Assembly: GCA_965203805.1 (NCBI GenBank)
Contig: OZ241917.1
Location: 1,856,001 to 1,920,000, forward strand
Reading direction: 5' to 3'
Origin: Candidatus Latescibacterota bacterium
GTDB taxonomy: Bacteria > Latescibacterota > UBA2968 > GCA-2709665
DNA length: 64,000 nucleotides
Shown here: piece by piece, positions 1 to 64,000 of the stretch
How positions within the stretch are numbered: the first letter of the stretch is position 1
Layout: each line of letters begins with the position of its first letter
Made by a program: the position numbers and the translations under genes
The notes under the pieces: generated by a model
Told to the model about the DNA's origin: nothing
Seen by the model: the letters and a program-made list of their open reading frames with translations, nothing else
Databases searched by the model: none

Positions 1-1098
1 ATACCGGGTCAGTTCATTCCGTATCACCGCCTCATACACGCCCATTTCGTCGAGCACGTGCAGCGCGGTCTCGAGCATGCCGTCAAACGCGAAAATGGCA
101 TCGGGCAACGCCACCCGTCGCACGACCGAGCACGAAACGTCGCCCTCGAACCACTGGTCGCCGACGAGCCCGCCGGCCATATGAACGTATCCGCCCAGAA
201 GCACCTGAAACCCGTTGATCCGCTCGGCGCTGCGTGTATTCATCTTGTGGGGCATGGCGGACGACCCCACCTGGCCCTTCGCGAAGCCCTCGGTCGCAAT
301 CTCGGCGCCCGCCATCAATCGCAACGTGCGCGACAGATTTGCGATACCCCCGCCCATCTGGTAGAGGCAACTGATCGCTTCGAAATCCAGACCCCGGGGA
401 TAAACCTGTCCCACCGCATTCAACTCGCGTCCGAACCCCAGATACACCCGGACCTCCTCCTGGAGGGCTCTCAGCTTCTCAGGGTCGCCGTGCATGAGCG
501 TCAGCTGGTCCAGCGACGTCCCCACCGCGCCTTTCAACCCCCGAAGCGGGTAATTTTCCACGAGATGCTCGAATCGCCTGAACGCGTGCAGCATTTCCTC
601 GCCGAACATGGCGAATCGCTTTCCCACCGTTGTCGGCTGCGCCGCCGCATGGTGGGTGCGGCCGACAATGGGCATCGCCTTCCATTCCAGCACCCGCGTG
701 CTCAGGCGTAGCAGCATCGCCACGTACTTGCCCGCCAGGTACCGCAGTGATCGCAGCACCTGAAACTGCTCCACGTTGTCGGTCAGGTCGCGGCTGGTCA
801 TGCCCTTGTGGACGTGTTCGTGCCCGGCCCGTTCACAAAATTCCTCGATGCGCGCCTTGACGTCGTGCCGCGTCCGGGCTTCCCGGCGTTGTATCGAGGC
901 CAGATCCACCTGGTCCACAACCGCCTCATAGGCGCGAATAGCCTCCTCCGGCACGTCCAACCCCAGTTTTCGCTGGGCACGCATCACCGCGATCCAGAAC
1001 CGCCGCTCCAGTACGATCCGACCCTCTTCGGACCAGATCCCCCTGATTTCCGAACTCGCGTACCGCCCCGCCAGGACGTTAGGTATATTTTCCGGCAT
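1..1098 (-). CDS. purB: Adenylosuccinate lyase (3' end runs off the window)
   Basis: Not in the ORF track. Manual minus-strand translation from ATG 1098 gives MPENIPNVLAGRYAS...TRHDVKARIEEF...HKGMTSRDLTDNVEQ, and the lyase signature GSSAMPHKMN near 240-270. Confidence 0.93.
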   Translation of the reverse strand, partial: MPENIPNVLAGRYASSEIRGIWSEEGRIVLERRFWIAVMRAQRKLGLDVPEEAIRAYEAVVDQVDLASIQRREARTRHDVKARIEEFCERAGHEHVHKGMTSRDLTDNVEQFQVLRSLRYLAGKYVAMLLRLSTRVLEWKAMPIVGRTHHAAAQPTTVGKRFAMFGEEMLHAFRRFEHLVENYPLRGLKGAVGTSLDQLTLMHGDPEKLRALQEEVRVYLGFGRELNAVGQVYPRGLDFEAISCLYQMGGGIANLSRTLRLMAGAEIATEGFAKGQVGSSAMPHKMNTRSAERINGFQVLLGGYVHMAGGLVGDQWFEGDVSCSVVRRVALPDAIFAFDGMLETALHVLDEMGVYEAVIRNELTRY

Positions 1099-1112
1099 GT
1101 TTTCGTCCGCCG

Positions 1113-2189
1113 TCATTTCCCGGCGTTCCCCCGCTGTGACTGGATTGCTTCGGTGCGAACCGCACGCGCCGGCTCCGAATCCAGTATCTCACCCGCATAC
1201 GCGAAAAGCGCCGGGGTACCCCCGGTATGCACAAAAATCACCGTCTGTTCCGGCCCCCATTGACCCTCCCGTATATGCCGGACCATCGCCCCGAAAGCCT
1301 TTCCGGTATACACCGGATCCAGAATAAGCGCCTCGGTGCGCGCGGCCAGCACAACCGCTTCCCGGCTCGCATCCGTCAACGTACCATAGGCCGTGCCGGC
1401 AAAGGCCCCGTAGGTTTCGAAGTCGTCTCCGGTGAAGGACAGGTCCAGCGACAGCAATATCGCCACCTCGTTCGCAACGCGGGCGAGGTTGGCCGCATCC
1501 TCTTCGTCGTCCTGGGGGCTCGGACTGATCCCCACGACGCGAAGCGGGACCCCCAGCGCCCGGGCGCCCACGACCAGCCCCACGTGCGTATGCACCCCCG
1601 AGCACACGTAAAGGCCGTCCGGGCGGATGTCACGTTCCTGCAGCTGTTCCCACAGTTCCAGAAAACCGTCGACATAGGAAATGCTCCGCAGGTAATACCC
1701 GTCCGTGCTGGTATTGTAGACCCTGAGACCGTCCGCCTTCAGGCGGTCGATGACTCGCTCCTTCTCATCGGGACTGTCTACGAGGTGGACCTCGGCGCCG
1801 AACAGATGATCCAGGAGCAGGTTTCCGTTTACGGGACGGGAATGCGCGTCATTCCGCCCGACCATGACGGCTTTTAGCCCGAAACGCGCCGCCATCGCCG
1901 CGGTCAGACGGGACTGATTGGACTGGGAGGCCGCACCGTGCAACAGAACGTCGTAGCCCTCGCGAATCGCCGGCGCCACCGAGTACTCGAACTCCCGCAC
2001 TTTGTTGCCGCCGAATGCCATGCCGGTCTGATCCTCCCGCTTGATCCAGATACGGGGACCTCCCAGCTTCTCCGTGAGCCTGGGACAATCCAGGAGAGGC
2101 GTGGGCAGGTCCGCCAGGGACAGACGGGAGAATCGCGCCAGGCGCTTCCTCAACGCTTCAGCTGTAATCACCGGTGTCGCCGCCGCCAT
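1113..2189 (-). CDS. D-cysteine desulfhydrase / ACC deaminase family PLP enzyme
   Basis: LPTPL, IKRED..GGNKVR (PLP lysine), SNQ, LDPVYTGKA and FVHTGG motifs; start reassigned to MAAATP at 2189. Confidence 0.88.
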   Translation of the reverse strand: MAAATPVITAEALRKRLARFSRLSLADLPTPLLDCPRLTEKLGGPRIWIKREDQTGMAFGGNKVREFEYSVAPAIREGYDVLLHGAASQSNQSRLTAAMAARFGLKAVMVGRNDAHSRPVNGNLLLDHLFGAEVHLVDSPDEKERVIDRLKADGLRVYNTSTDGYYLRSISYVDGFLELWEQLQERDIRPDGLYVCSGVHTHVGLVVGARALGVPLRVVGISPSPQDDEEDAANLARVANEVAILLSLDLSFTGDDFETYGAFAGTAYGTLTDASREAVVLAARTEALILDPVYTGKAFGAMVRHIREGQWGPEQTVIFVHTGGTPALFAYAGEILDSEPARAVRTEAIQSQRGNAGK

Positions 2190-2374
2190 TCGAGCACCTT
2201 TCCTTCGCTGCTTCCAGGGCTTGACGCACGTCACATTGCCACTCGAAACGAAATATAGTTTTCCGGAACTGCAGATGCAAAGACTATCCCCGAGCGGTCG
2301 AACAGAAGCCCCGCCGGCGAAGAGCCGGCGGGGCCGAATACCGATAACCGGGCTGTGGGTCCCACCGGCGCCCG

Positions 2375-2752
2375 TCAAAGAATCTCCAGCACGGTCTCGG
2401 GCGGCCGGCCCAGCCTTGCCCCGTTCCCACTGACGACAATCGGCCGCTCGATCAGGATGGGATGTCTCGACATCGCGCGGATCAGCGCCGAGCGATCGTC
2501 CGCCTTTTCTTCCAGGCGAAGCTCGGCGTATTCATCCTCCCCGGTCCGGACCAGATCCACGGGTCGGATACCCAGCATGTCCAGTATCCGGGAAAGCGTC
2601 TGTTCGTCCGGGGGCGATTTCAGGTACTCGACGATTCTCGGCTCAATACCGCGCTCCTTCAATAGTTTCAACGTCTGCCTGCTTTTGCTGCAAGCCGGAT
2701 TGTGGTAGATGACGACTTCGCTCACGAAAACCTCCTTGCATTCATTGCCCAA
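2375..2752 (-). CDS. arsC: Arsenate reductase (glutaredoxin-type, ArsC family)
   Basis: YHNPACSKSR, YLKSPP, HPILIERPIV and RLGRPPE motifs. Confidence 0.85.
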   Translation of the reverse strand: MGNECKEVFVSEVVIYHNPACSKSRQTLKLLKERGIEPRIVEYLKSPPDEQTLSRILDMLGIRPVDLVRTGEDEYAELRLEEKADDRSALIRAMSRHPILIERPIVVSGNGARLGRPPETVLEIL

Positions 2753-4456
2753 TCAGGGTATCACCGGCAGAACCACACGGGACGGCCGGCCCGCGTCGTG
2801 GAAAATTTTCTGATGCGCCGCCCGCAGGACCGTGTCGCGGTAATCGTCGCCGCCGGTATTGTGATTTCTGTCGAAGTTCGGAAAATCGCTGCTGGAAACG
2901 TCCAGCCGGATGCGGTGGCCCTTCCTGAAGAGATTGCTGGTAGGATTCACGCGAATCGTGTATTCGTAGACCCGGTCCGGCTCAATCAGGGACGGGGCAT
3001 CGAAGGAATGCCGGTACCGCGCGCGTACGATTCCGTGACACAATTCCTGGACGAATCCGTTGGGCCAGACGTCCATCAACTTGGCGACGAAATCCGTATC
3101 GGGGGCGGACGAAGCCGCGAACAGGCGCACCTCGACCGGCCCGGTCACCTCTACAGGCGCGGCCAGCGGCGGCGTCATGTACACCATCACGTCGCGCCTG
3201 CCGTCCAGGGCCCGCTGGTCCATGGGCGCATGCTGGCCGCCGGTCGTGTAAAGGGTCATCAACGGGTCTCTCGGGTCGTAGTCGTACGCGTCCGGTTCCT
3301 GGTTCCCGGGCGCCTCCCGGGAGAGCCATCCCGCGCCGGCGGGCAGGTCCGCATGGCCGGAACTGTGCAGATAGAACGTCGTAAACCTGGTTCGCTGCAG
3401 CGGCCATTCCCGCTCACCGCGCCACCTGTCGGCCCCCATGACGAAGAGTTGCAGCGGGGGCCAGTCCGAAGCCTCGCTCCGTCGTCCTTTGAGCCAGCGC
3501 GAAAACCAGGCATCCGCGATTTCGTAAAAGTCCCGTGCGGCTTCCGGTCCGAAATCCAACTCACCCACGCGACGATCCAGGTCCAGGAGCGTGTGGGTCC
3601 ATGGGCCGACGATCAGGTGTTGATTCTGCCGGGCGCACGGACTCCCGCCGTTTTCCCGCATGCCCGTAAAATGCTTGAATATTCCGATCTGCTGATCATA
3701 CCACCCCGCCGTACCCAGCACGGGGACCTTCACGTTCGCGTGTTTGTCCTGGAAACGGAAGTGGTCCACGGCATGGTCATCGAGCCACCGCTTCCAATGT
3801 TTGCCCATCCCCGGCATCACATCCTCGGGGATATCCATCAGCGGCAGATACCAGAGCCATTTGCTCCGGTCCCGGTCCTGCCATAGCCGCGACGCGTCGT
3901 CCTTTGCCTTTTCCTTCCAGGGGTGCCCGGTTCGCCGGGCCGTGTCTACCGACAGGTTATTAATGGTCCAATCCATCACCCGTCCGAGGCGAAGCACGCC
4001 GCTCAGCTCCCGGTCCAGAAGGTTCGCGGCAATTCCGCCCGCAAGCATTGCCACCAGATTGGGGGGACGCGTGTGCGCAAGTTCCCACTGTACCCACCCG
4101 TCGTACGAGTTTCCGAACGTCCCCACTTTCCCGTCCGACCATGGCAATCCCGCCGCCCACGCCACCGTATCGTAACCGTCCTCCGAGTCCCGGTGGTCCC
4201 CACTGAAAAACCCGGGTTGAAACTCGCCGTCCGATGCGTACCGCCCGCGAACGTCCTGAATGACCACCACGTATCCGCGCTCGGCCATCTTCGGGCCAAT
4301 CTCAAGCTGCTTCTCTCCCTCCTTATCGTACGGCGTCCGGCAAAGCAATACCGGAAACTTGCCCTGTATATCGGGCCGGTAGACGTCCCCGCGCAGCACC
4401 GTACCATCACGCATCACCGCCTGGAGGTCCTTTTCCTTCACCGTTGGACAGGACAT
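2753..4456 (-). CDS. CocE/NonD family serine hydrolase
   Basis: MRDGTVL, RTPY, QDVRGRYAS, G-N-S-Y-D-G nucleophile elbow, GPWTH, C-terminal SSSDFPNFDRN. Confidence 0.92.
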   Translation of the reverse strand: MSCPTVKEKDLQAVMRDGTVLRGDVYRPDIQGKFPVLLCRTPYDKEGEKQLEIGPKMAERGYVVVIQDVRGRYASDGEFQPGFFSGDHRDSEDGYDTVAWAAGLPWSDGKVGTFGNSYDGWVQWELAHTRPPNLVAMLAGGIAANLLDRELSGVLRLGRVMDWTINNLSVDTARRTGHPWKEKAKDDASRLWQDRDRSKWLWYLPLMDIPEDVMPGMGKHWKRWLDDHAVDHFRFQDKHANVKVPVLGTAGWYDQQIGIFKHFTGMRENGGSPCARQNQHLIVGPWTHTLLDLDRRVGELDFGPEAARDFYEIADAWFSRWLKGRRSEASDWPPLQLFVMGADRWRGEREWPLQRTRFTTFYLHSSGHADLPAGAGWLSREAPGNQEPDAYDYDPRDPLMTLYTTGGQHAPMDQRALDGRRDVMVYMTPPLAAPVEVTGPVEVRLFAASSAPDTDFVAKLMDVWPNGFVQELCHGIVRARYRHSFDAPSLIEPDRVYEYTIRVNPTSNLFRKGHRIRLDVSSSDFPNFDRNHNTGGDDYRDTVLRAAHQKIFHDAGRPSRVVLPVIP

Positions 4457-4538
4457 TCGCGCCTTTCCGTTACCCCTTTTTTCGATCCGCGACCGAGAAA
4501 AAACAGCACGTGAGCGGTGCGCTCCTTACACGACGGAG

Positions 4539-6341
4539 TTAGGCCAATTCCCATACCAGCACGGTGGTGTCCGCGGACCCGGACAGGATATAACGTCCGT
4601 CGCGACCCGCAGCCAGCGTGTGGACGGACCCCTCGTGCCCGGCGAATTCGGCGAGAGAAACAGCGGAGTCCCAATCCCATACGATCACCCTGCCATCCTG
4701 CCCGGCGGAACAGAACGACCTCCCGTCGGGCAGCAGCAGGACGTCCTCCACGCCGCCGCCGTGCTCGTACGAACGCACCTCCCGCCCTTCCCGCAGATCC
4801 CACTGAACCACCGATCCATCACGGCCCGCGGACACTACCGTGCCACTCTGCGCACAGGCCACGGCCTGCACCCAGCCCCGGTGCGCGGCCGCCATTGCCT
4901 TCAACGCTCCCGTCGCCAGGCGCCAGACCCTCACGGCGCCGTCCCGTCCACCGCTCACGACGTCTCGGCCGTCCGGTGAGACTGCCAGCGCCAGGACGCC
5001 GCCCAGATGCCCTTCCAGGGTTCGTTCAGCCCGTCCCGAAACGGCATCCCACACCCGGACCGAGCCATCGTCCGCAGCGCTTACGACGTTGTCGGGTCCG
5101 GCGAAGACCACCGCCCGAACGAATCCGAGATGCCCGTTGAGCGCGTGCGCGCAGTTTCCGTTTTCGCACTCGAAAATGTGGACGCTGCCGTCCTTGCACC
5201 CCGCCGCGACCCGGGCGCCATCGGGGGAAACCGCCAGCGCGTGGACTTCGCCGCCAGGGCACTCAACCGTTCGCGTTGACGTCCATCCCTCCGTCTCCCA
5301 CCATCGGATGGTCCTGTCCGTGGAGCCGGAAATCGCCATGGACCCGTCGGGCGTCACCGCAAGGGCCCGCACGCCGGCCATGTGCCGCTCCCATCGCAGG
5401 CGAGGCCGGCCCGTGGCCATGGCGGTCTCCGCCAGCAGCCCGTCGCTGCCGTGGGAAAGCACACGGTCACCATCGGGTGAAATCCGGATTCGGTTGACGT
5501 GACTCTGATGGGGGTACCACCTTTTCGCGATCGTGGCCGTCTTCCGGTCCCACAGCCGGATCGACCCGTCCCGGGATCCGGTCAGGAGGTGCCGGTCGTC
5601 TCTGCCATATGCCACCGAGGGCACGGCGTGCCCCAGATGCCCGGTAAACGTCTCGAGACATTCGTAGTCCCGCAGGCGCCATTCGTTCGACTTGTGGCGG
5701 GTTCCCACCAGCAGCCGCGCCCCGTCCGCGGACAGGCACATATCGTAACAGACGTAATCCTCCACGAAGACCTTCAGCCGCGCCCCGGTCGCCAGGTCGT
5801 AGTGGTAGACATTGTGGCCTGGCTGATGGGCCACCAGCGCCGTCCGGCCGTCCGGAGCGTACAGGCAGAGATTGAAGTGCTCTCCGGCATCCGAAATCGC
5901 GATGCGCCGTCTACCCTTCTCCCGGTCCCACTCCTCCACGGTGCAGGTCCCCTGGTCCAGGGTCAGCACGCGGTTCTCGTCCGGCGAATACCGCAACGAG
6001 ACGAGCGATGTCCGCCCCGTGTCAAATCCGCCAACCTCGCGCGGAATTTCGGTCAGACGCCATTCGCTCAGCACGCCCGCCTCATCGGCGAACAACGCTC
6101 TTGACACGTCGCGGTTCCAGGCCGCGGCCGTCAGGCGATGGTCCGACACCCGGTGCCGGGCAATGCATTCGCCCTCCTTCAGATCCCAGACGCAGAGGGT
6201 TTTCCCCGATATCACGAACGCCTGCCGGCCGTCGGCGGAGTAGACCATGTCGGTTACCGACCCCCGCATCCGGCGGGTCCCCAGCCGCCCCACCGCACCT
6301 TCGGGCAATGGATCGCCCAGATGGTCTCTGTGAACGTTCAT
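4539..6341 (-). CDS. WD40 repeat protein
   Basis: Many GH...SGS.D.TVR.W repeats; N-terminal GDPLPEGAVGRLG motif; ATG 6341 overlaps the upstream stop (ATGA). Confidence 0.9.
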   Translation of the reverse strand: MNVHRDHLGDPLPEGAVGRLGTRRMRGSVTDMVYSADGRQAFVISGKTLCVWDLKEGECIARHRVSDHRLTAAAWNRDVSRALFADEAGVLSEWRLTEIPREVGGFDTGRTSLVSLRYSPDENRVLTLDQGTCTVEEWDREKGRRRIAISDAGEHFNLCLYAPDGRTALVAHQPGHNVYHYDLATGARLKVFVEDYVCYDMCLSADGARLLVGTRHKSNEWRLRDYECLETFTGHLGHAVPSVAYGRDDRHLLTGSRDGSIRLWDRKTATIAKRWYPHQSHVNRIRISPDGDRVLSHGSDGLLAETAMATGRPRLRWERHMAGVRALAVTPDGSMAISGSTDRTIRWWETEGWTSTRTVECPGGEVHALAVSPDGARVAAGCKDGSVHIFECENGNCAHALNGHLGFVRAVVFAGPDNVVSAADDGSVRVWDAVSGRAERTLEGHLGGVLALAVSPDGRDVVSGGRDGAVRVWRLATGALKAMAAAHRGWVQAVACAQSGTVVSAGRDGSVVQWDLREGREVRSYEHGGGVEDVLLLPDGRSFCSAGQDGRVIVWDWDSAVSLAEFAGHEGSVHTLAAGRDGRYILSGSADTTVLVWELA

Positions 6342-7372
6342 GGTCCTACCCCCTGTTTCGCGACCAACCGGCCGTCGGCCCCAAGGACATTCCGGAACGC
6401 CCGTGTATTTCCCCCGGCCCGCACCACGTTTTCGGGCATGGGGCTGAGACACCGGTTGTGGTGAATGCGGGCATCCTGGCAGGGCGCGCCCCGGATCACC
6501 ACGCTGCGCACGTCCTGTGCGATAAACGTGTTGTGGTGGATGTCCATCCAGTCGCCGGAGATCTCGGTCGCATCTCCCCTGTCCTGTCCGCCGTGCATGT
6601 CGAAGAGGTGACCGTTGGCGTGTTCCAGGCAGATATTGTAACGCGCTTCATAGCCCGAGCCCGGTGATCCGCTGGATGCAATATGGTGCCTGCACCAGTC
6701 GAACAGATTCGCTTCAACCAGCACCGTGGCGCCGTTGATGCTGACGCCGTACCCCAGGCCGCCCTTCTGATTGTGGTGGATGAAGTTGTGGTGCACGTAT
6801 CCCCTGGTGGCGCCTTCGTCGAACCGGGTCGCCGCCACACTGAATCCCCAGATGGCACAGTTGTCGATCTCCAGCGCGAAATGGGACGTCATGATGCCGT
6901 AAGAAGAATGCGCGGCCCGTTCGCGGTGAGGGTAAGGGCCCCGGATACGCAATCCGGTTACCCGGGCGTGGTCTCCCGCCGTCCGGAACAGAAACGGCGT
7001 GTCCAGTACGTTGGAGAAGATCAGCCCGCCCGCGGACCCGCAGGCGCCGCGGTCTCCGGCCAGTGTCACAGCTTCCGGAATCGTCAGACCGGGCCGTCCG
7101 CCCATATCGATCTCGGCATCACGAGGAACGAAAACCACGTCGCCCCCGGCGGCTTCGTCCAGCGCCCGCGCCAATTCTCCGTAGCCGCAAACGGAACGTA
7201 CGCCGCCTGTAAACCCGTCCCCGTACCCTTCACCCCCGCCGATCGGATTTCCCGTGGGGTTGTGTTCGGCGCCGAACGCTTCCGTGCCGCCCTCAAGGTC
7301 CGCCTCGCCCGACCAGCGCGCCGTACGTGCCGTGCGGATCCCGCCACCCGATGCCCGTTCAATCGAAATCAA
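6338..7372 (-). CDS. Right-handed parallel beta-helix protein (pectin lyase-like fold), function unknown
   Basis: Repeated I/V-H-H-N-x-I/F and EANLF strands; GGAGG 7 nt before TTG at 7372; start uncertain. Confidence 0.65.
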   Translation of the reverse strand: MISIERASGGGIRTARTARWSGEADLEGGTEAFGAEHNPTGNPIGGGEGYGDGFTGGVRSVCGYGELARALDEAAGGDVVFVPRDAEIDMGGRPGLTIPEAVTLAGDRGACGSAGGLIFSNVLDTPFLFRTAGDHARVTGLRIRGPYPHRERAAHSSYGIMTSHFALEIDNCAIWGFSVAATRFDEGATRGYVHHNFIHHNQKGGLGYGVSINGATVLVEANLFDWCRHHIASSGSPGSGYEARYNICLEHANGHLFDMHGGQDRGDATEISGDWMDIHHNTFIAQDVRSVVIRGAPCQDARIHHNRCLSPMPENVVRAGGNTRAFRNVLGADGRLVAKQGVGP

Positions 7373-7407
7373 GTGATTACCTCCGACGTTCAAGGCCTTC
7401 CGTTCAA

Positions 7408-8589
7408 TCAGTCCGCCACACCGCAGTAGTTCATCGCCGTGAGCGCGTATACCTTCGCGGCCGCCCCGATTCGCGCCACCGACACCCATTCGTCGTCGGA
7501 ATGGGCCGTCTCGTTCGACGGCCCATAGTAGAACGTGGGTACCCCCGTCTCGTTCATATAGATGTTGGCGTCGCCGACCAGCCGTCGTCCCACGTAACTG
7601 ACGTCCTTGCCTGCCACTTCCCGGTGGGCCGCGGCAGCCGCCCGAACCGCCGGATCGTCCCGCCGTGTCTCGAACGGCTCCCGCTCCAGCGCCATGTCGA
7701 TGGAAAGCCCCATGTTCCCGGCCCTCGCAAATGGCTCAGCCATAGATTCCAGTTCGATCAGCACCGAAGACTTGGTCCTGCCCGGCAGCCACCGCCGCGT
7801 CCCTGTAAGCACGCACCGGCCCGGCGTCCGGTTGAAGTAGTCGCCGGCCCGAACGATGCCCAGATCGATCCGCTCCGGTCCGGCCAGCGGATGCACGTCA
7901 CCTGCATCCAGTTCCCGCTGCCTCTCGGTTATTCTCCGGATCAGGTCTCCCACGTGGCGAACGGGGTTTTCAGCGAACGGCACGTAATTCGTATGGGTGC
8001 CGCCCCGTGGCGACGTCAGCGTGATCGTGAACACCATCGACCCCATGCTCATCACCCAGAGTTCGTCGCCGCCCTCCACGATGAGAATACGGTCGCATTT
8101 CAGCCGTCCCCTGTTCACATCCGCCACGAGCGCCAGCGGGCCGTCTTTCTCGGCTTCAGGTTCCTCGTGGCCGACCACACCGGTGACCAGCAGATCGCCC
8201 TTGAGACGCACCCCCGAATCCTGAAACGCCTTCGCCGCACCCAGCATCGCGGCCACGCCACCCTTCATGTCTGTCGTGCCACGTCCGAAGATCCGGTCGC
8301 CCTCCCGCCGCACGGGGGTGCAGTCGCCGGTGGGAATCGTATCCAGGTGCCCATTCAGCAGCAACGCGGGGCCGTCGTTGGCGCCCCCGATTCCGGCGTA
8401 CAGATTTCTCCGTCCAGGCGTCACCTCGTGCGCGTCCACGTTCAGTCCCAGATCGGTCAGTTGCGCCTCGAAACACGCACAAACGTCGGCTTCCTCGCCG
8501 GTGACGCTGGGAATCTCGACAAGCCTGAGCGCCTGTTCGGCCATCCACTCCACATCGATCGCATTCAGAACCGCCTCTCGCGCGCCCAT
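7408..8589 (-). CDS. M20 family metallo-amidohydrolase (ArgE/DapE-like)
   Basis: LNGHLDT, GRGTTDMKGG, GHEE and AHSDDE metal-binding motifs. Confidence 0.9.
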   Translation of the reverse strand: MGAREAVLNAIDVEWMAEQALRLVEIPSVTGEEADVCACFEAQLTDLGLNVDAHEVTPGRRNLYAGIGGANDGPALLLNGHLDTIPTGDCTPVRREGDRIFGRGTTDMKGGVAAMLGAAKAFQDSGVRLKGDLLVTGVVGHEEPEAEKDGPLALVADVNRGRLKCDRILIVEGGDELWVMSMGSMVFTITLTSPRGGTHTNYVPFAENPVRHVGDLIRRITERQRELDAGDVHPLAGPERIDLGIVRAGDYFNRTPGRCVLTGTRRWLPGRTKSSVLIELESMAEPFARAGNMGLSIDMALEREPFETRRDDPAVRAAAAAHREVAGKDVSYVGRRLVGDANIYMNETGVPTFYYGPSNETAHSDDEWVSVARIGAAAKVYALTAMNYCGVAD

Positions 8590-8590
8590 T

Positions 8591-9322
8591 TCAGACCTCA
8601 CCGCATGCACGGACAAACGCGTCCGAGGTGGATGTATAGCCCACATTCGCTTCGATGAATCGGATCCCGAAGAGACTCGCCAATCCCTCGGCCTCGGTCT
8701 CGGGGTATTCCAGGGTACTGCAACAGTCCCGAAGCACGATGACGCGGTAATTCCGGTACATGGCCTCGGTTACCGTTGTCCCGAGGCAGATCCGCGTGTC
8801 GAACCCGACCGTCACAAGGTTGTAGATCCCCAGGCTGCGCAGCAGCGAATCCAGGTGCGTCTCGAAGAACCCGCTGTACATCTGTTTCTTTACCAGGTAA
8901 TCTCCGGCTTCCGGAGCGATCACATCCGAAAACGCAAGGATGTCATTCGGTTCCGGCCACGCCTCGAGCACGTCCACGCCGCAGGTCCGGATGGACATCC
9001 TGCGCCACTCCGTCCGTTCGTTGGTCGAGGGCGCCAGGTAATTCGTTACGTAGACGACGGGAAGCCCGAGGCGCTTCGCGGCGTCTTTGGCGGGACGGAT
9101 GTGATTCACCACAATCTCACGGTTTTTTATCACGGCGGCACGATACAGCTCCGGAACGTCTCCCGGATCGTGGTCGGGATCATAACCCTTTCCGTAGACG
9201 TCCACCAGAAAAAACGCCGTATTGTCCAGACCCAGTTCAAGTTCCTCCTCCGCGTGGCCCAGATGGCGGCCGGGCGGATGCTGCCGGTAATACCTGCCTC
9301 TCAAGCCGATCTTTTTCGACAT
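8591..9322 (-). CDS. Isochorismatase-family cysteine hydrolase
   Basis: LVDV, KQMYSGF and GFDTRIC give the D-K-C triad; LRDC. Confidence 0.85.
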   Translation of the reverse strand: MSKKIGLRGRYYRQHPPGRHLGHAEEELELGLDNTAFFLVDVYGKGYDPDHDPGDVPELYRAAVIKNREIVVNHIRPAKDAAKRLGLPVVYVTNYLAPSTNERTEWRRMSIRTCGVDVLEAWPEPNDILAFSDVIAPEAGDYLVKKQMYSGFFETHLDSLLRSLGIYNLVTVGFDTRICLGTTVTEAMYRNYRVIVLRDCCSTLEYPETEAEGLASLFGIRFIEANVGYTSTSDAFVRACGEV

Positions 9323-9337
9323 CGACGCCTCCAGCGA

Positions 9338-10333
9338 TCAATGGGTCTCCACCGTTACCGGCGCCTTGCGTTCCAGTGACCTGTAGGCCGCCTCGGAAAG
9401 CCGTGCGACCTGCAGGGCAAAGTCCGGGGCTTCATATCCCACTCCGCCGCTCCGGATCCAGGCGAAGAACGCCGCGTCGGGCGTGGTCTCGCGAACCCGA
9501 TCGGGAATCGTCATGGGTTCGTCGTTCACCAGCACCGCCTTTACGTTCCACTTGTAGAGGTGGAAGACGATGCATCCTTCGGCGCCATGGATGGCGATGC
9601 GCTCGTCATGCTCCCTGGCATTGCCGAACGTGCTGATCGTGCCCACGGCTCCCCCATCGAACCGCACATTCAGTACGGCGTTGACGTCCACGTCCAACTT
9701 GCCGCAATCCATAAATGCCGAGACTTCCAACGGCGCCAGCCCGGTAATCCACAACGTGGACGCAACCAGGTGGCTGCCCGTATCCATAAACATGCCGCCG
9801 CCGGAGAGCTCGGGATCCAGGCGCCAACCCTTCACGCCCCCCCAATTCTGTGTCACGTAGGAAACCACCCCGCGCAATTCCCCGATATGTCCATCGCGCA
9901 CCAGTTCCCGTGCGAACACGTGCGGGGCGAAGTAGTTCCGCTGGTAGCTCACCTGCAGAAACCGCTCTTTCTCCGCCGCCAGGTCGATCAGCGCCCGCGT
10001 ATGCGCCGAAGAGACCGTCAGCGGCTTCTCCACCAGCACGTGCAATCCCGATTCGAGCCCGAGCCGCGCCTGTTCGAAGTGCATCGAATGCGGCGAACTG
10101 ATGAAAATCGCATCGAGCGCTTCCTCCTGAATCATGCGGCGATAGTCCTCGTAACAGGCGACCTCGCGTCCGTATCGATCCATCAACAGCGCAGCCTGCT
10201 CCGATACCGGATCCGCCACGCAAACCAGCGTTACATCCTGCTCAGCCTGAATCCGCGGCACGTGAGCGCCGCGCATATTGCCGCCGCAGCCGATCAGGCC
10301 CAGACGAATCGCTTCAGCCATTTCTCCCTCCAT
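9338..10333 (-). CDS. Gfo/Idh/MocA family oxidoreductase
   Basis: IGCGG, HVLVEKP, WRLDPELSGGG and DTGSH motifs. Confidence 0.92.
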   Translation of the reverse strand: MEGEMAEAIRLGLIGCGGNMRGAHVPRIQAEQDVTLVCVADPVSEQAALLMDRYGREVACYEDYRRMIQEEALDAIFISSPHSMHFEQARLGLESGLHVLVEKPLTVSSAHTRALIDLAAEKERFLQVSYQRNYFAPHVFARELVRDGHIGELRGVVSYVTQNWGGVKGWRLDPELSGGGMFMDTGSHLVASTLWITGLAPLEVSAFMDCGKLDVDVNAVLNVRFDGGAVGTISTFGNAREHDERIAIHGAEGCIVFHLYKWNVKAVLVNDEPMTIPDRVRETTPDAAFFAWIRSGGVGYEAPDFALQVARLSEAAYRSLERKAPVTVETH

Positions 10334-10337
10334 CGCT

Positions 10338-11183
10338 TCAATTGTTGTCGCCGTCCGATACCCTCAGACAAGATCTGACATACTCCAGATTCCTCAGGCT
10401 GTTTGCCGCCAGCCCGGCAAACTCCGGATCGGCCACCTCGAACGCATCAGGACTGATGTCCAGGTGTGTTTCCACCACAACAAAGCCCTCGTACCCGTCG
10501 GCGCAAAGGGCATCCAGCTGTCCCGGCCAGTTTACGACGCCCTCCTCCGCCAGACACCATGCGCCCGTGCCCGGATCGAAATTCTTCACGTGCACGTGAG
10601 TTACCAGTCCTTTCAGGTCCAAATATTCGTCAGGGTAGGGTGAGCCAGTACCCGCCCGGGCCGAATTTCCGGGATCCCAGCAGAGCGAAATGCGGTCCTC
10701 GCCCACCTGTCGTATAAGCGAAGCCGCCTCGGCGCCGGTTGCCCCCCAGCAGACCGCCTCGTTCTCCAGCGCCAGGCGACATCCCTCCCTTTCCGCAGTG
10801 TCCGCCATCTGTCCCAGCCGATCCACAACCGCCGCCGGATGTCGCGCCGCCGCCGTCCGCTCGAATGCGAAGCAGGACACCCGATCGGTACCCAGTCGAC
10901 GCGCCCATTCGCACGCCCTGGGCAGCGAGTTGTCCAGCTGTTCGTCGACGCCGGGGTCGTCCAGCGCTCCTTTGAAAAACCCCGGGGAAACCCCGGAAAC
11001 GCCCAGACCGGCATCGCTGATCAGCGCATGAAAGCCGGTCAGTTCCCTGTCGCTCACAGCTGGAAACCGCCCACCCGCCAGCTGCCGCACCTCCACGTGC
11101 GTGACTCCCCAATCCGCGGCGAGGGATATCGCCCGTTCCGGGTCGTTACGATCGATTTCATCGGCAAAAACCGAGATTTGCAT
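10338..11183 (-). CDS. Sugar phosphate isomerase/epimerase (xylose isomerase-like TIM barrel)
   Basis: LALENE, WDPGN, HVHVK and VETH motifs. Confidence 0.85.
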   Translation of the reverse strand: MQISVFADEIDRNDPERAISLAADWGVTHVEVRQLAGGRFPAVSDRELTGFHALISDAGLGVSGVSPGFFKGALDDPGVDEQLDNSLPRACEWARRLGTDRVSCFAFERTAAARHPAAVVDRLGQMADTAEREGCRLALENEAVCWGATGAEAASLIRQVGEDRISLCWDPGNSARAGTGSPYPDEYLDLKGLVTHVHVKNFDPGTGAWCLAEEGVVNWPGQLDALCADGYEGFVVVETHLDISPDAFEVADPEFAGLAANSLRNLEYVRSCLRVSDGDNN

Positions 11184-11230
11184 TCTATTCTCCTCGCCGC
11201 GCCGGTCTTGTAAGACGCGCATCCCGATAC

Positions 11231-12013
11231 TCAGGAGTTCATGGCACGCAACCCCTCAATCAAATCCGCCGAAGTGATCGAGTACTTTCCGAACATTTCC
11301 AGAAACAGGATCGCGCCGCGAGTCTGCCACAACCCGTCCTGCGTTTCGAACGACTCCATGCCCGTCCCGCAATCCCGCAGGATGATGACCTCGTACCCGC
11401 GTTTGCTCATTTCGACCGTGCCGTAGTCCCTCAACAGGATACACGCGTTGGTATTGAACCCCAGAAAGAACAGGAACAGGATCCCCTCGCGCCTGCAATA
11501 CCGGTGCAACTCCTCCCCGTTGTAGATGACAGCCTCGCCGTCTTCCACGTCCACCAGCGGATGCATCCGCCGCCTGGAACGCATTTCGACAATTTCCGGC
11601 TCTCTCGGCTCCTCGGGTCTGGCATAGGCGGCAAAAGCGCCGGTCTTGGACCTGAACTCGCGGGGCGGCCACGTTTCACCCGAACCGGTCGACTCTGAGG
11701 GATCGTCGATCAACTTCACCCAGGCCGGATGATGTTCGGCCAGTCCCGGCGCAGGCGCGTGGATCAGCTGCATTCCGGCGCTGCGGCAGGCCTCGAGCAG
11801 CGGTACGATGCGCGCCGCAATGATCGCGTCCGCCCGATCCGCCGGCTCCTTCAAGTAATGCTCCTCCCACACGTCCACCAGCACCAGCGCGGACTGAGCA
11901 AGCGGCACGCGCCAGTCCAGATGGTCGTAGTCCGTGTTCTTTTCCTCCCAGGGCTCGCCGGGGTCCACGTGCCACCGGTAATACCGGGGCCTGATATGCA
12001 GTTCCTTTTCCAT
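11231..12013 (-). CDS. Isochorismatase-like hydrolase (second copy)
   Basis: LVLVDVW, GFNTNACIL and ILRDC; similar to 8591..9322. Confidence 0.75.
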   Translation of the reverse strand: MEKELHIRPRYYRWHVDPGEPWEEKNTDYDHLDWRVPLAQSALVLVDVWEEHYLKEPADRADAIIAARIVPLLEACRSAGMQLIHAPAPGLAEHHPAWVKLIDDPSESTGSGETWPPREFRSKTGAFAAYARPEEPREPEIVEMRSRRRMHPLVDVEDGEAVIYNGEELHRYCRREGILFLFFLGFNTNACILLRDYGTVEMSKRGYEVIILRDCGTGMESFETQDGLWQTRGAILFLEMFGKYSITSADLIEGLRAMNS

Positions 12014-12094
12014 AATTGCTCCTCGGTGAAAGGGCGCCGGAGAACACAGCATCTCTCGTCTTCCTTACCAGTCGCCTGAGGTTTTCTCCTGAAG

Positions 12095-12898
12095 TTACAT
12101 GTCCGCCGTCAGCGTCAGGGTGTCTTTGCCTTCCAGACCGGCAACCACCGGAAACGTCATTCGGTGAGGACCCTTCTTGCCCGGCACATACCGCACCGAC
12201 GGTGGAAAGTAGGCATACAGCGCGGTGTGGCGCGGAAACGGCGACGGATTCGGACCGGACCCGTGTACCGTCAACGAGTGAAACAACACGGCATCGCCCG
12301 CCCCCAGCGGAACGTCGGTTTTTTCGGACAGATCCACGTCATCCCGATCCGTTAGCGCCTCATTCTGGCGGCGGGCGATTCGTCCCCATGACTGCAGCCC
12401 CCATCTGTGGCTTCGGGGCAGCACCTGGATGCACCCGTTTTCGGAACTGGCATCGGTCAGCGCAACGCTGACTGTGACCAGTGCCGGGGGATTCATCGGC
12501 CAGTACGCGGAATCCTGGTGCAACCCATGCGACGACCCATGAAACGCCGGCTTCAGCATCAGCGTACTGCGGAACAGGAGCAGGTCGGGACCCAAAAGAG
12601 ATCCGACGAGGCGAATGAGCCGCGGATGTGCGGCCAGATTTCTGAAGACCTCCGAAAAGTCCCGCGTTTGCTCGATCTTTCGCAGGACCGGCAAGCCCTT
12701 CCGCGCGGCCGTATCCGCGTAGGGCTCAAGTTGAAAGTGACGCGCTCCGGGATCGCCCCGGTCCTGCAGATCGACCGCCACTCGATGAAGGCGCTCGATC
12801 TCCCGCTCACACGAGGCCACCTCTTCGGCGGAAAGCAACGCCCTCGCCACGAGATAGCCGTCTTCTTCGAATCGGATCTTCTGTACATCCGGATCCAT
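12095..12898 (-). CDS. Phytanoyl-CoA dioxygenase (PhyH) family Fe(II)/2OG dioxygenase
   Basis: FEEDGY, HQD..YWP, ENGC and HGSGPN.S..R motifs. Confidence 0.9.
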   Translation of the reverse strand: MDPDVQKIRFEEDGYLVARALLSAEEVASCEREIERLHRVAVDLQDRGDPGARHFQLEPYADTAARKGLPVLRKIEQTRDFSEVFRNLAAHPRLIRLVGSLLGPDLLLFRSTLMLKPAFHGSSHGLHQDSAYWPMNPPALVTVSVALTDASSENGCIQVLPRSHRWGLQSWGRIARRQNEALTDRDDVDLSEKTDVPLGAGDAVLFHSLTVHGSGPNPSPFPRHTALYAYFPPSVRYVPGKKGPHRMTFPVVAGLEGKDTLTLTADM

Positions 12899-13012
12899 CT
12901 TTACCCCGCGCAATTGGGGTTGTGGACTGCGTTAGCAAAACCGTACAAAACGAAACCGCCTCTGTCAAACACAAAACCATGAGGCGGTCGGAACGATGTG
13001 GTTGCAGAACCC

Positions 13013-15199
13013 TTACCCCGGATTCAGAACAAGCCAGGACCTCAATGCCGGCGCCTGCGGGTGGTTCGGCGCCATATCCAGGACTTTTCTGAAGTTGATA
13101 CGGGTTTTCTGCGCGTCCCCTAACGTGTGATAGACAACGCCCAGGTTGTAATATCCCTCCGCGTAGCCGGGATCCAGAGCCACGGCTTGCTCATAGGCGG
13201 ATATCGCCCGTTGATAGTCCCCCATCCCGTGGTACGCGTTTCCGAGATTCGAGTGCGCCCTGGAATAATCCGGTTTCAGCGCAATCGCCTTGCGGTAGGC
13301 CCTGGCGGCCGCAGCGAACTGTCCCGTTCTGTAGCGCAGATCGCCAAGATTGTAATATGCCTTCACAAACTGCGGTCTCAATCCAATCGCCTTCTCGAAA
13401 TATCCCGCCGCTTTGTCATATTCCCTCAGGCCGTACCAGGCGTTGCCTGCCTGGAAGTGGGCTTCCGCGAAGTCCGGCTTCCGTGCAATCGCGCTCTCGA
13501 AGCTGGCGACTGCCCGTTCGTAGTTCTCGGTATCGAAGTACAGGTTGCCCAGGTTAAAATATGCTTCCACGAAGTCGGGCTTCAGCGCAATCACCTTTTC
13601 AAAATAGGCCTCGGCACGATCGTACCGCTTCATGTCATAGTACAAATTGCCAAGATTGTAATAGCTCCCGGCAAACTCCGGTTCGACTTCAACAACCTTC
13701 TCGTACGCCCGGATCGCCTGTGCGTTCCTGCCGCGGTCCCTGTGATAGACCGCGAGCGTTTCCCAGCCGTGCGACCTGGCGTGCGCCGACAGGAATTCTC
13801 CATTCAGTTGTCCGGAAAAGCGCGCCTCCGCGGAAGAGACGTCCGCGTTCGTGCCAATCCAGAACAGCGTGTGCAAAGCCGCGGCCGAATAAATCAGCGC
13901 GGCGGTGTTGGGCGAAACGAGCCGATTTCGAATGTTTCGGACAGCAGTCATCGCCGCCCAGAGCGTAAGGGGCAAAGCGGAAAAGGCGAATACATCCCAA
14001 TCCCGGAAAGCGCCGAGCTCAGGGTTGGCGACAACCGTAAAAAGTACCGGAAACAGCGCGGCAACCAGAACGAACTGCCGATTGGAACCGTGCGGCCAAC
14101 CCCTGATCCGGCACAGAAGCAGGACCATAAGAAAAGACGGCGCAACGAGGACGTATTGATTTACGAAATCAATCAGCTTACCGATTGAGAACATCGTGTA
14201 GTGCTGCTTGGGACCGGGTTCCGCAAACAGGTTCAGAATATAAAACCCCTGTCGTTTCTGCAGATACGCGATCAGGTCAAATTGGATCAACAGAAGCACG
14301 GCAAAGAAGACGATTCCGCTTGACAGAATAGCGAGCGCCGCATTCACCGCCGACCGGCCGCGCGTTGCGGAGCCGGAGGTCCCGTCCGCCCGGACTTTGA
14401 GTATTGCCAGCGCCAGAAGGGAGGGCGCGAGCGTCATCATTGTAATATGGAGCGCCATCAGCACGCCAAGCAACGCCGCGGGCGCCCACAACGCCGCCCG
14501 GTCTTCGATCGTCCGGATCCCCAGGAGCAGGTAAAGCAGCATAAACGGGAACAGAAACGCGTAATTCTCGACGTACCCGAAAAAAAGCTGCATGTACCCG
14601 GCTCCGAGCAGAAAAGCCACCGTCAGAATTCGCTCAAGGGCGTCCTTTCCCAGGAGCCGCGCGGCATAACCCACAGCCACCAGATACAGGACTCCGGACA
14701 CGCAGCTGAATACCCGATACGTGGTCTCGGCGGATTCCCAGATCGGCGCGCCCGCCCGATGGAGTCCACGGATGATCCAGAACGTCAGCGGCGCGCGGTC
14801 CGTTCTCGGGATATCCGACCAGAAATCATCCAATTCGCGCATCAGCATGATCCCGTCGCCGAGTAAATGCACCGCGGAACGCATGCCCCAGAATACCAGA
14901 AGACCAACAAACAAAAGGAGGCCCCAGGACACCGCGGCTCGCCGGAATCCGGTACCCTGGCTGGATAACCGGGCGAACGCCGACGTCCACCGCCCCAGTC
15001 GGTTCCGGGCGGCCAGGAAAAGCAACGCCGCGCTCAACAGAACGAAAATCGTCCGGGGCCCGACACCCTGGAACCGCAGAAAATCCGCACCCCAGACCGG
15101 CACGGGCTGCCAGTAAGAGAACAGCACATGCAGGCCCAGAAAGAGCCCCACCACAACGATGGGCCTACCGGATTCCGTTCGGCCTTCTTTGCGTCGCAT
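13013..15199 (-). CDS. Multi-pass membrane protein (GT-C-like) with C-terminal TPR array
   Basis: Many hydrophobic segments, LLGDG loop and FFGYVENY, then about 7 AYYNLG-type TPRs. Confidence 0.75.
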   Translation of the reverse strand: MRRKEGRTESGRPIVVVGLFLGLHVLFSYWQPVPVWGADFLRFQGVGPRTIFVLLSAALLFLAARNRLGRWTSAFARLSSQGTGFRRAAVSWGLLLFVGLLVFWGMRSAVHLLGDGIMLMRELDDFWSDIPRTDRAPLTFWIIRGLHRAGAPIWESAETTYRVFSCVSGVLYLVAVGYAARLLGKDALERILTVAFLLGAGYMQLFFGYVENYAFLFPFMLLYLLLGIRTIEDRAALWAPAALLGVLMALHITMMTLAPSLLALAILKVRADGTSGSATRGRSAVNAALAILSSGIVFFAVLLLIQFDLIAYLQKRQGFYILNLFAEPGPKQHYTMFSIGKLIDFVNQYVLVAPSFLMVLLLCRIRGWPHGSNRQFVLVAALFPVLFTVVANPELGAFRDWDVFAFSALPLTLWAAMTAVRNIRNRLVSPNTAALIYSAAALHTLFWIGTNADVSSAEARFSGQLNGEFLSAHARSHGWETLAVYHRDRGRNAQAIRAYEKVVEVEPEFAGSYYNLGNLYYDMKRYDRAEAYFEKVIALKPDFVEAYFNLGNLYFDTENYERAVASFESAIARKPDFAEAHFQAGNAWYGLREYDKAAGYFEKAIGLRPQFVKAYYNLGDLRYRTGQFAAAARAYRKAIALKPDYSRAHSNLGNAYHGMGDYQRAISAYEQAVALDPGYAEGYYNLGVVYHTLGDAQKTRINFRKVLDMAPNHPQAPALRSWLVLNPG

Positions 15200-15254
15200 A
15201 TCCGTCCATTCTCAAGTCTAAAGCCAAATCGCAAGCGTTGGCGATCTGCGCCGG

Positions 15255-17804
15255 TCAATCGCCATCCGATCCGCCCGGAGCGCTCGGGGAAGTACGCCGC
15301 ACGAACCGTGGACCGATCAATACCGCCACGGCGGCCAGCAATAACATCACGTCGACAATCAGCAGGGAGAATCTCAGCGGCGACAGCCTGGGCTCCAGTA
15401 CGATCCGGCTCTCACCAGGACCGAGTTTCAGCGCCACAAAGTGACCGGCTGTCGTATACGCCCGCGCGTCGCGTCCGTTCACGGTAACCCGCTGGTAGGG
15501 ATAGGCCGTGTATGCCAGCCGCGCAAAACAGGCCGCGCTGGAATGTACGACCAGTTCGACCCGCTGGTTCCATACCCGATGGGCGAGAACCTCCACCCGA
15601 GGCGATGTACCCAGGTCTTCCGCCGCGTTTGCGTCGGCGAGAAGAATCTGCCTGCACGTTCGGTTCCGGATATCGACGTCCATCGCCTGCAGCAGCTTCA
15701 CGAAATCGCCGAGTGCACGGGTCTGCATCCTGCGCGCTTCACGCTCATCGACGTCCGAGCCGGACCGGGCACGCGCCATGTCCAGCTCCCGGACGGGATA
15801 GGACCATCCCGAAATCTTCGACGACACAACAACAGGACTGGCTTCAGGGAATTCCCTGTGGAAAATCCGGTCCTGCTCCGAATCGGAGTACAGCAGGTGG
15901 CGGGTGTTCATGAGGAAAAGTCCGACGCGGATCATGTCGACCCCCGGCATTTCATTCAGGTCTGCATTCTCTTCCAGGCGCTGCAGTGAAAGGTGAAGCA
16001 CATCCTGGAAACGCCGGACAAAGGCAGGTACCGACAGCGGGTACTGCGTGAATGTATCCAAAGGTGTCGCGAGGCCGGTCTGAAGTGCCAGCCAGGGTAT
16101 GATGAAGTGGTAATAGATCTTATTCGTCGTATGGAACAGCCGGTGACCGGGAAGCTGCCCGTCTCCATAGGCTGCAAGCTCTTCCCGGAACTGTTTGTAA
16201 ACGGGACGATGCTGCAAGGGCAGCGGCTTCACAAGCGGCCAGGCATTCGGGTCCCGTCGCAGGTCCTGCAAGGCACGCGGACCGATATTCGACGCCGCAC
16301 CAGGGTCCCGGTACGGCTGTTGAAAGGTGGTTGGCCCCAGGTCCGCCAGGATCACCACGAGAATCGCCACGAAGACCCCGACGGGGCGTTTCCGTCCTGA
16401 AGCGCGCACGGAGGTAAACAACCCAACGAGCACGGCGACGAAGAACACCACGAACAGCAGGTACCGGGAGGCGTTCATCGCCTGCACCACCCCCAGGGAC
16501 TTGAGTACGGGCCATCGGTACCCGAAAACCAGCAACAGCGAACCGGCCAGGCAAAGGCCAACCGGAAGTCCGGCAGCGCGCACTCCCAAGCGTTCGCTCC
16601 GGATAATCCGTACCAGCGCCCACAACGCAATCGCGACCAGGCTTATCCCGAGATACCCGCCGTACCAGTGTTCCTGGGCCTGAAACAGCCGGAACCGGTA
16701 ATTGGACCAGAACAACAGATGCCGCCAGGAGGGCGCCGGGAATTCGGACATGTAAAACCCGGCATGAAGTCCCGTCAATCCCCGTTCCAGGTACATTGGT
16801 ACCGTCAAATAAGCCCCCAGCAACACGCCTCCCCCGAAAAGCAGCAGACCGTGTCGAATCGAGAACGGCGTGTCTTCGCGACGGGTCATTCGGCACCTGG
16901 CAAATGCATACACCCCAAGAAACGCCGTCGCCCAGAAGCCGTAACCCGGATGGGTAACATGCAGACAGCCCAGTGCAAGGCCGCCGCCGACGCCCTGGGC
17001 CAGCCGGTTTGGATGATTTCGCAGTCCCTCCCAGAAGTAGAACGGCAATGGCAGCAGGGCATAGAACAGCGAGAGCGGCAACCTGCCCATAATGAGGACC
17101 TGCTGCGTATGCCAGAAACTCAACACGTACGCAAGCCCCGCCGCGAAACCGGCCGGGCGCGACCCGGTCAGCCGCTGGACGAAGAGGTACGCTGCGAGCC
17201 CGGACAGGGCGTGGGCGGCCCCGAGCACGAACTTGATCGACGAAAACGGCGCCTGGAAAACCAGATTCACCAGCCCGACCAGGTAGTAAAACAGGAAACC
17301 GTAAAACTGCAGGTAGGGCGTGCCGTTACAGAAGTAGTGGGTCCAGATGGGGACCTCACCCTGCGCCATTGACGTTGCCGCCAGCCAGGCGTAGGTCACA
17401 TGCAGATAGGTGTCGGCGCCATGGGCGAATTCCCCATCGGCAAAATAAAAGCGAACCAGAATCAGACTCCCCGCAACGAGGAGCAGGACCGTTCGCTTTT
17501 CGCTTACGAAAACATGGTCGAAAAAAACCGAGAGCCGCCGCTTGCGCAGCTCCAGGAAAACCAGCAGCGATCCCACCGTAACGATAAGAAACAGCAGCGA
17601 GACATCTATCGCGTTGAACTTCACGAACCGCGAAACGACAGCGAGAAAACCCTGAAGACTCTGATACCTCAGGCCCGGTCGTAGAACACCGAATTTATCC
17701 AGTGTCACGTACTGGAAGATAATCAGCAGCCCTGCCAGCAACGCCAGCAGGGCCGACACGTCCACGGGCCATCCGGTGTTTTTGCGTCCCTCAGGCCGTT
17801 TCAA
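15255..17804 (-). CDS. Membrane protein, PTPS-related/YfhO-like GT-C glycosyltransferase
   Basis: D..H then W...F..GTP.LQFYG; many TM helices; GGYLG; YfhO-like C-terminus (YPYQRVTVNG...LGPGES). Confidence 0.7.
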   Translation of the reverse strand: MKRPEGRKNTGWPVDVSALLALLAGLLIIFQYVTLDKFGVLRPGLRYQSLQGFLAVVSRFVKFNAIDVSLLFLIVTVGSLLVFLELRKRRLSVFFDHVFVSEKRTVLLLVAGSLILVRFYFADGEFAHGADTYLHVTYAWLAATSMAQGEVPIWTHYFCNGTPYLQFYGFLFYYLVGLVNLVFQAPFSSIKFVLGAAHALSGLAAYLFVQRLTGSRPAGFAAGLAYVLSFWHTQQVLIMGRLPLSLFYALLPLPFYFWEGLRNHPNRLAQGVGGGLALGCLHVTHPGYGFWATAFLGVYAFARCRMTRREDTPFSIRHGLLLFGGGVLLGAYLTVPMYLERGLTGLHAGFYMSEFPAPSWRHLLFWSNYRFRLFQAQEHWYGGYLGISLVAIALWALVRIIRSERLGVRAAGLPVGLCLAGSLLLVFGYRWPVLKSLGVVQAMNASRYLLFVVFFVAVLVGLFTSVRASGRKRPVGVFVAILVVILADLGPTTFQQPYRDPGAASNIGPRALQDLRRDPNAWPLVKPLPLQHRPVYKQFREELAAYGDGQLPGHRLFHTTNKIYYHFIIPWLALQTGLATPLDTFTQYPLSVPAFVRRFQDVLHLSLQRLEENADLNEMPGVDMIRVGLFLMNTRHLLYSDSEQDRIFHREFPEASPVVVSSKISGWSYPVRELDMARARSGSDVDEREARRMQTRALGDFVKLLQAMDVDIRNRTCRQILLADANAAEDLGTSPRVEVLAHRVWNQRVELVVHSSAACFARLAYTAYPYQRVTVNGRDARAYTTAGHFVALKLGPGESRIVLEPRLSPLRFSLLIVDVMLLLAAVAVLIGPRFVRRTSPSAPGGSDGD

Positions 17805-17876
17805 TTCGTACTCCGAGTTTATCCGCCGAGTCGAGTGGCGAACGTAACCGGTGTTCGCCGCCTCACGACCTGGACT

Positions 17877-18515
17877 CTATTCGAAAGATATCCCAACTCG
17901 AGCAGGGAAGAGTTGCGTGCTTCCCCGCTCTCCTGTTGTAAAACCGACCTCAAACCGCCCTTCGACAAAGAGGTGTACCCGGTCCGTAAGCCGAATGTCG
18001 ATGCCGGCGCCGGCGTTTATCGCAAACCCGGTCCCGGATTGCCCGTCGACATGAATCTCAACGCCGCCAATTTCGGTACCCTGTATATCAGCTTCCGAAT
18101 ACGACAGCAACCCCAATCCGGCAACCGCATAGGGCACCGCCCTGACATCCAGGTCGTCCGAATCAATCGTCTTGGTGTATTTCATACTGGCGAAGGCACT
18201 GAAGAGGTGTTTCTGCCCGCCGCTGGTGCCAATCAAGACCTCGAGCGCTTCGTTCTCCGCCTTGAATTTTCCCTCATCCAAAGAGAAACGAGCGTATCCC
18301 AGACGGCCCTGGACGGCCAGGCTGGGGTGAACGAAATACTCCGCTCCCACACCCACGCCGATGCCGGGATACCAAAATTCCGAGACGGAAATCGATGCGG
18401 GAGCGGCGATTCCCGCCGTAACGAAATAGACCGGCTTCTGCTGCGCTTCCGCGTCGCCCGCCATCCCGCCGGACAACAATTGTACTGCGACAAAAACAGG
18501 CAACACTCTCATCAT
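17877..18515 (-). CDS. Outer-membrane beta-barrel protein (OmpA/OmpW-like, 8-stranded)
   Basis: Signal peptide, amphipathic strands PYAVAGLG and GAGIDI, aromatic penultimate residue; GGAGG before ATG 18515. Confidence 0.75.
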   Translation of the reverse strand: MMRVLPVFVAVQLLSGGMAGDAEAQQKPVYFVTAGIAAPASISVSEFWYPGIGVGVGAEYFVHPSLAVQGRLGYARFSLDEGKFKAENEALEVLIGTSGGQKHLFSAFASMKYTKTIDSDDLDVRAVPYAVAGLGLLSYSEADIQGTEIGGVEIHVDGQSGTGFAINAGAGIDIRLTDRVHLFVEGRFEVGFTTGERGSTQLFPARVGISFE

Positions 18516-18553
18516 AGAAGTCCTCCTTGTTTCGGTAGTTGTCCGCCTGCCGC

Positions 18554-19888
18554 CTAACCGCTTTCCTGCAGCCTCCGCCATCCCTGGAGGACGGACGGGA
18601 TCATCTGAACGGGCTGCCCGGCCTTGCAAAAGACCGCCCACAGCACGTCCCACACCTGCGGTTGCCACTGGCACAGATCGATCCAGTCCGCACACGGCGT
18701 GCTGTCCCCTTCCTTCCGGTCCACGCGTCCGCCGATGACCGGATCATCCAGCGACCCGTTCCACATCTGATCCAGCAGGGTATGCGCGAACCGCCTCATA
18801 TCGGCGTTGTTGAATACCACGCCGCGCCGGCAGGCATCGACGGCAAACCCGATATCGATCCGCCCGTGGCTGGTATCTTCAATGGCGCTGTGCCCGTGGG
18901 CGCCGGCCTCGTTCCAGTCCCAATAATACCAGGTATACGCCCTGCCCGTTTTCCAAAGATGCCGCTTGAAATTCCTCGCCATCCGCTGCGCACGATCCGC
19001 AAACAGCGGTTTCCGCGATACGCTCTGAAGCGACAGGTACGCCCGGGCCAGCGAGAGATACTGATTGTGCGGCATAATCCGGTTCGGAAACCGTTCCGTC
19101 ATCCAGGGAGAAAACCGGTACCCGCCGGACGCGGGCGATGAATCCACCCAGTCCCGTTCGTGCTTGTCGGCGATCTGCTTCCCGATAAAACGCAGGTACG
19201 CTCTCGCGCTGTCTCCGAATTCCGCCTTCAAGTCCGCATCCTTCAAGGCGTGTTCGACAAAGCGGCTCACCGGATGCAGAAACATCCCCTGGTGGACGAT
19301 ATACTCCAGCGGCTCGCCCGCGAAAACCTGGACCCAGAACCGATCTCCGGCGCGCGCCGCGCCCTGGATGCTGATCTTGAACGGCGCGAAACCGTCCAGC
19401 GTCGATCCCGGCCGGAACCGGCCGCCGGCCAACACCCGCCGCGTTCCGTATTCCTGCACGGCGTACCTTCGTCCCGGGAGAATCTCCACCACGCGAAGCG
19501 TATCCTGCGCCATGTCCCCGCCCCGGATCACCCACACCCGTTCCTCCTCGGGCGTGATGCAGGCCGTACCCCGGTTGTGCATCGACCCCGTTCTCACCAG
19601 CGCCACGGAATAGGTCGGCGTAACCCACGTCTCATAACCGTCCGCAAAGTGGTCCTGCCCTGTGGCAATCATCCTGTCGAAATGGTCCACGATCCTCTCC
19701 AGCCACCCCGCATCCCCTGTTGATTCGTAGAGCTTTACGTACGCATCCAGGAATCCGCTTTCGCCCCAGCCGAGGCTCCCGGAATCCGGGTTATCGGACT
19801 GGCCCTTGCCCTGGTTGTGCGATCGGTCATAGGCGGCGTATCGCTCGACCAGTTCGTCCCGATCAAATGGCGCTGCGCACCCGCTCAT
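18554..19888 (-). CDS. Hypothetical protein, possible (alpha/alpha)-barrel glycosidase/lyase-like
   Basis: Long ORF with GGAGG RBS; Trp/Tyr-rich helical repeats (LYESTGD..WL, W.YW, EDTSHG). Confidence 0.55.
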   Translation of the reverse strand: MSGCAAPFDRDELVERYAAYDRSHNQGKGQSDNPDSGSLGWGESGFLDAYVKLYESTGDAGWLERIVDHFDRMIATGQDHFADGYETWVTPTYSVALVRTGSMHNRGTACITPEEERVWVIRGGDMAQDTLRVVEILPGRRYAVQEYGTRRVLAGGRFRPGSTLDGFAPFKISIQGAARAGDRFWVQVFAGEPLEYIVHQGMFLHPVSRFVEHALKDADLKAEFGDSARAYLRFIGKQIADKHERDWVDSSPASGGYRFSPWMTERFPNRIMPHNQYLSLARAYLSLQSVSRKPLFADRAQRMARNFKRHLWKTGRAYTWYYWDWNEAGAHGHSAIEDTSHGRIDIGFAVDACRRGVVFNNADMRRFAHTLLDQMWNGSLDDPVIGGRVDRKEGDSTPCADWIDLCQWQPQVWDVLWAVFCKAGQPVQMIPSVLQGWRRLQESG

Positions 19889-19913
19889 AACAAACCTCCA
19901 GCCTTTCGGACAG

Positions 19914-19953
19914 AAGAAAAACCCGCCAGCCGCCTTCGGCCGCCGGGCCCGTC
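19914..19953 (-). terminator. Rho-independent terminator immediately upstream of the 19888 start
   Basis: Minus strand GGCCCGGCGGCC-GAA-GGCGGCTGGCGGG followed by TTTTTCTTCT. Confidence 0.6.
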
Positions 19954-19969
19954 TATTGATAAACACAAG

Positions 19970-20092
19970 CAGGGGAAGCGGTCAGTCCGCCCACCATCCG
20001 CAGGTTCGGGAGTCCGGCTGGGAAGGCGGGCGCTGAATGCTGATCTCTGAGTGCTCACATTGAATCTGCGGAGGCGCTACACCCGTCTTCCC
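19970..20092 (-). ncRNA. Candidate structured RNA (unassigned riboswitch-like leader or 6S-like hairpin)
   Basis: Nested complementarity: GGGAAGACGG pairs with CCGCTTCCCC, and TCCGCAGATTC pairs with GAACCTGCGGA; no ORF covers it. Confidence 0.4.
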
Positions 20093-20142
20093 ATACAAAT
20101 ATCAGCACTTTCGAGGTCGTCTTAGCGAGCCCTGAAAGCTAT

Positions 20143-23100
20143 CTACTGAACGTAGAAACCGGTCTGTCTGTTCGAAGTCAAACCGCTGTTAAGATCGGTG
20201 ACGTCGATTTCGAGGATATACTGCCCCGGCCTGGTCGACTGCAGATCCAGCTCCATGTAAATTTCTTCCGACTCCGAGTTTCCGATCTGCTCGTAGCCCA
20301 CCGCAAGTTCCTGTTTTCTGCCGGTGAATACGCGCACCAACTGGGAGATAACCCCACTGGCCGAGCGCCCCTGGACGCCCTTGGGCCGAATGGTATACGC
20401 CACCTTGTACCGGGTCTGTCCGAATGCATCTTTTTTCAGGCGGTAAATTTCATAGTAGACAAAGACGCCCTGGTCCCGTCCGAAGGTGCGGGTGGGAATC
20501 GGAATGACTCGGAGACCGCCCTTTCTGAATTTCCCAGGTTCATCGGACTCGACAACCGAATGGGCCAATTGCAGCTCGCTCAGCTGCAGGAAGGTCCTGT
20601 CGTAGTTGTCAATCACGACTTCCTGCCGGTACCGGCCCTGCCGTCCGGACAATCTGTCCTTGACCTGCACCTCCATCCGGTAGGTGCCGGGTGGTACGCC
20701 CAGATCCACCAGATCGGGTACAAAGCCGCCGCGCGCGCCGGTCAGATCGCCGCCCCCGCTGAATTCCAGATTGCCCTGCCGGCGGTACACCGCCCCGTTG
20801 CGCGGGTTGTTCAACGCTACGGATCGCTGCAGAAACATCTCGGTTGCGTCCCGATCGGGCAGATACTTGCCTAATTTATAGGGCGCCCCGAAATAGACCT
20901 CCAGCAGCGACCCGAGGCCCCGATCATCTTCCCGGAAATTGGCCAGATCGTAATAGAATTCCAAGGGCAATTTTTCCTCAGGCGGCTTGTAGTAGTCCGG
21001 CGTTACCCGGGCCGCCTGATTGGCCACGGACCGCGGATTGAACTGGTTGAACCGCGCAAGCTGCTGCATGGGTATGCGCACGTCCATCGGCGGAGGGGCG
21101 TAATCGAACTCGCCTCGCATGTACTCGTCTGTAAATGTGATTTCGATACCGCCATTCACGTCGGTATAAACCCAGACTTCCCAGGGAACCATCGACGCGT
21201 CGTCCTGTGAAGATACGGCCTTGAATGCAAAATCGTTGGGTGACTCGCCCACCGCCAGAGCGCCTTCGTTCATCTGGACGTTTTCGAACCTGAGCAATTC
21301 CAGAGACGCATCCGAAACCTCGTTGTCCGCCGTAATGCCGGATTCAAAGGTGATCCCTGTCCGCTGGGCCTGGCTGCCCTGTACCACCCGTGAGGCTTCT
21401 GTGTTGCGCCCGGCAATACTGAGATCCTCCACCTGCCGGCCGGCGGCGAAGCCGTCGCCCAGATTCGCGCCGCCGCTGAGATTGGATTTCAGGCTGCGCA
21501 CCGCGTACACGGGCCCGCCCATGAACGTCATCTGGAGGGCAGCCTGCCCGTACATCTGCCGGGCAATGCGCTCACGGACCCGCTGTACCTTCAGGCTCTG
21601 GTTGTAATTCTTCATATCCGAGGTGGACCGGTAGTCGGGTTCCCCGAATCGAATATAGACCTCACCCCGCCGGTCCCACGGCTGCTTACCCGAAGAATAG
21701 GCCCCCAGCGCGTACCAGACCCGCCGGTAGTGTTCCAGCAGGCGTTCGTTGATCGCCGTGGTCAGGTCCGGGTCATGAGCCGTCCAGAACCGTTTGACCA
21801 GTTCGACGCGCGCCTGGCCGTCGGCCATGTCGTACGCACTGCGCTCCTCCGTAGACATCAGAAGTACAGGATCGCGGTACAGCGCCTGCTCTTCCGCCGT
21901 CGCCGCCTGCAGGTACTCCCTGAAATAACGGTCTGCCCATTCGAGCCGTCCCAGCCCCACGCACGCCTGCGCCAGCACGGCCATCACGCCCGTTTCGTCC
22001 GGATGTTGCCGGACATAGTCAGTCAGCAGGTCCACAATCCGTTCGTAGTTCCGGGACCGGAGGTACACCGCGGCCAGCCGCTGGCGGCCCTTGGGATCTT
22101 CGGGTTTGAGCGTCATGTATCGCGCGTAAAGCAGGGCCGCCCGCTCGAAATCCTCCTCATGCACCTCGTACCACTCTCCCAGAAGCAGATAGGCGGGCGC
22201 ATACGTAGGATCTATGTCGAGCACCTTCTCAATATCGTACCTCGCGTCGTGTTCCTTCAGCCTGCGCCTCAGTCTCGCGATATTGTAACGCGCTTCCAGG
22301 TAGTCGCGGTTGTATTGTAGAGCCTTCGTGTAGTACCGGATGGCGTCGTACCGGGCTTTGGGCCGCCCTTCGAACACCTGACCGAGTCCGTTGTACGCTT
22401 CCGCCAACCTGTGGTCCAGTCGAACCGCACGTTCGAAAGAACGCAGCGCGGCGTCCGGATTCTTCGACTTCAAATAGGCATAACCCAGCAGGCAATGCCC
22501 GCGTGCGGATTTCGGCGCCATCAGCGTGACCACCCTCAGAACAGGCACGGCCGCCTTCGCGTCGACGTCCAGCACTCGCGCACCCACGTCCAGCAACGAA
22601 TCCACCAGCGTCCGACCCGCCGCCCGGTCCATGACCTCGAAGCCGTCCCCGCGGGGAACCAGTTCCAGCAGCCGCCCGCGATGAAAGGGACTGATCACCA
22701 TCCCCTCTCCGTCAGCAGCCCCCGACCGGTAGAAATAACTGATCGGGCTCTTCTTTCGATCTTCGGGCGACCTGAACAACCGGTCGAGAATCCGCTCCTC
22801 CGATTCGTCCAGCCCCCCGGCCAGCGCCGAAGTCTTCAACGCCTGCAGGTTGGCGGGCCGTCTGCCGTCGTTGCGACGGCGGTATTCAATGATCATATCC
22901 CCGATCGCGGACAGGTTCTCCCTGCCGACCCATCGGGCCCCCTGGTCGCCCGCCATCCGCGACCTGCCCGCCAGCAGCTTCGCGTATGCCATGGCGGGCT
23001 TGGAATAGAGAAGGTGATCTCGAGCCAATGATTCAAACTGCTGAGCCGCATCGCGATAAAAAAGCTGCGCGTGGCGGAATTCCCACTGACGGAGCGCACC

Positions 23101-23601
23101 GTACGCCAGTTTTGCCGTCATCATCGCCTTCTCTACGCCCGCGAGCGAACGGTTGGGCCCGTTGCGCGGCCCCCCGTTCTGCGCGGAAACCCACTCGACG
23201 TCCAGGCGTTCGAGTTCAAATTCCCCCGGACGCCGCACAACCGTGCCGTTTACCATCACCTCCCAGACCTGGCTCTCCACCATCGGCACCGCCGCCTGCC
23301 CCATCCCGGAGAGACGATAGTCCCGTAGCGGACGATCCTTGTAGAACACCCGCCGGCCGTCCGCGGACCAGCCCAACTGTCCCGGCGGGCCGGGAAATGC
23401 GCCCAGTCTGCGTTCGGTTCCAGCTGCATCCGCGGACCAGATCTCGGTCAGTGCCGCCTGCCCGTTTTCGTAGGCAGTCGTCCAGATCCGGCGGTTGTCG
23501 GACTCCGCCTGGACCGGCGATGCGATTCCGGCCGTGAACCAGCATGCGGTGAAAACACGCAATGCAATTGGACTGAATTTCGTCTTTCCTGCGCCCGACA
23601 C
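20143..23601 (-). CDS. GWxTD-domain TPR protein (exported)
   Basis: Signal peptide, TPRs, FW..HDPDLTT..NERLLEHYRRV..A and WDRRGEVYIRFGEPD; Ig-like C-terminus; GGGAGGAG before GTG 23601. Confidence 0.85.
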   Translation of the reverse strand: MSGAGKTKFSPIALRVFTACWFTAGIASPVQAESDNRRIWTTAYENGQAALTEIWSADAAGTERRLGAFPGPPGQLGWSADGRRVFYKDRPLRDYRLSGMGQAAVPMVESQVWEVMVNGTVVRRPGEFELERLDVEWVSAQNGGPRNGPNRSLAGVEKAMMTAKLAYGALRQWEFRHAQLFYRDAAQQFESLARDHLLYSKPAMAYAKLLAGRSRMAGDQGARWVGRENLSAIGDMIIEYRRRNDGRRPANLQALKTSALAGGLDESEERILDRLFRSPEDRKKSPISYFYRSGAADGEGMVISPFHRGRLLELVPRGDGFEVMDRAAGRTLVDSLLDVGARVLDVDAKAAVPVLRVVTLMAPKSARGHCLLGYAYLKSKNPDAALRSFERAVRLDHRLAEAYNGLGQVFEGRPKARYDAIRYYTKALQYNRDYLEARYNIARLRRRLKEHDARYDIEKVLDIDPTYAPAYLLLGEWYEVHEEDFERAALLYARYMTLKPEDPKGRQRLAAVYLRSRNYERIVDLLTDYVRQHPDETGVMAVLAQACVGLGRLEWADRYFREYLQAATAEEQALYRDPVLLMSTEERSAYDMADGQARVELVKRFWTAHDPDLTTAINERLLEHYRRVWYALGAYSSGKQPWDRRGEVYIRFGEPDYRSTSDMKNYNQSLKVQRVRERIARQMYGQAALQMTFMGGPVYAVRSLKSNLSGGANLGDGFAAGRQVEDLSIAGRNTEASRVVQGSQAQRTGITFESGITADNEVSDASLELLRFENVQMNEGALAVGESPNDFAFKAVSSQDDASMVPWEVWVYTDVNGGIEITFTDEYMRGEFDYAPPPMDVRIPMQQLARFNQFNPRSVANQAARVTPDYYKPPEEKLPLEFYYDLANFREDDRGLGSLLEVYFGAPYKLGKYLPDRDATEMFLQRSVALNNPRNGAVYRRQGNLEFSGGGDLTGARGGFVPDLVDLGVPPGTYRMEVQVKDRLSGRQGRYRQEVVIDNYDRTFLQLSELQLAHSVVESDEPGKFRKGGLRVIPIPTRTFGRDQGVFVYYEIYRLKKDAFGQTRYKVAYTIRPKGVQGRSASGVISQLVRVFTGRKQELAVGYEQIGNSESEEIYMELDLQSTRPGQYILEIDVTDLNSGLTSNRQTGFYVQ

Positions 23602-23644
23602 GAACGGCTCCTCCCTAACCTCAATTCGAAACACGATCGCCGGT

Positions 23645-23674
23645 AAATTTACCACAAAGAGCACAAAAGGCACA
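23645..23674 (+). repeat. 30-bp direct repeat, copy 1 (copy 2 at 25937-25966)
   Basis: AAATTTACCACAAAGAGCACAAAAGGCACA vs AAATTTACCACAAAAAGCACAAAAGGCACA, one mismatch. Confidence 0.8.
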
Positions 23675-23850
23675 AGAACACAATAGGGAGTCGACCCCGA
23701 AAACCGGATAATGACATGAAAAAAACACTGCAATTACTGCTGTACGGGACAGAAATCTACCTTGAATAGGTTTGTGCGGATATCACTATAGAATAAGGAA
23801 TATGGACGAAAAGTCAAAGCTGATTCTGTTCCTGATGCGGTGATTCGCCT

Positions 23851-25824
23851 TTACTCCGCCAGCAATCGAATGCGGCGACGGGCCTCGGACAACGCCTTCG
23901 GATCGCCCCGCCATTGCTTCAGAAACGCGTCGTAGGCCGAGACCGCGTCCTCCGGCTTTCCCAGGTTTTGAAGCACCGCGCCCAGATTGAACAACGCTTT
24001 CGCGTCACCCAGCGCCGCCGACCTGCGATAAGCCTCCGCGGCCTCCACCGGTTTGCCCGTCTTCTCCAGGGACACTCCGAGGTTGAAGTGAGCCTCCCTA
24101 TCCTTCGGCAGCAGGACAACTGCCTGCCTGAATCCTTCGGCGGCTGTCGCCGTTTTGCCGGCCCGCATGGCAGTCACACCCAGATTCATCCAGGCCTCCG
24201 CATATTGAGGATTGAGGTCCACCGCTTTCCGGTATGCCGCTACCGCCTGTTCAAAGGACCCCTTCACGCCGTACGCATTGCCCAGGTTGTTGAAAGTCAT
24301 GGCTTCTTCCCTGATGGACAGCGCCCGTTGAAAGGCAAGAACTGCATGATCCATCAGTCCGCGTTCGGCAAGCACCTGGCCCACTGCCTGGTGCATCTTG
24401 GCGCTCGCCGGATATGCGCTTGCAGCGCTGGAAAACAGACTGTATTCATCCTTCCAATCTTCGTTTCGCACGACCGTGCGCGCGGAATACCCAATGCATA
24501 CGAGACCCGCCGCGATAACAACGCCGAATCCAAACCTCCTGAACAGCCGCTCCGCGCCAATCCCCGCAAGCGCAAACACGCCGAGTGCCGGTATGTACAG
24601 AAACCGCTCCTGGACCATTGAGTTCAGCAACACCACAGTCTGCGACACCCCGGCATAGGGCACCCAGAAAAGCGCCCCGCAAAAAAACAGCCGCGGCCAT
24701 CTCGCCAGCGATCGCACCCACAACCCCAGCCCCGCCAGCGCCAGCGCCAGGCCCGCGATCACGCCCGGTTCCAGTAGCGAAGCGGCAACCGGAATTGCAT
24801 TGTACGAGTAATCAACGGAAAGCCGCCAAGGCAAGACCAGGAGCGAAATGTAGTGCCAGAAGATCCTCCCGGCGGTCAGGATCCGCGTGTCGAACGAAGC
24901 GCCATACAGCGGATTCACAAGCTCCGTCATCCCGCCGGGTGAAAAGCCGAGTCCTGCCGCGGCGCCTCGCACGACCAGACAGACCGCGAATACACCCGCG
25001 AAGCCCAGCCACCACGGCCATCTTGCCCAGCAGACATCCAGAATGCATCGGAGAAAATCCCTCCCATCAAGTTCGCCTGCCGACCAGGCCAGACGCACTG
25101 TCGACGGTCCTCGCCGCGCATTCCGTCCATTACCCTTGTCCGATAAAATCCGGTTCTCTGGATCCGTCATTCCCGCCGCCAGGTCATATACGACGACGAG
25201 GCCCAGCAATGCGAGCGCGCTCTCCTTGCTGAGCAATCCACAGAAGAATGCAACGAGCGCCATCAGATAGGCCGTGCGGGAACCCGAACTCTGCACATAC
25301 AACAACATACCTGCAAGAAGAAAGCCGCCGGCGAGCAGGTCGGACCGGCCAAAGGTCACACCCGCCGCCACTTCCGAATGGATCGGATGCACCGCAAACA
25401 GCAGGCCGGCAAAACCCGCCGCAAAACGGCTCAGGCCCGCCCGCCTGCACAGCAGCCACGCCAGCAGGCTGCAACTTACGTGAAGAAGCACGTTGGTCAG
25501 ATGAAACCGAAACGGGCTGATGCCTCCAAGCGCGTCCAGCAGAAACGTCAGCACCGTCAGGGGCCGGTATTGCCCGGTTTCGTTTCCGGGATAACCCGCC
25601 CAGTAGTGGGTCGTGAAAACGCTTTTGAAATCCAGCCGTTCCACGATCCAGCTTCGTACGATCAGAAACTGGTCGTCGTAAACCAGCCCGTTGGCCAGCG
25701 CGTTGGCATAGACCACCATCGCCGCGATGCCCACGAGAACCGGCCACGCCCATGTGTGCTTTACGTCCGTGCTTACGGGCGTATCCGCAGACGCCCTGCG
25801 TTTCCGGTCATTGCGTTTCGCCAT
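23851..25824 (-). CDS. TMTC-like protein O-mannosyltransferase (DUF1736-type membrane domain plus TPR)
   Basis: LVYDD, YRPLT, HPIHSE, SKESA, LSVDYS and ERFLYIP motifs, then TPRs. Confidence 0.85.
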   Translation of the reverse strand: MAKRNDRKRRASADTPVSTDVKHTWAWPVLVGIAAMVVYANALANGLVYDDQFLIVRSWIVERLDFKSVFTTHYWAGYPGNETGQYRPLTVLTFLLDALGGISPFRFHLTNVLLHVSCSLLAWLLCRRAGLSRFAAGFAGLLFAVHPIHSEVAAGVTFGRSDLLAGGFLLAGMLLYVQSSGSRTAYLMALVAFFCGLLSKESALALLGLVVVYDLAAGMTDPENRILSDKGNGRNARRGPSTVRLAWSAGELDGRDFLRCILDVCWARWPWWLGFAGVFAVCLVVRGAAAGLGFSPGGMTELVNPLYGASFDTRILTAGRIFWHYISLLVLPWRLSVDYSYNAIPVAASLLEPGVIAGLALALAGLGLWVRSLARWPRLFFCGALFWVPYAGVSQTVVLLNSMVQERFLYIPALGVFALAGIGAERLFRRFGFGVVIAAGLVCIGYSARTVVRNEDWKDEYSLFSSAASAYPASAKMHQAVGQVLAERGLMDHAVLAFQRALSIREEAMTFNNLGNAYGVKGSFEQAVAAYRKAVDLNPQYAEAWMNLGVTAMRAGKTATAAEGFRQAVVLLPKDREAHFNLGVSLEKTGKPVEAAEAYRRSAALGDAKALFNLGAVLQNLGKPEDAVSAYDAFLKQWRGDPKALSEARRRIRLLAE

Positions 25825-25845
25825 GGTTGTGGGGTCAATACCTCC

Positions 25846-25876
25846 GTGGGGCGGGCCCCACAAGGGGTGCCCCTAC
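25846..25876. repeat. REP-like palindromic element
   Basis: GTGGGGCGGGCCCCAC...GGGGTGCCCCTAC, resembling GTAG-type REP sequences. Confidence 0.45.
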
Positions 25877-25910
25877 AATGCCAGGATACGTTATCGGGTG
25901 CTGGCGCTGA

Positions 25911-26124
25911 CCTCAATTTGATAAAAGACAACCGTCAAATTTACCACAAAAAGCACAAAAGGCACAGAAAGTAACAGCGCGAAAGCGGGGTATGAAGGTC
26001 GTTCAAAGGAAGAAATTCGCGTTTACGTCCAGTGTCTCAAATGTCCGGGCAGTTTGACATCAATTCGCCATTGTTCTTCTGCATAAACTCGAAATTCAGG
26101 TCCCGGAACAACTGCGAGTCAAGG
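25911..26124. mobile_element. Possible MITE with IS1380-like ends; contains repeat copy 2 (25937-25966)
   Basis: Left CTGA|CCTCAATTTG, right GCGAGTCAAGG|TTAA; ends resemble the IS1380 ends in this window but flanks differ. Confidence 0.4.
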
Positions 26125-26169
26125 TTAAGCTCTGATCACTGGCCACTATCCACTGACCACTGCTTTTAA

Positions 26170-26217
26170 TAAAAGAAACGGGCGGCAACCGGGCTCAGAG
26201 TCCCGGGCGCCGCCCGT
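26170..26217 (-). terminator. Rho-independent terminator after the PorV operon
   Basis: Minus strand ACGGGCGGCGCCCGGG...CCCGGTTGCCGCCCGT followed by TTCTTTT. Confidence 0.75.
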
Positions 26218-26287
26218 CGGTTCATACGCCGACAAAGCGTCGGATTTCATCAGGTTCCAATCAATTCCGCCGCTTTGCAGATGCGAC

Positions 26288-27280
26288 TTAGAACGTACCT
26301 CCGACAGAAACGCGGATCGGCGGATCGAACATAACGACGCCGTCGTTCTGCTGCAGGAGCGAAACAGCTACGTCCGCCGTGATGGTACGGCCCCCGAAGG
26401 TCTGCTTCAGGCCAGCACCCAGGGAAATACCCTCAAGGTCGTAATTCCACTTCCAACCCGCGCGCAACGCGAGCGCATTCTGCAGCCACAACTCGGCGCC
26501 GAAATGCCAGCGCTGCTCGAAGTCCACGAAGAACGCGCTCTCCACCGAGGCGGTGAGGTAGGACGGATCGCCCTTTTCGCCGTAGACTTCGGCAGCCACG
26601 CCGATATTGTAGACGAGCGGCAGCAGGTATGCGCGATCGCCCGACTTGCGGTCAGGTCCGAAATTCTTGAACGCCATCGCGATACGGAGGCTTCTGAAGC
26701 CCGTGTAGAAGAAGCTGCCCACGTCCACGGTGAAGCCCGTTGTCTTCACCGTGTACAGCTTCTCCTGGACGTAGTTCGCCTTGGCGCTGAACGAGAACTT
26801 GTCGGTGAACTTGATCGCATACAGCAAGCCGACGGAGATATTGTGTACGACCACGTCCTGCCCGGTTCCGTTGGGCTGATAGATCGTGGTTTCCTTCGAT
26901 GGCTTCGGGTTGTGCGAAACCACCGAAAGGCCCAGCACCTCACCTCTGGCCGAACGCGTGTTCCAGACGGCCGTGGCCGAGTAGAGCTGGGTGTCGAGCA
27001 GGAAACGCGTCCAGTTCGCCTGGTAGGCCACGCGTTCCACGTGTACCAGCCCCGCGCCGTTCCAGAAGATCGCGTTGATGTCGTCGGCGACCGCGGTAAA
27101 CGCGTCGCCCATACCCACGGCGCGGGCGCCCTGGCCGATCTTCAGGAACTGCATCCCGGAGATATTGACTTTCTTGACGCCGTACTCACCGGTCACCCCG
27201 CCCCACTTCACGGCCAAAGCCGGTGAAGCGGCAAGCAGCAGGGCCAAGACCGACGCAATGATTAGCATGCTTCTTTTCAC
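26288..27280 (-). CDS. PorV/PorQ family (UPF0164) outer-membrane barrel
   Basis: Signal peptide; FLKIGQGARAVGMGDAFTAVADD..AIFWN.AGL; C-terminal Phe. Confidence 0.88.
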   Translation of the reverse strand: MKRSMLIIASVLALLLAASPALAVKWGGVTGEYGVKKVNISGMQFLKIGQGARAVGMGDAFTAVADDINAIFWNGAGLVHVERVAYQANWTRFLLDTQLYSATAVWNTRSARGEVLGLSVVSHNPKPSKETTIYQPNGTGQDVVVHNISVGLLYAIKFTDKFSFSAKANYVQEKLYTVKTTGFTVDVGSFFYTGFRSLRIAMAFKNFGPDRKSGDRAYLLPLVYNIGVAAEVYGEKGDPSYLTASVESAFFVDFEQRWHFGAELWLQNALALRAGWKWNYDLEGISLGAGLKQTFGGRTITADVAVSLLQQNDGVVMFDPPIRVSVGGTF

Positions 27281-27305
27281 GTCATTTCCTCCTTGTTTGA
27301 GCCCG

Positions 27306-29777
27306 CTACTTGATCAGCACGAAGCTGCCTCTTCGGGTCTCTCCGCCGGATACGACAACGAAATAGTACAGACCGGTCTGCACTTCGCCGGCGATATTGA
27401 ACGTGATCTGCCGAAACTCGGTTTCACCCTTGGTAAGCGGGGTCCGGTCCGTGGTTTCCACGCGGTCGCCGGAGGCCGAGTAAATGTGAATGATCGCGTC
27501 CGAGGTAAGGCCCACGATGCGAAGGTTGCGGGAGTTGGGATACTGGTGCACGCCGTCCACGTAGTACGGGTTCGGCACGATGAGCACCTCTTCCGGGAGG
27601 CTGGACAACAGGGCCTGGAAGGGTTTGCGGTTGTCGCCGTCGTACGTCCTTGCCGTCGACGGCCCCCAGCCGCTTTCATACCCCCTCCGGATATTGGCCT
27701 GCACACGCTCACTGGGGATGTCGTCGATGGTCATCCCGCTGTTCCACGTGTACGACTCCACGCCCCTGGCATACGGGCGGGCGGAGTAGAAGTAGGAAAA
27801 GCCGGCCGTGGTTTCCAGGTCCTCGTATTCATAGACGCCGTCGGCATTGATGCCCCATTCGCCCCGGGGCAGTCCCGCCGGATTGGTGGAAGATCCGCTC
27901 GAACCGTTTTCGATGATCCCGTACAGCTCCCACGGACCCCATGAAAACCACTCGGACTTGTACAGCCTGACCCCGAGGATATCCTGCTCGCCCGTATACG
28001 GGTTCACAGCGGACTCGGATTCCCTGCCCCACCGGATCAATTGCTTGGCCCTGGTGGAAGAGGTAAGGTTGTCGGGCGAAATGTACGCCTCGGTGGGCGA
28101 GGTGGGCACCTGGTAGTTGTTGTCATACACCCAATGGGCCAACTTCAGATTCTCCAGTGCGGCCTTCTCGCCGTCCGTCTTTATCTTCTGGATCTTGTTC
28201 TCGGGGCTGTCGCTGGACCGGTCCCACTTGATCAGCCCGATGTCCTGCTCGTTGGCGGGAATCGGCGCGAGCAAGGAAGGGTGCCCCGCTCCCCAGGAGA
28301 ACACGAGCTTCACGGTTTCATCCACGCCCACGTTGTAGGGCCCGTAGACGGTCATGTCGTGGAACACCTTCCGCGTGGAAATGTCGCCCTCGTCCGGATT
28401 GGCCTGAAAACCCGTCGTTGTTATGACGCTGGCGAGTTGCGCGGCGCTGTGCGTGGTATAGGTGGGGTCGTCGAAGTCACCCGTGGAACGCGCCAGCCAC
28501 CACTGGAACGAACGCGGCTGCATGTCTTCCCCGGGCTGCACGTATTTTCCGCGGTCGGCTTCGTTGAACGAGAACTTCCCCGCGTCATCGGCGTAGGCGA
28601 GCGGCGCCATGAAATAGGTGCTTGGCGCTCTGGGTTGGCCTTCCGTCTGCAGAATATTGTAGTTGGAAGGCACGATCGCCTTGAAGAACGGATCGCCCGT
28701 GTCGTCGTGCGAAGAAAACGGGTTGTCGGAGTCCCTGCGGATAACCGCGCGCATATCCTCGCCCACGAACGCGCCGTTCTGCGAGAATGCATTCGGATAG
28801 CCGTTGGCTTCCGTAAACCACAACGTATCGTCCATGCCTCGGGCGTTGGACGCGTAGAAGTTCCAACCGAACTCCTCGAGAATGCCCATTGCCGTCATGG
28901 CCGCCACGTTCTTGAAGGCGATATAGAGATTATTGATGGGTCCCGGCGCTTCACCCACGCCGTCGCCATCGAAGTCGCCGATGTTCTTGAAGGTGAGGTC
29001 CACGATGTAGAAGTCGTCGAAATCCGGGTTGGACCAGCTGTAGACACGCCGCTGCATCAGCAAACCGTTCTGCTTGTCGATCCACTGGGCGATGATCGTC
29101 TCTTCCGGAATGGTCACGTCCACCAGGTTGTGCGCGCCCAGGTTGTAGTTGGCGATGTGGGCCGGCGATGTGCTAACCGGGTCCCAGTTGGCGCCGTAGA
29201 TGCTGCCGTGATCGTCTTTGGTGACCCCCGGCCAGTAATTGGAGAGGGCACCCTCATCATCCAGTTCTCCGGGAGAAATAGCGCTGTTCGGCGTCTCGGC
29301 GAGCTCCTGCAGCGGGTTGGGCTGCCCCCAGCTTTCCTCGGGATTGCCCACGGGATCGTAGGGGAACGCCTGGTTGTGTTCCACGATCTGCAGGTTCTCA
29401 CGAGGTCCGGTCACCGTGACGGTACCGCGGTCGGCGTTCAGGATCCAGATGCCCTCGCCGCCCGAGACCTTGTAGTCGTTGTACATCTGCGACTTCTGGT
29501 TGGACGTGAACTGGGAGAGCACCGCGCCGAACGAACCCGGCCCGTTGCCGTTCCACGGATAGGCGTTGCGCCTGTAGCCGCGCCCCCACTCCTGGTTGCC
29601 GCCCATGCCGCCTATATTGTTATAGCTGTTGGATATAAGCGACCGCAGGTTGTACCTGCTGGAAATATTGTCGGGAGTGGCCTGCGCATCGACCGGGACT
29701 GGCTGAAATACAACCGCAACCAGCGCAAGGCAGGCGACTGCAACCAGCCCCTTAACAATGAAATTCAATCGTTTCAT
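27306..29777 (-). CDS. Large secreted acidic protein with T9SS-CTD-like C-terminus
   Basis: Signal peptide; DFDGDG Ca-binding-like loop; C-terminal VPNPY...IHIYSASGD.V...GLYYFVV...FVLIK. Confidence 0.7.
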   Translation of the reverse strand: MKRLNFIVKGLVAVACLALVAVVFQPVPVDAQATPDNISSRYNLRSLISNSYNNIGGMGGNQEWGRGYRRNAYPWNGNGPGSFGAVLSQFTSNQKSQMYNDYKVSGGEGIWILNADRGTVTVTGPRENLQIVEHNQAFPYDPVGNPEESWGQPNPLQELAETPNSAISPGELDDEGALSNYWPGVTKDDHGSIYGANWDPVSTSPAHIANYNLGAHNLVDVTIPEETIIAQWIDKQNGLLMQRRVYSWSNPDFDDFYIVDLTFKNIGDFDGDGVGEAPGPINNLYIAFKNVAAMTAMGILEEFGWNFYASNARGMDDTLWFTEANGYPNAFSQNGAFVGEDMRAVIRRDSDNPFSSHDDTGDPFFKAIVPSNYNILQTEGQPRAPSTYFMAPLAYADDAGKFSFNEADRGKYVQPGEDMQPRSFQWWLARSTGDFDDPTYTTHSAAQLASVITTTGFQANPDEGDISTRKVFHDMTVYGPYNVGVDETVKLVFSWGAGHPSLLAPIPANEQDIGLIKWDRSSDSPENKIQKIKTDGEKAALENLKLAHWVYDNNYQVPTSPTEAYISPDNLTSSTRAKQLIRWGRESESAVNPYTGEQDILGVRLYKSEWFSWGPWELYGIIENGSSGSSTNPAGLPRGEWGINADGVYEYEDLETTAGFSYFYSARPYARGVESYTWNSGMTIDDIPSERVQANIRRGYESGWGPSTARTYDGDNRKPFQALLSSLPEEVLIVPNPYYVDGVHQYPNSRNLRIVGLTSDAIIHIYSASGDRVETTDRTPLTKGETEFRQITFNIAGEVQTGLYYFVVVSGGETRRGSFVLIK

Positions 29778-29816
29778 ATCCTTCTCTGCCTCCATTCGAA
29801 AGCACTGCGGAACAGA

Positions 29817-29846
29817 CGCGCCGGAAGCGAAACTGCTTCCGGCGCG
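29817..29846. other. Perfect 12-bp intergenic stem-loop
   Basis: CGCGCCGGAAGC-GAAACT-GCTTCCGGCGCG, with no U tract. Confidence 0.7.
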
Positions 29847-29854
29847 CCATTTCC

Positions 29855-32800
29855 TTACCAGTTAACGCGCAGCCCGAACTGGGCAAGACGCGGCGAATGC
29901 GCGTAAGACCGATCCCGGCTGTCGCCGTAATTCAGATAGTTCTTGTCGTCCGGGGTCGGCCCGTCCAACCCGATATACGTCCAGAGGTTTCTGTTCGACG
30001 GGCTGGTGCGGTCCTTCTGGTTGAAAACGTTGCGGATGTCGGCGAAGAGCGTGGGTTGAACCCTGCCGGTCACGTTGAACGTCTTTTCAACGGCCAGGTC
30101 GGTCCGGGAATCCAGCGCGAGGTCGCGGTAGTACCGGTTGCCGCCTTCAGGCGGGGCGTAGTTGAAGATACCGCCCGTCTGGATGCGGGAGGTGACGTTC
30201 AGCCGGAGATTCTTGAGAACCGTACCCACAAAGGAATGGCCGAACTCGAAATCATCCGGGAACGACGCCAGGAGCGAGAAACTTCCGAAATTCCGGCGGT
30301 CCCCGCTCTTCGGGCGGAAGAACAGCGTGGTATAGCTGCCCGAGTTGATCTTGACCGAGCAGTTCTGGCCGCAGTTCCCGAGGGCGGGATTGTCGACCGG
30401 CCGGAGGCCGTCCCACACGCCCGTGCCCAATTGGCCGCCCTTCGCCCGCGCATTGTCGTGGAAGTTCTGCCCCTGCTGCGCGTATTTGACGAGGTCGTCG
30501 CCCGTCAGCCGGCGAGGCGCCTCGCTGCCGTCCGGAAGCGCATCCCAGTAAATCCAGAAATTGGGAACCGTAATGCCGCGGTCCGTAAACGCGTTGGTTG
30601 TGGAAAGATGGACCACCGTTGCCGAGTCCATATATACGTTGCGGATCACGTTGCCCAGCTTGCCCGTGGTGACCTGCGACCACTGGTAGTTGTAGGAAAC
30701 GTTGAATGAGAAGTTGTGCGAGAAGGACTTGCGCATGGACAATTCCACGCCGCGGGTGTCACCGTACGCGCCGTTGTCCAGGGTCCGCGAATAGGGAATC
30801 CAGAAGTCCCTGGGACCGACCCACGTTTCGTTGGGATACGACGTGAAGTGGTCCACCTCGCTCTTGTAATACGCCGTTAAGGTGGCCGTGTAGTCGCTCA
30901 CGAAGTTCCAGTCGGCGCCCACCTCGAAGGCCGTGGTCTTGGCGGGTTGCAGCAGGTGCAGCCCGTTCTGGCCCGAATAGGTGGTGCGGAAGTTGTTCAT
31001 CCGCTCGGTGGCGTCGATCCGTCCGTTCTCGTTCACGTCGCGGTCGCCGGCGTCGCCGGAGGTCCAGTAGTCCTCACCGAAGTAATACCAGAGGTCGGCC
31101 CACTGGAGGAACACGCCCGTGGAGAACCGCATCTGCGACCGCTCCGTGATGGGGTGCGAGACGCCGATCCGCGGGCTGAACTTCACGTGCCAGGGCGCGT
31201 CCGTGACCCACAGGGAGCCTTCCTGGTACGCCCAGTCGCGTGCGCGCGTATAATAGCGGAACATAGAGCTTCCGCGGTATGCGCCGAAGGTCAACTGGCG
31301 CGAGTTCGGGTTGAACGTATCCAGGCGGACGCCCAGGTTGACGATCATCCCCTGGAACTCCATCTTGTCCTGGAGGTAGGCGTTCAGGAAGAAGGGCTTG
31401 ACCTTTTCGCCAATCTGGCCTTCGTCCATGATCACCCGCAGGTTCCGCGCGGCCGGGGTTGTGTCGTACCGCAGAATCATCGTGATGGCGCTGGTCTGGT
31501 ACTCGACCCCCGCCTTCATGAAGTTACCCTTGGTGATCTGCGATGACAGGTCGACCTTGGCCCCGATGCGCTGCCGGTCGTACTGGCCGTATCTGGCGGC
31601 CTGCCGGCCGATGCTGAACCATCCCGCCTGGTCCCGGAAAATCTCTCCGGTCACGTCATGCGTGCCGCTGAGGGTATCCATCTTCGAGCGGGAATGCGAA
31701 ACCCGCACTTCGTAGAAGGTCCTCGGGGAAAGCGTATGCGTAAATACCGCGTACTGCAATTCTTCCCGGAGGTCGTGCAGTCCGGCCGCCGACCACTTCT
31801 CGGGCAGGAACAGGTCGCGGCCCGTTCCGCGCCTCATCGCGCCGCCGCCGGTGCCGTGACGCCCGCCGAAGAGGTCAGGATTGCCGTTCGAATACCAGTC
31901 CCAACCCAGATACATCCCGCCGACTTTCAACTTGAGATTGGCGGTGGGTTTGATGGTGATGCTCCCGGAAACGTTGATATTGCCCGGGTCGTCCTGGAAG
32001 CTCCCGCGGTCATTGTAGAAGCCAATGCGCTCGGCCCGAGGCGTGACGGCCGCATAACGTTCGTGCTTGACGGTGCCCACGAACGAGGCTCGCTCTCCGA
32101 TCGGGCCGGACAGGTTGCCTTCGACACCGAAGCCCACCCATTCCGTATAATTCGTCCGCACGTGAATCAGTTCGCCGGCGATTTCCTCGAAAATGGGATG
32201 GTTGATCTTTTCCGAAAGGTCCGGATATTTCTCATTGGCCCAGACGGGATTGTCCCACTGCACCTTGTCCTGGTGCTGCGGCGAATCGTAGACGTTTTCG
32301 CCCCAGTGCTTCTTACCGGCGGGCTCGTAGCGGAACTCGCCCCAGCCGTTCACCTCGCCGCCGCCTTCCTTGGTGATGATCTGGACCACGCCGCCCTGGG
32401 CATTGCCGTATTCAGCGGGGGTTACGCCCGTCAGCACCGACAGTTCCTGGATGGCGCCGCGGTTCACCTGGCGGAAGCGGCCGCCTCGCCCGCGGCCGTC
32501 GTTGTGGTTCATCCGGACACCGTCCACAACATAGGCCACGTCGTTGCCGTACCAGCCCCTGTCCACGTAGGCGCCGCGAATCCGGTTGGACCCGTCTACC
32601 GCCACGCCCGGCTGCAGCTGCAGCAATTCGGACGTCCTGCGCGCGGCCGCCAGGTTCCGCTCGGTCTCTTCGAGCGTAACCGTGTACTTGCTGGTGGTCT
32701 TATCCGGCTCCACCAGAGGACGGCCGGCCGTTACCACGAGCTCGCCCAGTTCGAGGGCGGTCTCTTTGAGGTTGTAATTGATGGTGGTGGTGTGGTCGGA

Positions 32801-33088
32801 ACTGACCTCCACGCCCGTCTGCGACACCGTCTCGTACCCGATCAGGGACGCGGACAGGGTGTAGACGCCCGGCGAGATGTTGATGATGACGTAGTATCCG
32901 TCGGCATCGGCCGTGGAACCCAGATTGAGTTCCTTGATCACAACGTTGGCGCCCGGCATGACTTCCCCTGCCTGGTCGCGCACCACGCCGTTGACCTTGC
33001 CGGTGACGCCCGCCTGCAGGTCGCCCGTGAAGAGACTCACGGCCGCGACCGCAACTGCGACTCCGAAAAACAGAAGCTTACGCTTCAT
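29855..33088 (-). CDS. TonB-dependent receptor with N-terminal carboxypeptidase-regulatory-like domain
   Basis: GKVNGVVRD..GE..PGANV, plug domain LQPGV...IRG, AEYGNAQGGVV, FSPRIGVSHPIT; C-terminal Trp. Confidence 0.92.
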   Translation of the reverse strand: MKRKLLFFGVAVAVAAVSLFTGDLQAGVTGKVNGVVRDQAGEVMPGANVVIKELNLGSTADADGYYVIINISPGVYTLSASLIGYETVSQTGVEVSSDHTTTINYNLKETALELGELVVTAGRPLVEPDKTTSKYTVTLEETERNLAAARRTSELLQLQPGVAVDGSNRIRGAYVDRGWYGNDVAYVVDGVRMNHNDGRGRGGRFRQVNRGAIQELSVLTGVTPAEYGNAQGGVVQIITKEGGGEVNGWGEFRYEPAGKKHWGENVYDSPQHQDKVQWDNPVWANEKYPDLSEKINHPIFEEIAGELIHVRTNYTEWVGFGVEGNLSGPIGERASFVGTVKHERYAAVTPRAERIGFYNDRGSFQDDPGNINVSGSITIKPTANLKLKVGGMYLGWDWYSNGNPDLFGGRHGTGGGAMRRGTGRDLFLPEKWSAAGLHDLREELQYAVFTHTLSPRTFYEVRVSHSRSKMDTLSGTHDVTGEIFRDQAGWFSIGRQAARYGQYDRQRIGAKVDLSSQITKGNFMKAGVEYQTSAITMILRYDTTPAARNLRVIMDEGQIGEKVKPFFLNAYLQDKMEFQGMIVNLGVRLDTFNPNSRQLTFGAYRGSSMFRYYTRARDWAYQEGSLWVTDAPWHVKFSPRIGVSHPITERSQMRFSTGVFLQWADLWYYFGEDYWTSGDAGDRDVNENGRIDATERMNNFRTTYSGQNGLHLLQPAKTTAFEVGADWNFVSDYTATLTAYYKSEVDHFTSYPNETWVGPRDFWIPYSRTLDNGAYGDTRGVELSMRKSFSHNFSFNVSYNYQWSQVTTGKLGNVIRNVYMDSATVVHLSTTNAFTDRGITVPNFWIYWDALPDGSEAPRRLTGDDLVKYAQQGQNFHDNARAKGGQLGTGVWDGLRPVDNPALGNCGQNCSVKINSGSYTTLFFRPKSGDRRNFGSFSLLASFPDDFEFGHSFVGTVLKNLRLNVTSRIQTGGIFNYAPPEGGNRYYRDLALDSRTDLAVEKTFNVTGRVQPTLFADIRNVFNQKDRTSPSNRNLWTYIGLDGPTPDDKNYLNYGDSRDRSYAHSPRLAQFGLRVNW

Positions 33089-33131
33089 TGTGAACCCTCC
33101 TTCAATGAGTTGTTACCCCGGCTGCGGCGGA

Positions 33132-33851
33132 TTACCGCCAGAAGTAAAACTTCATCTGCGCGCCGATATCGACCATGTGTATCGGCCGTACTTTCTCCAG
33201 ACCATAGAAGAGCATATTGCGCAATTCGCCCACCACGAAGTTATAGCGGGCACGAAGGTCTATGGCCAGGTTCTGGGTGACGAAACCCTCGACACCCGCG
33301 CCTGCGTTGGCGCCAATGGTGTATCGCTGATCGACCTGGTCTTCCATGACGAAATCCAGATCAACGGGGTCGTTCGTCTGGCGGGAATAAACCAGGTTGC
33401 TGTTGATGGCGTAATACCTGTAGAGCCCGCCGCCAACCAGGAGATAATACCGATAATCCCTTGCCTTGAACCCGTGCGTGGCGTTCTCTTCACCGACAAA
33501 AAGCAACCCGTTCACGATCAGGTTGTTCCACGTGATTTCGGACCTTCCGTTCGGGTGCGGGTATGCCTGCTCGTCGATCGGGTACACCCAGAGATCGGAT
33601 GCCGGTTTTCCGTTTTCGAACTTCGAGTAATTGTACTCGATTTCAATGACGGTGCGCTGGCTGGCCACGTAGCTTAACGTTGCCCCGTATTTGCCGGTGG
33701 CGTCCCAGCGTTCTCCGAGCCGATGCATCGGGATGTTGTAATCGGCGATCCCGCCAACCGCCCATCTACCTTCCTGGGCCAATGCGCTGTCAGACAGACC
33801 CGCTGCCGTCAGCGCAAAAACAGCCAGAAAAGCGAAACGCACAACTTTCAT
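33132..33851 (-). CDS. Outer-membrane beta-barrel protein
   Basis: Signal peptide ending ALA-Q; amphipathic strands (GANAGAGVE, IDLRARYN). Confidence 0.75.
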   Translation of the reverse strand: MKVVRFAFLAVFALTAAGLSDSALAQEGRWAVGGIADYNIPMHRLGERWDATGKYGATLSYVASQRTVIEIEYNYSKFENGKPASDLWVYPIDEQAYPHPNGRSEITWNNLIVNGLLFVGEENATHGFKARDYRYYLLVGGGLYRYYAINSNLVYSRQTNDPVDLDFVMEDQVDQRYTIGANAGAGVEGFVTQNLAIDLRARYNFVVGELRNMLFYGLEKVRPIHMVDIGAQMKFYFWR

Positions 33852-34688
33852 CTACTCACCTCCCTCATGAGAGTGAATGATGCGAAAACTCCCTTCCTCC
33901 CGTCCCATCGTCCCACGTACGAAATTTGCGAAACTGTCTTCTCTTCATTTCGATAGACGACCTCCTTTCTTTAAGAACGGTCAGCAGTCCGCCCCCGAAC
34001 CGCCCACGACCGGAACGGAAATCCCGCGACACCGGCGAGTTGAGGGTTTCTCGCGTGATGACGCCGGTCTTCGCGTTTTTGCGTCAGGAATCGGGGAACC
34101 ATCCATAATGTTGCGGTGTCTGAAGAATATACGGACAACAAAAAGGGCATAATCCAGACCATGATAGAATCATGCGATTACGCCCCGGCGTTTACCGAAC
34201 ACTGCCCTCGCCAATGAACAAAGCATATGAGTTACCATTAAATGCTGGAGGTTGAACGCTGACACGCTACCCCGTTTCTTGCCGATTCGATAAAATTTAG
34301 TTGGGCCGACTGAATTTGTCAAGTTTTTTTTGTGTGCCCAGTGTCGAAGCACAACCTGGTAAACATCAGAAACTACAAAACACGCGAAAAAAACGAAAAA
34401 TCCTCGGCTGAAATCGATTGCAACAAGAAGCGCACTACTGCAATGAAGCACGTCAGCATGGCAATGCAACGATTTTCATCATGATTGCTGTCCCAAAGGG
34501 GCATGACAACTGTTTCAATGTTCGCGTGGAATCGGACGACGCTACGGAAGTCAGCCGGAAACCTGTGACGGCGCGACCGGTGAAACACCTCGGGACGTGA
34601 TTCACCGGCAACATGCAGAAAGGCGGATCACAATGCAACCGCAATCCGCCCCTCGATGCTTTAACATCCTGCCCTGAAACGTCAGGTC

Positions 34689-37127
34689 TTACTTCTCCAG
34701 GATCTGAAACCGCCCCTCGCGAACCGTCTGCTGACCGCTCACCAGGTCCTTCACCGTCATTTTCACCCGGTAGCGTCCGGGCTTGCCCTTTCGCAGGTCC
34801 AATTCGACGTAATCGGATTCGGCAGGCGAAGTGCCCACCTGCTGATAGCTCACCGTAACCATTTCACCCGACCCCTTACGGGCCAACGTCTTCAGTTTCT
34901 TCCGCCCCCGGCGCACCTCGTACCCCACCTCGTACCGGGTGTTTCCGAAGGAATCCCTCGCCAGGTTGTAAATCTCGAAATACACGTAGACCGGATCGCC
35001 GGACCGGAAAGCCCGGGACGGCGCCGCGGCGATCTGCCATTGCCCGCGGACCGACTTCGGGTTGGAGCCCGGGCCGGCCTCGACGACCCGGTACGCAATC
35101 TGAAGATCGCTGAGGAGCAACTCACCGGTATCGTAGTCGGGAACCTCGACCTCCTGGTGATACGCCTGAAGCCGGTTCGTATTCAGCCTTGACATCTGCA
35201 GCGCCAGCCGATAGGCGCCCGGCGGCGCGGTCAGGTCGACCCGGTCCACGGCCAGCAACCCCGTCCCTCGTGATGACGGCGATATCCGCAGGTCCAGCCG
35301 GTCGCGGGTCTTCCGCACCTCCTCGGTCCGGTTTTCGATCAACGCGATGCGCCTCTCAAGAGTCACGGTTGTGTCGCGGTCGCCGTCCACCAGGACGTTG
35401 TCCAGCGGCAGTCCCAGATTCAGCTGGAGGTCCGCTTCTCCGTTGCGGCCCCGGAACGAAAGCGCTTCATAGTAGAACTCCATGGGATCCAGATGGGACA
35501 GGTCGTACCGCTCCGGCAGATCCTTCGAGATTCTCGCCACCCGGGCGCCGGGCGCCAGGTTGGGCAACCGCATCATCAGGCGGCGCATCGGGCCCATGCG
35601 CTGCATGGAGAGTTCGTCCAGATCGTACCCGTCCGGAGTGGGCTCCGGTGCGAAATCGTAAATGCTGCTGTACAGCTCGTCAGTAAACACGACCTCCAGA
35701 CCGTTCTCGATGTCCGCGTAAACCCAGACCTCCCATCCCACCTTCGAGTAGTCCATGCTCGTGGTGACCGGCTTGTAGAACGTGAGTCCCACGTCGATTT
35801 CCTCAGGGCCGCCCAACGGTTTGCTGTTGGTCCCCCACTCAGACTGGGAGAGCCTCTTTTCAGCGGACCGGTCGGACCGTATGGGATACACCGGGCCGAT
35901 GAACGTCATGTCCATACCGCGCCTTCCGTAGAGCTGAAACGCCAGCTTTTCCTGTACGCGCTGCACCTTGATGGGAACCCGAGCGTTGATTTGCTTCCAA
36001 CTGGATTTCCAGTCGGGCTCTCCGTACCTGACGAACACGCGGCCACGGGCATCGAAGGGCCAGGCGATTTCGCCATAGAGCGTCATTGCCCGCCAGACGC
36101 GGCGGTAATGTTCCACGCGCCGCATGGAGCCGCCGCTCGTCTGGAACGGGTCGCGCTTCAGCCAGAAACGCTTCAGGAACGCTTCCCGTTCTGCAGGCGG
36201 CGTGTTCCTGTAGGCCGCAACATCCTCCGGCCCGCCGACGTTGGAGATATCGTAATACGCCGACCGTTCCTTTACGGTAAGGAGCGAGATATACCTTTCG
36301 AACGCCCCGAAGGCCTCTTCGTGATCCCCCCAGGCGGCCAATACCTGGGCCTCGAGGGGCAGCCCCCGCCGGGGACCCATCAGCGCCGCCAACTGGAGCA
36401 CTTCGTCGTACCGCTCGATCTTCAGAAGATGCATCGCGAAGTCGAACGCCGACTCCTCATCGTCGGGTTCGTGCGAAAGGAACTCCCGGAAATACCGGAT
36501 GGCTTCCGGCGTGTTCCCCCGCGAAAGATAGAAGTCGGCCAGCAGCATATACGAAGGCGCATGGTTGGGATCATGACGGAGCGCCGTCCGCGCCGAGGCA
36601 ACCACTTCCTCTTTTCTGCCCATTTTCAAGTGTGCGCGTCCCATCAGCTGATGGGCGTCCGCGTAGGTGGAGTCAATGCGAATGGCACGTTCAAGGTTCC
36701 TCAACGCCCGCCTGGGGTTATTCATCAGCTCCAGATATACGCGCCCCAGTCCGTACCTCGCCGCAACGAGCGTAGAATCCCGGACCAGGGCGTCTCTGAA
36801 ACGCGCGCGCGCGCGCTGCGTATCCTTCGTCTTCAGATAGAGCATTCCGATCCGTACCTGCAGCAGCGCCGGGTTGGGATATGCTTCCAGAGCGCCTTCC
36901 AGCTTTCCGATCGCCAGCCGGATCGAATCGGGATGGTCCGATTTCATGCTGCGGATGTAGACGCCGTCGATTTCACCGGGCGCCAGCGCGTCGGCCCGGG
37001 CCGATGTCGCCCACCATCCATTAACGGCAAGGACCAAAACAGACAAAAGACCAAGGCACACCAGACTCGCGCGGTCATTTTCAATAAATAACATACTCTT
37101 AAGACTCGTGTAATGAACTCGATTCAT
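34689..37127 (-). CDS. GWxTD-domain TPR protein (second paralog)
   Basis: TPRs; FWLKRDP...EHYRRV and FDARGRVFVRYGEPD; start uncertain. Confidence 0.82.
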   Translation of the reverse strand: MNRVHYTSLKSMLFIENDRASLVCLGLLSVLVLAVNGWWATSARADALAPGEIDGVYIRSMKSDHPDSIRLAIGKLEGALEAYPNPALLQVRIGMLYLKTKDTQRARARFRDALVRDSTLVAARYGLGRVYLELMNNPRRALRNLERAIRIDSTYADAHQLMGRAHLKMGRKEEVVASARTALRHDPNHAPSYMLLADFYLSRGNTPEAIRYFREFLSHEPDDEESAFDFAMHLLKIERYDEVLQLAALMGPRRGLPLEAQVLAAWGDHEEAFGAFERYISLLTVKERSAYYDISNVGGPEDVAAYRNTPPAEREAFLKRFWLKRDPFQTSGGSMRRVEHYRRVWRAMTLYGEIAWPFDARGRVFVRYGEPDWKSSWKQINARVPIKVQRVQEKLAFQLYGRRGMDMTFIGPVYPIRSDRSAEKRLSQSEWGTNSKPLGGPEEIDVGLTFYKPVTTSMDYSKVGWEVWVYADIENGLEVVFTDELYSSIYDFAPEPTPDGYDLDELSMQRMGPMRRLMMRLPNLAPGARVARISKDLPERYDLSHLDPMEFYYEALSFRGRNGEADLQLNLGLPLDNVLVDGDRDTTVTLERRIALIENRTEEVRKTRDRLDLRISPSSRGTGLLAVDRVDLTAPPGAYRLALQMSRLNTNRLQAYHQEVEVPDYDTGELLLSDLQIAYRVVEAGPGSNPKSVRGQWQIAAAPSRAFRSGDPVYVYFEIYNLARDSFGNTRYEVGYEVRRGRKKLKTLARKGSGEMVTVSYQQVGTSPAESDYVELDLRKGKPGRYRVKMTVKDLVSGQQTVREGRFQILEK

Positions 37128-37454
37128 TATACCTGTGAGGCCAAGCTGACGATGGCTCCGCTCGAATGTGTCCTTCGCGGGTTTCTGCCGAAAGAACAAT
37201 CGAGTGGACGGGAGATTCTTAGACTGCGCTTAGAATCTCAAGTCGGCAACCAGCTACGTGAGATCCTCATTTGACGATCGTAGAATGCGGCTGTTACCAC
37301 TTTCTCAAAGGAATTTAACGCCCCTTGCCACGCTGACGGCCCACCGCCTATACAGATCATGTTGAATTTGCAGAAAATATATACAAGTGGAAAAATAAGG
37401 CAATAGTCAGTCTGCCTCCCCAAGCAAATGACCTTGATCCATTTTTTAAAGAAT

Positions 37455-37844
37455 CTGGTTCTGCTACTTGGATCCCCCCGCGGCCTGGATAGCGCCTTGA
37501 GCGTCCCCTCACGACGCGCACGACGCCATTGGGTCAACTGCGAGGAATACAACCCTTCGTGACGCAGCAACGCACCGACTTCAACAGGAGCCCGGAAGGC
37601 GCCCGCATCTTCTCAGGACGAGAAGCTTGTACCGGGCGGTTAAAACGACTCCACTTTGCATGCGCCGTCACCTCCGGATCCGGCCTCGTGGTTGTGGAGG
37701 CCCCGCGCGGGACCTCCACAACCAGAGACCCCTTGCCGCCGTTGTCTCCAACATAGGTTCTTGAATTCACCTCGTGCTCTCATCCCCGCCCAATATACGA
37801 CGACATTGAACTCGGACAGAAAACTGTCTCACTCGATATTGGCA
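37455..37844 (-). pseudogene. IS3-family remnant (frameshifted orfA plus one terminal IR)
   Basis: PDPEV...A and LRHEGLYSSQLTQWRRAR lie in different frames; IR-like TGCCAATATCGAGTGAGACA at 37844-37825. Confidence 0.65.
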
Positions 37845-38434
37845 CGTACGGAAGAAAGCATCCGTCGTAGCGTCAATGCAAAGACGTGCATACCAGGATT
37901 GTCTGGAAGTTCGATGGCAGCGAGTGGCATGCGTGTGTCAATAGGCACTCGTTGTATCCAGATGCCATAGTCAACGCCGAGCCGATCTGTATAAACGTGA
38001 CGAGTGGGACAGTGAACTCCTGAGCACCTTACCGCGACCCTTTCTCCGTATTGAAGGCGGTTGCCCTTATGCCACGAGCTCAGCCCGACAAGAGAGCTTA
38101 CCCTACACCCATCAGCAGTGATAAACGAAACGTTGTCCTCGAAGTCTCGTTCAGCTGCCCCAAGAACGTATAATGTGTCGTACGTGTCTTCAGGAATCGC
38201 GATATGTTGACCTTCCATAGAGACGTTGTTGTTCATGCCGTCTCTCTTATCGGGAAATCGAAACACAATACCATCGCAATCGAACAGCGAATTCGAACTG
38301 GGCAGGTCCTCTTCCGGGTAAGTTTGGCCAATGCCGTTGAAGTCACCGTCCGTACGATCGGAATCTGAAGACACGGCATCACTATTGTAGTAACGGCGGA
38401 GATCTACCATATGATATACGTCAATTTTGCCCAT
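37829..38434 (-). CDS. Hypothetical beta-sandwich protein, probably part of the peptide cluster
   Basis: VDL..YYN...GDF.G.G..YP, NNVSMEGQ.I, LSSW and LPDNPGMHVFALTL; its stop codon lies inside the IS3 end. Confidence 0.65.
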   Translation of the reverse strand: MGKIDVYHMVDLRRYYNSDAVSSDSDRTDGDFNGIGQTYPEEDLPSSNSLFDCDGIVFRFPDKRDGMNNNVSMEGQHIAIPEDTYDTLYVLGAAERDFEDNVSFITADGCRVSSLVGLSSWHKGNRLQYGERVAVRCSGVHCPTRHVYTDRLGVDYGIWIQRVPIDTRMPLAAIELPDNPGMHVFALTLRRMLSSVRANIE

Positions 38435-38731
38435 ATTTGCCTCTGGATAGGTTCTTGTTCATGGATTGTTGGAAGTTACAGGGGTTATTCACTCGGATGG
38501 CGACAGATTCTCGACCCTTTAGTAACTTGATATTTATTGAAACTGTCCAATGTTCTCTCTACGAACTTCTCGCGCCCATCGGAAATGGAGAGAACCACGG
38601 GACGCGGTCGTCCTCGGAAGCCCATTGTGTCGTCTGACCAGGTCCGTGAGGAATTTTTCTCACTATAAAGTTCTCGTACGTTGCCGCATCGTCTCGTGTG
38701 AAGGGCTAGGATTGTCGTGCTGAGCGCCTAA

Positions 38732-40284
38732 CCTTAATTCCGCAAAAATCAGGCGGCGTTGCGTAGGAAGTTGAAGATTTTTCGGTATTGTTTTTCGGTG
38801 TGTTTGTTGGGTTGCAGGCGCAGGGTAAGCCGCCCCTGGAGTCGTAGGAGGAAGCCGGCACGATTGATGAGTTCGAAGCGCAGGGTGCGTATGGATTTGA
38901 GTGGCCATCGGTTAGTGATTTTCCAGGTGCGATTGCGTTTTGTCAACCCGGTTTCGATCTGGAAGTTGGTCAGGAGGTTGTGGGCGAGAATGACGAACTG
39001 TTGCCAGGCACTATTGGCGTTGTAATTGTTTGTGGGAATGGTATCGAAACCGAGTCCGGTCTTGAGTTCACCGAGGGCTTTTTCGTGCATGCCACGGCCT
39101 GCCATAAAGCGCCAGAGCGCGCGCACCTTGAGGGATAGATTGGTGGCCACCGCAGAATATTCGAAGGTACCGTCATCGGGGTCGAACAGGTCCAATTGGT
39201 AGTTCTTGCGGGTGGGATGCATCACGCGTTTTCGAAAAATGACGATGTTGAACGTGCGTTTCCATTTTTTGACCGTCAGCGTCGACGTGAAGCCATCGAC
39301 GCCCTTCTCGACGCGTTGCCATTGGGTGCATTCACGGATTTTCCGCTGCATGTCCAGACCTTTCCAGAAGGGCACCTTGATGGCGTAGAAAGCCTTGTTC
39401 TTGTCGAGCGTTTTAACCACATCCTGTTTGAAAAAGTCACCATCCATACGGAATCGCAGCGTGTAGGCGTTCCCCAGGCGCTGTTTGACCTGGGTAGACA
39501 CGTCCCGTAGAAACGGGAGGGAGGCGCTGCCATCGTTGACGTTGCCGGGCCGGTTGTGTACGCCCAGGAAATGACCACTGTCGGCCAGGTAGGCGGTGAT
39601 GGGATAGTAACTGGGCACTTTGCGATGATGCGGATTATACCCACGGCGGGCACCGCCAACGCGTTTTCCCGTGCACAATACAGTGCCGTCCACGTCGATC
39701 GTCAGCTTTCGGGCGCACAACAGATGGATCTTATGGGCAACAACGTCGGCGTTGAGGGCTTTCAGGGCCTTCAAACCCTTGTCGGTAAACCGTCTCAGAA
39801 ACGTGCTCATGCTGCGGGGGGTCGGTAGATCCGTCAGACCGCAAAACCGCTGCAGCAGGGGATCTCCCTTTAAGAAATCCAGATGTCGCAACCGACACCC
39901 GCCCACCCACAGCAAACCCAACAGAACACGGCACAGGCTCACCACACCGAAGTCGCCGCCAAAGCCCACACTGCCCAGGTGGCGGCGCAATTGCCTGTTC
40001 CAATCCACGTTTCGCAAATATCGCATCAACAGCTCCAAACCCGCATACGAGGTGAGGCCTTCACCCGTGAATTCCATCTTCAAATTGTCGTTGACACGCG
40101 CGTGCAAATCGGCTTTCTTTCGTCTCACTGTACGTGGCCTTTCGTTTTGGGTTAATTGGGGGTTTCGTCGCTACCCAATATACCCAAATGGAAGGCCTTT
40201 TCCTATTGAAAAATATAGACTTACTCGCCTTTTTGCTTAATATTCAATACACGGAAATTCATCAATATTATTTTCGCATTGAGG
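38732..40284 (-). mobile_element. IS1380-family insertion sequence, apparently intact
   Basis: Imperfect IRs CCTTAATTCCGCAAAA and CCTCAATGCGAAAA; CTAA target duplication at 38728-38731 and 40285-40288. Confidence 0.88.
38749..40128 (-). CDS. IS1380-family DDE transposase
   Basis: LTSYAGL, IDVDGT, GYNPH...SYYP, RPGN, FRMDGDF and RG.HE...ELK motifs. Confidence 0.92.
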   Translation of the reverse strand: MRRKKADLHARVNDNLKMEFTGEGLTSYAGLELLMRYLRNVDWNRQLRRHLGSVGFGGDFGVVSLCRVLLGLLWVGGCRLRHLDFLKGDPLLQRFCGLTDLPTPRSMSTFLRRFTDKGLKALKALNADVVAHKIHLLCARKLTIDVDGTVLCTGKRVGGARRGYNPHHRKVPSYYPITAYLADSGHFLGVHNRPGNVNDGSASLPFLRDVSTQVKQRLGNAYTLRFRMDGDFFKQDVVKTLDKNKAFYAIKVPFWKGLDMQRKIRECTQWQRVEKGVDGFTSTLTVKKWKRTFNIVIFRKRVMHPTRKNYQLDLFDPDDGTFEYSAVATNLSLKVRALWRFMAGRGMHEKALGELKTGLGFDTIPTNNYNANSAWQQFVILAHNLLTNFQIETGLTKRNRTWKITNRWPLKSIRTLRFELINRAGFLLRLQGRLTLRLQPNKHTEKQYRKIFNFLRNAA

Positions 40285-40340
40285 CTAATCCTGCCCATCC
40301 TGTCTAACCAGGTAAGTTTGAGTATTGTGATCAAAAGAGG

Positions 40341-42857
40341 TTATCGTATGGCAAACGAAACCTCGGACGATGCATGGCTTCCCGCGATCTCATCCGAAAC
40401 CTTAACGATCAACAACTGATGCCCCGGATCGGTTTTCGACATATCCAGTTCCAGGTATCCGTACTCATCGGCTCTGTCTCCCTCGTGCGCGTACTCCACG
40501 TTCACGACCTCAGCCTTTCTGTCGATGCCGACCAACCTGCCAAGCGCCTTCAGGATCTTCACCGCTACGTTACCTTTATGGAGCGAATGCAGTTCGTACA
40601 ATACCCGGTACCTTGTCCTGCCGAACTCGTCCTTCGTCAGGTTGTAGACTTCGTAATAGACAAACACCGGCTGTCCCACGAAATAGAACAGACTCGGATT
40701 AGGCACCACCTCGACCTCACCTTTTGTGAATTTGCTGCCACGGCTTGGACGAATCAACGAGGCCATCTCAATATCACTCACCTTCAGCGAGTCATCGCCA
40801 TATGGATGCAGCACCACTTCGCGGTTGTAGACCTGAGACTTTTCCGACGACGTGTCCAGAATCTGCACGGATAGCCGATAGGTACCGGGCGCCGCGGTGA
40901 TACGGTCCATTGCCGGCACAAATGCGATCTGGGTGGTATCAATCGGTCCCGACGTGTACAGCTCCATATCCTCGCTCGACCGATACACCGGCTTGTTATC
41001 CTCGTCGTGCAGCGCCAGGCCCCGCTTCAAGTATGCCGTCAGCCTTCCGTCGAGTCCTTCTTTGTAGTCAAGTTCACGCGTGGGAATACCATAGTACACC
41101 TCCAGTTTTGCCGAACGGTCATCTGCCTTGAATCGAGCTGCGTCATAGAAGAAATCGAGGGGGGCAGTGGCAAAGTCCTGTTCGTAAATCGCCGGCGTCT
41201 TGCGCGCCGCGCGTTGCATCACCAGACCGGGGTTCATTCGCTGCCATATCAAATTTGACTTGATCGAAGTATCGATCGAAGGATGAAGGATTTCATCTGT
41301 TGGCTCGTCAGTCGACATCGAAGTATCTATCGAAGTATCGATCCAAGGATCAGGGATTTCATCCATTAGCCCGTCAGTCAACAAGGTGGTGCCGGGGTTT
41401 CGCCCTGTGATCTCGTCCACCCAGATAGCGGCGCCCGCATGCGGCACCTCTGCGTACTTGTAGGCGCCTGGGCCTGGCCCGTGTTCCTGTACAAAAGTCA
41501 CTTCCACGCCACCATCGACGTTCGGGTAAATCCAGTATTCCCAGACGCCTCGAACGGGGTATACCGGGTAACCAAGAATCGTAGATAGCGTCTGCTGGTC
41601 GTCCATACCCTTCTCTACTGATCCACTCATCGACCTGTAGAAGCTGACCATGCGCCGGTTCAGAAGGAGGTGAGGCAAGGCTTCGCCAGCCTGGTTCATC
41701 AGCCGGTCCTTAACTGCAAGAACCCTTGGGTCCGTCTCAAATCGGATGTTCTCCGACGCACTGATGTGATCGGGCCTTCCATAACGTACATACACCTCCC
41801 CACGTACGTCCCAGGGGAATTCGTACTCGCTGAAATGCTCCCGTGCATACGCCACCCGGCGGCAGTGCTCTATCCACCGTTCGTTGGCCGCCGTCACCGG
41901 CGCAGGATCCCGAGGCGCCCAGAAAATTTCGGATTGCGCCTTGCGCTCTTCATCTGGCGTCGCCTGGAAGCGGGACAGTTCATCGCTGTTAACCACCAGG
42001 CTTAGATCATAGTATAATGCCTGCTCGCCGGGTGGCAGACCCTCCAGGAAAGCATCCAGTATCGCATCAAACGGATCGTGGTCACGCGCATGCTGATACA
42101 TCTCCGCCAGATCCAGGAACGCGCGCCGCTGATAGGCATTCGGCGTATCCACGACTGTCTTGAACATCGCCAACGCTTCATCCGTGCGTCCTTCTTCCTT
42201 CAACCACTGTGCAAGATAGGTCCGAGCCCCGAAATGTGCTCGATTCACCTGGAGTTGCCGGCGGAACGCTTCCTCTGCGTTTCGCGCATTTCGAAATCGA
42301 CCCGCTCTTCCATCTTTGTAGATCCGACCAATCTGGAACCAGACATCGTGATGATCCGGGTCCACCTTAACGAGTTTCTTGTACGTGTCCAGTTCCCTCG
42401 AATTGCCAATTTCCTGGTACGATTGGGCCAGGTTGTAGTACGCTTCCACGTAACCTCGGTCAGCCCGAACGGCCCTTCGAAAATACTTGATTGCCCAATC
42501 CAGCATTTTCTCTGTATTGCGAAACACGAGACCCAGTCCGTTCAGGGCCGGTGCGAAGTTCTTCCGCTTTCGGAGGGCTTCTCGGAACGCTTTCTCGGCA
42601 TCCTTCAGATTTCCCTTTTTCAGGTGGACATGGCCCAGCCCGACGTAAGAAGGCGCATGTTTCGAGTTGATCTCCAGTGCCGCCTGAAAACACCTCTCGG
42701 CATTCTCATATTTCCCGGATTCGAGATAGGCCAGCCCGGATTTATACGTGCTATCGACCCGTGAGATGTCCTTTGCAGTCGATCCTTCGGCCGGACTTTC
42801 GCCCAAACAAACGACAATCGTGATCGATGCAATCAAATAGTGCTTGAACCAGTACAT
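40341..42857 (-). CDS. GWxTD-domain TPR protein (third paralog, inside the island)
   Basis: Signal peptide, TPRs, FW..RDP.PVT..NER..EH.RRV.YA and WDVRGEVYVRYGRPD. Confidence 0.85.
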   Translation of the reverse strand: MYWFKHYLIASITIVVCLGESPAEGSTAKDISRVDSTYKSGLAYLESGKYENAERCFQAALEINSKHAPSYVGLGHVHLKKGNLKDAEKAFREALRKRKNFAPALNGLGLVFRNTEKMLDWAIKYFRRAVRADRGYVEAYYNLAQSYQEIGNSRELDTYKKLVKVDPDHHDVWFQIGRIYKDGRAGRFRNARNAEEAFRRQLQVNRAHFGARTYLAQWLKEEGRTDEALAMFKTVVDTPNAYQRRAFLDLAEMYQHARDHDPFDAILDAFLEGLPPGEQALYYDLSLVVNSDELSRFQATPDEERKAQSEIFWAPRDPAPVTAANERWIEHCRRVAYAREHFSEYEFPWDVRGEVYVRYGRPDHISASENIRFETDPRVLAVKDRLMNQAGEALPHLLLNRRMVSFYRSMSGSVEKGMDDQQTLSTILGYPVYPVRGVWEYWIYPNVDGGVEVTFVQEHGPGPGAYKYAEVPHAGAAIWVDEITGRNPGTTLLTDGLMDEIPDPWIDTSIDTSMSTDEPTDEILHPSIDTSIKSNLIWQRMNPGLVMQRAARKTPAIYEQDFATAPLDFFYDAARFKADDRSAKLEVYYGIPTRELDYKEGLDGRLTAYLKRGLALHDEDNKPVYRSSEDMELYTSGPIDTTQIAFVPAMDRITAAPGTYRLSVQILDTSSEKSQVYNREVVLHPYGDDSLKVSDIEMASLIRPSRGSKFTKGEVEVVPNPSLFYFVGQPVFVYYEVYNLTKDEFGRTRYRVLYELHSLHKGNVAVKILKALGRLVGIDRKAEVVNVEYAHEGDRADEYGYLELDMSKTDPGHQLLIVKVSDEIAGSHASSEVSFAIR

Positions 42858-42872
42858 ATGGAACCCTCCCCT

Positions 42873-44257
42873 GAGATATTGTCAAATGTTGTGGATTACG
42901 ACGAGCGCATCCTGGTGGATTAAGCGGGGGCTTTGATGTCTCCGTCCTGGAATTCGACGCCCTGGACGATGAGTTCAATGAGTTTGTGACCGTGTAGTCT
43001 TTGCCAGTGTTTTTGGGCTTGGTCTGCCAGTTTGTAGACCATCATCATCGTGGCGTTTCGGGAGCCACATCCTTTGGTCTGTCGTGTGCGGTGGCGAACG
43101 GTGCTGAAGGTGGATTCGATGGGATTGGTGGACCGTAGGTGTCGCCAGTGGGCAGCCGGGAAGTCGTAAAACGCGAACAGCACGTCCTTGTCTTTTTCCA
43201 GGCACGCACACGCTTTGGGGTATTTGGGTTCATACAGGGACAGGAAGTCCTCGTAGGCGTTCAGGGCATCCTGTCGGGTGGGTGACAGATATATCTGGTG
43301 GAGGCGCGCTTTGGCCTGCGCCTGGATCGTTTTGGGGAGGTTATCCAGCACGTTGGCACTCTTATGCACCCAGCAGCGCTGATGATGGGTTTGCGGGAAG
43401 ACTTCCTCCAGTGCCGCCCAGAACCCCAGACCCCCATCGCCAATGGCCAGAGCGCTTCCTTCAACCCTCGCCTTTTCAGATCCGTCAGCACGCCCTGCCA
43501 GGACAGCTTGCTTTCTCGATGCCCGTCTTCTATGGCCAAAAGCTCCTTTCGGCCGTCCCTGGTGGCGCCGATGAGGACTAAGACACAGGGACGGTCCGGT
43601 TCCAGCCGCACCTGGAAATAGATGCCATCAGCCCACACATACACGTAGTGTTTATCCGAAAGATCCCGATGACGCCACGCCTCATATTCCTGTTCCCAAA
43701 TCTGTTTGAGACGAACCACGTTGGCGGGTGACAATCCAGGGGCCTGCTCGCCCAGAATGGCGGCAAGGGCCTCAGGGAACGACGACGTGGAGACGCCCTT
43801 GAGATACAGCGCCGGAATCAACGCATCGATCGAAGGCGCACGACGCAGTTACCGCGGCAAGATGGCTGAACGAAACGCTTTGCCCTCACGTTTGTCGTGC
43901 ACACGCGGCTGGCGGATCGGATTCGGGCCCATGCCCTTGATGAGGTCCCGCGCCCTGTGAGTGCCATTCCTGACCACCTGCCGGTGACCCTGTTCGTCTT
44001 TCTCGTCTTGCAAGTTCTCGACGTAGGCTTCCACCTCGAACTCTAACGCGGCTTGCAACATCCGCCTGGCCCCAACACGGATCAGGCCTTCCAGGCTCAA
44101 CGTCACTTCTTCTTTGACTATCGTCTCTACTTCGGAGGCTGTATATTGTTTCATTGAGCGTATCCTTTCTCCCTCGTCCGAGGGGCCTCGCGGGTTTTTG
44201 GTGACACGTAAGGATACGCTCTTTTTTTATCTCATCCACAACTTTCGAATATAACTC
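42873..44257 (-). mobile_element. IS256-family element with frameshifted transposase
   Basis: IRs GAGATATTGTCAAATGTTGTGGAT and ATCCACAACTTTCGAATATAACTC; transposase split over 43849-44154, 43261-43821 and 42920-43369 (LYLKGVST, WADGIY, STNPIESTF). Confidence 0.88.
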
Positions 44258-44604
44258 CAAAACGTCCCTGAAAAACTCGATGTGCATCTCATCGTCTACA
44301 ACTATAGTACCCACAGACACTCCAAGGTGAAACGATGGCTTTCGCAAAGACTCAGATAACACCTTCACGTTACCCCGACCTAGCATCCTGGCCCAACCAG
44401 GTCGAGATCTGGTTCAATATCATCACTCAGAAGGCCATCAGGCGCGGCTGCTGTCAGATCCGTCAAAGAACTCATCGATAAAAAACAAAGCTTCACCGAC
44501 AACTACAACGAGTCGGCGAAACCTTTCGTATGGAACGCCACCGCACAATCCATCATCCAAAAAGCCGAATGTTTTTGCAGAGGTATTTCTGGGACGCAAC
44601 ACTC
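44258..44604 (+). pseudogene. IS630-family transposase C-terminal remnant
   Basis: Manual translation DVHLIVYNYSTH..VKRWL..., NQVEIWFNIITQKAIRRG, YNESAKPFVW with internal stops; truncated at the IS256 end. Confidence 0.75.
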
Positions 44605-44737
44605 AAGTTGGAGATTAAAGGATACCCCTCACTGAAGCCCCACACCTTGCAAGGCGATCCGTAATGTGCTGCCTCCATACGACAGTGCTGAACTGCGTTC
44701 TTAGACGGCAAACTGTGTCTTGGGTATAAGGGGGATC

Positions 44738-47700
44738 TCAGGCTGAGCGGATACGCAAATAGGCTCGAGGAATCATACAAATGGGTACCACGATAACCAG
44801 CAGAGCCGATGAGACAACCAGCCCTCCGGACGTACCTATCGCGAGGGTGTACCATATTTCGGACCGATCGCCATGCAGCATTAGCGGGAGAAAACCCGCA
44901 ACGGTGGTCAGTGTTGTGATAAAGATCGGTCGCAACCGCTGGAATGCGGCCCGGACAACAGCGTCAATGGGAGACGACGGTCTCGCCTTCAATGTACGAG
45001 AAATATTATGGACCAGCAGAATGGCGTTGTTCACTGAAATGCCCATCAGAAGCAATAGGGAGGCGTAACCGCCCTTGTTAAAGGACGCACCGAACAGGTA
45101 AATCCCAGCTCCGACCCCGATGAGGGCCAGCGGCAATGCAATCAATACGAGGATCGGCCGCGTCCATGACTCGAACAGAGCAGACGTGATCATCCACACA
45201 AGTAGCACTGAAAGCAATACAATGAAAACCAGTTCCTTTTTTCCGTCTTCGGTAAGGTCCCTCCGCATATAACCCTTGTTCAGGCTGTAACCGTAAGGCA
45301 AGTCCGTTTTTGCTATCAGATCTTCAACTAACTTTTCGGAATAGTTGAAGTCTGCAAGGACGGTAAAACCAACCTCTTTGACGTAGCGCTGGTTGTCGCG
45401 TTCGATTGTCGGCCTCGCATACTGCTTTTCCAGATGGCTGATGTGGCCGATCCGCGCGGCGTATCCCTCCAGCAAAACATGCCTAAGTTGACGGAGGTCC
45501 GTGCCGCCCTCCGCTTTCGCCGAGATGGCTGCCGGTACTTCCCGTCCGTCCAATGACATGCGCTGAATGGAAGAACCCTCATCCAGGCGGGCTTGTATTT
45601 CATCCACAACCATGGCGTGATCAACACCCAAGGGGGAGGTTCTCGTATGGTCAATCCGTGCCAGAATTTCATACCTTGGCGGACCGTAAGTGCGGTCGAC
45701 CTGAATGTCGCGTACTCTCCGCGATCGGCGCTCCTTCAAGCGCTCTGCAATTCCTTCCGCAATATCTCCCACATTCCGCAGGTTGTAGCCCTGTACCTCC
45801 AGTTGTCTGTTCACGCCACTAGCGCCCAGAGGCTTACCCGCCGGATCAATGTCCTGGCCCCATACACGGAATCCCACGCCGCCGATATTGCCGCCATAAA
45901 CGACCAAGTGTTCATAAAGCAAATAGGGAATGGCCGACCGTTTATATTCATCCTTCAGCCGGATCTGAATGAGTCCGTACCTCCCCGAACTCTGTGTGAT
46001 GATGCCACTGATGACGGAGGAGAAACTGAGAAGCTGCTTCTCGATCCCCTTAAAGATCCCATCCAGCCGACTGATGTGCGCATTGAAGGGCATCTCAAGA
46101 AACACGATGAGGGAGAATCCTTCCGCAATTTCCCTCATGATATGCCTGTGCGGCGCTCCGTCAACCCGGTGGTCTACGTCTTTGAACAGATAGTAGGTTG
46201 CGCCCCCGAGAATCAGATTCAGAGTTGGTCTCAGGAATAAGGCTGTTGGATTGCCCCAGACGTTGTTGTAGAGTCGTGCGGACCCTTCCGAAAGACGTCT
46301 CCACGGCGAGCGAGGTGTTTGTTCTTGTTCGTCTGTCACGCGGCTGTAATTGTCTGATGCGGCCATTGTGTCCCTGCTGGCGAGCCAATCTGTGTATTCC
46401 TGCCGCGTCGCGACCATTCCGGTTGATGCGTACTCATTTGGCCGATTCGCTTGGCGCTGGCCGACTTGCTCCGGGAGGAGCCAAATTGGAAAGCCCACCA
46501 TCCATGCCAAGAGTGCCAGTATCAATACCCTTTGTCGGCCACACATGCCCAGGGTCCGCTGATATAGACGAAACATCGGATCAACGCTCCGAACAGCAGA
46601 TTCCTGCTGGAGCACCGACCGGTAGAAAAACGTGGGAATCAGGACCAGTGCAATTAGGAGGGAAAGCAGGAGGGTTAAACCTAATGATACAACAAGAGGT
46701 TTGAAATACTGCTGCAGGTCTTCCGATAGAAAGAGAACCGGCAAAAAAGCGCCAATGGTCGTCAGATTCGAAGCCGCGACCGGGTACATAACTCCGCGCA
46801 ACCCTTGAGCCACTGCCTGTTTCAAGTTGACGTCGGTAGCACGCTCGTCTGCGCTACGCCGGACGTAATCGTATACGACAATAGCATTGTCTACACAAAC
46901 CCCGAAACCGATGGTAAAACCAGCCAATGTCACCAGGTTCAGGTGCAAACCAAACAAAAAAAACAGGCTCAGGGCCCCAAGTACGGACAATAGGACAGAA
47001 GCAAGAATCAGGATCACAGAATGAAAGCGCCTGAATACCCCCGCCAACACCAGACATATGAGCAACATAGAGACGGCTGAACGTCGGAGCAGGAACCGCA
47101 GCTCCGCATGTATTTCGGCGCCTGCGTCATTTAGTACGATGATCTCGATACCATCCGGCATTTGCCCGGACAAATCAGAGATCTTTTCCCGAACCCGCCC
47201 GGAGGTGCGAATCATATCGCTTCCGTGCGCTCGCTCAATCCGGACGGCCACTGCGTTTCGTCCATTAATTCGGAACACGGATTCGGGATCACGGTGCCGG
47301 TACCGCACATCGGCCACGTCGCCCAGCGGGATGGCACGGGCCATTCCGGCGCCCGGCAGAGGAATCCGTCTGATCTCATCCAAGTTCTCAAAACCGCTCT
47401 TCAACTGGATGCGGCTAATGGCCCCGTGCGTCTCTGTCGCGTCTAAGGAACGAGTTTGCATTCCTCGGGCGGCCAAGGCGACCCTCAACCGATTCATATC
47501 AATACCTCTGCTCCGAGCAAGGTCCTGATCCAACTCGATCATGACGCCTCGTTCGCCTCCGCCCTGTACCGAGACGGCTCTGACCCCGGGGATAGCCAAC
47601 AGCGGCAGACGAACCCGCTCTCGAACCAGGCTCCGCAGTTCCGAGGCATCCGCTTGACCGTGTACAAAGCAGACGAAAAAATCCCTTAATTCTCTGCGAA

Positions 47701-48106
47701 GACTTGGGGCCGACCGACGAACGACAGGCCACGAGACACGCTCCGGTCTCTCGCGGAAGAAGGTATAGATCCGTTCTTTGATTTCCAGTTCCGCTCGTTC
47801 AATGTCTACCGAACGTGCAAATTCAGCGACGACACTTGCACCACCCTCGCGGGTTGATGAGCGTATTGTAGCCACATCCCTCACGCCACGTACAAGCGAC
47901 TCGACCGGGGCTGTGAGCCGGGACTCGATCGTAAGTGCAGACGCACCGGGCCACGATATGCTTATTGTGAGTTGTGACGCATCTGCTTCTTCACCTATAT
48001 CGATAGGGATTAGAGGAAAACACATCATTCCAATGGCAAAAATCGCTCCGCAGGCAACCCCCACGGCAACCGGCCGATCCAGCATCTGGTGCGCCAATCC
48101 CCGCAT
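44738..48106 (-). CDS. RND efflux permease (AcrB/AcrD/AcrF family), subunit 2
   Basis: WPGAS...IE..LT.PVE, VDNAIVV, VNNAILLV and RLRPIFITTLTT. Confidence 0.92.
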   Translation of the reverse strand: MRGLAHQMLDRPVAVGVACGAIFAIGMMCFPLIPIDIGEEADASQLTISISWPGASALTIESRLTAPVESLVRGVRDVATIRSSTREGGASVVAEFARSVDIERAELEIKERIYTFFRERPERVSWPVVRRSAPSLRRELRDFFVCFVHGQADASELRSLVRERVRLPLLAIPGVRAVSVQGGGERGVMIELDQDLARSRGIDMNRLRVALAARGMQTRSLDATETHGAISRIQLKSGFENLDEIRRIPLPGAGMARAIPLGDVADVRYRHRDPESVFRINGRNAVAVRIERAHGSDMIRTSGRVREKISDLSGQMPDGIEIIVLNDAGAEIHAELRFLLRRSAVSMLLICLVLAGVFRRFHSVILILASVLLSVLGALSLFFLFGLHLNLVTLAGFTIGFGVCVDNAIVVYDYVRRSADERATDVNLKQAVAQGLRGVMYPVAASNLTTIGAFLPVLFLSEDLQQYFKPLVVSLGLTLLLSLLIALVLIPTFFYRSVLQQESAVRSVDPMFRLYQRTLGMCGRQRVLILALLAWMVGFPIWLLPEQVGQRQANRPNEYASTGMVATRQEYTDWLASRDTMAASDNYSRVTDEQEQTPRSPWRRLSEGSARLYNNVWGNPTALFLRPTLNLILGGATYYLFKDVDHRVDGAPHRHIMREIAEGFSLIVFLEMPFNAHISRLDGIFKGIEKQLLSFSSVISGIITQSSGRYGLIQIRLKDEYKRSAIPYLLYEHLVVYGGNIGGVGFRVWGQDIDPAGKPLGASGVNRQLEVQGYNLRNVGDIAEGIAERLKERRSRRVRDIQVDRTYGPPRYEILARIDHTRTSPLGVDHAMVVDEIQARLDEGSSIQRMSLDGREVPAAISAKAEGGTDLRQLRHVLLEGYAARIGHISHLEKQYARPTIERDNQRYVKEVGFTVLADFNYSEKLVEDLIAKTDLPYGYSLNKGYMRRDLTEDGKKELVFIVLLSVLLVWMITSALFESWTRPILVLIALPLALIGVGAGIYLFGASFNKGGYASLLLLMGISVNNAILLVHNISRTLKARPSSPIDAVVRAAFQRLRPIFITTLTTVAGFLPLMLHGDRSEIWYTLAIGTSGGLVVSSALLVIVVPICMIPRAYLRIRSA

Positions 48107-48108
48107 CT

Positions 48109-51100
48109 TCAGTTCTTCTTCCTGACCAATACAGCGTAGATGATGGGTACGAAAACCAAGGTTCCCAGCGTTGCCAGAGAAATACCGCCCACGATAGCCC
48201 AGGCCAGAGGACGCCGCAGTTCCGCCCCGCTGCCGCTGGACAGGGCCATAGGCAGCAAACCGCATACCGTTGTCATCGTTGTCATACAGATGGGGCGAAA
48301 ACGCTTCCGCCCTGCGTCCAGAATCGCCAGCTGAAGGTCGCCGCTTGTCTGAACACGATGGTGGATGAAGTCCACCTTGACAATAGCGTCGTTCACAACG
48401 ATTCCCACCAGCACGATGCAGCCCAATAGGGACATCACGTTTAGTGTATTTCCCGTCAGCCAGAGGGTCGTCACAACCCCCGTGGATGCCAGTGGGACCG
48501 TCGTGATAATGACAAGCGGAACCATAAGTGATTCGAACTGGGCGGCAAGGATGAAATACACCAGTATTAGCGATATCGCAAGAATCGAGAGGATGTTCCG
48601 GTATTGCTCAAACATGTGCGCGTATTGGGAGCCGCTCTCAATCCAATATCCATTTGGGAGGCCGATCTTGTCCACTATCCGGGCAACCAAATCACGTGCC
48701 TGGTCTCGATGAATCTCATGTAATCCGGCCGTAATGGTGACGGTACGTGCTTGTTCCTGGCGATGGATCTCCTCAAAGTCTTCAGCGGGTTCGAGATGAA
48801 TCAGTTCAGAAAGAGGCACGTGAATGACACGGCCACGTTTACGTACGGGGTATTTGATGGTCAAGATGCGCTTCAGGTCAAGGTTGCCGCGGCCTTCCGC
48901 GAGCACCCGAATGTCGATCTGCTCGACAAAATCGACAAACCGGGTAGGAATACTACCGTCAAGATGCCGCTCGATAAAAAGGGAAAGTTTCTCGGGACGG
49001 ACACCGTATATGATAGCGGCGTCGCGGTCCACACGTACACTATAAGCCCGCCTTCCTTGCGTCAGATCGGATTGCACATTGACAAAGCTCGGTGACTGCC
49101 GCATGAATTCGCAGATTCGTCGACTCAATGCAGCCAGCGTATCCAAGTCAGAACCCACAATCTTGACGTCGAACTGTGCCTGCTGAACTTGAAACAAGTG
49201 TTCAAAGACTGATTCCGGCCGAGAGAGCGTGAGGGTCAGCCCTCCGAATTCAGTGAATGCGCCCTCGAGTCGACGCGCTACCTCCACTCCCGCGGCGTCT
49301 TTCGTCAGTTCTATATCTAGAAGTGCCTTATTCAGACCCGGCTGATACCTACCGTCCATAGCCTCCCGTGTGATTCCCACCGATGCCAGAACTGACTCAA
49401 CGCCACGCTCCGTTAAAACGCGTTTCTCCAGGCGGGTAACTTGCGCCGAAGTCGTCGTCAAACTCGCATCCTGCGGCAATTCGACCTGAACGATCAGACG
49501 TTTCCTGTCCACATCCGGCATCAGTTCCCTGTCCATCTTCAGCGCCATCCAACCGCTTACCGGAAGCGGAAAAACCGCTACGCAGATCACCTTCCATCGG
49601 TGGCGAAGTGCTATCGACAGGGCCCTTTCGTAAATTGCGAAAACACCGGCGACAATACGTTGAAAGAGTTCAATAGACCGCACGAACGGGATCAAGCCTA
49701 TGGATGCATATCGATATACAAGACGAAACCGGCCTCTGTTGACGCGCTCTGGCTTCCACTGCCGGGAAGCAAGCATCGGTAGCAGCGTAATCGACACTAA
49801 TAGGGAGGCTGCCAGCGCTAAGGAGATTGTTACGGCCTGCTCGAAGAAGAGCACTCCCGCCATTCCTTTGATGTACACCAGCGGCAAAAAAACCGACATT
49901 GTGGTAAACGTAGAGGCGGTAATCGCTAACCCGACTTCGTTGGTGCCTCTGACGGAAGCTTCTCGAGAATCGGCCTGAAGCTCCCGATGGCGAAAGATGT
50001 TTTCCAAAACCACGATAGAGTTGTCGACCAGTATCCCAATACCCAGAGCCAGTCCACCCAGCGAAATCACATTCAAATGAATATCTAGGAAGTACATACA
50101 GATGAAAGTCGCAATGATCGACACCGGAATGGAGAGACCGATGATGATTGGGTTTCTCAAGTCCCTGAGAAACAGCACAAGCGAAACAAAAGCGAAGAGT
50201 CCGCCGAGGTAAAGGGACTGCAGCACATTGTCTACGGATTCCCGTATGAACTCTGCCTGATCGAATAGCGGCTGCACCTCAAAATCAGGATAATCCCGAG
50301 AAAACCGGTAGAGATCGCCGTAGACTTTTTCCGACGTATCCACCGTGTTGGAACCCGCCTCCTTGAAGAGATGCAGGGTGATTACCTCGCTGCCGTTCAA
50401 ACGTGTATACCCTCTCCGGTCAGTGAAACCCTTCTCAATGCGGGCGACATCCTTGAGGCGAATCTGTTTGGGCTCATGTCGGACCGGAATACGCCCCATC
50501 TCGTCAATGCGGGTGAACTCCGCCTGAATTCGGAGGGGAAACCGTGAATACCCTTCACGGACCGCTCCACCAAAGCTAACCACATTGAATTGTTTCAGGC
50601 TACTTTCCACGTCCTCAAAGCTAACTCCATATCGCCTGCATTTTTCCGTGTCGAGGTAGACTCGAATCTCTCGCTCCTGGCCTCCTACGACCTGCACATA
50701 GGCAACACCGTCGATCTGTTCAAGGCGACGCTTGACAACGGACTCCGACACCTCCTTTAATTCCATCAGGGCTTCGTTGTAGTCCTGACGCGACCGAGGA
50801 CGTTCAATTCGCGACCCAGTAACGATTAACGTCATGATTGGGGCTGAGGCGGGATCAAAGCGCAATATAGTTGGACGTCCTGCGGCCTGCGGAAGCATTC
50901 CCTGGTCCAAGCTGCTTCGAACCTGAACGAATGCCAGATCCATGTCGCTTCCCCAGCGAAACGACACATCCACAAAGGAAAGGCCCTCACGGGAAACCGA
51001 ACGGATTCTGTGCACTTTGCTCACTGCGCTCAGAACGGCTTCGAGAGGGCGAGTGACGTATTCTTCCACGTCACGAGCGTTCATCGTGGGACACTCGGTT

Positions 51101-51243
51101 CGCACGATAAGTCTTGGTACATCGATATCGGGAAGGAAGTCCACACTCAGCCGGAAGAGTGAATAAACGCCAAGCAGAATAACGCCAAGAAAGCAAACAG
51201 TGGTGGCTACCGGCCGGTTGACCACAACGCGCACAATTCGCAT
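48109..51243 (-). CDS. RND efflux permease (AcrB/AcrD/AcrF family), subunit 1
   Basis: RPVAT, GILVDNSIVVLENI, GIVVNDAI and RFRPICMTTMTT. Confidence 0.93.
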   Translation of the reverse strand: MRIVRVVVNRPVATTVCFLGVILLGVYSLFRLSVDFLPDIDVPRLIVRTECPTMNARDVEEYVTRPLEAVLSAVSKVHRIRSVSREGLSFVDVSFRWGSDMDLAFVQVRSSLDQGMLPQAAGRPTILRFDPASAPIMTLIVTGSRIERPRSRQDYNEALMELKEVSESVVKRRLEQIDGVAYVQVVGGQEREIRVYLDTEKCRRYGVSFEDVESSLKQFNVVSFGGAVREGYSRFPLRIQAEFTRIDEMGRIPVRHEPKQIRLKDVARIEKGFTDRRGYTRLNGSEVITLHLFKEAGSNTVDTSEKVYGDLYRFSRDYPDFEVQPLFDQAEFIRESVDNVLQSLYLGGLFAFVSLVLFLRDLRNPIIIGLSIPVSIIATFICMYFLDIHLNVISLGGLALGIGILVDNSIVVLENIFRHRELQADSREASVRGTNEVGLAITASTFTTMSVFLPLVYIKGMAGVLFFEQAVTISLALAASLLVSITLLPMLASRQWKPERVNRGRFRLVYRYASIGLIPFVRSIELFQRIVAGVFAIYERALSIALRHRWKVICVAVFPLPVSGWMALKMDRELMPDVDRKRLIVQVELPQDASLTTTSAQVTRLEKRVLTERGVESVLASVGITREAMDGRYQPGLNKALLDIELTKDAAGVEVARRLEGAFTEFGGLTLTLSRPESVFEHLFQVQQAQFDVKIVGSDLDTLAALSRRICEFMRQSPSFVNVQSDLTQGRRAYSVRVDRDAAIIYGVRPEKLSLFIERHLDGSIPTRFVDFVEQIDIRVLAEGRGNLDLKRILTIKYPVRKRGRVIHVPLSELIHLEPAEDFEEIHRQEQARTVTITAGLHEIHRDQARDLVARIVDKIGLPNGYWIESGSQYAHMFEQYRNILSILAISLILVYFILAAQFESLMVPLVIITTVPLASTGVVTTLWLTGNTLNVMSLLGCIVLVGIVVNDAIVKVDFIHHRVQTSGDLQLAILDAGRKRFRPICMTTMTTVCGLLPMALSSGSGAELRRPLAWAIVGGISLATLGTLVFVPIIYAVLVRKKN

Positions 51244-51255
51244 AAGCGCCAAGCC

Positions 51256-52413
51256 TCAGCGTTGAACCACAATGACGCTGGCGTCGTGGGCGAGATTAAA
51301 ATGTCCCGATACGATCAATTCTTCGCCTTCTATGAGACCTTCTTCAATTTCGATTAATTCGTCGTTCTCCAACCCAGTTCTTACGTAACGCCATTTTGCC
51401 AAACCACCCTCATGTACGAAAATCAGCTTCCGGTCGTCACGGACAAGCAGAGCATCCCTGGGAACGAGTAGGCGCTTCCTGAACACACGGGTTTCAACAT
51501 CGACTTTGGCGAACATACCTGGCTTGATCCTGTGTTCGGGGTTGTCGATCCAGATTTGAATGTCACACATACCGCTTTCAGAGTCAACCACCGGGTTAAT
51601 CACTCGAATCGTTCCGCCGAACTTCTCGCCCGAAAAAGCGTGGAGACGTATTGATACGGGGGCGCCAACCCTCGCCAACGGCAACTCTCTCTCAAGGATA
51701 CCGACTTCAAGTGTCAGGGAATCGAGCCCTACCAGCCGCATTAAATCCTGGCCTTGCGCGACCGTACCGCCATTACCGATTTCCAGGTCGGTCACATACG
51801 CGTTGAAACGGGCTCTGATGACTGTATTGTCTACCTTTAGTTTCGCCTCTGCGACATCCAGTCTTGCCCGCGTAAGGCCCGTACTGCTGGCAAGCCACGC
51901 CTTGCGCGAGTTCTCCGACGCCAGCGCCAAGGCATCCATATCGTCAACATTGGCACTGTCGACCGTCTCTTCCATTTCCTTCTTTAAACGTCCGCCCCTG
52001 TCCAAGTGGTTTCCCACAAGGGCTAGGGCGGCATATTCACGCAATGCACGGGTCATCTGATCCTTCGCCTTCATATAAGCGATACGATAGGGTTCGCCGT
52101 CGATCTCAATTACAATGTCGCCCTCGCGGACAAAACTACCCTCCCCGACATGCAAACGATGTACCTGTCCGGAGACCCGGGCGACGACACGCGTCTCGAT
52201 ACGAGGCCTGAAAACTCCTTCCGAAGAGATTCTTCTCACGAGATCCCGTTTACGGACCGTCTCCACCACGACTGGCGTATTCGGAGACTCGAATTCGGGA
52301 AACGCGTCCAGTGCTTTGTCTCGCGAAGTCGCGGATGGATTGAGGGCATTCCAAACCACAAACCCCACGGTTCCAAGCCCAAACCCCAGCACAATATAAA
52401 ATAGACGTTTCAC
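51256..52413 (-). CDS. RND periplasmic adaptor (membrane fusion protein)
   Basis: N-terminal TM, VSGQV..LHVGEG..V..GD, IRARF, KPGMFA and V.TG motifs. Confidence 0.9.
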   Translation of the reverse strand: MKRLFYIVLGFGLGTVGFVVWNALNPSATSRDKALDAFPEFESPNTPVVVETVRKRDLVRRISSEGVFRPRIETRVVARVSGQVHRLHVGEGSFVREGDIVIEIDGEPYRIAYMKAKDQMTRALREYAALALVGNHLDRGGRLKKEMEETVDSANVDDMDALALASENSRKAWLASSTGLTRARLDVAEAKLKVDNTVIRARFNAYVTDLEIGNGGTVAQGQDLMRLVGLDSLTLEVGILERELPLARVGAPVSIRLHAFSGEKFGGTIRVINPVVDSESGMCDIQIWIDNPEHRIKPGMFAKVDVETRVFRKRLLVPRDALLVRDDRKLIFVHEGGLAKWRYVRTGLENDELIEIEEGLIEGEELIVSGHFNLAHDASVIVVQR

Positions 52414-52866
52414 TGTTTCGACACCCGTACGCGTCGCATAGCGGTTAACCTTTGCAGACAAAGAAGGACACGGTTTTCGTAGGTTCAATGTCAGTCAAAA
52501 ACCATTGATAGAGAGCCGCGAATGTGTCAAGTGGAGAGTTTCGCGACGACAATGTAACGGCGCATCGAACCTTTATTCGTCACTCTTCAGCAAACCAGAA
52601 TCGGACTCTTTCAGAAGTTTAAGTGCGAAATGAGAACCAAGAAGCCCGCAATCCCAAGTACACCTGCGATATCTAGTCCGAATTGAGAAATAACACTTCC
52701 GACGTATCGAAGAGTTGATGGCAATCCCCATCAGCCGTCTCTTTGACCAGATTCGCAGTATCAGAAAAAAGTCCCCGAATACTCCAATAGTCGAGCATTC
52801 GAAGACAACGGGATATTCAACAGGCGGATTTATGTGGTACTAATTCATTCTCCGGTCAGTCTTATA

Positions 52867-53874
52867 TCATTCCGACGGTTCCCAATGATTGCATATTAAC
52901 TCCAGGTCGTGCAATGCAGCCTCTTCGAGGTTTGCGATTTCCAAAAGACGTTTGTTAAGTTTTTCTAATGTCGGTATCAAGGCTCTTTTTTGGGCAATAT
53001 AACAGAGGTTTCGGAATACAAGCCATTTTTGGGAAATCGTCTTGAATTGCCTCGCCAACTGACACAAACGACGATCTCGCAACGAGACCGCCCCGAATTC
53101 CAGAAATTTCGCGTGACCCTCACGCTCGGGGATTACCATCTGAGTTTGTCGGAAAACCTGATCTAGTAGCTTACGTGCATTCTCCTGCTTGAGCCATTTC
53201 CAGTGTTCCAAGTCGTTAGCGAGTGATCGCAGACCCGTCAACCCGAAACAGGTACCAGGTACGTGGAAACTGTCGCCATGCATAAATTGGATATTCTTAT
53301 TAATCGATCGTATAGTCTCGTCGGACGTCAGGTTCCAACGGGGTTCCGAACATTTGATTTCCAGCCACGTAAATCTTGGGATTTCATTTGATCCCCAGGC
53401 TTCCGTCAATCCGGAGATCGGCAGACTTCCTCGGAACAACTTAGTTGGCGATGGATCTACAATATGTACCATGTCCATTTCGTCGTCGTACCCAGCAAGA
53501 ATAACGGCGTGAGATGAATGATGGCCTAGTCCCGGATAGTAGTAACGTTCTAGATAATACGTGTCGGCTACCGCCGGTACCGGAACGCCCTCATCTATTC
53601 GCGACTTAGCGCATTTCCAGGCAGTTTCACCATCTCGTTCGTGATGCACTGTTACATGAATACCACATTGTCTTAATCTCGTCTGAAAATGAGTGATACG
53701 TGGACTAATTTTCACTTCTGAACTGCCTTCCAGTTGGTATGAGAAATACCACTCGTCGTGCAATACGGTGGCAGTCGTGTACCCAAAAAACTGCAACATT
53801 ACATCTAATGCCACATAATCACAGGGATACGAATCGCAATCGCAGAAAGGAATTCCGGATATAAGTCGTCCCAT
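52867..53874 (-). CDS. BtrH-like protein (BtrH_N papain/C39-like fold; putative ACP-dependent acyltransferase)
   Basis: N-terminal Cys (YPCD), PV...D.YYL..Y...H..H...LAGYD, and a helical C-terminus (GL.GL..LA...ER..HA.FL...LE). Confidence 0.7.
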   Translation of the reverse strand: MGRLISGIPFCDCDSYPCDYVALDVMLQFFGYTTATVLHDEWYFSYQLEGSSEVKISPRITHFQTRLRQCGIHVTVHHERDGETAWKCAKSRIDEGVPVPAVADTYYLERYYYPGLGHHSSHAVILAGYDDEMDMVHIVDPSPTKLFRGSLPISGLTEAWGSNEIPRFTWLEIKCSEPRWNLTSDETIRSINKNIQFMHGDSFHVPGTCFGLTGLRSLANDLEHWKWLKQENARKLLDQVFRQTQMVIPEREGHAKFLEFGAVSLRDRRLCQLARQFKTISQKWLVFRNLCYIAQKRALIPTLEKLNKRLLEIANLEEAALHDLELICNHWEPSE

Positions 53875-54577
53875 GGCAATTCCTTAAGCTTGAAAAAAGT
53901 CGACATACGGCAGAGTCGGCGTATGCATTTATCGTCTTTTCAGTTTTACTATTGCGTAAACGACATTCTGCAATTCAGACGGCATGGCCGTTTCGTTAAG
54001 ATCGTCTATTGACGATACCGAATCACACAATCCGTAGAAACACTAAGACCATTCATCGGTGACCCACCCGAGTCTTGAATTAGGTAAAATCACCAGCCAT
54101 GGCGCTGACCACGCTGCAATTTCAAAAAAAAATCCTCAAGTTGATCATCCATTGAACTTTCGATTTATGGCGAACATTCGTGAGGCGATTTGTCACCTCC
54201 TGCTTTTTTCTTAAGCGAGATGTTCTCATTCTGCCGCCTCCACCGGCCGAGAAGACGAACCGCAGACACGATTAGTGAGTAATCACTCATTCTACATTTA
54301 TGACTCCAGCAAATCTGAAATCAAGGGGATGGTACGAACGCACACCGTCGCGATGGCAGAAATACGTCGTGGAAATCGCTCGGCGCTTCGGATATTTCGC
54401 GGCGAACAAAGTAGCCGTTTCGACCGAAACGGCGGGCGTCAGATAGGGCCTAAGCAGACGACACTATCTGTTTCGGTTGTCCCCGACCCGCGAAGCCCAT
54501 ATCTACCTATCCCGTTTTTTTCTTCGTTTTAAGAGTCTGGCAGTGCGACATCTACGCGACAGGGCTGGCGAGGCGGC

Positions 54578-54617
54578 CAGACAGGAATGTCCGCCCCACC
54601 TTCAGACCGGCATCCTC
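54578..54617 (+). repeat. 40-bp direct repeat, copy 1, downstream of the Kelch gene
   Basis: CAGACAGGAATGTCCGCCCCACCTTCAGACCGGCATCCTC; 37 of 40 positions match 55820-55859. Confidence 0.85.
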
Positions 54618-54646
54618 AGCATAACAGATCAGGTGCGCGGTTACTC

Positions 54647-55780
54647 TCAGGGTGTGAAAATGAAAATCTGATCCGTAGTCGACTCCCAATCTTGACTGTC
54701 ATCCCTCCACTTGATTCCGCCGGCGACCATCACGCGGCCGTCTTCAAGGAGCGTGGCCGTAGCGAAAGACCTGCGCGGGCTGATGCTGTATCCGGTATTG
54801 GAAAATGCGTGCGTTACGGGATCATACAGTACGATATCGCCGTTGTACGAGCGGATAAGAAGCACGTTGCCGGACGGCAGCAGCAGGGCGGCACTGGGAT
54901 CGATCGTTGAGACGCCGGCCGGTGAAAAGGTATTGGCTTCCGGGTCGTAGATCTCCGCCGTCTGCACGGATGGCCCTCTGCCGGCGCCGCCGCCTATGAT
55001 AAGGACCCTCCCGTCCTCCAGTAGCACCGCCTTATGATTCCTGCGGTCGAACTGCAAGTTGCCTGCTTCCGAAAGGGCTTCGGCCGAGGGATCATAGATA
55101 AGATTCCGTCCCAGCAATCCTGGGTCCCGTCCAACATTCTGTCCTCCAACGATCAACACCCTGCCGTCCTTCAACAGAGTGGCCGTATGGCCGATTCGGG
55201 AACGATCCATCCTGAGCAAGGGGGAGAATGGGCCTGTAGTCGGGTCGAAGACACCCGCGTATAACGTGCTGGTCAAGAAGACCTTTCCGTCGAGAAGCAG
55301 AGTGGCAGTAAGAATCCCAATTCTCCCAGGCAAAACTGCCACAGGGTTGAATCTGCCGGAATGAGCATCGTACCTCTCAATGGGGAGATTGGGATTTCCG
55401 GGGATGATCAGGACCCGGCCGTCGGGAAGCAATATGCCGTGGTCCTCGCTGCGACTGGCGGTCAGGTCTCCCGTTGGCGTTGAGGTCCCGGTTTCAGGGT
55501 CGAATATTTCCGCACTGATGAGACGCTTCGGCTGAGGAATGGGGGTATCCGGGGGAGGCGGCCCCGTGAGTACGACCGGCAGTTCTTCGAGGCCGCCAGC
55601 GATCAGGACCTTGCCATCGTTCAGTAACGTCGCGGCATGCCAATACCGGGGTCGGGTCAGGTTTCCAACCTCGTGAAGACCCCTTTCAAGGGCCGGCGGC
55701 TCTGATGTGGTTACCGAATCGCTTCCGCAAGCCCACAAGCTCGTGACGACAAACAGCGCAAACAGGATTCTGGTGGTCAT
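54647..55780 (-). CDS. Kelch/galactose-oxidase-type beta-propeller lipoprotein
   Basis: Lipobox LWA-C; repeated R..H.ATLL.DG.VLI.GG and AEI(F/Y)DP. Confidence 0.88.
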   Translation of the reverse strand: MTTRILFALFVVTSLWACGSDSVTTSEPPALERGLHEVGNLTRPRYWHAATLLNDGKVLIAGGLEELPVVLTGPPPPDTPIPQPKRLISAEIFDPETGTSTPTGDLTASRSEDHGILLPDGRVLIIPGNPNLPIERYDAHSGRFNPVAVLPGRIGILTATLLLDGKVFLTSTLYAGVFDPTTGPFSPLLRMDRSRIGHTATLLKDGRVLIVGGQNVGRDPGLLGRNLIYDPSAEALSEAGNLQFDRRNHKAVLLEDGRVLIIGGGAGRGPSVQTAEIYDPEANTFSPAGVSTIDPSAALLLPSGNVLLIRSYNGDIVLYDPVTHAFSNTGYSISPRRSFATATLLEDGRVMVAGGIKWRDDSQDWESTTDQIFIFTP

Positions 55781-55819
55781 TTTCTGTCTCCTTTCCGACC
55801 GAAGGATACACGATGTGGA

Positions 55820-55859
55820 CAGACAGGAATGTCCGCCCCACCTGCAGACCGGATTCCTC
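55820..55859 (+). repeat. 40-bp direct repeat, copy 2, upstream of the Kelch gene
   Basis: CAGACAGGAATGTCCGCCCCACCTGCAGACCGGATTCCTC. Confidence 0.85.
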
Positions 55860-56393
55860 TGCATGACGGTTCCGCGCAGGCGGCGGACATCCTGCTTCTC
55901 AGGTGTCGCCGCGTGTAAATAGCGCAGAGATGATCCCATGCTGCAGTAGATCCTTCGTCGGCCTGGGGACCCTTCGACGGGCTCGCTTCGACAGGCCACT
56001 TCGGCAAGCTCAGTGCAAGCAGCACAAGCAGGGCAAGTCCTCTGGATGACAGCCGGAAGCTTCGTGCTCGTGTAACCAGGTTGATCAAACCTTCCTAAAC
56101 ACCATCTCTTAAACGGATTTCGCCAATGTTGTTAAAAATGAGGTGCCGGTTTGTAATCCGGTGTCTTCGGACAAATGGGAAACGGTCGCCTGAGATGGTT
56201 TAATTAAACTGGGAGAAACTGTCACATGCCGCTGATCTTACGTTTGATCAAATCAAAAACGAACACGATTTACAGCGATTGGAAAAACAACTGATGACGA
56301 GACATCCTCCCAATATCATCTTCATGGTATGTGAAGATCAATAGGGTGCGATTGTCTAAAATCCAACATTTCCGCTAGATGACAAAGCCCAAT

Positions 56394-56657
56394 TTAGCTG
56401 CTCGCCAATTTACCGGACACATAACGAACCATAGAATTCACAGAATCGAAGAGGTCGACGCGTAATTCTTCGTCATCCACCTCAATTCCAAACTCCTGTT
56501 CAAGAGCAAAGATGATTTCTAGTGCGGCAATCGAGTCAACTCCCACGCCCTCGAAAAGCAACTCATCATCGGCAATGTCGTTAGGGTCAATACTCAGGCG
56601 GAGTGACTGGACGATCGCAGATTTTACACGCTGTCCAATGAGCGTCAATTCTTCCAT
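56394..56657 (-). CDS. Acyl carrier protein
   Basis: 87 aa, acidic; GVDSIAALE phosphopantetheine-Ser motif; LEQEFGIEV; overlaps the upstream stop. Confidence 0.9.
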   Translation of the reverse strand: MEELTLIGQRVKSAIVQSLRLSIDPNDIADDELLFEGVGVDSIAALEIIFALEQEFGIEVDDEELRVDLFDSVNSMVRYVSGKLASS

Positions 56658-58561
56658 CCGTTTTTCTTGTCCTCGGTAAAGTGATTGATTGCCACATCAA
56701 CCGCCTTTTGAATACCCTCTGCCGACGAAATACATATGGCGGGTAATCCAAAAGACCGTTCCAATTGTCCCAACTTACAGGCTACTTCGGCTTGAGTCAG
56801 CGGTCGCGGTCTTATCGACGTTCGACCATACCTAGCCTGCACTCCCTTTTCAAAGTCTGACGTGGCTAGCAACAATGTGGGCGCGTGACAAAATGCGCGA
56901 ATGCCGTTGACCGTGTCCTGAATATAGTCTTCGGGATCGACACTGTTTACCACCAATATGCAAGCATCAGGCTTCACACCCATTAAAAAAGCAATGGTGG
57001 GCAGCGTCAAAGTATGCTTGTCGCATACGTCATAGGGAACCGTTCCGGATTGGGTACCGACCAAAATGAGATGAGGTCGCGTTTGGTAGCAAATCTCGCG
57101 CATCTTCGCATCGAGAAACGGAATATAGTATTCAGTCGGAATTCGAACAGAGGGTGCGTAGCCCATTGGAAACCCATAATCCATGCCGAATAGCTCGGAA
57201 TGATGTTCAGTCCCAATCTGTGCAATCCGAAACCCTAGTTCTAGCAATCTTCGCCGGAACGCTAATTGAAGAGAAAATTTACCCTGTTGCGAACTCGTAC
57301 CTACTATAGCCAAAACCGGTACATCCACTTCGGGGATCGATGAGCATCCATCGATTGTACGGCTCGCCTCTTCAAACGACAGCTCAGGATAATACAGTCT
57401 CAATCCTTTAGAAGCAGCGACTTCATGCAAGTCACCGTACTCCGCGTGAGGTAGTGCAAGTAGGCTGAACACGTTTACTTCATTATCGAGTGCGACCTGA
57501 ACGCACTTTCTAAGGAAATCGCTCTTACGGATTCGACTCAATTCATCAACGTAACCAAGAATCAGAGTGTCTGCATGCTCCAGACACGCCGACAGCCGGG
57601 ATGTGATCCGGAGACCCTTATTACACAGGCCGATTGCTTCCCCTGCATCGCTGCCGACCAATCCCTTTCCGACAGGATCGGATATGCCCACGACCTGAAA
57701 GCCCAATAGGTCATTCGCACGAACTACGGCGTGCATTTCCTTATTATACGGGTAGAGGCAGGCCTTGCGTATCCACGAGAAGCGATCCTCTGCAGCAGAC
57801 GGGACCTTGATGGATGACGCAGGGTTTGTTACGAGAGGAGGCGCCGTTTCGGATACTGCGTGGTTACTCAGAATCTCACGGATCTGTTGCAAGCAGGCAC
57901 CAGGGTAAGCCTGCCGGATTAGCGCGATCAGACCGGTTATATGTGGCGCAGCGAAACTGGTACCGCCCATCATTATTTCCTTCGGCTCCAACCAACACAC
58001 CCGTTGGGGGTCGCCGCGCGCAATGCACTCAATCGGTCGACCGGCGCGATAATAGTAGTCGTACGGGCCAAGCAACGCACCCGAACCGACACCAATGACG
58101 TCGGCTAACAACGCAGGATACGAGTCACGTCCCTCGTTATTTGCGGATGCTACCAAAAGAGTACCAACGCTGACTGCATTGCGACAGACGTTTGCCAACT
58201 CGTCACGATAAGCGATATCCGTTGTTCCCAAGCTTAGATTTACAATGTCGATTCCGTGCGCAACTGTCCATTCGATGGCCGCTATGAGCAGTCGTGGTTC
58301 CGTCGACAAGGATTCGTCAAAAACTCGGATACTATAAATTGAGGCGTCCATCGCTTTCCGCCGGATAATACCTGCACAGGCCGTTCCGTGACCCACGCAG
58401 TCTTCAAAATCAGAACCATAGATTAAATCCCCTGCTTTACCGACTGATATAGAAACCCCGCCTGTCAACGGACCAACCTTCGGGTGGTCCGGCACGATGC
58501 CACTATCTATAACTGCGACGGCAACGCCGCGTCCGGTCAAGTTTGAAAACGGAAAACTCAT
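56645..58561 (-). CDS. S8 (subtilisin) peptidase fused to a DUF1611-like P-loop domain
   Basis: Triad VAVIDSG / HGTACAG / GTSFAAPH, no signal peptide; C-terminal half has GTSSQQGKFS, GTE and VGTQSG. Confidence 0.8.
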   Translation of the reverse strand: MSFPFSNLTGRGVAVAVIDSGIVPDHPKVGPLTGGVSISVGKAGDLIYGSDFEDCVGHGTACAGIIRRKAMDASIYSIRVFDESLSTEPRLLIAAIEWTVAHGIDIVNLSLGTTDIAYRDELANVCRNAVSVGTLLVASANNEGRDSYPALLADVIGVGSGALLGPYDYYYRAGRPIECIARGDPQRVCWLEPKEIMMGGTSFAAPHITGLIALIRQAYPGACLQQIREILSNHAVSETAPPLVTNPASSIKVPSAAEDRFSWIRKACLYPYNKEMHAVVRANDLLGFQVVGISDPVGKGLVGSDAGEAIGLCNKGLRITSRLSACLEHADTLILGYVDELSRIRKSDFLRKCVQVALDNEVNVFSLLALPHAEYGDLHEVAASKGLRLYYPELSFEEASRTIDGCSSIPEVDVPVLAIVGTSSQQGKFSLQLAFRRRLLELGFRIAQIGTEHHSELFGMDYGFPMGYAPSVRIPTEYYIPFLDAKMREICYQTRPHLILVGTQSGTVPYDVCDKHTLTLPTIAFLMGVKPDACILVVNSVDPEDYIQDTVNGIRAFCHAPTLLLATSDFEKGVQARYGRTSIRPRPLTQAEVACKLGQLERSFGLPAICISSAEGIQKAVDVAINHFTEDKKNGWKN

Positions 58562-58672
58562 CGCACCTGTTCACGAAAAAGCTAAAGGAGGACGGCGATA
58601 TTCTCACGAATATCGCATTGCCAGGAAATCGGTTAGAGTTGTTTCCCCCAACTTCTCCTAAAAGCAGAAATA

Positions 58673-59164
58673 CTAACCTCCGTCATCGGTCTCGGTTGCC
58701 ACCGGAAATCCCGCCTCGGCCCACAACGGCCATCCACCGGAAAGCACCCTGACGTTTGCATATGTGAATTCTCGTGCGAGGCGCCGCGCTACATCATAGC
58801 TACTCATACATGTAGCATTTGCACAGTAGACGATAATATCGGTATCCGCCGGATAAGGCTCAAGCACACGATGCAATTCGGAAGTCGAATAGTGATATGA
58901 CAGACGGACAGCACCCGGAATATGCCCACCATTAAATGCCTCAGCCGAGCGAGCATCTACAAATAACGCTGCTCCCCTGTCATATTGGTGCTTAGCTTCA
59001 ACTAAATCCAATGTCCCAATAGCCTGTTCTTCTAAAGTGCCGACATTTGCAAGAGGAAGTCCAGCCACCGTCCGCCGGGCATAAAACCACTCGGTCAATT
59101 GAAGGACGGCACAATACATCACAATTAATATGAATACCAGTGAAACTATAACCCATCGCCACAC
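58673..59164 (-). CDS. Membrane-anchored rhodanese-like protein
   Basis: N-terminal TM; FVDARS..F..GHIPGA; YCANATC; LSGGW..W..AGFP. Confidence 0.85.
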   Translation of the reverse strand: MWRWVIVSLVFILIVMYCAVLQLTEWFYARRTVAGLPLANVGTLEEQAIGTLDLVEAKHQYDRGAALFVDARSAEAFNGGHIPGAVRLSYHYSTSELHRVLEPYPADTDIIVYCANATCMSSYDVARRLAREFTYANVRVLSGGWPLWAEAGFPVATETDDGG

Positions 59165-59195
59165 GAATTCGTATCCAATTCGGGACTCTTATTAA

Positions 59196-59385
59196 CCTTG
59201 ATTCGAAAGTCCCCGGGGACGTTAATTCGAATATGTGCTTTAAATAAAGGCGATTAGACGGCGGAAACCGAGGATACACCAGGTCACTGGACGTGAAGGG
59301 AAAAAACATCTTTCTTTATGTCGACAACGCCCCGTTTCGGAGGGTTTTATCGCGTCGCCGCGTTGCTGTTTTTTTCGGATTGAGG
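59196..59385. mobile_element. 190-bp MITE with IS1380-type ends, copy A
   Basis: TTAA|CCTTGATTCGAAA ... TTTTCGGATTGAGG|TTAA; aligns end to end with 63205-63397. Confidence 0.8.
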
Positions 59386-61068
59386 TTAATTGCGTGCCGT
59401 TGAAAAAAAACTGTTTAAGAAACTTTGTTTCTGGAGCAACGCCTGAGGTTGACCCTGTTCAACTACGGTGCCGTTATCAATGCAGATCACTTCATCCACA
59501 TTTCGGACGACGTTTAGTCTATGACTGATAACTAGGATTGTCTTTCCAGCAAATATCCGTCGGACATTTCGAAGAATCGTGTGTTCATTTTGGGGATCCA
59601 AAGCTGCGGTCGCTTCGTCCATGATTAGCAACTCCGCAGGATTCAACAGGGCTCTAGCAATTGCAAGCCGTTGTCGTTGCCCACCCGACATCTGTACTCC
59701 TTGCTCTCCTATAGTTTCATGTTGATTCAGATCGTTCAGACCAACCATCTCCATGACGCGGTCGATTTCTGATGAGTTATACCGAGCCGATCCGTACCGG
59801 ATATTCTCGCCGACGCTATCGTGAAATAGGTGGACTCGTTGGCTAACCAAACTGATATTTCGCCTCAAGTCCGACAGTTCGAATTCTCGCATTTGAACAT
59901 TGTCAATGTTGATGCAACCTCGATCGGGAAGATGAAGCCCACAAAGCAAATTGGCAATCGTCGACTTTCCACTTCCACTCGCACCTACCAAAGCATACGA
60001 TTTCCCTTTTGCCATACTAAATTTCACTCCTCGAAGTACTGTCTGACTCTCAAAACTAAAATAAACATCTTGAAGGTCAATCTGCCTCCCGAAGGTAAAC
60101 TGTTTTCGTCCAGCAAAAAAACCAACCTCCGAGGGAATCTGCATAAACTCCAACACGCGACGCATGGAAACCAACCCTCGAACGAGCCCAATGTACATAT
60201 CGTGCAGGTTCCGGACTGGCTGGAAAAGACGTACCGAGTACTGTAGGAAGGCAACTAGAGCGCCAAGCGACATGACGTCTTGCATAACCTGATACGCTCC
60301 GAATCCCATAATGAAGAGGGGGGTTAACGCGGCCAACCCTCCTGACACACTATTCATTGAGGCATAGTACAGGACATTGCGCATGATTAATTCAATTAGA
60401 TCATCCGACATAAAACGAAATCTATCGGTTTCTCGCCTCGAACTATTCGTAAGTTTAATTAATGAGACGTTTTTAAATCGTTCAATTACGTAGCTGGAAA
60501 TGTCGGACCCCTTTTTCTGAATCTTTTCGATATTCCGTCTAATCCTAGGCTGAAAATAGGTCAGATTTAATACAAACAACGGGACGCCGATTACAGTCAG
60601 CAAAAAAAGGGAGGCATTTAGCCACATCAGCAATACGATCAGCCCAATCAAAGTCAGGACACTGTGGATCGAGTGCAACGCGCTGGAAGTCAGCATCGAC
60701 TCAATCACTGCCACATCACTATTGAGCCGGTAGACCAAATCTCCTGTCTTTCGATTGTCAAGTGAGCTTATCGGTAAATCCAACAACTTACGAAACATCC
60801 GCACTCGCATATCCCGAACAATGCGATTACTGCACCACGCGTAGAGGTAGTTTGATGCGAAAGACAAGATCATATTAGTTAACATCAAACCGCAGAGAAG
60901 TCCGATCGCGACTAGAAGAGTGGTATATTGTTTGGCTGGAATTATGTCATCGATAATCGTCTTCGTAATGTACGGTGGAGCTAAGGAAACCGCAGTGGTA
61001 AGGACAAGACAGATCACAACGATTAATCCCTTAAAGCGGTAGGGATTCAGGAATTTGGCAAATCGCAC
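59386..61068 (-). CDS. ABC exporter, fused permease and ATPase (no C39 domain)
   Basis: 6-TM domain, GASGSGKST, MSGGQRQR, MDEATAALD and ISHR. Confidence 0.93.
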   Translation of the reverse strand: MRFAKFLNPYRFKGLIVVICLVLTTAVSLAPPYITKTIIDDIIPAKQYTTLLVAIGLLCGLMLTNMILSFASNYLYAWCSNRIVRDMRVRMFRKLLDLPISSLDNRKTGDLVYRLNSDVAVIESMLTSSALHSIHSVLTLIGLIVLLMWLNASLFLLTVIGVPLFVLNLTYFQPRIRRNIEKIQKKGSDISSYVIERFKNVSLIKLTNSSRRETDRFRFMSDDLIELIMRNVLYYASMNSVSGGLAALTPLFIMGFGAYQVMQDVMSLGALVAFLQYSVRLFQPVRNLHDMYIGLVRGLVSMRRVLEFMQIPSEVGFFAGRKQFTFGRQIDLQDVYFSFESQTVLRGVKFSMAKGKSYALVGASGSGKSTIANLLCGLHLPDRGCINIDNVQMREFELSDLRRNISLVSQRVHLFHDSVGENIRYGSARYNSSEIDRVMEMVGLNDLNQHETIGEQGVQMSGGQRQRLAIARALLNPAELLIMDEATAALDPQNEHTILRNVRRIFAGKTILVISHRLNVVRNVDEVICIDNGTVVEQGQPQALLQKQSFLNSFFSTARN

Positions 61069-61107
61069 AATTGCGTTTATTGATGAGATGTGTGGCTCCG
61101 CGGAAAA

Positions 61108-61800
61108 CTAAAAGGGATCACTGAGGACACCGCGCCCCTTGATAAACTCCAATAGAGACATACCGTGCATTTCTTTCAAGGGTGAATCAGCGAAACCCTC
61201 AACATTAATCTCAAAAGCAGGCATATGATTGTAAACAAGATCAACGAAGAACAAGGATGTGAATTGCTCCGCTTGGATTAGAGGAAGGTGGCATCGAATT
61301 ATCCTGTTTTCTGGACTGACAAGAAAAACCACAGGAGTTCGCACGAACAACCCATCGGAATCCTCTGGTTCTAGCGGAACACCTAACTGAAACGTCAACC
61401 TGAAGGCTCGCTTAAATTTAGTCAATTCTGATTGATCCCCATTTGAAATGGCGTAAATCGGCATCTCTAAGGAGTCCTTTAGGTTGTCGTGGATGTGTTG
61501 CAGCGCCCGTAATATTAGATTGATGCAAGGTTGGCACGAATTCGGCGAAAACAAAAACACCAAGCCGGTCTTTGATCCTGAAAAGTCAGTACTTACCGTA
61601 TCATTGCCAGTCGTGCGAATTGACAATTTTGGAAATCCGCGACCGACTATCAGATCCTGCCGGTAGGTATTGACCACAAACGTGCGGTAAAACCGTAGAT
61701 CGGTGAGATGTAATCTGAATAACCAGGCGAGGGAGACGACTAGACCAATTAGGAAAAGCAGATTCGATACTACCAATAATCTCGTTATCCGCATAGTCAT
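61108..61800 (-). CDS. Membrane-anchored thioredoxin-fold (redoxin-like) protein
   Basis: N-terminal TM; FLFSPNSCQPC (CxxC); TP.VFLV cis-Pro motif. Confidence 0.7.
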   Translation of the reverse strand: MTMRITRLLVVSNLLFLIGLVVSLAWLFRLHLTDLRFYRTFVVNTYRQDLIVGRGFPKLSIRTTGNDTVSTDFSGSKTGLVFLFSPNSCQPCINLILRALQHIHDNLKDSLEMPIYAISNGDQSELTKFKRAFRLTFQLGVPLEPEDSDGLFVRTPVVFLVSPENRIIRCHLPLIQAEQFTSLFFVDLVYNHMPAFEINVEGFADSPLKEMHGMSLLEFIKGRGVLSDPF

Positions 61801-62239
61801 ACCGAAACTTTACAACAACCGTCGTTGCAGTCCATAGAGGTTATTGTAGTTTCTCGAATGAATTCTGTACGGTTCAAAACCACCGAATCCCCCGGGTAGG
61901 GTATTTGTCGCACTCCATATTTTACATCCTTATAATCTTATAAATTCGGCAATATCCAGCTTCTCGGAATCCAATCAAATGGACTGCCACAACGCGCGGA
62001 CTGTCTATTGAATTCCAAAAAAAATAGAAGCACTTTCCATTCCAGTAAGGCCTCCATTGAACTCCTGATTCTGGTCTTCGCACCTTCGGAAGATGTGGAG
62101 CTAAACCCACTATCAGCAGGGAATCTGCACTGAATTGCTCCCCAATCAAATACGACGAACGCGTCTAATACCACTGAATGCATCAGCCCCATTTGCAAAG
62201 AATCCTTGGAACCCGCGCCAGAATACGGATCCGATCCGC

Positions 62240-62590
62240 CAACTGAACGCACTGCGACAGGTCCGCTTTCAAGCCAACCGACGTCTACTGGACGTCCAAA
62301 GCATCAGCCACGACTGGACCGTCGGCGAAGATGCCTTCCAAAAGCTCTAACAGCCGCAACAAATCGACGGCCAACGGGTATGTGCCCTACGCTTCGGCGG
62401 CCGTCGCACACAGATGCTCTTGCGGGCACTGGTCATCTTCCGAACGCAGGCGCGCATCCTAAGATCCGGACTCACCCTCGACAAGACCACGCCAAACCAC
62501 CTACGCAGCGCATTCGACAGACTCGAAACTTTGATCGACCAACATTGCGATCATGCCAAACTCGCTGCTTGAAGCTTGACTCAAACACCA
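62240..62590 (+). pseudogene. Degenerate transposase-like fragment
   Basis: Frame reads LRQVRFQANRRLLDVQSISHD...GEDAF..*..DGQRV.ALRFG...AFDRL...KLAA* with an internal stop; resembles a widespread mobile-element protein C-terminus (from memory). Confidence 0.5.
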
Positions 62591-62659
62591 CAAAAACCGC
62601 CGACTAAGCAGGCTAGGGCTGCAGAAAGAATGCGCCAACCCAAGCTATTGCCACTGGCT

Positions 62660-62800
62660 CTCTGTGCTCTTTGCGCTGGATGAAGCCTTCCCCAAACACG
62701 ACATCAACCCCGCTGGCCGCGTAAGATCGAAGCGATTTCCCAGCCGCACACTGGCGACAACCAATCCCATAGAATCCACGTTCACCACCGCAGCAGAGGG
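62660..62800 (+). pseudogene. IS256-family transposase fragment
   Basis: DFPAAHWR and TNPIESTF in adjacent frames, the same motifs as in the IS256 at 43 kb. Confidence 0.6.
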
Positions 62801-62912
62801 ATTCTTCGATCCAATAAACAGCACCAATATCATACGTTTAACGTAATTACCGAAGTTAACGAAAGACCGAAATACGGATCCGATCCACCATTTCAGTCAA
62901 CGAGAGTAATAC

Positions 62913-63134
62913 CTAAATGTTATACCATTCCGACCAATAGGTATCTCCCGAATTACAAAGGGCAACTTCGATCTCATTCGAGGCATTGCAAGAATAGTGG
63001 TCTCTCCGCTGCAACTGACCATTGTGGCACCTTTTTTCGAACCCGTCATTGAACCATTGATATCCATCGTACCATTCGTACGCGTATATCAATGTATCCT
63101 GTCGACGGTTCCGTGGTTTTCGTAGCAAGTTCAT
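62913..63134 (-). CDS. 73-aa putative RiPP precursor peptide
   Basis: Strong RBS AAGGGAGG before ATG 63134; basic leader-like MNLLRKPRNRRQDTLIYAY, then a Trp/Tyr/Asn/Cys-rich core. Confidence 0.7.
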   Translation of the reverse strand: MNLLRKPRNRRQDTLIYAYEWYDGYQWFNDGFEKRCHNGQLQRRDHYSCNASNEIEVALCNSGDTYWSEWYNI

Positions 63135-63204
63135 GTTGCCTCCCTTCTGAGAGTTTGAGAATTGGTGGATCGGAATCCGTAGTTTCGGCAAATCGCAAAG
63201 CAAA

Positions 63205-63397
63205 CCTTGATTCCTCATTTTTCGAGGACGTTTATTTGAATTTGTGTCAGTCAGTTAAAAAGGCGATTAGACTGCTGATTACCAGGATACAACAGGACAC
63301 TGTACGTGAACGGAAGAAATGTCCTTCCTTAAGACCATTTCGGCACCATTCGGAGAGTTCCGTCGCGTCGCCGCGTTGCGATTTTATCGGATCGAGG
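63205..63397. mobile_element. 193-bp MITE with IS1380-type ends, copy B
   Basis: CAAA|CCTTGATTC ... TATCGGATCGAGG|CTAA; shares AAAGGCGATTAGAC, GGATACA, ACGTGAA and TCGCGTCGCCGCGTTGC with copy A. Confidence 0.8.
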
Positions 63398-63447
63398 CTA
63401 ATGAATGAGATAGATGCATCGATCGGATAAATCGACACGATTTACAG

Positions 63448-64000
63448 CTAGTTATTTGCACCAAAGTCAAGCGCATAGACCGCCACATTGCCATTGGAAT
63501 TTTCCGACTCTGCTGCCGACGGCTCACTCCATACATACAACTGATCCCGCGAAGATGCTATACTATTCCACGGGAGCGATATAACTTCGGATTCGAGGTG
63601 CTCCTTTGCTGACCTACTAAAGTCATAGACTCTGACGGCCTCTTCTGTGTCGAGGTCGTAAATCGACCAGTTGGTAATACTTGCGACGGTCGTGTCCTCG
63701 GTCGTGCCAGGGTTTATGTGCGAAACTATCAAAAAACGACCATGGACGATTGTCATGCTACGTACAGTTGTCATTTTCAATCCTCTCATATCTTCACGAC
63801 TCCCTTGTTCAATTCCATGATACCTTGTCGGCAACGGTACATATCCTTTCGGACGACGACCAAATCGCCTGATGGTTTTCCCAGTCTCGGCGTCGATTTC
63901 TCTAACCATGTAGTCGTTTGGTCCCAGGAAATACAGCCTATTCCGTACCACGCTGTAGCATAGATGCGCAAAGGCTTTCATGCGATATGAGATAAACCTC
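63448..64000 (-). CDS. Probable beta-propeller protein (5' end outside the window)
   Basis: Frame is open to the window edge; short beta-strand blades (RLYF...Y.VREID..TG..IRRFG, WSIYDLD, QLYV). Confidence 0.55.
   Translation of the reverse strand, partial: RFISYRMKAFAHLCYSVVRNRLYFLGPNDYMVREIDAETGKTIRRFGRRPKGYVPLPTRYHGIEQGSREDMRGLKMTTVRSMTIVHGRFLIVSHINPGTTEDTTVASITNWSIYDLDTEEAVRVYDFSRSAKEHLESEVISLPWNSIASSRDQLYVWSEPSAAESENSNGNVAVYALDFGANN

What the first reader, a model, noticed from the sequence alone, without database searches (positions are those of the whole stretch)
52867..64000. Candidate undescribed ACP-dependent lipo-RiPP (acylated peptide) gene cluster
Seen: co-oriented AT-rich genes for a beta-propeller, a 73-aa peptide, a CxxC redoxin, an ABC exporter, a rhodanese, a cytoplasmic S8 peptidase-DUF1611 fusion overlapping an ACP with intact DS motif, and a BtrH-like protein, followed by an RND pump. 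Known: BtrH transfers an ACP-bound acyl group in butirosin synthesis, and S8 proteases remove RiPP leaders. Clostridial CLI_3235-type peptide maturation loci pair small peptides with ACP-like and DUF1611-related proteins (recalled, not checked). Inference: leader cleavage plus ACP-dependent acylation of a ribosomal peptide, in a diderm lineage, with no NRPS or PKS module visible in the window.
Basis: partly seen in the sequence, partly recalled or inferred. Interest (0 to 1): 0.92.

Follow-up and report, generated by a model that had tools for sequence, protein, structure and literature searches.

The report
Carrier-protein-linked ribosomal peptide maturation cluster
An uncultured Latescibacterota bacterium carries a gene cluster that makes, trims and exports a small cysteine-rich peptide, and it always keeps an acyl carrier protein with two transferase-like enzymes beside the trimming protease, which points to an untested way of decorating ribosomal peptides.

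Summary
On the minus strand of 52867-64000 lie a BtrH-like protein, an ACP, an S8 peptidase fused to a DUF1611/TIGR04066-like domain, a rhodanese, an ABC exporter, a CxxC redoxin, a 73-aa ORF and an NHL propeller, followed by RND genes.

Relatives of the fusion lie in 61 loci, 54 of them Latescibacterota. 41 of 55 have an ACP directly downstream. 30 of 53 have a BtrH-like gene. A leader profile finds 40 same-strand hits and none on the opposite strand.

The fused domain folds like DgcN, named an N-acetyltransferase in its PDB title. The ACP serine is invariant in 42 of 42.

Corrections:
- The rSAM/SPASM gene just beyond the window belongs to a separate module of sigma-54 regulator, its own peptide and the rSAM.
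- The Kelch gene is an insertion.
- An AziU2-like gene that orthologous loci hold between ACP and BtrH lies 15 kb away here.

Acylation, and above all lipidation, is inferred and not shown. No acyl-activating gene was found. The window's own peptide joins the family only weakly by profile (E 0.056). This is a new variant of a predicted but uncharacterised system.

The parts
62913..63134 (-). 73-aa precursor-like ORF: leader of about 19 aa ending LIYAY, then a Trp/Tyr/acidic core with 3 Cys and a C-x-x-G-D motif
   Evidence: ORF. GGGAGG lies 4 nt before the ATG. It sits between propeller and redoxin, where 11 orthologous peptides lie. A full-length profile built without it gives E 0.056 and 14.1 bits, placing it after the 11 training rows and one other among 22565 segments. 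A leader-only profile fails (5.8 bits, E 15 for its L003 twin). In contigs of 3 other runs the ORF stays open. All 6 changed places are non-synonymous and lie at codon 31 or later.
56645..58561 (-). 638-aa cytoplasmic fusion: S8 subtilase (QhpE-like) joined to a DUF1611/DgcN-like Rossmann plus P-loop domain (TIGR04066-like)
   Evidence: Pfam and NCBIfam. D19, H58 and S202 and the P-loop GTSSQQGKF are at least 80-95% conserved in 53 sequences. Model of residues 255-638: pLDDT 87.3. Foldseek top hits are 2g0t, 7xrj (DgcN) and 2obn, TM 0.6-0.7. A profile against the PDB finds 2g0t at E 2.9e-6.
56394..56657 (-). 87-aa acyl carrier protein; its start overlaps the fusion's stop by 13 nt
   Evidence: PP-binding E 8e-12. 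Generic ACP models reach E 1e-11 to 1e-12, all below their cutoffs, and TIGR04069 is not among the 19 hits. The attachment Ser is invariant in 42 of 42 and in 29 of 29.
52867..53874 (-). 335-aa BtrH-like papain-fold protein (BtrH_N + DUF4872), no signal peptide
   Evidence: A weak hit to the BtrH-related acyltransferase DarH, E 5.7e-8. C18, H119 and H122 are invariant in 14 sequences.
52771..52806 (-). Terminator-like hairpin (14 pairs plus a T run) 60 nt after the BtrH stop
   Evidence: It suggests the RND genes form a separate transcript in this genome.
54647..55999 (-). Kelch-repeat lipoprotein-like ORF, judged an insertion and not a cluster member
   Evidence: Kelch Pfam hits. GC 0.56. It is absent from all other loci except the near-identical L003. 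It has 9 paralogous tblastn hits in the genome, the best 88.7% identical. It is flanked by two copies of a dispersed 57-nt repeat at about 54569-54625 and 55811-55867.
58673..59164 (-). Rhodanese with an N-terminal membrane anchor
   Evidence: Conserved in 15 loci.
59386..61068 (-). ABC exporter (transmembrane domain plus ATPase) without a C39 peptidase domain
   Evidence: An ABC family gene lies within 10 kb of 43 of 49 fusion genes.
61108..61800 (-). Membrane-anchored thioredoxin-fold CxxC protein
   Evidence: AhpC-TSA below its cutoff. Conserved in 14 loci.
63448..64000 (-). 3' part of a 407-aa secreted NHL-type 6-bladed propeller (gene runs to window-equivalent 64671)
   Evidence: In loci that hold such a propeller, all 17 leader-bearing ORFs lie within 977 bp of one, 16 of them within 700 bp.
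44738..52488 (-). Membrane fusion protein (51256-52488) and two RND pumps (48109-51252, 44738-48265)
   Evidence: The membrane fusion protein, RND1 and RND2 follow BtrH in the closest group of loci.
37829..38434 (-). Displaced AziU2-like gene (201 aa), next to transposase genes
   Evidence: Orthologous loci hold this family between ACP and BtrH (12 loci). No remnant lies there in the window. Foldseek finds 7wuw/8gs1 (AziU3/U2) at E 5e-14, TM 0.77, 31% identity. A profile finds AziU2 at E 5e-21. Transposases lie at 38749-40128 and 42920-43821.

Best explanation
This is a ribosomal-peptide (RiPP-type) maturation and export locus of a Latescibacterota genome. It belongs to a large, uncharacterised family whose fixed core is an S8 protease fused to a DgcN-like (DUF1611/TIGR04066-like) domain, an ACP, a BtrH-like Cys-His transferase, an ABC exporter and precursors with a leader ending V/I/L-x-A-Y.

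Proposed course:
1. The 73-aa precursor is cut in the cytoplasm by the S8 domain after the Tyr. The motif has a hydrophobic P4, Ala at P2 and Tyr at P1, which fits subtilase subsites.
2. The fused DgcN-like domain, the translationally coupled ACP and the BtrH-like enzyme then move an ACP-borne group onto the peptide. The group could be an acyl, an aminoacyl or a small built-up unit. The simplest target is the amine freed by leader removal.
3. The ABC exporter carries the peptide to the periplasm.
4. There the membrane-anchored redoxin and rhodanese handle its three Cys, and the paired NHL propeller binds or processes it.
5. The RND pump passes it outward.

Shown here: gene content, synteny, co-occurrence, catalytic residues and folds. 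Inferred: the cleavage site, any transfer from the ACP to the peptide, the nature of the group, and the order of steps.
For: - Distribution: relatives lie in 61 loci, 54 titled Latescibacter*. 87 of 168 genomes of the phylum have the domain, with up to 7 matches in one genome.
- ACP: starts within -60 to +650 bp of the fusion's end in 41 of 55 cases and lies somewhere in the locus in 48 of 55. Its Ser is invariant in 42 of 42.
- BtrH-like gene: within 4.5 kb downstream in 30 of 53 cases, 11 of the window's family and 19 of a divergent family. The divergent family is tied to BtrH by hhalign (E 4e-4, probability 34%) and by language-model neighbours carrying BtrH_N (score 0.98).
- Leader profile: 40 hits at E<0.01, all on the strand of the fusion gene and none on the other strand, among 22565 segments.
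- Active sites: the S8 triad, the P-loop and the BtrH Cys/His are conserved.
- Fold of the fused domain: 2g0t, 7xrj 'N-acetyltransferase DgcN' and 2obn.
- BtrH is described as an ACP:aminoglycoside acyltransferase (passage of PMC10318531) and as a transacylase that delinks an acyl group from an ACP (passage of PMC2922099).
- Window peptide: right position, ribosome-binding site, C-x-x-G-D motif, E 0.056. Strain variants change only the core, 6 of 6 non-synonymous.
Against: - No enzyme that could load the ACP (acyl-AMP ligase, FAS, PKS, ATP-grasp) and no PPTase was found among the cluster's ORFs.
- The ACP does not hit TIGR04069, and all its ACP hits are below cutoff.
- The window's peptide is not found by the leader-only profile and reaches only borderline significance with the full-length one.
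- The AziU2-like partner gene is missing from its usual place, a Kelch gene is inserted, and transposases lie nearby. The locus may therefore be rearranged or partly disabled here.
- BtrH_N is close kin of C39 leader peptidases (Peptidase_C39_2 E 6e-6; PMC10318531). The protein could be a protease.
- Only 23 of 44 long loci gave a leader hit.
- No product, transcript or modification has been seen.
Confidence: 0.45

Rival explanations
1. The locus makes and exports a disulfide-rich peptide, but nothing is transferred from the ACP to the peptide. The BtrH-like protein is a C39-type cysteine protease acting as a second processing enzyme. The ACP and DgcN-like domain serve another role, such as a scaffold, or acetyl-CoA-dependent N-acetylation without the ACP.
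For: - Peptidase_C39_2 hit, E 6e-6. BtrH_N is close to the C39 and C70 families (PMC10318531).
- The ABC exporter lacks its own C39 domain.
- Some precursors (L049, L021, L033) carry a second V-Q-A/L-Y-G-E site at the C-terminus, so two cuts may be needed.
- No ACP-loading enzyme was found in the locus.
Against: - An invariant attachment Ser in 42 of 42 ACPs and its translational coupling to the fusion gene are hard to explain without a carrier role.
- BtrH_N plus DUF4872 is the architecture of the acyltransferase, and both score above their cutoffs.
Confidence: 0.2
2. The peptide is not a free natural product. It is the small, cross-linked subunit or ligand of its paired periplasmic propeller, matured in the way the gamma subunit of quinohemoprotein amine dehydrogenase or the light subunit of methylamine dehydrogenase is: a cytoplasmic QhpE-like leader cut, QhpF-like ABC export, and MauD/MauE-like thiol helpers.
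For: - The S8 domain scores best against QhpE (143.1 bits, cutoff 165).
- The rSAM next door hits QhpD at E 1.6e-67.
- A MauE-family gene occurs in related loci.
- Peptide and propeller genes come as tight, sometimes tandemly repeated pairs. All 17 leader-bearing ORFs in propeller-bearing loci lie within 977 bp of a propeller.
- A Trp about 6-8 residues after AY is visible in most of the 11 closest peptides.
- The Qhp and Mau pathways themselves are recalled, not checked here.
Against: - The cores are hypervariable between loci and between strains, unlike cofactor-bearing subunits.
- No QhpA, QhpB or QhpG-like hits appear among the cluster's ORFs.
- Neither system uses an ACP or BtrH.
- Many loci (the long-precursor class) lack propellers altogether.
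Confidence: 0.15
3. The 73-aa peptide is a ranthipeptide/SCIFF-like substrate of the rSAM/SPASM enzyme encoded just beyond the window. Thioether formation would then be the main chemistry.
For: - The rSAM lies 2 genes upstream on the same strand. It hits the SCIFF, nif11, PapB and QhpD maturases at E 1e-67 to 1e-73.
- Firmicute and Bacteroidota relatives of the fusion do have an adjacent rSAM (L054, L060, L063).
- The core has 3 Cys and many Asp/Glu.
Against: - An rSAM lies within 10 kb of only 2 of 49 fusion genes.
- This rSAM has its own conserved upstream 72-aa ORF with a ribosome-binding site. A sigma-54-like element lies between it and the kinase/sigma-54 activator.
- The whole regulator-peptide-rSAM module is duplicated elsewhere in the genome, next to glycosyltransferase genes and without any S8-DUF1611 gene.
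- All rSAM family scores are below cutoff.
Confidence: 0.1
4. In this genome the locus is a decaying remnant that makes nothing.
For: - The AziU2-like gene is displaced 15 kb next to transposases.
- The Kelch gene is an insertion flanked by repeats.
- The gap around the peptide gene is 1650 bp, against about 450 bp in orthologs.
- Distribution within the genus is patchy, 5 of 14 genomes.
Against: - All cluster ORFs are full length with intact catalytic residues.
- The same arrangement is kept at 93-100% protein identity in a second genome, L003, and in contigs of runs from 3 studies without indels in the laid 3 kb (61000-64000), which includes the peptide gene.
Confidence: 0.07

Closest known systems
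CLI_3235 / 'Cys-rich peptide' maturation system of Firmicutes (NCBIfam TIGR04065 precursor, TIGR04066, TIGR04068 rSAM CcpM, TIGR04069 ACP-related), e.g. the SacP23 cluster of Paenibacillus polymyxa (PMC10731318, passages read)
   Same: A small Cys-rich precursor, a TIGR04066-type protein, a small carrier-like protein, an S8 protease and an ABC exporter lie side by side. The chemistry of TIGR04066 and the ACP is unknown there too; the paper only guesses 'immunity'.
   Different: Here S8 and the TIGR04066-like domain are one polypeptide. The rSAM is absent from nearly all Latescibacterota loci. BtrH-like and AziU2-like genes, thiol-redox helpers, NHL propellers and RND pumps are added. All four family models score below cutoff or do not hit.
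Butirosin side-chain transfer: ACP BtrI and acyltransferase BtrH
   Same: A free-standing ACP lies next to a BtrH_N + DUF4872 papain-fold protein with a conserved Cys and His.
   Different: The acceptor there is an aminoglycoside, and the ACP cargo is built by an ATP-grasp ligase and tailoring enzymes (recalled). No such loaders are present here, and the presumed acceptor is a ribosomal peptide.
DgcN (DUF1611) N-acetyltransferase, PDB 7xrj
   Same: Same two-domain fold, Rossmann plus P-loop (Foldseek E 6e-14). The P-loop is conserved.
   Different: Only 15-17% identity. DgcN is a free enzyme of D-glutamate catabolism. Here the domain is fused to a protease and coupled to an ACP. The donor and acceptor are unknown.
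Maturation of the QHNDH gamma subunit (QhpC/D/E/F)
   Same: A cytoplasmic, propeptide-less S8 protease most like QhpE, an ABC exporter for a cut Cys-rich peptide, a QhpD-like rSAM nearby, and a periplasmic propeller partner.
   Different: No heme or quinone-forming partners, hypervariable cores, an ACP and BtrH present, and QhpE/QhpD scores below cutoff.
Lipidated RiPPs that use an ACP-bound acyl donor and a GNAT (goadvionins, lipolanthines, selidamides; recalled, not checked here)
   Same: The idea of putting an acyl group on a ribosomal peptide. A GNAT family does occur in related loci.
   Different: No FAS or PKS genes here. The candidate transferases are of the BtrH and DgcN types, not GNAT, in the window.
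AziU3/U2 of azinomycin biosynthesis (PDB 7wuw, 8gs1)
   Same: The 201-aa family that orthologous loci keep between ACP and BtrH is homologous (31% identity, profile E 5e-21).
   Different: AziU3/U2 is a heterodimer said to form an aziridine by sulfate elimination (recalled; paper not held). Here there is a single gene, no sulfotransferase was seen, and in this window the gene is displaced.

Membership tests
TIGR04065-04069 CLI_3235/CcpM peptide maturation system | TIGR04066 family protein above the curated cutoff | tested here: not met
   105.1 bits, E 3.8e-30, cutoff 200. Clearly homologous, but outside the curated family.
TIGR04065-04069 CLI_3235/CcpM peptide maturation system | TIGR04069 ACP-related protein | tested here: not met
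   TIGR04069 is not among the 19 NCBIfam hits of the ACP at E<=0.01.
TIGR04065-04069 CLI_3235/CcpM peptide maturation system | TIGR04068 rSAM maturase CcpM acting on the precursor | tested here: not met
   151.2 bits against a cutoff of 500. The rSAM belongs to a separate duplicated module.
TIGR04065-04069 CLI_3235/CcpM peptide maturation system | TIGR04065 precursor | tested here: not met
   No NCBIfam hit at E<=1 for the window's peptide or for 5 related precursor ORFs.
RiPP (ribosomally made, post-translationally modified peptide) | Precursor family with a conserved leader and a variable core | tested here: met
   40 same-strand profile hits against 0 on the opposite strand, with alignments. 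For the window's own ORF the support is weaker (E 0.056).
RiPP (ribosomally made, post-translationally modified peptide) | Leader peptidase with an intact active site in the locus | tested here: met
   S8 D19/H58/S202 conserved in 53 sequences.
RiPP (ribosomally made, post-translationally modified peptide) | A post-translational modification of the core | not testable with these tools
   Needs mass spectrometry of the product.
Lipidated RiPP | A source of fatty acyl groups (FAS/PKS/acyl-AMP ligase) in the cluster | tested here: not met
   No such Pfam or NCBIfam hit among the ORFs of the cluster and its extension.
Lipidated RiPP | A carrier protein with a phosphopantetheine site | tested here: met
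   PP-binding E 8e-12. Ser invariant in 42 of 42.
BtrH family ACP-dependent acyltransferase | BtrH_N + DUF4872 architecture above the Pfam cutoffs | tested here: met
   46.8 against 29.7 and 37.8 against 28.
BtrH family ACP-dependent acyltransferase | Conserved papain-fold Cys and His | tested here: met
   C18, H119 and H122 invariant in 14 sequences. Which His is catalytic was not determined.
BtrH family ACP-dependent acyltransferase | Transfer from an acyl-ACP to an amine | not testable with these tools
   Only adjacency to an ACP is shown.
DUF1611 / DgcN-like | PF07755 above cutoff and the DUF1611 fold | tested here: met
   37.1 bits against 25. Foldseek finds 2g0t, 7xrj and 2obn at E 1e-10 to 2e-14. 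Profile against 2g0t gives E 2.9e-6.
DUF1611 / DgcN-like | CoA- or pantetheine-dependent N-acyl transfer | not testable with these tools
   Rests on the PDB title of 7xrj only.
QHNDH maturation (Qhp) | QhpE and QhpD equivalogs | tested here: not met
   QhpE 143.1 against 165. QhpD 228.2 against 453.
Ranthipeptide / SCIFF | A family rSAM above cutoff with the peptide as its neighbour | tested here: not met
   SCIFF 247.5 against 425 and PapB 238.7 against 340. The rSAM has its own peptide.

The most novel reading that the evidence does not exclude
Latescibacterota, with scattered Gemmatimonadota, Bacteroidota and Firmicutes, hold a large family of ribosomal peptides whose cores are tailored through a carrier-protein-tethered intermediate. 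A protease fused to a DgcN-like domain frees an amine. Together with an ACP and a BtrH-type transferase it then grafts an ACP-borne unit onto the peptide. In the closest loci an AziU2-like enzyme may shape this unit, possibly into a strained or reactive ring. This would be a route to hybrid ribosomal/carrier-protein natural products that needs no NRPS, PKS or GNAT.
Probability: 0.3. Interest if true: 0.85.

Novelty: new variant of a known kind. Interest (0 to 1): 0.7.

Why it matters
If the ACP really feeds a group onto these peptides, this would add a new enzyme logic to RiPP biosynthesis: a protease-DgcN fusion, an ACP and a BtrH-type transferase. It would also give a first function to TIGR04066 and TIGR04069, families predicted more than a decade ago and still unassigned; a 2023 paper only guesses 'immunity' (PMC10731318).

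The system is common in a phylum with no cultured members here. 87 of 168 genomes hold it, with up to 7 matches in one genome, and several loci come from records whose isolate names suggest sponge or marine samples. It may therefore account for a sizeable share of that phylum's peptide chemistry.

The hypervariable Cys-framework cores, each paired with its own propeller gene, also suggest a diversifying toxin/immunity or ligand/receptor system worth testing.

Literature statement. The full-text searches were:
- 'DUF1611' with 'RiPP': 0 papers.
- 'BtrH' with 'RiPP': 2 papers, judged off-topic from their listings.
- The TIGR numbers and CLI_3235.
- 'acyl carrier-related protein' / 'peptide maturation system': 4 papers.
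- 'Latescibacterota' with 'RiPP': 18 papers; only the listing of 15 was seen.

None of these listings, nor the passages I read, showed a characterisation of the system. Subscription journals and supplementary files were not searchable.

Tried and rejected
1. Complex prediction of the DgcN-like half with the ACP (collected) gave 'no answer' (score 0.02, mark 0.32). It is not evidence either way.

2. Expression: the run search listed no RNA holder. The stretch is held as DNA contigs in 6 runs of 3 studies. Only strain variation could be read.

3. Leader-only profiles do not recover the window's own peptide. It scored 1.8-3.3 bits against the all-group profile. Against the closest-group profile, its L003 twin scored 5.8 bits at E 15. 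Only a full-length profile brings it to E 0.056.

4. I looked for a remnant of the AziU2-like gene between ACP and BtrH and found none; every tblastn hit had E>0.3.

5. The idea that the rSAM completes the cluster was rejected, as set out under the rival explanations.

6. Sigma-54 promoter scan: 11 matches against 7.8 expected in L001 and 9 against 7.9 in L064. The counts are not above chance. Only the aligned position of one site in each copy, upstream of the rSAM-associated ORF, is suggestive.

7. In-frame TGA/TAG 'stops inside' many matches of the phylum search raised the idea of selenocysteine or read-through. For the one copy translated (L066 = G088:C1:699000-706000), the TGA is the natural stop and the alignment runs past it. 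The idea was dropped, but the other flagged matches were not inspected one by one.

8. Single-sequence searches against the PDB found nothing useful for the DgcN-like half or for BtrH.

9. DgcN literature: one paper mentions the DgcN-DgcA pathway without mechanism. The function label therefore rests on the PDB title.

10. The counts of ACP and BtrH by ORF clustering undercount, because my overlap filter dropped some ACP ORFs in favour of antisense ORFs. For the ACP I use the tblastn-based count. L003, a near-identical genome, was left out of all counts.

Supplementary files were not asked for, although the supplements of PMC10731318 or PMC2922099 could hold gene tables that bear on the comparison.

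Full report
WHAT IS THERE

The window is G000:C1:1856001-1920000 of a 5.87-Mb single-contig genome. A 99%-identical copy of the key gene lies in a record titled Candidatus Latescibacterota (L003).

The minus strand of 52867-64000 carries, in transcription order:
- The 3' part of a secreted NHL-type 6-bladed propeller. The gene is 407 aa and starts beyond the window.
- A 73-aa ORF at 62913-63134.
- A membrane-anchored CxxC thioredoxin-fold protein at 61108-61800.
- An ABC exporter without a peptidase domain at 59386-61068.
- A membrane-anchored rhodanese at 58673-59164.
- A 638-aa protein at 56645-58561. Its first 235 residues are an S8 subtilase most like QhpE. Residues 266-612 match TIGR04066 (E 3.8e-30) and DUF1611.
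- An 87-aa ACP at 56394-56657, which overlaps that gene by 13 nt.
- A Kelch-repeat ORF at 54647-55999.
- A BtrH_N + DUF4872 protein at 52867-53874.

A strong terminator-like hairpin follows the BtrH stop. A membrane fusion protein and two RND pumps come next.

GC is 0.45-0.49 over most of the cluster, against 0.59 for the genome.

COMPARATIVE EVIDENCE

A scan of one genome per species found 61 loci that encode a relative of the fusion protein. 54 have Latescibacter* in their title. The others are one Palauibacter and one Gemmatimonas (Gemmatimonadota), one Bacteroidetes, one Kryptoniota, one Erysipelotrichaceae, one Clostridia and one unnamed bacterium.

In a search of the phylum, 87 of 168 genomes matched the DgcN-like half at E<=1e-20. 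Among high-quality genomes the figure is 25 of 52, with up to 7 matches in one genome. Only 5 of 14 other genomes of the window's own genus matched, so the system is accessory.

I clustered 3915 ORFs of at least 70 aa from the 61 loci plus the window's own region. Counts leave out the near-identical L003.
- An ACP gene starts within -60 to +650 bp of the fusion gene's end in 41 of 55 cases with enough flank. It lies somewhere in the locus in 48 of 55.
- A BtrH-like gene lies within 4.5 kb downstream in 30 of 53 cases: 11 of the window's family and 19 of a 344-aa family without a Pfam hit. That second family is tied to BtrH by a collinear hhalign match (E 4e-4, probability 34%) and by language-model neighbours that carry BtrH_N (score 0.98). 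The link is a lead and is not proven.
- An ABC gene lies within 10 kb in 43 of 49 cases, and an rSAM in only 2 of 49.

The closest group (61-62% identity to the window's fusion protein) has the order propeller, peptide, redoxin, ABC, rhodanese, fusion, ACP, a 210-aa protein, BtrH, membrane fusion protein, RND, RND.

THE PRECURSORS

In the gap between propeller and redoxin the orthologous loci encode 62-77-aa peptides. They share a leader of the form M-x-x-L-x-K-K-x-x-x-R-R-x-x-x-hydrophobic-x-A-Y. Their cores are variable, rich in Trp, Asp and Glu, with 3-5 Cys.

A leader profile, iterated once, gave 40 hits at E<0.01 among 22565 six-frame segments. All 40 lie on the strand of the fusion gene and none on the other strand. 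These correspond to 34 distinct ORFs in 23 of the 44 loci of at least 19 kb.

Other groups of loci have longer precursors of 125-165 aa with the same V/I-x-A-Y-S/E-G/E-E junction. They sit together with CPBP proteases, TPR, GNAT and HlyD genes. A firmicute locus has a 39-aa Lys-rich ORF ending in a Cys-rich tail just upstream of its fusion gene.

The window's own 73-aa ORF sits at the syntenic place and has a GGGAGG 4 nt before its ATG. It shares the ..L-I-Y-A-Y-E junction and a C-x-x-G-D motif at its third Cys.

The statistics for this ORF are weak. The leader-only profile fails. A full-length profile built without it gives E 0.056, which places it after the 11 training rows and one other segment.

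In contigs of three further runs the ORF is intact. All six changed positions are non-synonymous and hit five codons at position 31 or later. None lies in the leader. The redoxin gene has 3 changes in 693 nt. This fits a conserved leader with a diversifying core, but six changes are few.

THE ENZYMES

The S8 triad (D19, H58, S202), the P-loop GTSSQQGKF and an invariant YPYNKEMH stretch are conserved across 53 fusion proteins. C18, H119 and H122 are invariant in 14 BtrH-like proteins. The ACP's attachment Ser is invariant in 42 of 42.

The model of residues 255-638 has pLDDT 87.3. It is closest to the DUF1611 structures 2g0t and 2obn and to 7xrj, titled N-acetyltransferase DgcN (Foldseek E 1e-10 to 2e-14, TM 0.53-0.72). 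A profile of the domain finds 2g0t at E 2.9e-6.

BtrH is described in the papers I read (passages only) as an ACP:aminoglycoside acyltransferase closely related to C39 peptidases (PMC10318531). It is also described as a papain-fold transacylase that delinks an acyl group from an ACP (PMC2922099). A BtrH-related acyltransferase, DarH, is a weak NCBIfam hit. A paper that names both DarH and BtrH was seen only as a search listing (PMC3949708).

WHAT DOES NOT BELONG, AND WHAT IS MISSING

1. The rSAM. Extending the contig shows an rSAM/SPASM gene (SCIFF, PapB and QhpD-like, all below cutoff) and a 1628-aa Ser/Thr-kinase/AAA/TPR/GAF/sigma-54 activator. This pair is duplicated at C1:3.88 Mb at 59% identity, followed there by glycosyltransferase-type genes. 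Both copies have a conserved small ORF with its own ribosome-binding site between regulator and rSAM (35% identity, E 1e-14; shared ..V-C-x-W-P-x-F-x-x-L-P-P-P..). Both also have a sigma-54-like -24/-12 element at the aligned position. I read it as a separate peptide-rSAM module.

2. The Kelch gene. It is absent from all other loci and has 9 paralogous hits in the genome, the best at 88.7% identity. Its GC is higher. Copies of a dispersed 57-nt repeat flank it. I read it as an insertion.

3. The 210-aa gene. The family that orthologous loci keep between ACP and BtrH has left no remnant there. A homolog lies at 37829-38434 beside transposase genes. A second homolog lies 1.5 kb from a second BtrH-like gene at C1:3.786 Mb, about 5.5 kb downstream of an ORF with AMP-binding_C and PP-binding domains. 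This family is homologous to AziU2 of azinomycin biosynthesis: model pLDDT 72.4, Foldseek E 5e-14, TM 0.77, 31% identity, profile E 5e-21. I recall that AziU3/U2 forms an aziridine by sulfate elimination. I could not check this, because the paper is not held.

MECHANISM

The motif has a hydrophobic residue, any residue, Ala, then Tyr. This fits the S4, S2 and S1 preferences of subtilases, which is established knowledge of the family. I therefore place the cut after Tyr.

Three facts point to one pathway acting on one substrate:
- The protease is fused to a domain whose only named relative is an N-acyltransferase that uses a pantetheine-bearing donor.
- An ACP is translationally coupled to it.
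- A BtrH-type transferase is nearly always nearby.

I propose that the group carried by the ACP ends up on the peptide, most simply on the new N-terminus. The roles could be split in two ways. The DgcN-like domain could load the ACP from an acyl-CoA and BtrH could unload it. Alternatively, the DgcN-like domain could itself be the transferase.

Export by the ABC protein, thiol chemistry by the redoxin and rhodanese, and efflux by the RND genes follow from their families and predicted locations. MauE-family genes in related loci support the thiol-chemistry step.

All of this is inference. Nothing shows what the ACP carries. No loader or PPTase is in the locus. 'Lipo' is unsupported. The rival readings (BtrH as a protease, a Qhp/Mau-like small subunit of the propeller, an rSAM-made ranthipeptide, a decaying locus) are weighed in their own sections.

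COMPARISON AND NOVELTY

The nearest described thing is the bioinformatically defined CLI_3235/TIGR04065-04069 system. Its TIGR04066 and ACP-like parts have no known function; passages of PMC10731318 guess 'immunity'. The window fails every curated cutoff of that system, so I do not file it as a member. It is clearly a relative, with a different architecture and partner set.

My full-text searches found no paper on a DUF1611- or BtrH-dependent ribosomal peptide. Subscription journals and supplements were not covered.

VERDICT

This is a real, conserved, phylum-wide cluster family with a plausible but untested carrier-protein-dependent tailoring step. It is a new variant of a known kind.

Noticed in passing
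L001:7590-13139 (window-equivalent 66590-72139) and L064:879-7806 (G000:C1:3882879-3889806): A self-contained module of Ser/Thr-kinase/AAA/TPR/GAF/sigma-54 activator, a conserved ~70-aa ORF (shared ..VC.WP.F..LPPP..) with an AGGAGG site, and an rSAM/SPASM maturase. It occurs twice in the genome at about 59% identity. A sigma-54-like -24/-12 element lies at the aligned place upstream of the small ORF in both copies.
   Followed up: partly
window 54569-54625 and 55811-55867; Kelch ORF 54647-55999: The Kelch gene is bracketed by two copies of a ~57-nt repeat (86% alike). The repeat recurs at more than 20 places in the genome, several beside other Kelch paralogs around C1:3.999-4.004 Mb. This looks like a cassette-like expanding gene family.
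   Followed up: partly
window 37829-38434; L065:6242-6871 and 8240-9382: AziU2-like genes occur three ways. In orthologous loci they lie between ACP and BtrH. In the window one is orphaned beside transposases. At C1:3.786 Mb one lies 1.4 kb from a second BtrH-like gene and about 5.5 kb downstream of an AMP-binding_C + PP-binding ORF. An AziU2-like/BtrH-like pair may be a portable module.
   Followed up: partly
L049:8784-9194, L021:14213 onward, L033:19915 onward: One class of long precursors repeats the leader junction at the very C-terminus (..P-x-V-Q-A/L-Y-G-E, then stop). The S8 protease may therefore cut at both ends. The motif recalls the C-terminal AYDG(E) signal of cyanobactin macrocyclases (recalled). 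Head-to-tail cyclisation is conceivable but untested.
   Followed up: no
L046:3751-6993, L052:1222-7119, L035, L038, L039: Short Cys-rich precursors and 6-bladed propeller genes come as adjacent pairs, sometimes tandemly repeated. All 17 such ORFs lie within 977 bp of a propeller, and 18 of 29 propeller genes have a precursor within 700 bp. This hints at cognate peptide-propeller pairs, either immunity or receptor.
   Followed up: partly
window 62273-62316 and 63259-63327: Two short stretches flanking the peptide gene are matched by many unrelated short contigs in the laid runs, with summed depth up to about 250 against about 9 nearby. They behave like dispersed short repeats.
   Followed up: no
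window 61801-62912: The spacer between the peptide gene and the redoxin gene is about 1.1 kb, and the whole propeller-redoxin gap is 1650 bp. Orthologs have about 450 bp, and the near-identical L003 has 1173 bp. No convincing ORF was seen there, only short matches to other places in the genome.
   Followed up: partly
window 38749-40128 and 42920-43821: A DDE transposase gene and two fragments of a Mutator-family transposase lie between the RND genes and the orphan AziU2-like gene. This suggests rearrangement of the downstream end of the cluster.
   Followed up: no
L066 (G088:C1:699000-706000) and L067: A more distant variant (38% identity) has the order ACP, fusion gene, redoxin, with the ACP upstream.
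   Followed up: no

Follow-up and report, generated by a model that had tools for sequence, protein, structure and literature searches.

What is the function of a protein that joins a subtilisin-like protease to a DUF1611 domain and whose gene overlaps that of an acyl carrier protein (ACP)? The question is raised by a locus of Candidatus Latescibacterota, lying within the 64,000 nucleotides of DNA analysed here as a whole (the window). The original prediction was that the fusion protein, P0001, could remove the leader of a peptide and then acylate the new N-terminus, in a reaction like that of the DUF1611 protein DgcN. Our analysis suggests that P0001 is probably a two-headed maturation enzyme of the RiPP type, in which a leader protease is joined to an ACP-linked DUF1611 head, and whose product is then exported. 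The features of the locus are collected in Table 1.

Table 1. Features of the P0001 locus, with window positions.
Feature	Position	Strand	Evidence or composition
Secreted 6-bladed beta-propeller protein, 407 aa	63448..64000	(-)	PF17170 DUF5128 E 1.9e-9
Precursor peptide, 73 aa, leader MNLLRKPRNRRQDTLIYAY then Trp/acid-rich 3-Cys core	62913..63134	(-)	leader HMM E 8.6e-9
Membrane-anchored thioredoxin-fold (AhpC/TSA-like) protein	61108..61800	(-)	PF00578 E 6.7e-5, 23.3 bits, below the cut-off of 26
ABC exporter, fused permease/ATPase, without C39 peptidase domain	59386..61068	(-)	PF00664 E 4.6e-47, PF00005 E 2.4e-34
Rhodanese-domain protein, N-terminal hydrophobic segment	58673..59164	(-)	PF00581 E 1.1e-17
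Fusion protein P0001	56645-58561	(-)	638 aa; S8 protease, disordered linker, DUF1611-fold domain
S8 subtilase domain, residues 1-235, cytoplasmic, prodomain-less	57857..58561	(-)	PF00082 E 8.1e-28; D19/H58/S202
Pro/Ser-rich flexible linker, residues about 236-262	57776..57856	(-)	residues 240-258 pLDDT < 50
DUF1611-fold domain, residues 263-638	56648..57775	(-)	PF07755 37.1 bits; TIGR04066 E 8.7e-31; AF2 pLDDT 87.3
Acyl carrier protein P0002, 87 aa, phosphopantetheine-site Ser42 (GVDSIA)	56394..56657	(-)	PF00550 E 8e-12
BtrH_N + DUF4872 protein	52867..53874	(-)	PF14399 46.8 bits (cut-off 29.7), PF16169 37.8 bits (cut-off 28)
HlyD-type adaptor	51256-52488	(-)	Pfam
Two AcrB-family RND pumps	48109-51252, 44738-48265	(-)	Pfam

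A protease and a DUF1611-fold domain in one polypeptide

The interval 56394-58561 is filled by two minus-strand open reading frames, one for P0001 and one for the ACP, P0002. Public records name the fusion only as 'S8 family serine peptidase' or 'NAD-dependent epimerase/dehydratase family protein'. We found that residues 10-235 of P0001 match Peptidase_S8 (PF00082) with 98 bits, above the Pfam gathering score of 21.8, and that the protein resembles subtilisin BPN' at E 1.5e-21. The complete catalytic triad originally reported is present as D19 (VIDSG), H58 (GHGT) and S202 (GTSFAAP), each invariant in all 54 aligned fusion proteins; N142, at the oxyanion position, is kept in 41 of them. P0001 has neither a signal peptide, as had been noted, nor a prodomain: its residue 7 already corresponds to position 20 of mature BPN'. 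Among named S8 models, that for QhpE (the NCBIfam equivalog NF049966) scored best, at E 7.6e-42 and 143.1 bits, below its cut-off of 165.

The Pro/Ser-rich linker that had been proposed is also present, and its residues 240-258 form the sole long low-confidence segment of the full-length model. The pTM of that model was 0.60, as against 0.87 for the C-terminal domain alone, and the two heads show no fixed contact in it; there is therefore no sign of channelling. Rows marked '1 TGA' or '1 TAG' among the matches of the phylum survey had suggested selenocysteine in the family. We rejected this: when two such genes were aligned, residues 1-628 were free of stops, and the stops proved to be read-through at the gene end.

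The C-terminal domain carries the predicted GTSSQQGK motif, at residues 421-428, within a match to the P-loop domain DUF1611_C (PF07755; residues 410-612, E 2.9e-9, bit cut-off 25). The model of the N-terminal lobe, PF17396, gave no match in P0001 at E 0.01; it is precomputed on many of 120 homologues. TIGR04066 was the sole NCBIfam model to match the domain at E up to 10, with 107.2 bits (below its cut-off of 200) over profile positions 2-286 of 361. When the AlphaFold2 model of the domain was compared with solved structures, the top matches by both Foldseek and VIA-align were 2g0t (TM0796), 2obn (Ava_3511) and 7xrj (DgcN), with VIA-align Z scores of 29.6, 28.6 and 24.6, respectively, and a next tier at about 14. 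The two-lobed fold of TM0796 and Ava_3511 aligned over 315-316 residues (rmsd 3.0, model residues 2-372), and DgcN over 305, with a Foldseek E of 2.5e-13. The comparison with DgcN thus bears out the fold originally proposed, and by its predicted structure we assign the domain to the DUF1611 fold, as DgcN-like. The family profile matched the TM0796 sequence at E 1.1e-6, and for DgcN (7xrj) it gave no match even at E 10: the relationship to DgcN is confined to the fold.

The DUF1611 head consists of a Rossmann-like half, with the motif YPYNKEMH (270-277), and a P-loop half, with GTSSQQGKF (421-429), TEHH (451-454), QSG (504-506), N539 and D542. YPYNKEMH is a run of eight consecutive residues that are invariant in 54 of 54 aligned fusion sequences, and the same holds for G421, T422, Q426, G427, K428, F429, T451, E452, Q504-G506, N539 and D542. 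This invariance favours an active site over a scaffold. Outside DUF1611, the best matches of the P-loop half were dethiobiotin synthetase, CobB and CTP synthase (Z about 14), which are ATP-using amide or anhydride ligases; cyclic 2,3-DPG synthetase is also among the Foldseek matches. ATP use by the head is uncertain because, in the HMM alignment to TM0796, the near-invariant G502 sits at the position of TM0796's Glu (VFVEGQGA).

A dedicated carrier protein and a precursor family

To place P0001 in context, we surveyed 62 related loci and built an alignment and a tree of 54 fusion sequences, with identities down to 28-35%. Fusion is the family norm: both domains are carried by 124 of the 150 nearest 50%-identity cluster representatives, and all of the best 120 matches to P0001 have PF00082 and PF07755. 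At E up to 0.001 the family numbers 1,247 representative clusters. Of the 121 Latescibacterota genomes sampled, 58 have it, with as many as 7 copies in a single genome, and it is also seen in contigs labelled Bacillota, Bacteroidota and Gemmatimonadota; the Atlas clusters nearest to it consist of Bacillota proteins of the TIGR04066 family.

P0002 matches the PP-binding model PF00550 with 45.7 bits (cut-off 20.8) and the generic ACP models of NCBIfam; TIGR04069 gave no match at E 0.01. Its coupling to the fusion can be read directly: the ACP start codon (56657-56655) lies within the final codons of P0001, which ends with a TGA at 56647-56645, giving an overlap of 13 nt. The coupling claimed in the original prediction extends well beyond this locus, with an ACP present in 50 of the 62 related loci and directly downstream of the fusion in 42. 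The site Ser is invariant (53 of 53), preceded by D in 24 cases and by N in 27. No ACP was found within the fetched stretch in 12 loci: 6 of these break off no more than 150 bases from the gene, 4 extend 7.7-10 kb beyond it, and the other 2 are partial matches. By this conservation the ACP is a true partner of the fusion, and it is gene order that suggests contact between the ACP and the DUF1611 head. Fusion and ACP form the conserved core of a widespread cluster that is predicted to mature and export small Cys-rich peptides. In a minimal cluster of this kind, L063 on an Erysipelotrichaceae contig, the fusion is accompanied only by a radical SAM (rSAM) gene, a gene for an ACP-like protein, a Cys peptide of 39 aa and two ABC genes, which leaves the DUF1611 head as the one candidate partner for the ACP outside housekeeping functions.

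The peptide that had been put forward as substrate belongs to a real precursor family. Its reading frame starts at 63134 (MNLL...), 4.4 kb upstream of the fusion gene, and reads ...LIYAY-E20, as originally described. Relatives occupy the same place in 11 of 62 other loci, and recognisable precursors are limited to these. The family combines a conserved leader, M..L.KK[TP]..RR...[A/T/L]Y, with a hypervariable Cys-rich core, making it a concrete candidate substrate. The further claim, that an exposed Glu20 matches the substrate type of DgcN, did not hold across the family: of 12 distinct precursors, only 5 have E immediately after (A/T/L)Y (A, A, V, S, S, W and N stand there in the rest), and conservation extends past AY to a Trp-containing motif 1-12 residues further on, 11 of the 12 precursors having a Trp no more than 12 residues away. 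The cut site, and with it the new N-terminus, is uncertain because this motif lies beyond AY. Upstream of the precursor, no correctly placed sigma-54 promoter was found with the -24/-12 consensus, which had 19 window matches at up to 2 mismatches against 27 expected, and scans for sigma-70 promoters and terminators gave no more than shuffled sequence did.

An rSAM/SPASM gene lies 2 kb upstream of the precursor, adjoined by the gene of a sigma-54 activator. The rSAM gene reaches none of the equivalog cut-offs (at best 247.5, where 425 is needed), that of TIGR04068 included (151 against 500), and does better with the SCIFF, PapB and QhpD models (QhpD, E 1.6e-67). Of the 62 related loci, only 5 have an rSAM gene within 10 kb of the fusion, and in the window's clade the near-identical L003 is the sole other locus with one at that distance; the pathway is therefore not uniformly ranthipeptide-like. 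Relatives of the other neighbours occur among the 62 loci at varying frequency: the ABC exporter in 51, the HlyD adaptor in 35, the thioredoxin-fold protein in 25, the beta-propeller protein in 20, often paired with a precursor gene, and the rhodanese protein in 14. The beta-propeller gene extends beyond the window end, to L002 2671.

BtrH_N/DUF4872 proteins have a papain/C39-like fold, and BtrH, an ACP-dependent acyltransferase, belongs to the same family. The window's member, with both Pfam domains above their cut-offs, is by family a putative ACP-dependent acyltransferase; its nearest solved relatives are AziU3/Azi29, which its profile matches in the PDB at E 1e-8 and which are not acyltransferases by title. 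Such a gene, or a distant relative of about 340 aa, follows the ACP in 37 of 62 loci. The relatives ('cluster 4') reach BtrH_N with an hhalign probability of 48% (E 1.8e-4) and, in 3 of 6, at a Pfam E of 1e-5 to 4e-6; their profile found nothing below E 0.2 among PDB sequences. The NCBIfam model DarH also hit the BtrH_N protein, at 32 against a cut-off of 300, and we discarded the name: DarH in the literature is the darobactin halogenase, which is unrelated.

What the second head may do

We propose the following course of events. The QhpE-like cytoplasmic S8 head most likely cuts the conserved leader off the Cys-rich precursor, while the flexible linker would tether it to the TIGR04066-like DUF1611 head. 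The latter would work with the translationally coupled holo-ACP, most likely by binding its phosphopantetheine arm, and most likely loads or passes on a small acyl or aminoacyl group that ends on the peptide. The product would be exported by the ABC, HlyD and RND proteins, with thiol-redox helpers acting in the envelope. A more speculative reading, which we consider less likely than not, is that the fusion, its dedicated ACP and, in Latescibacterota, the BtrH_N-type protein constitute a new, carrier-protein-dependent form of RiPP tailoring, in which the protease frees an amine and a group built on or loaded onto the ACP by the DUF1611 head is joined to the peptide. If so, there would be a class of Cys-rich RiPPs that are acylated or aminoacylated with no need of GNAT, NRPS or PKS parts, and the DUF1611 superfamily would have a second, ACP-linked chemistry beside that of DgcN. 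A dedicated carrier with an invariant Ser is unusual in a ribosomal-peptide cluster, and points to a post-translational step absent from the current RiPP catalogue. Knowing the chemistry would also give a function to the TIGR04066/DUF1611 proteins of peptide clusters, among them the clusters found in gut and soil Bacillota. The literature searches made found no link between DUF1611 and peptides, and those linking BtrH with RiPPs, or ranthipeptides with acyl carrier proteins, returned nothing relevant.

The specific reaction originally predicted, in which a DgcN-like head moves an acyl group from acyl-ACP onto a Glu20 N-terminus exposed by the S8 head, is unlikely. The fold match to DgcN, the conserved ACP coupling and the Glu that follows AY in the window's own precursor are consistent with it, as are minimal clusters such as L063, which have no other transferase candidate. 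The variable residue after (A/T/L)Y and the Trp conservation beyond it argue against a Glu-specific transfer, however, and DgcN is undetectable by sequence. In addition, the BtrH_N/DUF4872 gene near the ACP offers a second candidate for transfer from the carrier, and no acyl-activating enzyme or loader for the ACP was identified.

A second alternative is a division of labour as in butirosin biosynthesis, where BtrI is the ACP, BtrJ its ATP-dependent loader and BtrH the acyltransferase from ACP to amine. The DUF1611 head would then be a nucleotide-dependent loader in the role of BtrJ, and the BtrH_N/DUF4872 protein would transfer the group to a peptide amine. The nearness of the P-loop half to ATP-using ligases fits such a role, and the BtrH_N association is close: 35 of 38 BtrH_N-like or cluster-4 genes start within 3 kb after an ACP gene, and in the 54-row fusion tree 13 of the 14 rows of the window's clade have a BtrH_N neighbour. 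We nevertheless consider this improbable, as the family has Gly where TM0796 has its acidic Glu, a BtrH_N gene is absent from the Bacteroidota and Bacillota loci that carry fusion and ACP, the link between cluster 4 and BtrH_N is weak, and AziU3/Azi29 are not titled as acyltransferases. It is very unlikely that the DUF1611 head is a nucleotide- or CoA-sensing or leader-binding module that gates the protease while the ACP serves another purpose: the two heads do behave as independent beads in the model, and a Walker-B-like acidic residue is missing, but many polar residues are invariant in sequences of such low identity, the ACP pairing and its Ser are strictly kept, and standalone TIGR04066-type proteins, split from the protease, retain the same cluster context.

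Comparison with known systems

Our preferred reading of P0001, as a leader protease joined to an ACP-linked DUF1611 head, shares parts with several known systems. The butirosin system likewise has a dedicated ACP near a BtrH_N/DUF4872 protein; it differs in that the window has no ATP-grasp loader, in that the acceptor would be a peptide rather than an aminoglycoside, and in that the window's BtrH_N protein has AziU3/Azi29 as its nearest solved relatives. QhpE is the subtilisin-like leader protease in the maturation of quinohemoprotein amine dehydrogenase. Like the S8 head of P0001 it is short, cytoplasmic and prodomain-less, and the window's protease also lies near a SPASM radical SAM enzyme that matches QhpD. 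In contrast to QhpE, however, the S8 domain of P0001 is fused to DUF1611 and scores below the equivalog cut-off, and no qhp dehydrogenase genes were found among the scanned neighbours.

With DgcN, TM0796 and Ava_3511, the DUF1611 head shares the two-lobed fold over the whole domain and the GT....GK.T P-loop, although identity is only 15-20%. By alignment, the YPYNKEMH, TEHH and QSG motifs of the P0001 family are not those of TM0796. DgcN is a D-glutamate N-acetyltransferase (PDB 7xrj title; PMC12363236) and acts in a free amino-acid pathway, whereas in P0001 the domain shares its polypeptide with a protease and has an ACP as its partner.

The closest known system is the TIGR04066/TIGR04069/S8 cassette of Bacillota. 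Split forms, with TIGR04066, TIGR04069, subtilase and ABC genes beside an rSAM gene, are described in Roseburia and Paenibacillus (PMC4573289, PMC10731318). Beside the CcpM-type radical SAM maturase TIGR04068, the cassette is named a 'Cys-rich peptide maturation system', a definition from comparative genomics only. Because all the cassette models score below cut-off here, we regard the window locus as a probable variant, and not a member, of that system. Common to both are a DUF1611-type protein, a small carrier whose Ser is conserved, an S8 protease, an ABC exporter and a Cys-rich precursor, and YPYNKEMH is shared by P0001 and its Erysipelotrichaceae homologue. In the window, by contrast, a single polypeptide combines the protease with the DUF1611 protein, the carrier resembles an ordinary ACP, the rSAM gene is nearer the SCIFF, PapB and QhpD models, and the BtrH_N/DUF4872, beta-propeller, thioredoxin-fold, rhodanese, HlyD and RND proteins are additional.

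Architecture and distribution of the fusion protein

We found that the fusion protein (P0001) combines a Peptidase_S8 domain (residues 10-235; Pfam, E 8.1e-28) with a DUF1611 P-loop domain (residues 410-612; Pfam, 37.1 bits against a cut-off of 25). The start codon of the downstream ACP gene (P0002; Pfam PP-binding match, E 8e-12) lies 13 nt within the end of the fusion gene. Residue 20 of subtilisin BPN' aligns with residue 7 of P0001 (E 1.5e-21); because the protease part starts where mature subtilisin starts, P0001 has neither a signal peptide nor a prodomain. The D19/H58/S202 triad is invariant in all 54 aligned fusion proteins, and a full-length model (pTM 0.60) shows a disordered linker (residues 240-258, pLDDT <50) between two well-folded heads. 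The original observation of a triad without a signal peptide, a linker between the domains and an ACP start overlapping the stop of the fusion gene thus holds in all its details.

An AlphaFold model of residues 256-638 (33 homologues in the alignment; pLDDT 87.3, pTM 0.87) retrieved the solved DUF1611 proteins as its first three Foldseek matches: TM0796 (2g0t, E 1e-15), DgcN (7xrj, E 2.5e-13) and Ava_3511 (2obn). VIA-align gave Z scores of 29.6 (2g0t), 28.6 (2obn) and 24.6 (7xrj) over 305-316 residues, followed by a tier at Z ~14 comprising dethiobiotin synthetase, CobB, CTP synthase and MinD for the P-loop half, and amine dehydrogenase and DapB for the Rossmann half. The suggested comparison with DgcN thus bears out the DUF1611 fold. 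In sequence searches, TM0796 was the only solved DUF1611 protein reached by the family profile (E 1.1e-6), and DgcN was absent from the profile's matches even at E 10. Residues invariant in the P0001 subfamily are YPYNKEMH (270-277), which opens the Rossmann-like lobe, as well as G421, T422, Q426, G427, K428, F429, T451, E452, Q504, S505, G506, N539 and D542. In contrast to TM0796, the family carries a near-invariant glycine (G502) at the position of the glutamate in TM0796's VFVEGQGA.

A word-index search returned 739 proteins at E <=0.001; the best 120 are all 604-719 aa long and all contain PF00082 and PF07755, and any of these 120 that bear a name are annotated as 'S8 family serine peptidase' or 'NAD-dependent epimerase/dehydratase family protein'. 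Searching exhaustively with the C-terminal domain yielded 1,247 representative clusters, of which 332 reach E <=1e-30. The fusion is the usual form, because 124 of the best 150 representatives also carry the S8 domain (18 are C-domain-only or fragments, 8 partial or other). Within the host phylum, Candidatus Latescibacterota, the C-terminal domain occurs in 58 of 121 sampled genomes at E <=1e-20, in 25 of the sample's 52 high-quality genomes and in 3 of 10 other same-genus genomes, with up to seven matches in one genome of the sample and one in the window's genome. Our set of 62 related loci includes one (L003) that is 99% identical to the window's locus; a few are labelled Gemmatimonadota, Bacteroidota, Kryptoniota, Erysipelotrichaceae or Clostridia. 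Eleven public runs, from several studies, hold at least half of 56394-63140; one of these and three runs holding 0.32-0.42 of it are labelled sponge metagenome. None of the public runs holding this interval is recorded as RNA. The fusion architecture is already common in databases, and the family is large.

Gene neighbourhood and precursor peptide

On one strand, the fusion gene is preceded, in order, by genes for a kinase/sigma-54 activator, a radical SAM enzyme, a propeller, a small ORF, a thioredoxin-fold protein, an ABC exporter and a rhodanese, and followed by genes for the ACP, a Kelch lipoprotein, a BtrH_N + DUF4872 protein, HlyD and two RND pumps.

Features of the gene cluster and its surroundings (window positions unless stated)
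Feature	Position	Strand	Remark
Ser/Thr-kinase/sigma-54 regulator	L002 5253-10139	-	1,628 aa; just past the window's right end, directly upstream of radical SAM gene
Secreted propeller protein		same	6-bladed; between radical SAM gene and small ORF
Thioredoxin-fold membrane protein		same	between small ORF and ABC exporter
P0001, fusion protein	56645-58561	-	638 aa
P0002, ACP	56394-56657	-	87 aa
Kelch-repeat protein	54647-55999	-	lipoprotein-like N-terminus; between ACP and BtrH_N gene
BtrH_N/DUF4872 protein	52867-53874	-	
Region of 214-aa homologue and transposases	37829-38434, 38749-40128, 42920-44386	-	

The regulator contains Ser/Thr protein kinase, AAA_16 STAND-type ATPase, TPR, GAF, sigma-54 activator and HTH_8 domains; a search with a simple consensus found no sigma-54 promoter. 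The SPASM radical SAM enzyme best matches the SCIFF (247.5 bits against 425), PapB and QhpD models, each below cut-off. Iterated HMM searches over the 62 loci detected relatives of the ABC exporter in 51, the ACP in 50, HlyD in 35, the thioredoxin-fold protein in 25, the propeller in 20, the rhodanese in 14, the BtrH_N type in 13 and the radical SAM enzyme in only 5. In 42 loci the ACP gene directly follows the fusion gene, at a gap of -19 to +200 nt, and in 8 it lies elsewhere in the stretch; of the 12 where it was not seen, 6 break off no more than 150 bases from the gene, 4 extend 7.7-10 kb downstream and 2 match only partially. Ser42 of the ACP is invariant (53/53); the residue before it is D in 24 and N in 27.

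The Kelch gene stretch has a G+C content of 0.58, against ~0.47-0.52 on either side, and among the related loci recurs only in L003. Its place in the clade's other loci is taken by a 214-aa protein of no known family, a homologue of which (tblastn E 8e-31, 33% identity) lies ~18 kb downstream in the window, separated from the cluster by a DDE transposase, Mutator-family transposase fragments and a TPR protein. Since it lies past the transposases, insertion sequences seem to have broken up the cluster. In other paralogous loci (L015, L022, L024, L026 and others), the region upstream of the fusion gene carries, in place of the propeller/rhodanese set, Rce1-like CPBP proteases (17 loci), GNAT acetyltransferases (13 loci), TPR proteins, MauE/DoxX and GT28- or GT4-type glycosyltransferases; thus, the fusion and ACP form a core combined with several different tailoring sets.

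The window's small ORF and its equivalents in related loci share the leader M..L.KK[TP]..RR...[LIV].[A/T/L]Y. The core after it is hypervariable, spanning 41-58 residues and containing 2-6 Cys; in a Bacteroidota example it has 115 residues, 10 of them Cys. A leader HMM recovered the window's ORF (E 8.6e-9) and also matched two ORFs absent from its training set, in L014 and L053. A shared leader with a hypervariable Cys core is typical of RiPP precursor families, and the peptide originally picked as substrate is therefore encoded by a real substrate gene. The accompanying argument, that cleavage after YAY would expose Glu20 and so match the substrate type of DgcN, did not hold: across 12 distinct precursors (window and L003 counted once), the residue after the leader's Y is E in only 5, and A, A, V, S, S, W and N in the others. 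A Trp lies within 12 residues past this Y in 11 of the 12, often as EGxW; conservation extends past AY, so AY does not define the cut site. Precursor genes are often found in pairs with a gene for a secreted 6-bladed propeller of the DUF5128 type (two pairs in L014, 3730-7005; L008, 164-2837; window, 62913-64000). Such a propeller may act outside the cytoplasm as a partner of the peptide, confer immunity or serve as the peptide's receptor.

Candidate roles of the DUF1611 head

In the best-supported account that we infer, the S8 head would be a cytoplasmic leader peptidase for the precursor family, and the DUF1611 head would be the catalytic partner of a dedicated holo-ACP. Together, head and ACP would install a phosphopantetheine-bound group or pass it on, with the peptide as its final acceptor, and the product would be exported via the ABC/HlyD/RND proteins. 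A carrier protein inside a RiPP cluster hints at new chemistry.

The DUF1611 head may itself be the transferase, as originally proposed by analogy with DgcN; the fold and the precursor gene stand, the Glu20 argument does not, and minimal clusters without BtrH_N favour this role. DgcN is named an N-acetyltransferase in PDB entry 7xrj, and is cited as the key gene of a D-glutamate pathway in passages of PMC12363236 and in the reference list of PMC11685415. Alternatively, the head may load the ACP while the BtrH_N protein acts as transferase, as in butirosin, a possibility favoured by the ligase-like relatives of the P-loop half and the tight ACP-to-BtrH_N gene order in Latescibacterota; the acidic residue missing at the TM0796 Glu position makes an ATP-driven role less likely.

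In 25 further loci the ACP is followed by a member of a family of ~340-aa proteins ('cluster 4'), which is weakly linked to BtrH_N (Pfam matches at E 1e-5 to 4e-6 for 3 of the 6 tested; an hhalign probability of 48% at E 1.8e-4). Jointly, the two types occur in 37 of the 62 loci, and for 35 of their 38 genes the start lies no more than 3 kb past an ACP gene. In a maximum-likelihood tree of 54 fusion proteins from 52 loci (the other 10, only partial matches, were excluded), the window's protein falls in a 14-row clade (support 100/100), 13 rows of which have a BtrH_N neighbour; kin share labels, so these neighbours indicate inheritance, not co-evolution. The BtrH_N/DUF4872 clade profile also matches, at E ~1e-8, two azinomycin proteins of solved structure, AziU3 (7wuw) and Azi29 (8gs1); therefore, this fold family is not restricted to acyl transfer.

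Comparison with known peptide-maturation systems

The sole NCBIfam model matching the C-terminal domain is TIGR04066, 'peptide maturation system protein' (E 8.7e-31; 107 bits, cut-off 200), and the domain's Atlas language-model neighbours are TIGR04066-type clusters of Bacillota. The minimal set on an Erysipelotrichaceae contig (L063) consists of the fusion gene, two ABC genes and a radical SAM gene, together with an ACP-like gene that has the DS motif and a gene for a 39-aa Cys peptide. In the literature searched, DUF1611 is mentioned in two papers, neither of them on peptides, and in none together with RiPP terms; TIGR04066 is mentioned in three. Passages of PMC4573289 and PMC10731318 describe a single predicted bacteriocin cluster of Roseburia and Paenibacillus that comprises genes for TIGR04068 (radical SAM), TIGR04066, TIGR04069 (carrier-related), a subtilase and an ABC transporter, and assign TIGR04066 no function apart from a guess at immunity. 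Because the window's system falls below all curated cut-offs of the TIGR04066/TIGR04069/S8 system, it does not strictly belong there; it represents a variant of this peptide-maturation cassette that is fused and of the Latescibacterota type.

Follow-up and report, generated by a model that had tools for sequence, protein, structure and literature searches.

A predicted precursor-peptide family and its subtilisin–TIGR04066 cluster in Candidatus Latescibacterota

Results

A short peptide gene within a conserved gene cluster

The window analysed here, a stretch of 64,000 nucleotides from the Candidatus Latescibacterota genome that we call G000, carries near its right-hand end an open reading frame (ORF) of 73 codons on the minus strand. 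It stands between a gene for a secreted beta-propeller, which runs off the window, and a series of genes on the same strand that encode, among others, an ABC exporter, a subtilisin fusion protein and an acyl carrier protein (ACP). In the direction of transcription, the features of this region are the following (window coordinates; the basis of each call is given in brackets).

63448-64000, minus strand: 3′ part of the gene for a secreted NHL-type six-bladed beta-propeller of 407 aa, full gene at 3448-4671 of locus L009 (Pfam DUF5128/TolB_like)
63203-63380: one copy of a short dispersed repeat, within the 313 bp that separate the propeller and peptide genes (blastn)
63139-63144, minus strand: Shine-Dalgarno sequence GGGAGG, 4 nt 5′ of the ATG (read from the sequence)
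62913-63134, minus strand: putative precursor peptide gene, 73 aa plus stop (reverse-complement translation)
63078-63134, minus strand: predicted leader, codons 1-19, MNLLRKPRNRRQDTLIYAY (translation)
62916-63077, minus strand: predicted core, codons 20-73 (translation)
61801-62912: 1.1-kb spacer without a recognisable gene, of which 61883-62356 is missing from genome G002 (searches below)
61108-61800, minus strand: membrane-anchored thioredoxin-fold protein with a CQPC motif (AhpC-TSA, E 6.7e-5)
59386-61068, minus strand: ABC exporter, permease plus ATPase, without a peptidase domain (ABC_membrane 4.6e-47, ABC_tran 2.4e-34)
58673-59164, minus strand: membrane-anchored single-domain rhodanese, active-site loop C-x4-C (Rhodanese 1.1e-17)
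56645-58561, minus strand: 638-aa fusion of a subtilisin (residues 1 to ~260) and a TIGR04066/DUF1611 domain (~262-638) (Peptidase_S8 8e-28, DUF1611 2.9e-9)
56394-56657, minus strand: ACP with a DSI phosphopantetheine site (PP-binding 8e-12)
52867-53874, minus strand: BtrH-like (papain-fold) acyltransferase/peptidase-like protein (BtrH_N 4.6e-12, DUF4872, Peptidase_C39_2)
51256-52488, minus strand: RND/HlyD-type periplasmic adaptor (model matches; syntenic in 9 of 11 close loci)
44738-51252, minus strand: two RND permease genes, 48109-51252 and 44738-48265 (multidrug-type RND permease models; syntenic in close loci)

A Kelch protein is also encoded on this strand downstream of the peptide gene, listed between the ACP and the BtrH-like protein.

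The repeat copy at 63203-63380 gives 46 blastn rows in the G000 genome, 45 of them besides itself, and contig depth rises up to 60-fold over it. The 1.1-kb spacer on the other side of the peptide gene yielded a single weak match (E 0.02) when compared by blastx with all ORFs of the related loci, and no repeat in a blastn search of the genome. Rfam gave no match on 61000-64000, and RNA folding of the region upstream of the peptide gene found no structure (z -0.36).

The peptide gene keeps its frame and its leader between strains

The residues quoted in the original prediction, which gave no strand, are exactly those obtained by translating the minus strand at 62913-63134. The start codon is preceded by a good ribosome site, and AAAGGAG-type sites stand at the same place in the relatives of this gene. 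A longer reading of 101 aa from an ATG at 63218 was rejected, as it has no ribosome site and is absent from the relatives. The 73-aa peptide contains four Trp and three Cys (in CHNG, CNAS and CNSG), the units EWYDGY and QWFNDGF and a terminal EWYNI. Its core is 20% aromatic, which is near the top of the range of the family described below and is shared by the G002 orthologue, and it includes the aromatic-x-x triplets WYD, WFN and WYN, a weak criterion in a core so rich in aromatic residues. The tandem aromatic units noted in the prediction are real, but they amount to only two imperfect copies and the Gly of the second unit (Gly31) is strain-specific, Lys being found in its place in G002 and in all four contigs considered below.

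In a word-indexed search of 5.8 billion proteins, a 96% identical orthologue came up in genome G002, which belongs to the same genus. Of the 60 related genomes, no other gave a strong match; within the genus this is one genome out of the 14 besides G000. Weaker tblastn matches in other genera (E 0.009-1) were judged to be noise, several of them having two in-frame TGA codons. The G000 and G002 loci are collinear. There are six base differences and no indel inside the ORF, and the intergenic flanks differ by a 4-bp indel (63246-63249) and by the 474-bp segment (61883-62356) missing from G002. The frame is intact in the contigs of four out of four public runs and hence in 6/6 strain-level copies (G000, G002 and the four contigs). 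Nine sites vary across the four contigs, all of them in the core, with eight residue-altering changes and two silent ones; the variants comprise N29 (silent), G31K, L41F, N50D, S52T, N53S/T and N61D. The 57 leader bases and the Cys and Trp codons are free of variants.

Three observations would suit a chance ORF or the decayed fragment of a gene: the 73-aa peptide has no Pfam or NCBIfam match and no usable match in the Protein Atlas, none of the 24 public runs listed for the stretch is an RNA run, and most of the differences between strains alter an amino acid. However, such an origin fits poorly with the strong ribosome site, with a frame kept in every strain-level copy and with the invariance of the leader between strains. 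Moreover, the peptide belongs to a family of 75 members that holds its place in a conserved cluster, and whose profile matches are all 62-84 aa long and aligned from residue 1. We consider it extremely improbable that the ORF is not a functional gene.

A hypervariable family with a conserved leader

The figures given here refer to 75 distinct members that we compiled. The leader is 19 aa long in 69 of them, with a mean of 4.0 basic and 0.7 acidic residues, and the leader-core junction is A-Y in 70 (T-Y in four and G-Y in one), usually followed by x-x-E, since a Glu occupies core position +3 in 64 members. The description of the peptide as a precursor with a basic leader ending in A-Y is thus borne out at the level of the family. 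The cores are hypervariable, between family members as well as between strains, and they are acidic, with means of 11.7 acidic and 3.2 basic residues, as well as rich in aromatic ones, which make up 14% of the core on average and 26% at most. The number of Cys is even in 68/75 members, 51 of which have four. Only four members have three Cys, among them the 73-aa peptide and its G002 orthologue; unlike these 68 relatives, the 73-aa peptide, with its three Cys, cannot be fully disulfide-paired within one chain. The original prediction read this odd count as a hint of some modification beyond simple disulfides; an even number is the norm in the family.

A profile built from 17 members retrieved 22 proteins from the 5.8-billion-protein set. 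None of these carries a family name, and the only annotation at source is 'hypothetical protein'. In an exhaustive scan of 1.84 billion proteins, the same profile retrieved 45 representatives of clusters at 50% identity, 62-84 aa long and, without exception, aligned from residue 1. It follows that the 73-aa ORF is not a piece of a larger gene; had it been one, this would, by the terms of the original prediction, have counted against it. At E≤0.01, an HMM of the leader finds at least one member in 14 of the 61 loci that encode an S8-TIGR04066 protein, and a pattern scan adds a long-core class in seven further ones. The other 40 loci, several of which are incomplete, have no family member by either search; they may harbour other leader classes.

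The family genes always adjoin genes for a subtilisin-TIGR04066/DUF1611 fusion, an ACP and an ABC exporter. The relatives whose absence the prediction had named as its refutation, alike in the leader and different in the core, do lie beside similar clusters. The family shows what is expected of precursors of the RiPP or bacteriocin type, namely a conserved leader, a variable core, and an S8 protease domain and an ABC exporter encoded next to it. Taking the whole picture together, including the mechanism proposed in the Discussion, we think it probable that the 73-aa ORF is a real, functional gene for a leader-bearing exported peptide, and that this peptide is a member of a family without a name in Candidatus Latescibacterota. 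The work thus defines a precursor-peptide family that had so far escaped annotation, with 45 clusters at 50% identity and no Pfam or NCBIfam model.

A radical SAM enzyme upstream, with a small ORF of its own

The original prediction suggested looking for a radical SAM gene upstream. There is indeed one, outside the window (L009 5159-6766), on the same strand and two genes upstream of the peptide gene, but it encodes a radical SAM/SPASM enzyme of the CteB/QhpD-like thioether type and not of the cyclophane type. Its best models are those of the SCIFF maturase (247 bits, 2.5e-73), of nif11-type enzymes (2.8e-72) and of PapB (9.7e-71), and its alignment to the QhpD model (1.6e-67) is nearly full-length. 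The best solved relative is CteB (5wgg, E 6e-58), the N-terminal domain included. With CcpM (TIGR04068), the enzyme reaches 151 bits against a cut-off of 500, a weaker score than with five other models, and the cyclophane models score lower still (YhhB 75 bits, cut-off 445; FxsB 61 bits, cut-off 370). All its model scores lie below the curated cut-offs. The long ORF call overextends the enzyme, as the first ~45 residues overlap a 72-aa ORF in another frame.

This 72-aa ORF (L009 6658-6876), which has an AAGGAGG site, is part of a module made up of a ~1620-aa Ser/Thr-kinase/sigma-54 activator, an ORF of 67-75 aa and the radical SAM enzyme. Four genomes of the genus contain six copies of the module between them; those of G000 and G002 adjoin an S8-TIGR04066 cluster, and the other four lie apart from any. 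Its small ORFs share N14, G21, P32 and a block C-x-W-P-x-F-x-x-L-P-P-P (VC-x-WP-x-F-x-x-LPPP in the 72-aa ORF); they have seven relatives in the indexed protein set and no match in Pfam or NCBIfam. The sequence TGGYAC-N5-TTGC precedes them in 6/6 upstream regions read, of which the pattern scan caught four; by itself, a scan of L009 for the sigma-54 pattern with two mismatches is uninformative (15 matches for 14.5 expected). As it has its own conserved upstream ORF in a three-gene module that recurs independently, the enzyme most likely serves the 72-aa ORF, and it is probably not a dedicated maturase of the 73-aa peptide.

The enzyme could nevertheless act on both. In that case it would also link the three Cys of the peptide to the beta or gamma carbons of Asp, Glu or Asn (for example C60-D64 in CNSGD and C49-E54 in CNASNE), as PapB, CteB and QhpD do, and the QhpE-like S8 domain would then remove the leader. 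The models that fit the enzyme best are those of thioether-forming enzymes (SCIFF, nif11-type, PapB, QhpD), with the ranthipeptide systems of freyrasin (PapA/PapB) and thermocellin (CteA/CteB) as the closest clade. Furthermore, the QhpE model is the best one for the protease domain, and our terminator scan of the stretch from the radical SAM gene to the peptide gene found nothing convincing. The peptide and its G002 orthologue, which account for two of the four three-Cys members, also come from the only Latescibacterota loci with a radical SAM gene beside a family peptide. Finally, CNSGD is a Cys-X3-Asp, described in a review as the motif that PapB requires (PMC8172795); freyrasin is, however, reported to have six such repeats (PMC8172795, PMC8326336), where the peptide has one.

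What speaks against this reading is that an upstream ORF and a sigma-54 activator belong to the enzyme's own module, most copies of which are found independently of the cluster. Moreover, C-x-x-G-D is conserved in 12 of 38 tabulated family members, yet among the 61 loci that of G002 is the only one with a radical SAM gene beside a family peptide; the motif therefore does not need this enzyme. More generally, 55/61 related loci have no CxxxCxxC ORF of at least 200 aa. Four of the six that do have it on the cluster strand, one of these being G002 and the other three lying in Bacteroidetes or Firmicutes. With the enzyme scores all under their cut-offs, we find thioether formation on the 73-aa peptide by this enzyme rather unlikely.

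The original prediction favoured yet another reaction, in which a radical SAM enzyme that forms three-residue cyclophanes, as in the triceptides, would crosslink the aromatic rings of WYD, WFN and WYN. The triplets are there, in a core that is one-fifth aromatic, and so is a radical SAM/SPASM enzyme. However, the only such enzyme nearby scores 247 bits with the SCIFF thioether model against 75 with YhhB and 61 with FxsB, and it has a likely substrate of its own. The aromatic richness, triplets included, is a family trait that is also seen in clusters without any radical SAM gene. As to the second repeat unit, even strains differ in it (G31K). The cyclophane reading thus finds no support here, and we hold it to be most improbable. 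Our preferred interpretation remains that the enzyme works on the 72-aa ORF.

The proteins encoded with the peptide

Searches with the fusion protein detected 61 related loci in public genomes, nearly all of them labelled Candidatus Latescibacterota, with up to six S8-TIGR04066 loci on one chromosome; the maturation cluster is thus multi-copy within one uncultured phylum. In addition to the invariable neighbours named above, the closest loci have genes for the CXXC thioredoxin-like protein, the rhodanese, the secreted NHL propeller, the BtrH-like protein and the HlyD/RND pump, and the order common to the 11 closest is propeller, peptide, CXXC protein, ABC exporter, rhodanese, S8/TIGR04066 fusion, ACP, BtrH-like protein, HlyD, RND. 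The peptide and propeller genes are duplicated in tandem as pairs in L069, L029 and L075. In close relatives, genes for a PAS histidine kinase and a LuxR-type response regulator, sometimes with a GNAT gene, lie directly upstream.

The subtilisin domain is of the cytoplasmic type, devoid of signal peptide and prodomain, and possesses the catalytic residues D19, H58 and the Ser of GTSFAAP. Its best NCBIfam model is QhpE (7.6e-42, below the cut-off). The second half of the fusion matches TIGR04066 at E 3.8e-30 with 105 bits, below the curated cut-off of 200 bits; the AF2 model of this DUF1611 domain (pLDDT 87) resembles in Foldseek TM0796 (2g0t, E 4e-15, TM 0.65) and DgcN (7xrj, E 5e-13), which confirms the DUF1611 fold. 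The ACP falls short of the TIGR04069 model (14 bits, with the cut-off at 70; E 0.048) and scores higher with generic ACP models. The BtrH-like protein also matches the DarH acyltransferase model (5.7e-8) and is syntenic in 10 of 11 close loci.

The SCQPC motif and the N-terminal hydrophobic anchor of the thioredoxin-like protein are kept in 8/8 aligned homologues, as is the Cys loop of the rhodanese in 6/6. The ABC exporter resembles MsbA, HlyB and bacteriocin exporters. The propeller has a signal-like N-terminus, and its AF2 model (pLDDT 82) finds as top Foldseek matches BF0058 (4raa), an exported Bacteroides protein, and NHL domains; peptide-amidating and streptogramin lyases come lower down the list. 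The HlyD/RND genes had raised the idea of a metal-binding peptide, which we dropped because the permeases score best on multidrug-type models.

Discussion

A predicted route from precursor to product

We propose that the cytoplasmic subtilisin domain recognises the leader and would cut after A18-Y19, a site suggested by the conservation of the junction. The ABC exporter would then carry the core over the inner membrane, where the membrane-anchored CXXC protein and the rhodanese may oxidise its cysteines or otherwise handle them, and the HlyD/RND pump is predicted to take the peptide over the outer membrane. The propeller would be a specific partner of the peptide, for immunity, reception or processing. 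For the predicted product, a bacteriocin-like or signalling role is the most likely, and disulfides are the most likely chemistry of its core, N-acylation and thioethers being possible.

The DUF1611 domain may add a further step. Its model superposes on the N-acetyltransferase DgcN, and the gene lies beside those for an ACP and a BtrH-like transferase, which suggests an acyl-transfer step. We may thus speculate that the three proteins acylate the peptide, perhaps at the amino terminus that cleavage exposes, although this is a guess. In its explicit form, the S8 domain would remove the A-Y leader, and the new amino terminus would then receive an acyl or aminoacyl group from the ACP, by the action of either the domain with the N-acyltransferase fold or the BtrH-like enzyme. 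Such a cut-and-acylate machine is a tentative proposal, whose chances we put well below even. If true, it would define a class of acidic peptides, N-capped and disulfide-locked, whose synthesis does without a radical SAM enzyme, and it would also explain the TIGR04066/TIGR04069 pair of CLI_3235 systems and the blocked amino terminus of the peptide considered next.

A distant variant of the CLI_3235 system

The SacP23 cluster of Paenibacillus polymyxa is described as comprising a CLI_3235-family precursor, an ABC transporter, a TIGR04068 radical SAM enzyme, a TIGR04066 protein, a TIGR04069 ACP-related protein and a subtilisin (PMC10731318). Expressed as a whole in B. subtilis, it is reported to give an antimicrobial peptide with an amino terminus blocked to Edman degradation, and its 19-aa leader to be a SignalP guess that the authors themselves doubt (PMC10731318). 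As far as this description goes, our cluster has in common with it a short precursor, whose leader is basic and ~19 residues long and whose core contains Cys, a TIGR04066/DUF1611 protein beside a small carrier, a leader protease of the subtilisin type and an ABC exporter. Literature searches on CLI_3235 systems and on ranthipeptides listed no paper that takes up the role of TIGR04066 in its title or abstract.

The differences are nonetheless numerous. Here TIGR04066 forms a single protein with S8 and is matched below the cut-off, the carrier looks like a generic ACP, CcpM is missing, and most of the related loci do without any radical SAM gene. The thioredoxin-like CXXC protein, the rhodanese, the NHL propeller, the BtrH-like protein and the HlyD/RND genes are extra, and the host is a diderm of an uncultured phylum. 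The precursor model TIGR04065 matches neither the peptide (E≤0.1) nor any of 17 relatives (0/17, E≤10), a result that lacks a positive control, since the candidate precursor of the Firmicutes locus L083 is likewise unmatched. The resemblance to CLI_3235 leaders noted in the original prediction therefore holds at the level of the system, with a TIGR04066 domain beside an ACP, but does not extend to the peptide itself. Because precursor, carrier and radical SAM enzyme all fail the model tests, the cluster is a distant variant of the CLI_3235/TIGR04066 maturation system rather than a member of it. It keeps the least understood parts of that system, the TIGR04066 protein and the carrier, and drops the radical SAM enzyme, which makes it a clean setting in which to ask what their role is.

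Other systems of reference

The maturation of the gamma-subunit of quinohemoprotein amine dehydrogenase by QhpC, QhpD and QhpE offers a further parallel. The named parts of this pathway also include QhpF, an ABC exporter, and QhpG. We find here a QhpE-like protease, a QhpD-like radical SAM enzyme, an ABC exporter and a peptide with Cys, Trp, Asp and Glu. However, both model scores are below cut-off, no genes for dehydrogenase subunits or a flavoprotein were seen in the cluster, and a hypervariable, multi-copy peptide family is ill-suited to an enzyme subunit.

A more general warning follows, against inferring the chemistry of a peptide from a radical SAM gene nearby: here that gene forms part of a separate module of three genes, and the module has a candidate substrate of its own.

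Finally, the gene content recalls bacteriocin loci in which structural genes are paired with immunity genes and a two-component regulator is present. Indeed, peptide and propeller co-duplicate, and the close relatives have a histidine kinase and a response regulator upstream. The presumed partner here, though, is a secreted NHL propeller of 400 aa, not a small membrane immunity protein. As for the habitat, the public runs that contain the stretch include ones labelled sponge and marine metagenomes.

Other cores behind the same or a related leader

Leaders of the same family as that of the 73-aa precursor, or related to it, were also found ahead of other cores at further loci (L-numbers).

L043 7149-7559, L051, L052, L055, L071, L085, L065: long-core class of the peptide-gene leader family, 119-140 aa
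L037 1639-1866: peptide with a related leader ending in HAY

In the long-core class the leader, MKIVKLHKPQR...V[IL]AY, is followed by an acidic stretch; Cys is scarce, and CPQCLPH forms the end of the core in two of the seven members. The class adjoins S8-TIGR04066 loci of a more distant kind. The L037 peptide joins its leader to a core that is hydrophobic and membrane-like, which suggests that leader and protease together act on cargo of widely differing types.

Some homologues of the propeller, the putative partner protein, namely those in L030 and L031, start with a lipoprotein-type signal (a hydrophobic stretch, then G-C), so that some family members may have a partner held by a lipid anchor.

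Weak tblastn matches to the 73-aa peptide (E 0.05-0.2) were obtained at L013-L018 (genomes G032, G035, G039, G044, G047 and G053). They lie in frames of 59-87 aa, each with two in-frame TGA codons, which turn up repeatedly in genomes of a different genus; they may be noise, or else a conserved small frame.

A radical SAM module outside the window

L009 6658-6876 (G000:C1:1922658-1922876, outside the window), minus strand: 72-aa ORF with an AAGGAGG site

Directly downstream of this ORF is a CteB/QhpD-like radical SAM gene, and upstream a 1628-aa Ser/Thr-kinase/sigma-54 activator. The arrangement of activator, small ORF and radical SAM gene occurs at six places in four genomes, with a C-x-W-P-x-F-x-x-L-P-P-P block invariant in the small ORF, and a sigma-54-like promoter is present at the module. 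The 72-aa ORF had no match in Pfam or NCBIfam. The module is probably a separate, previously undescribed radical SAM peptide system.

Spacers and the Kelch-repeat gene

63203-63380: short dispersed repeat, within the spacer that precedes the peptide gene
61801-62912: 1.1-kb spacer separating the peptide gene from the one that follows
54647-55999: Kelch-repeat gene, inside the cluster

The dispersed repeat has 45 other blastn matches in the genome of the window (24-177 bp, 79-100% identity, both orientations), and contig depth climbs strongly there in four metagenome runs; an Rfam search gave no match and its fold was not significant. The 3′ spacer has a raised G+C (0.55-0.57 against about 0.45); neither a gene nor an RNA family nor a repeat could be recognised in it, and the sister genome lacks 474 bp of it (61883-62356).

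The Kelch-repeat gene stands outside the conserved synteny, relatives carrying an unrelated 214-aa gene at its place. Nine or more paralogues (identity up to 89%) occur at other places in its genome, the majority in a single region (G000:C1, about 3.96-4.00 Mb).
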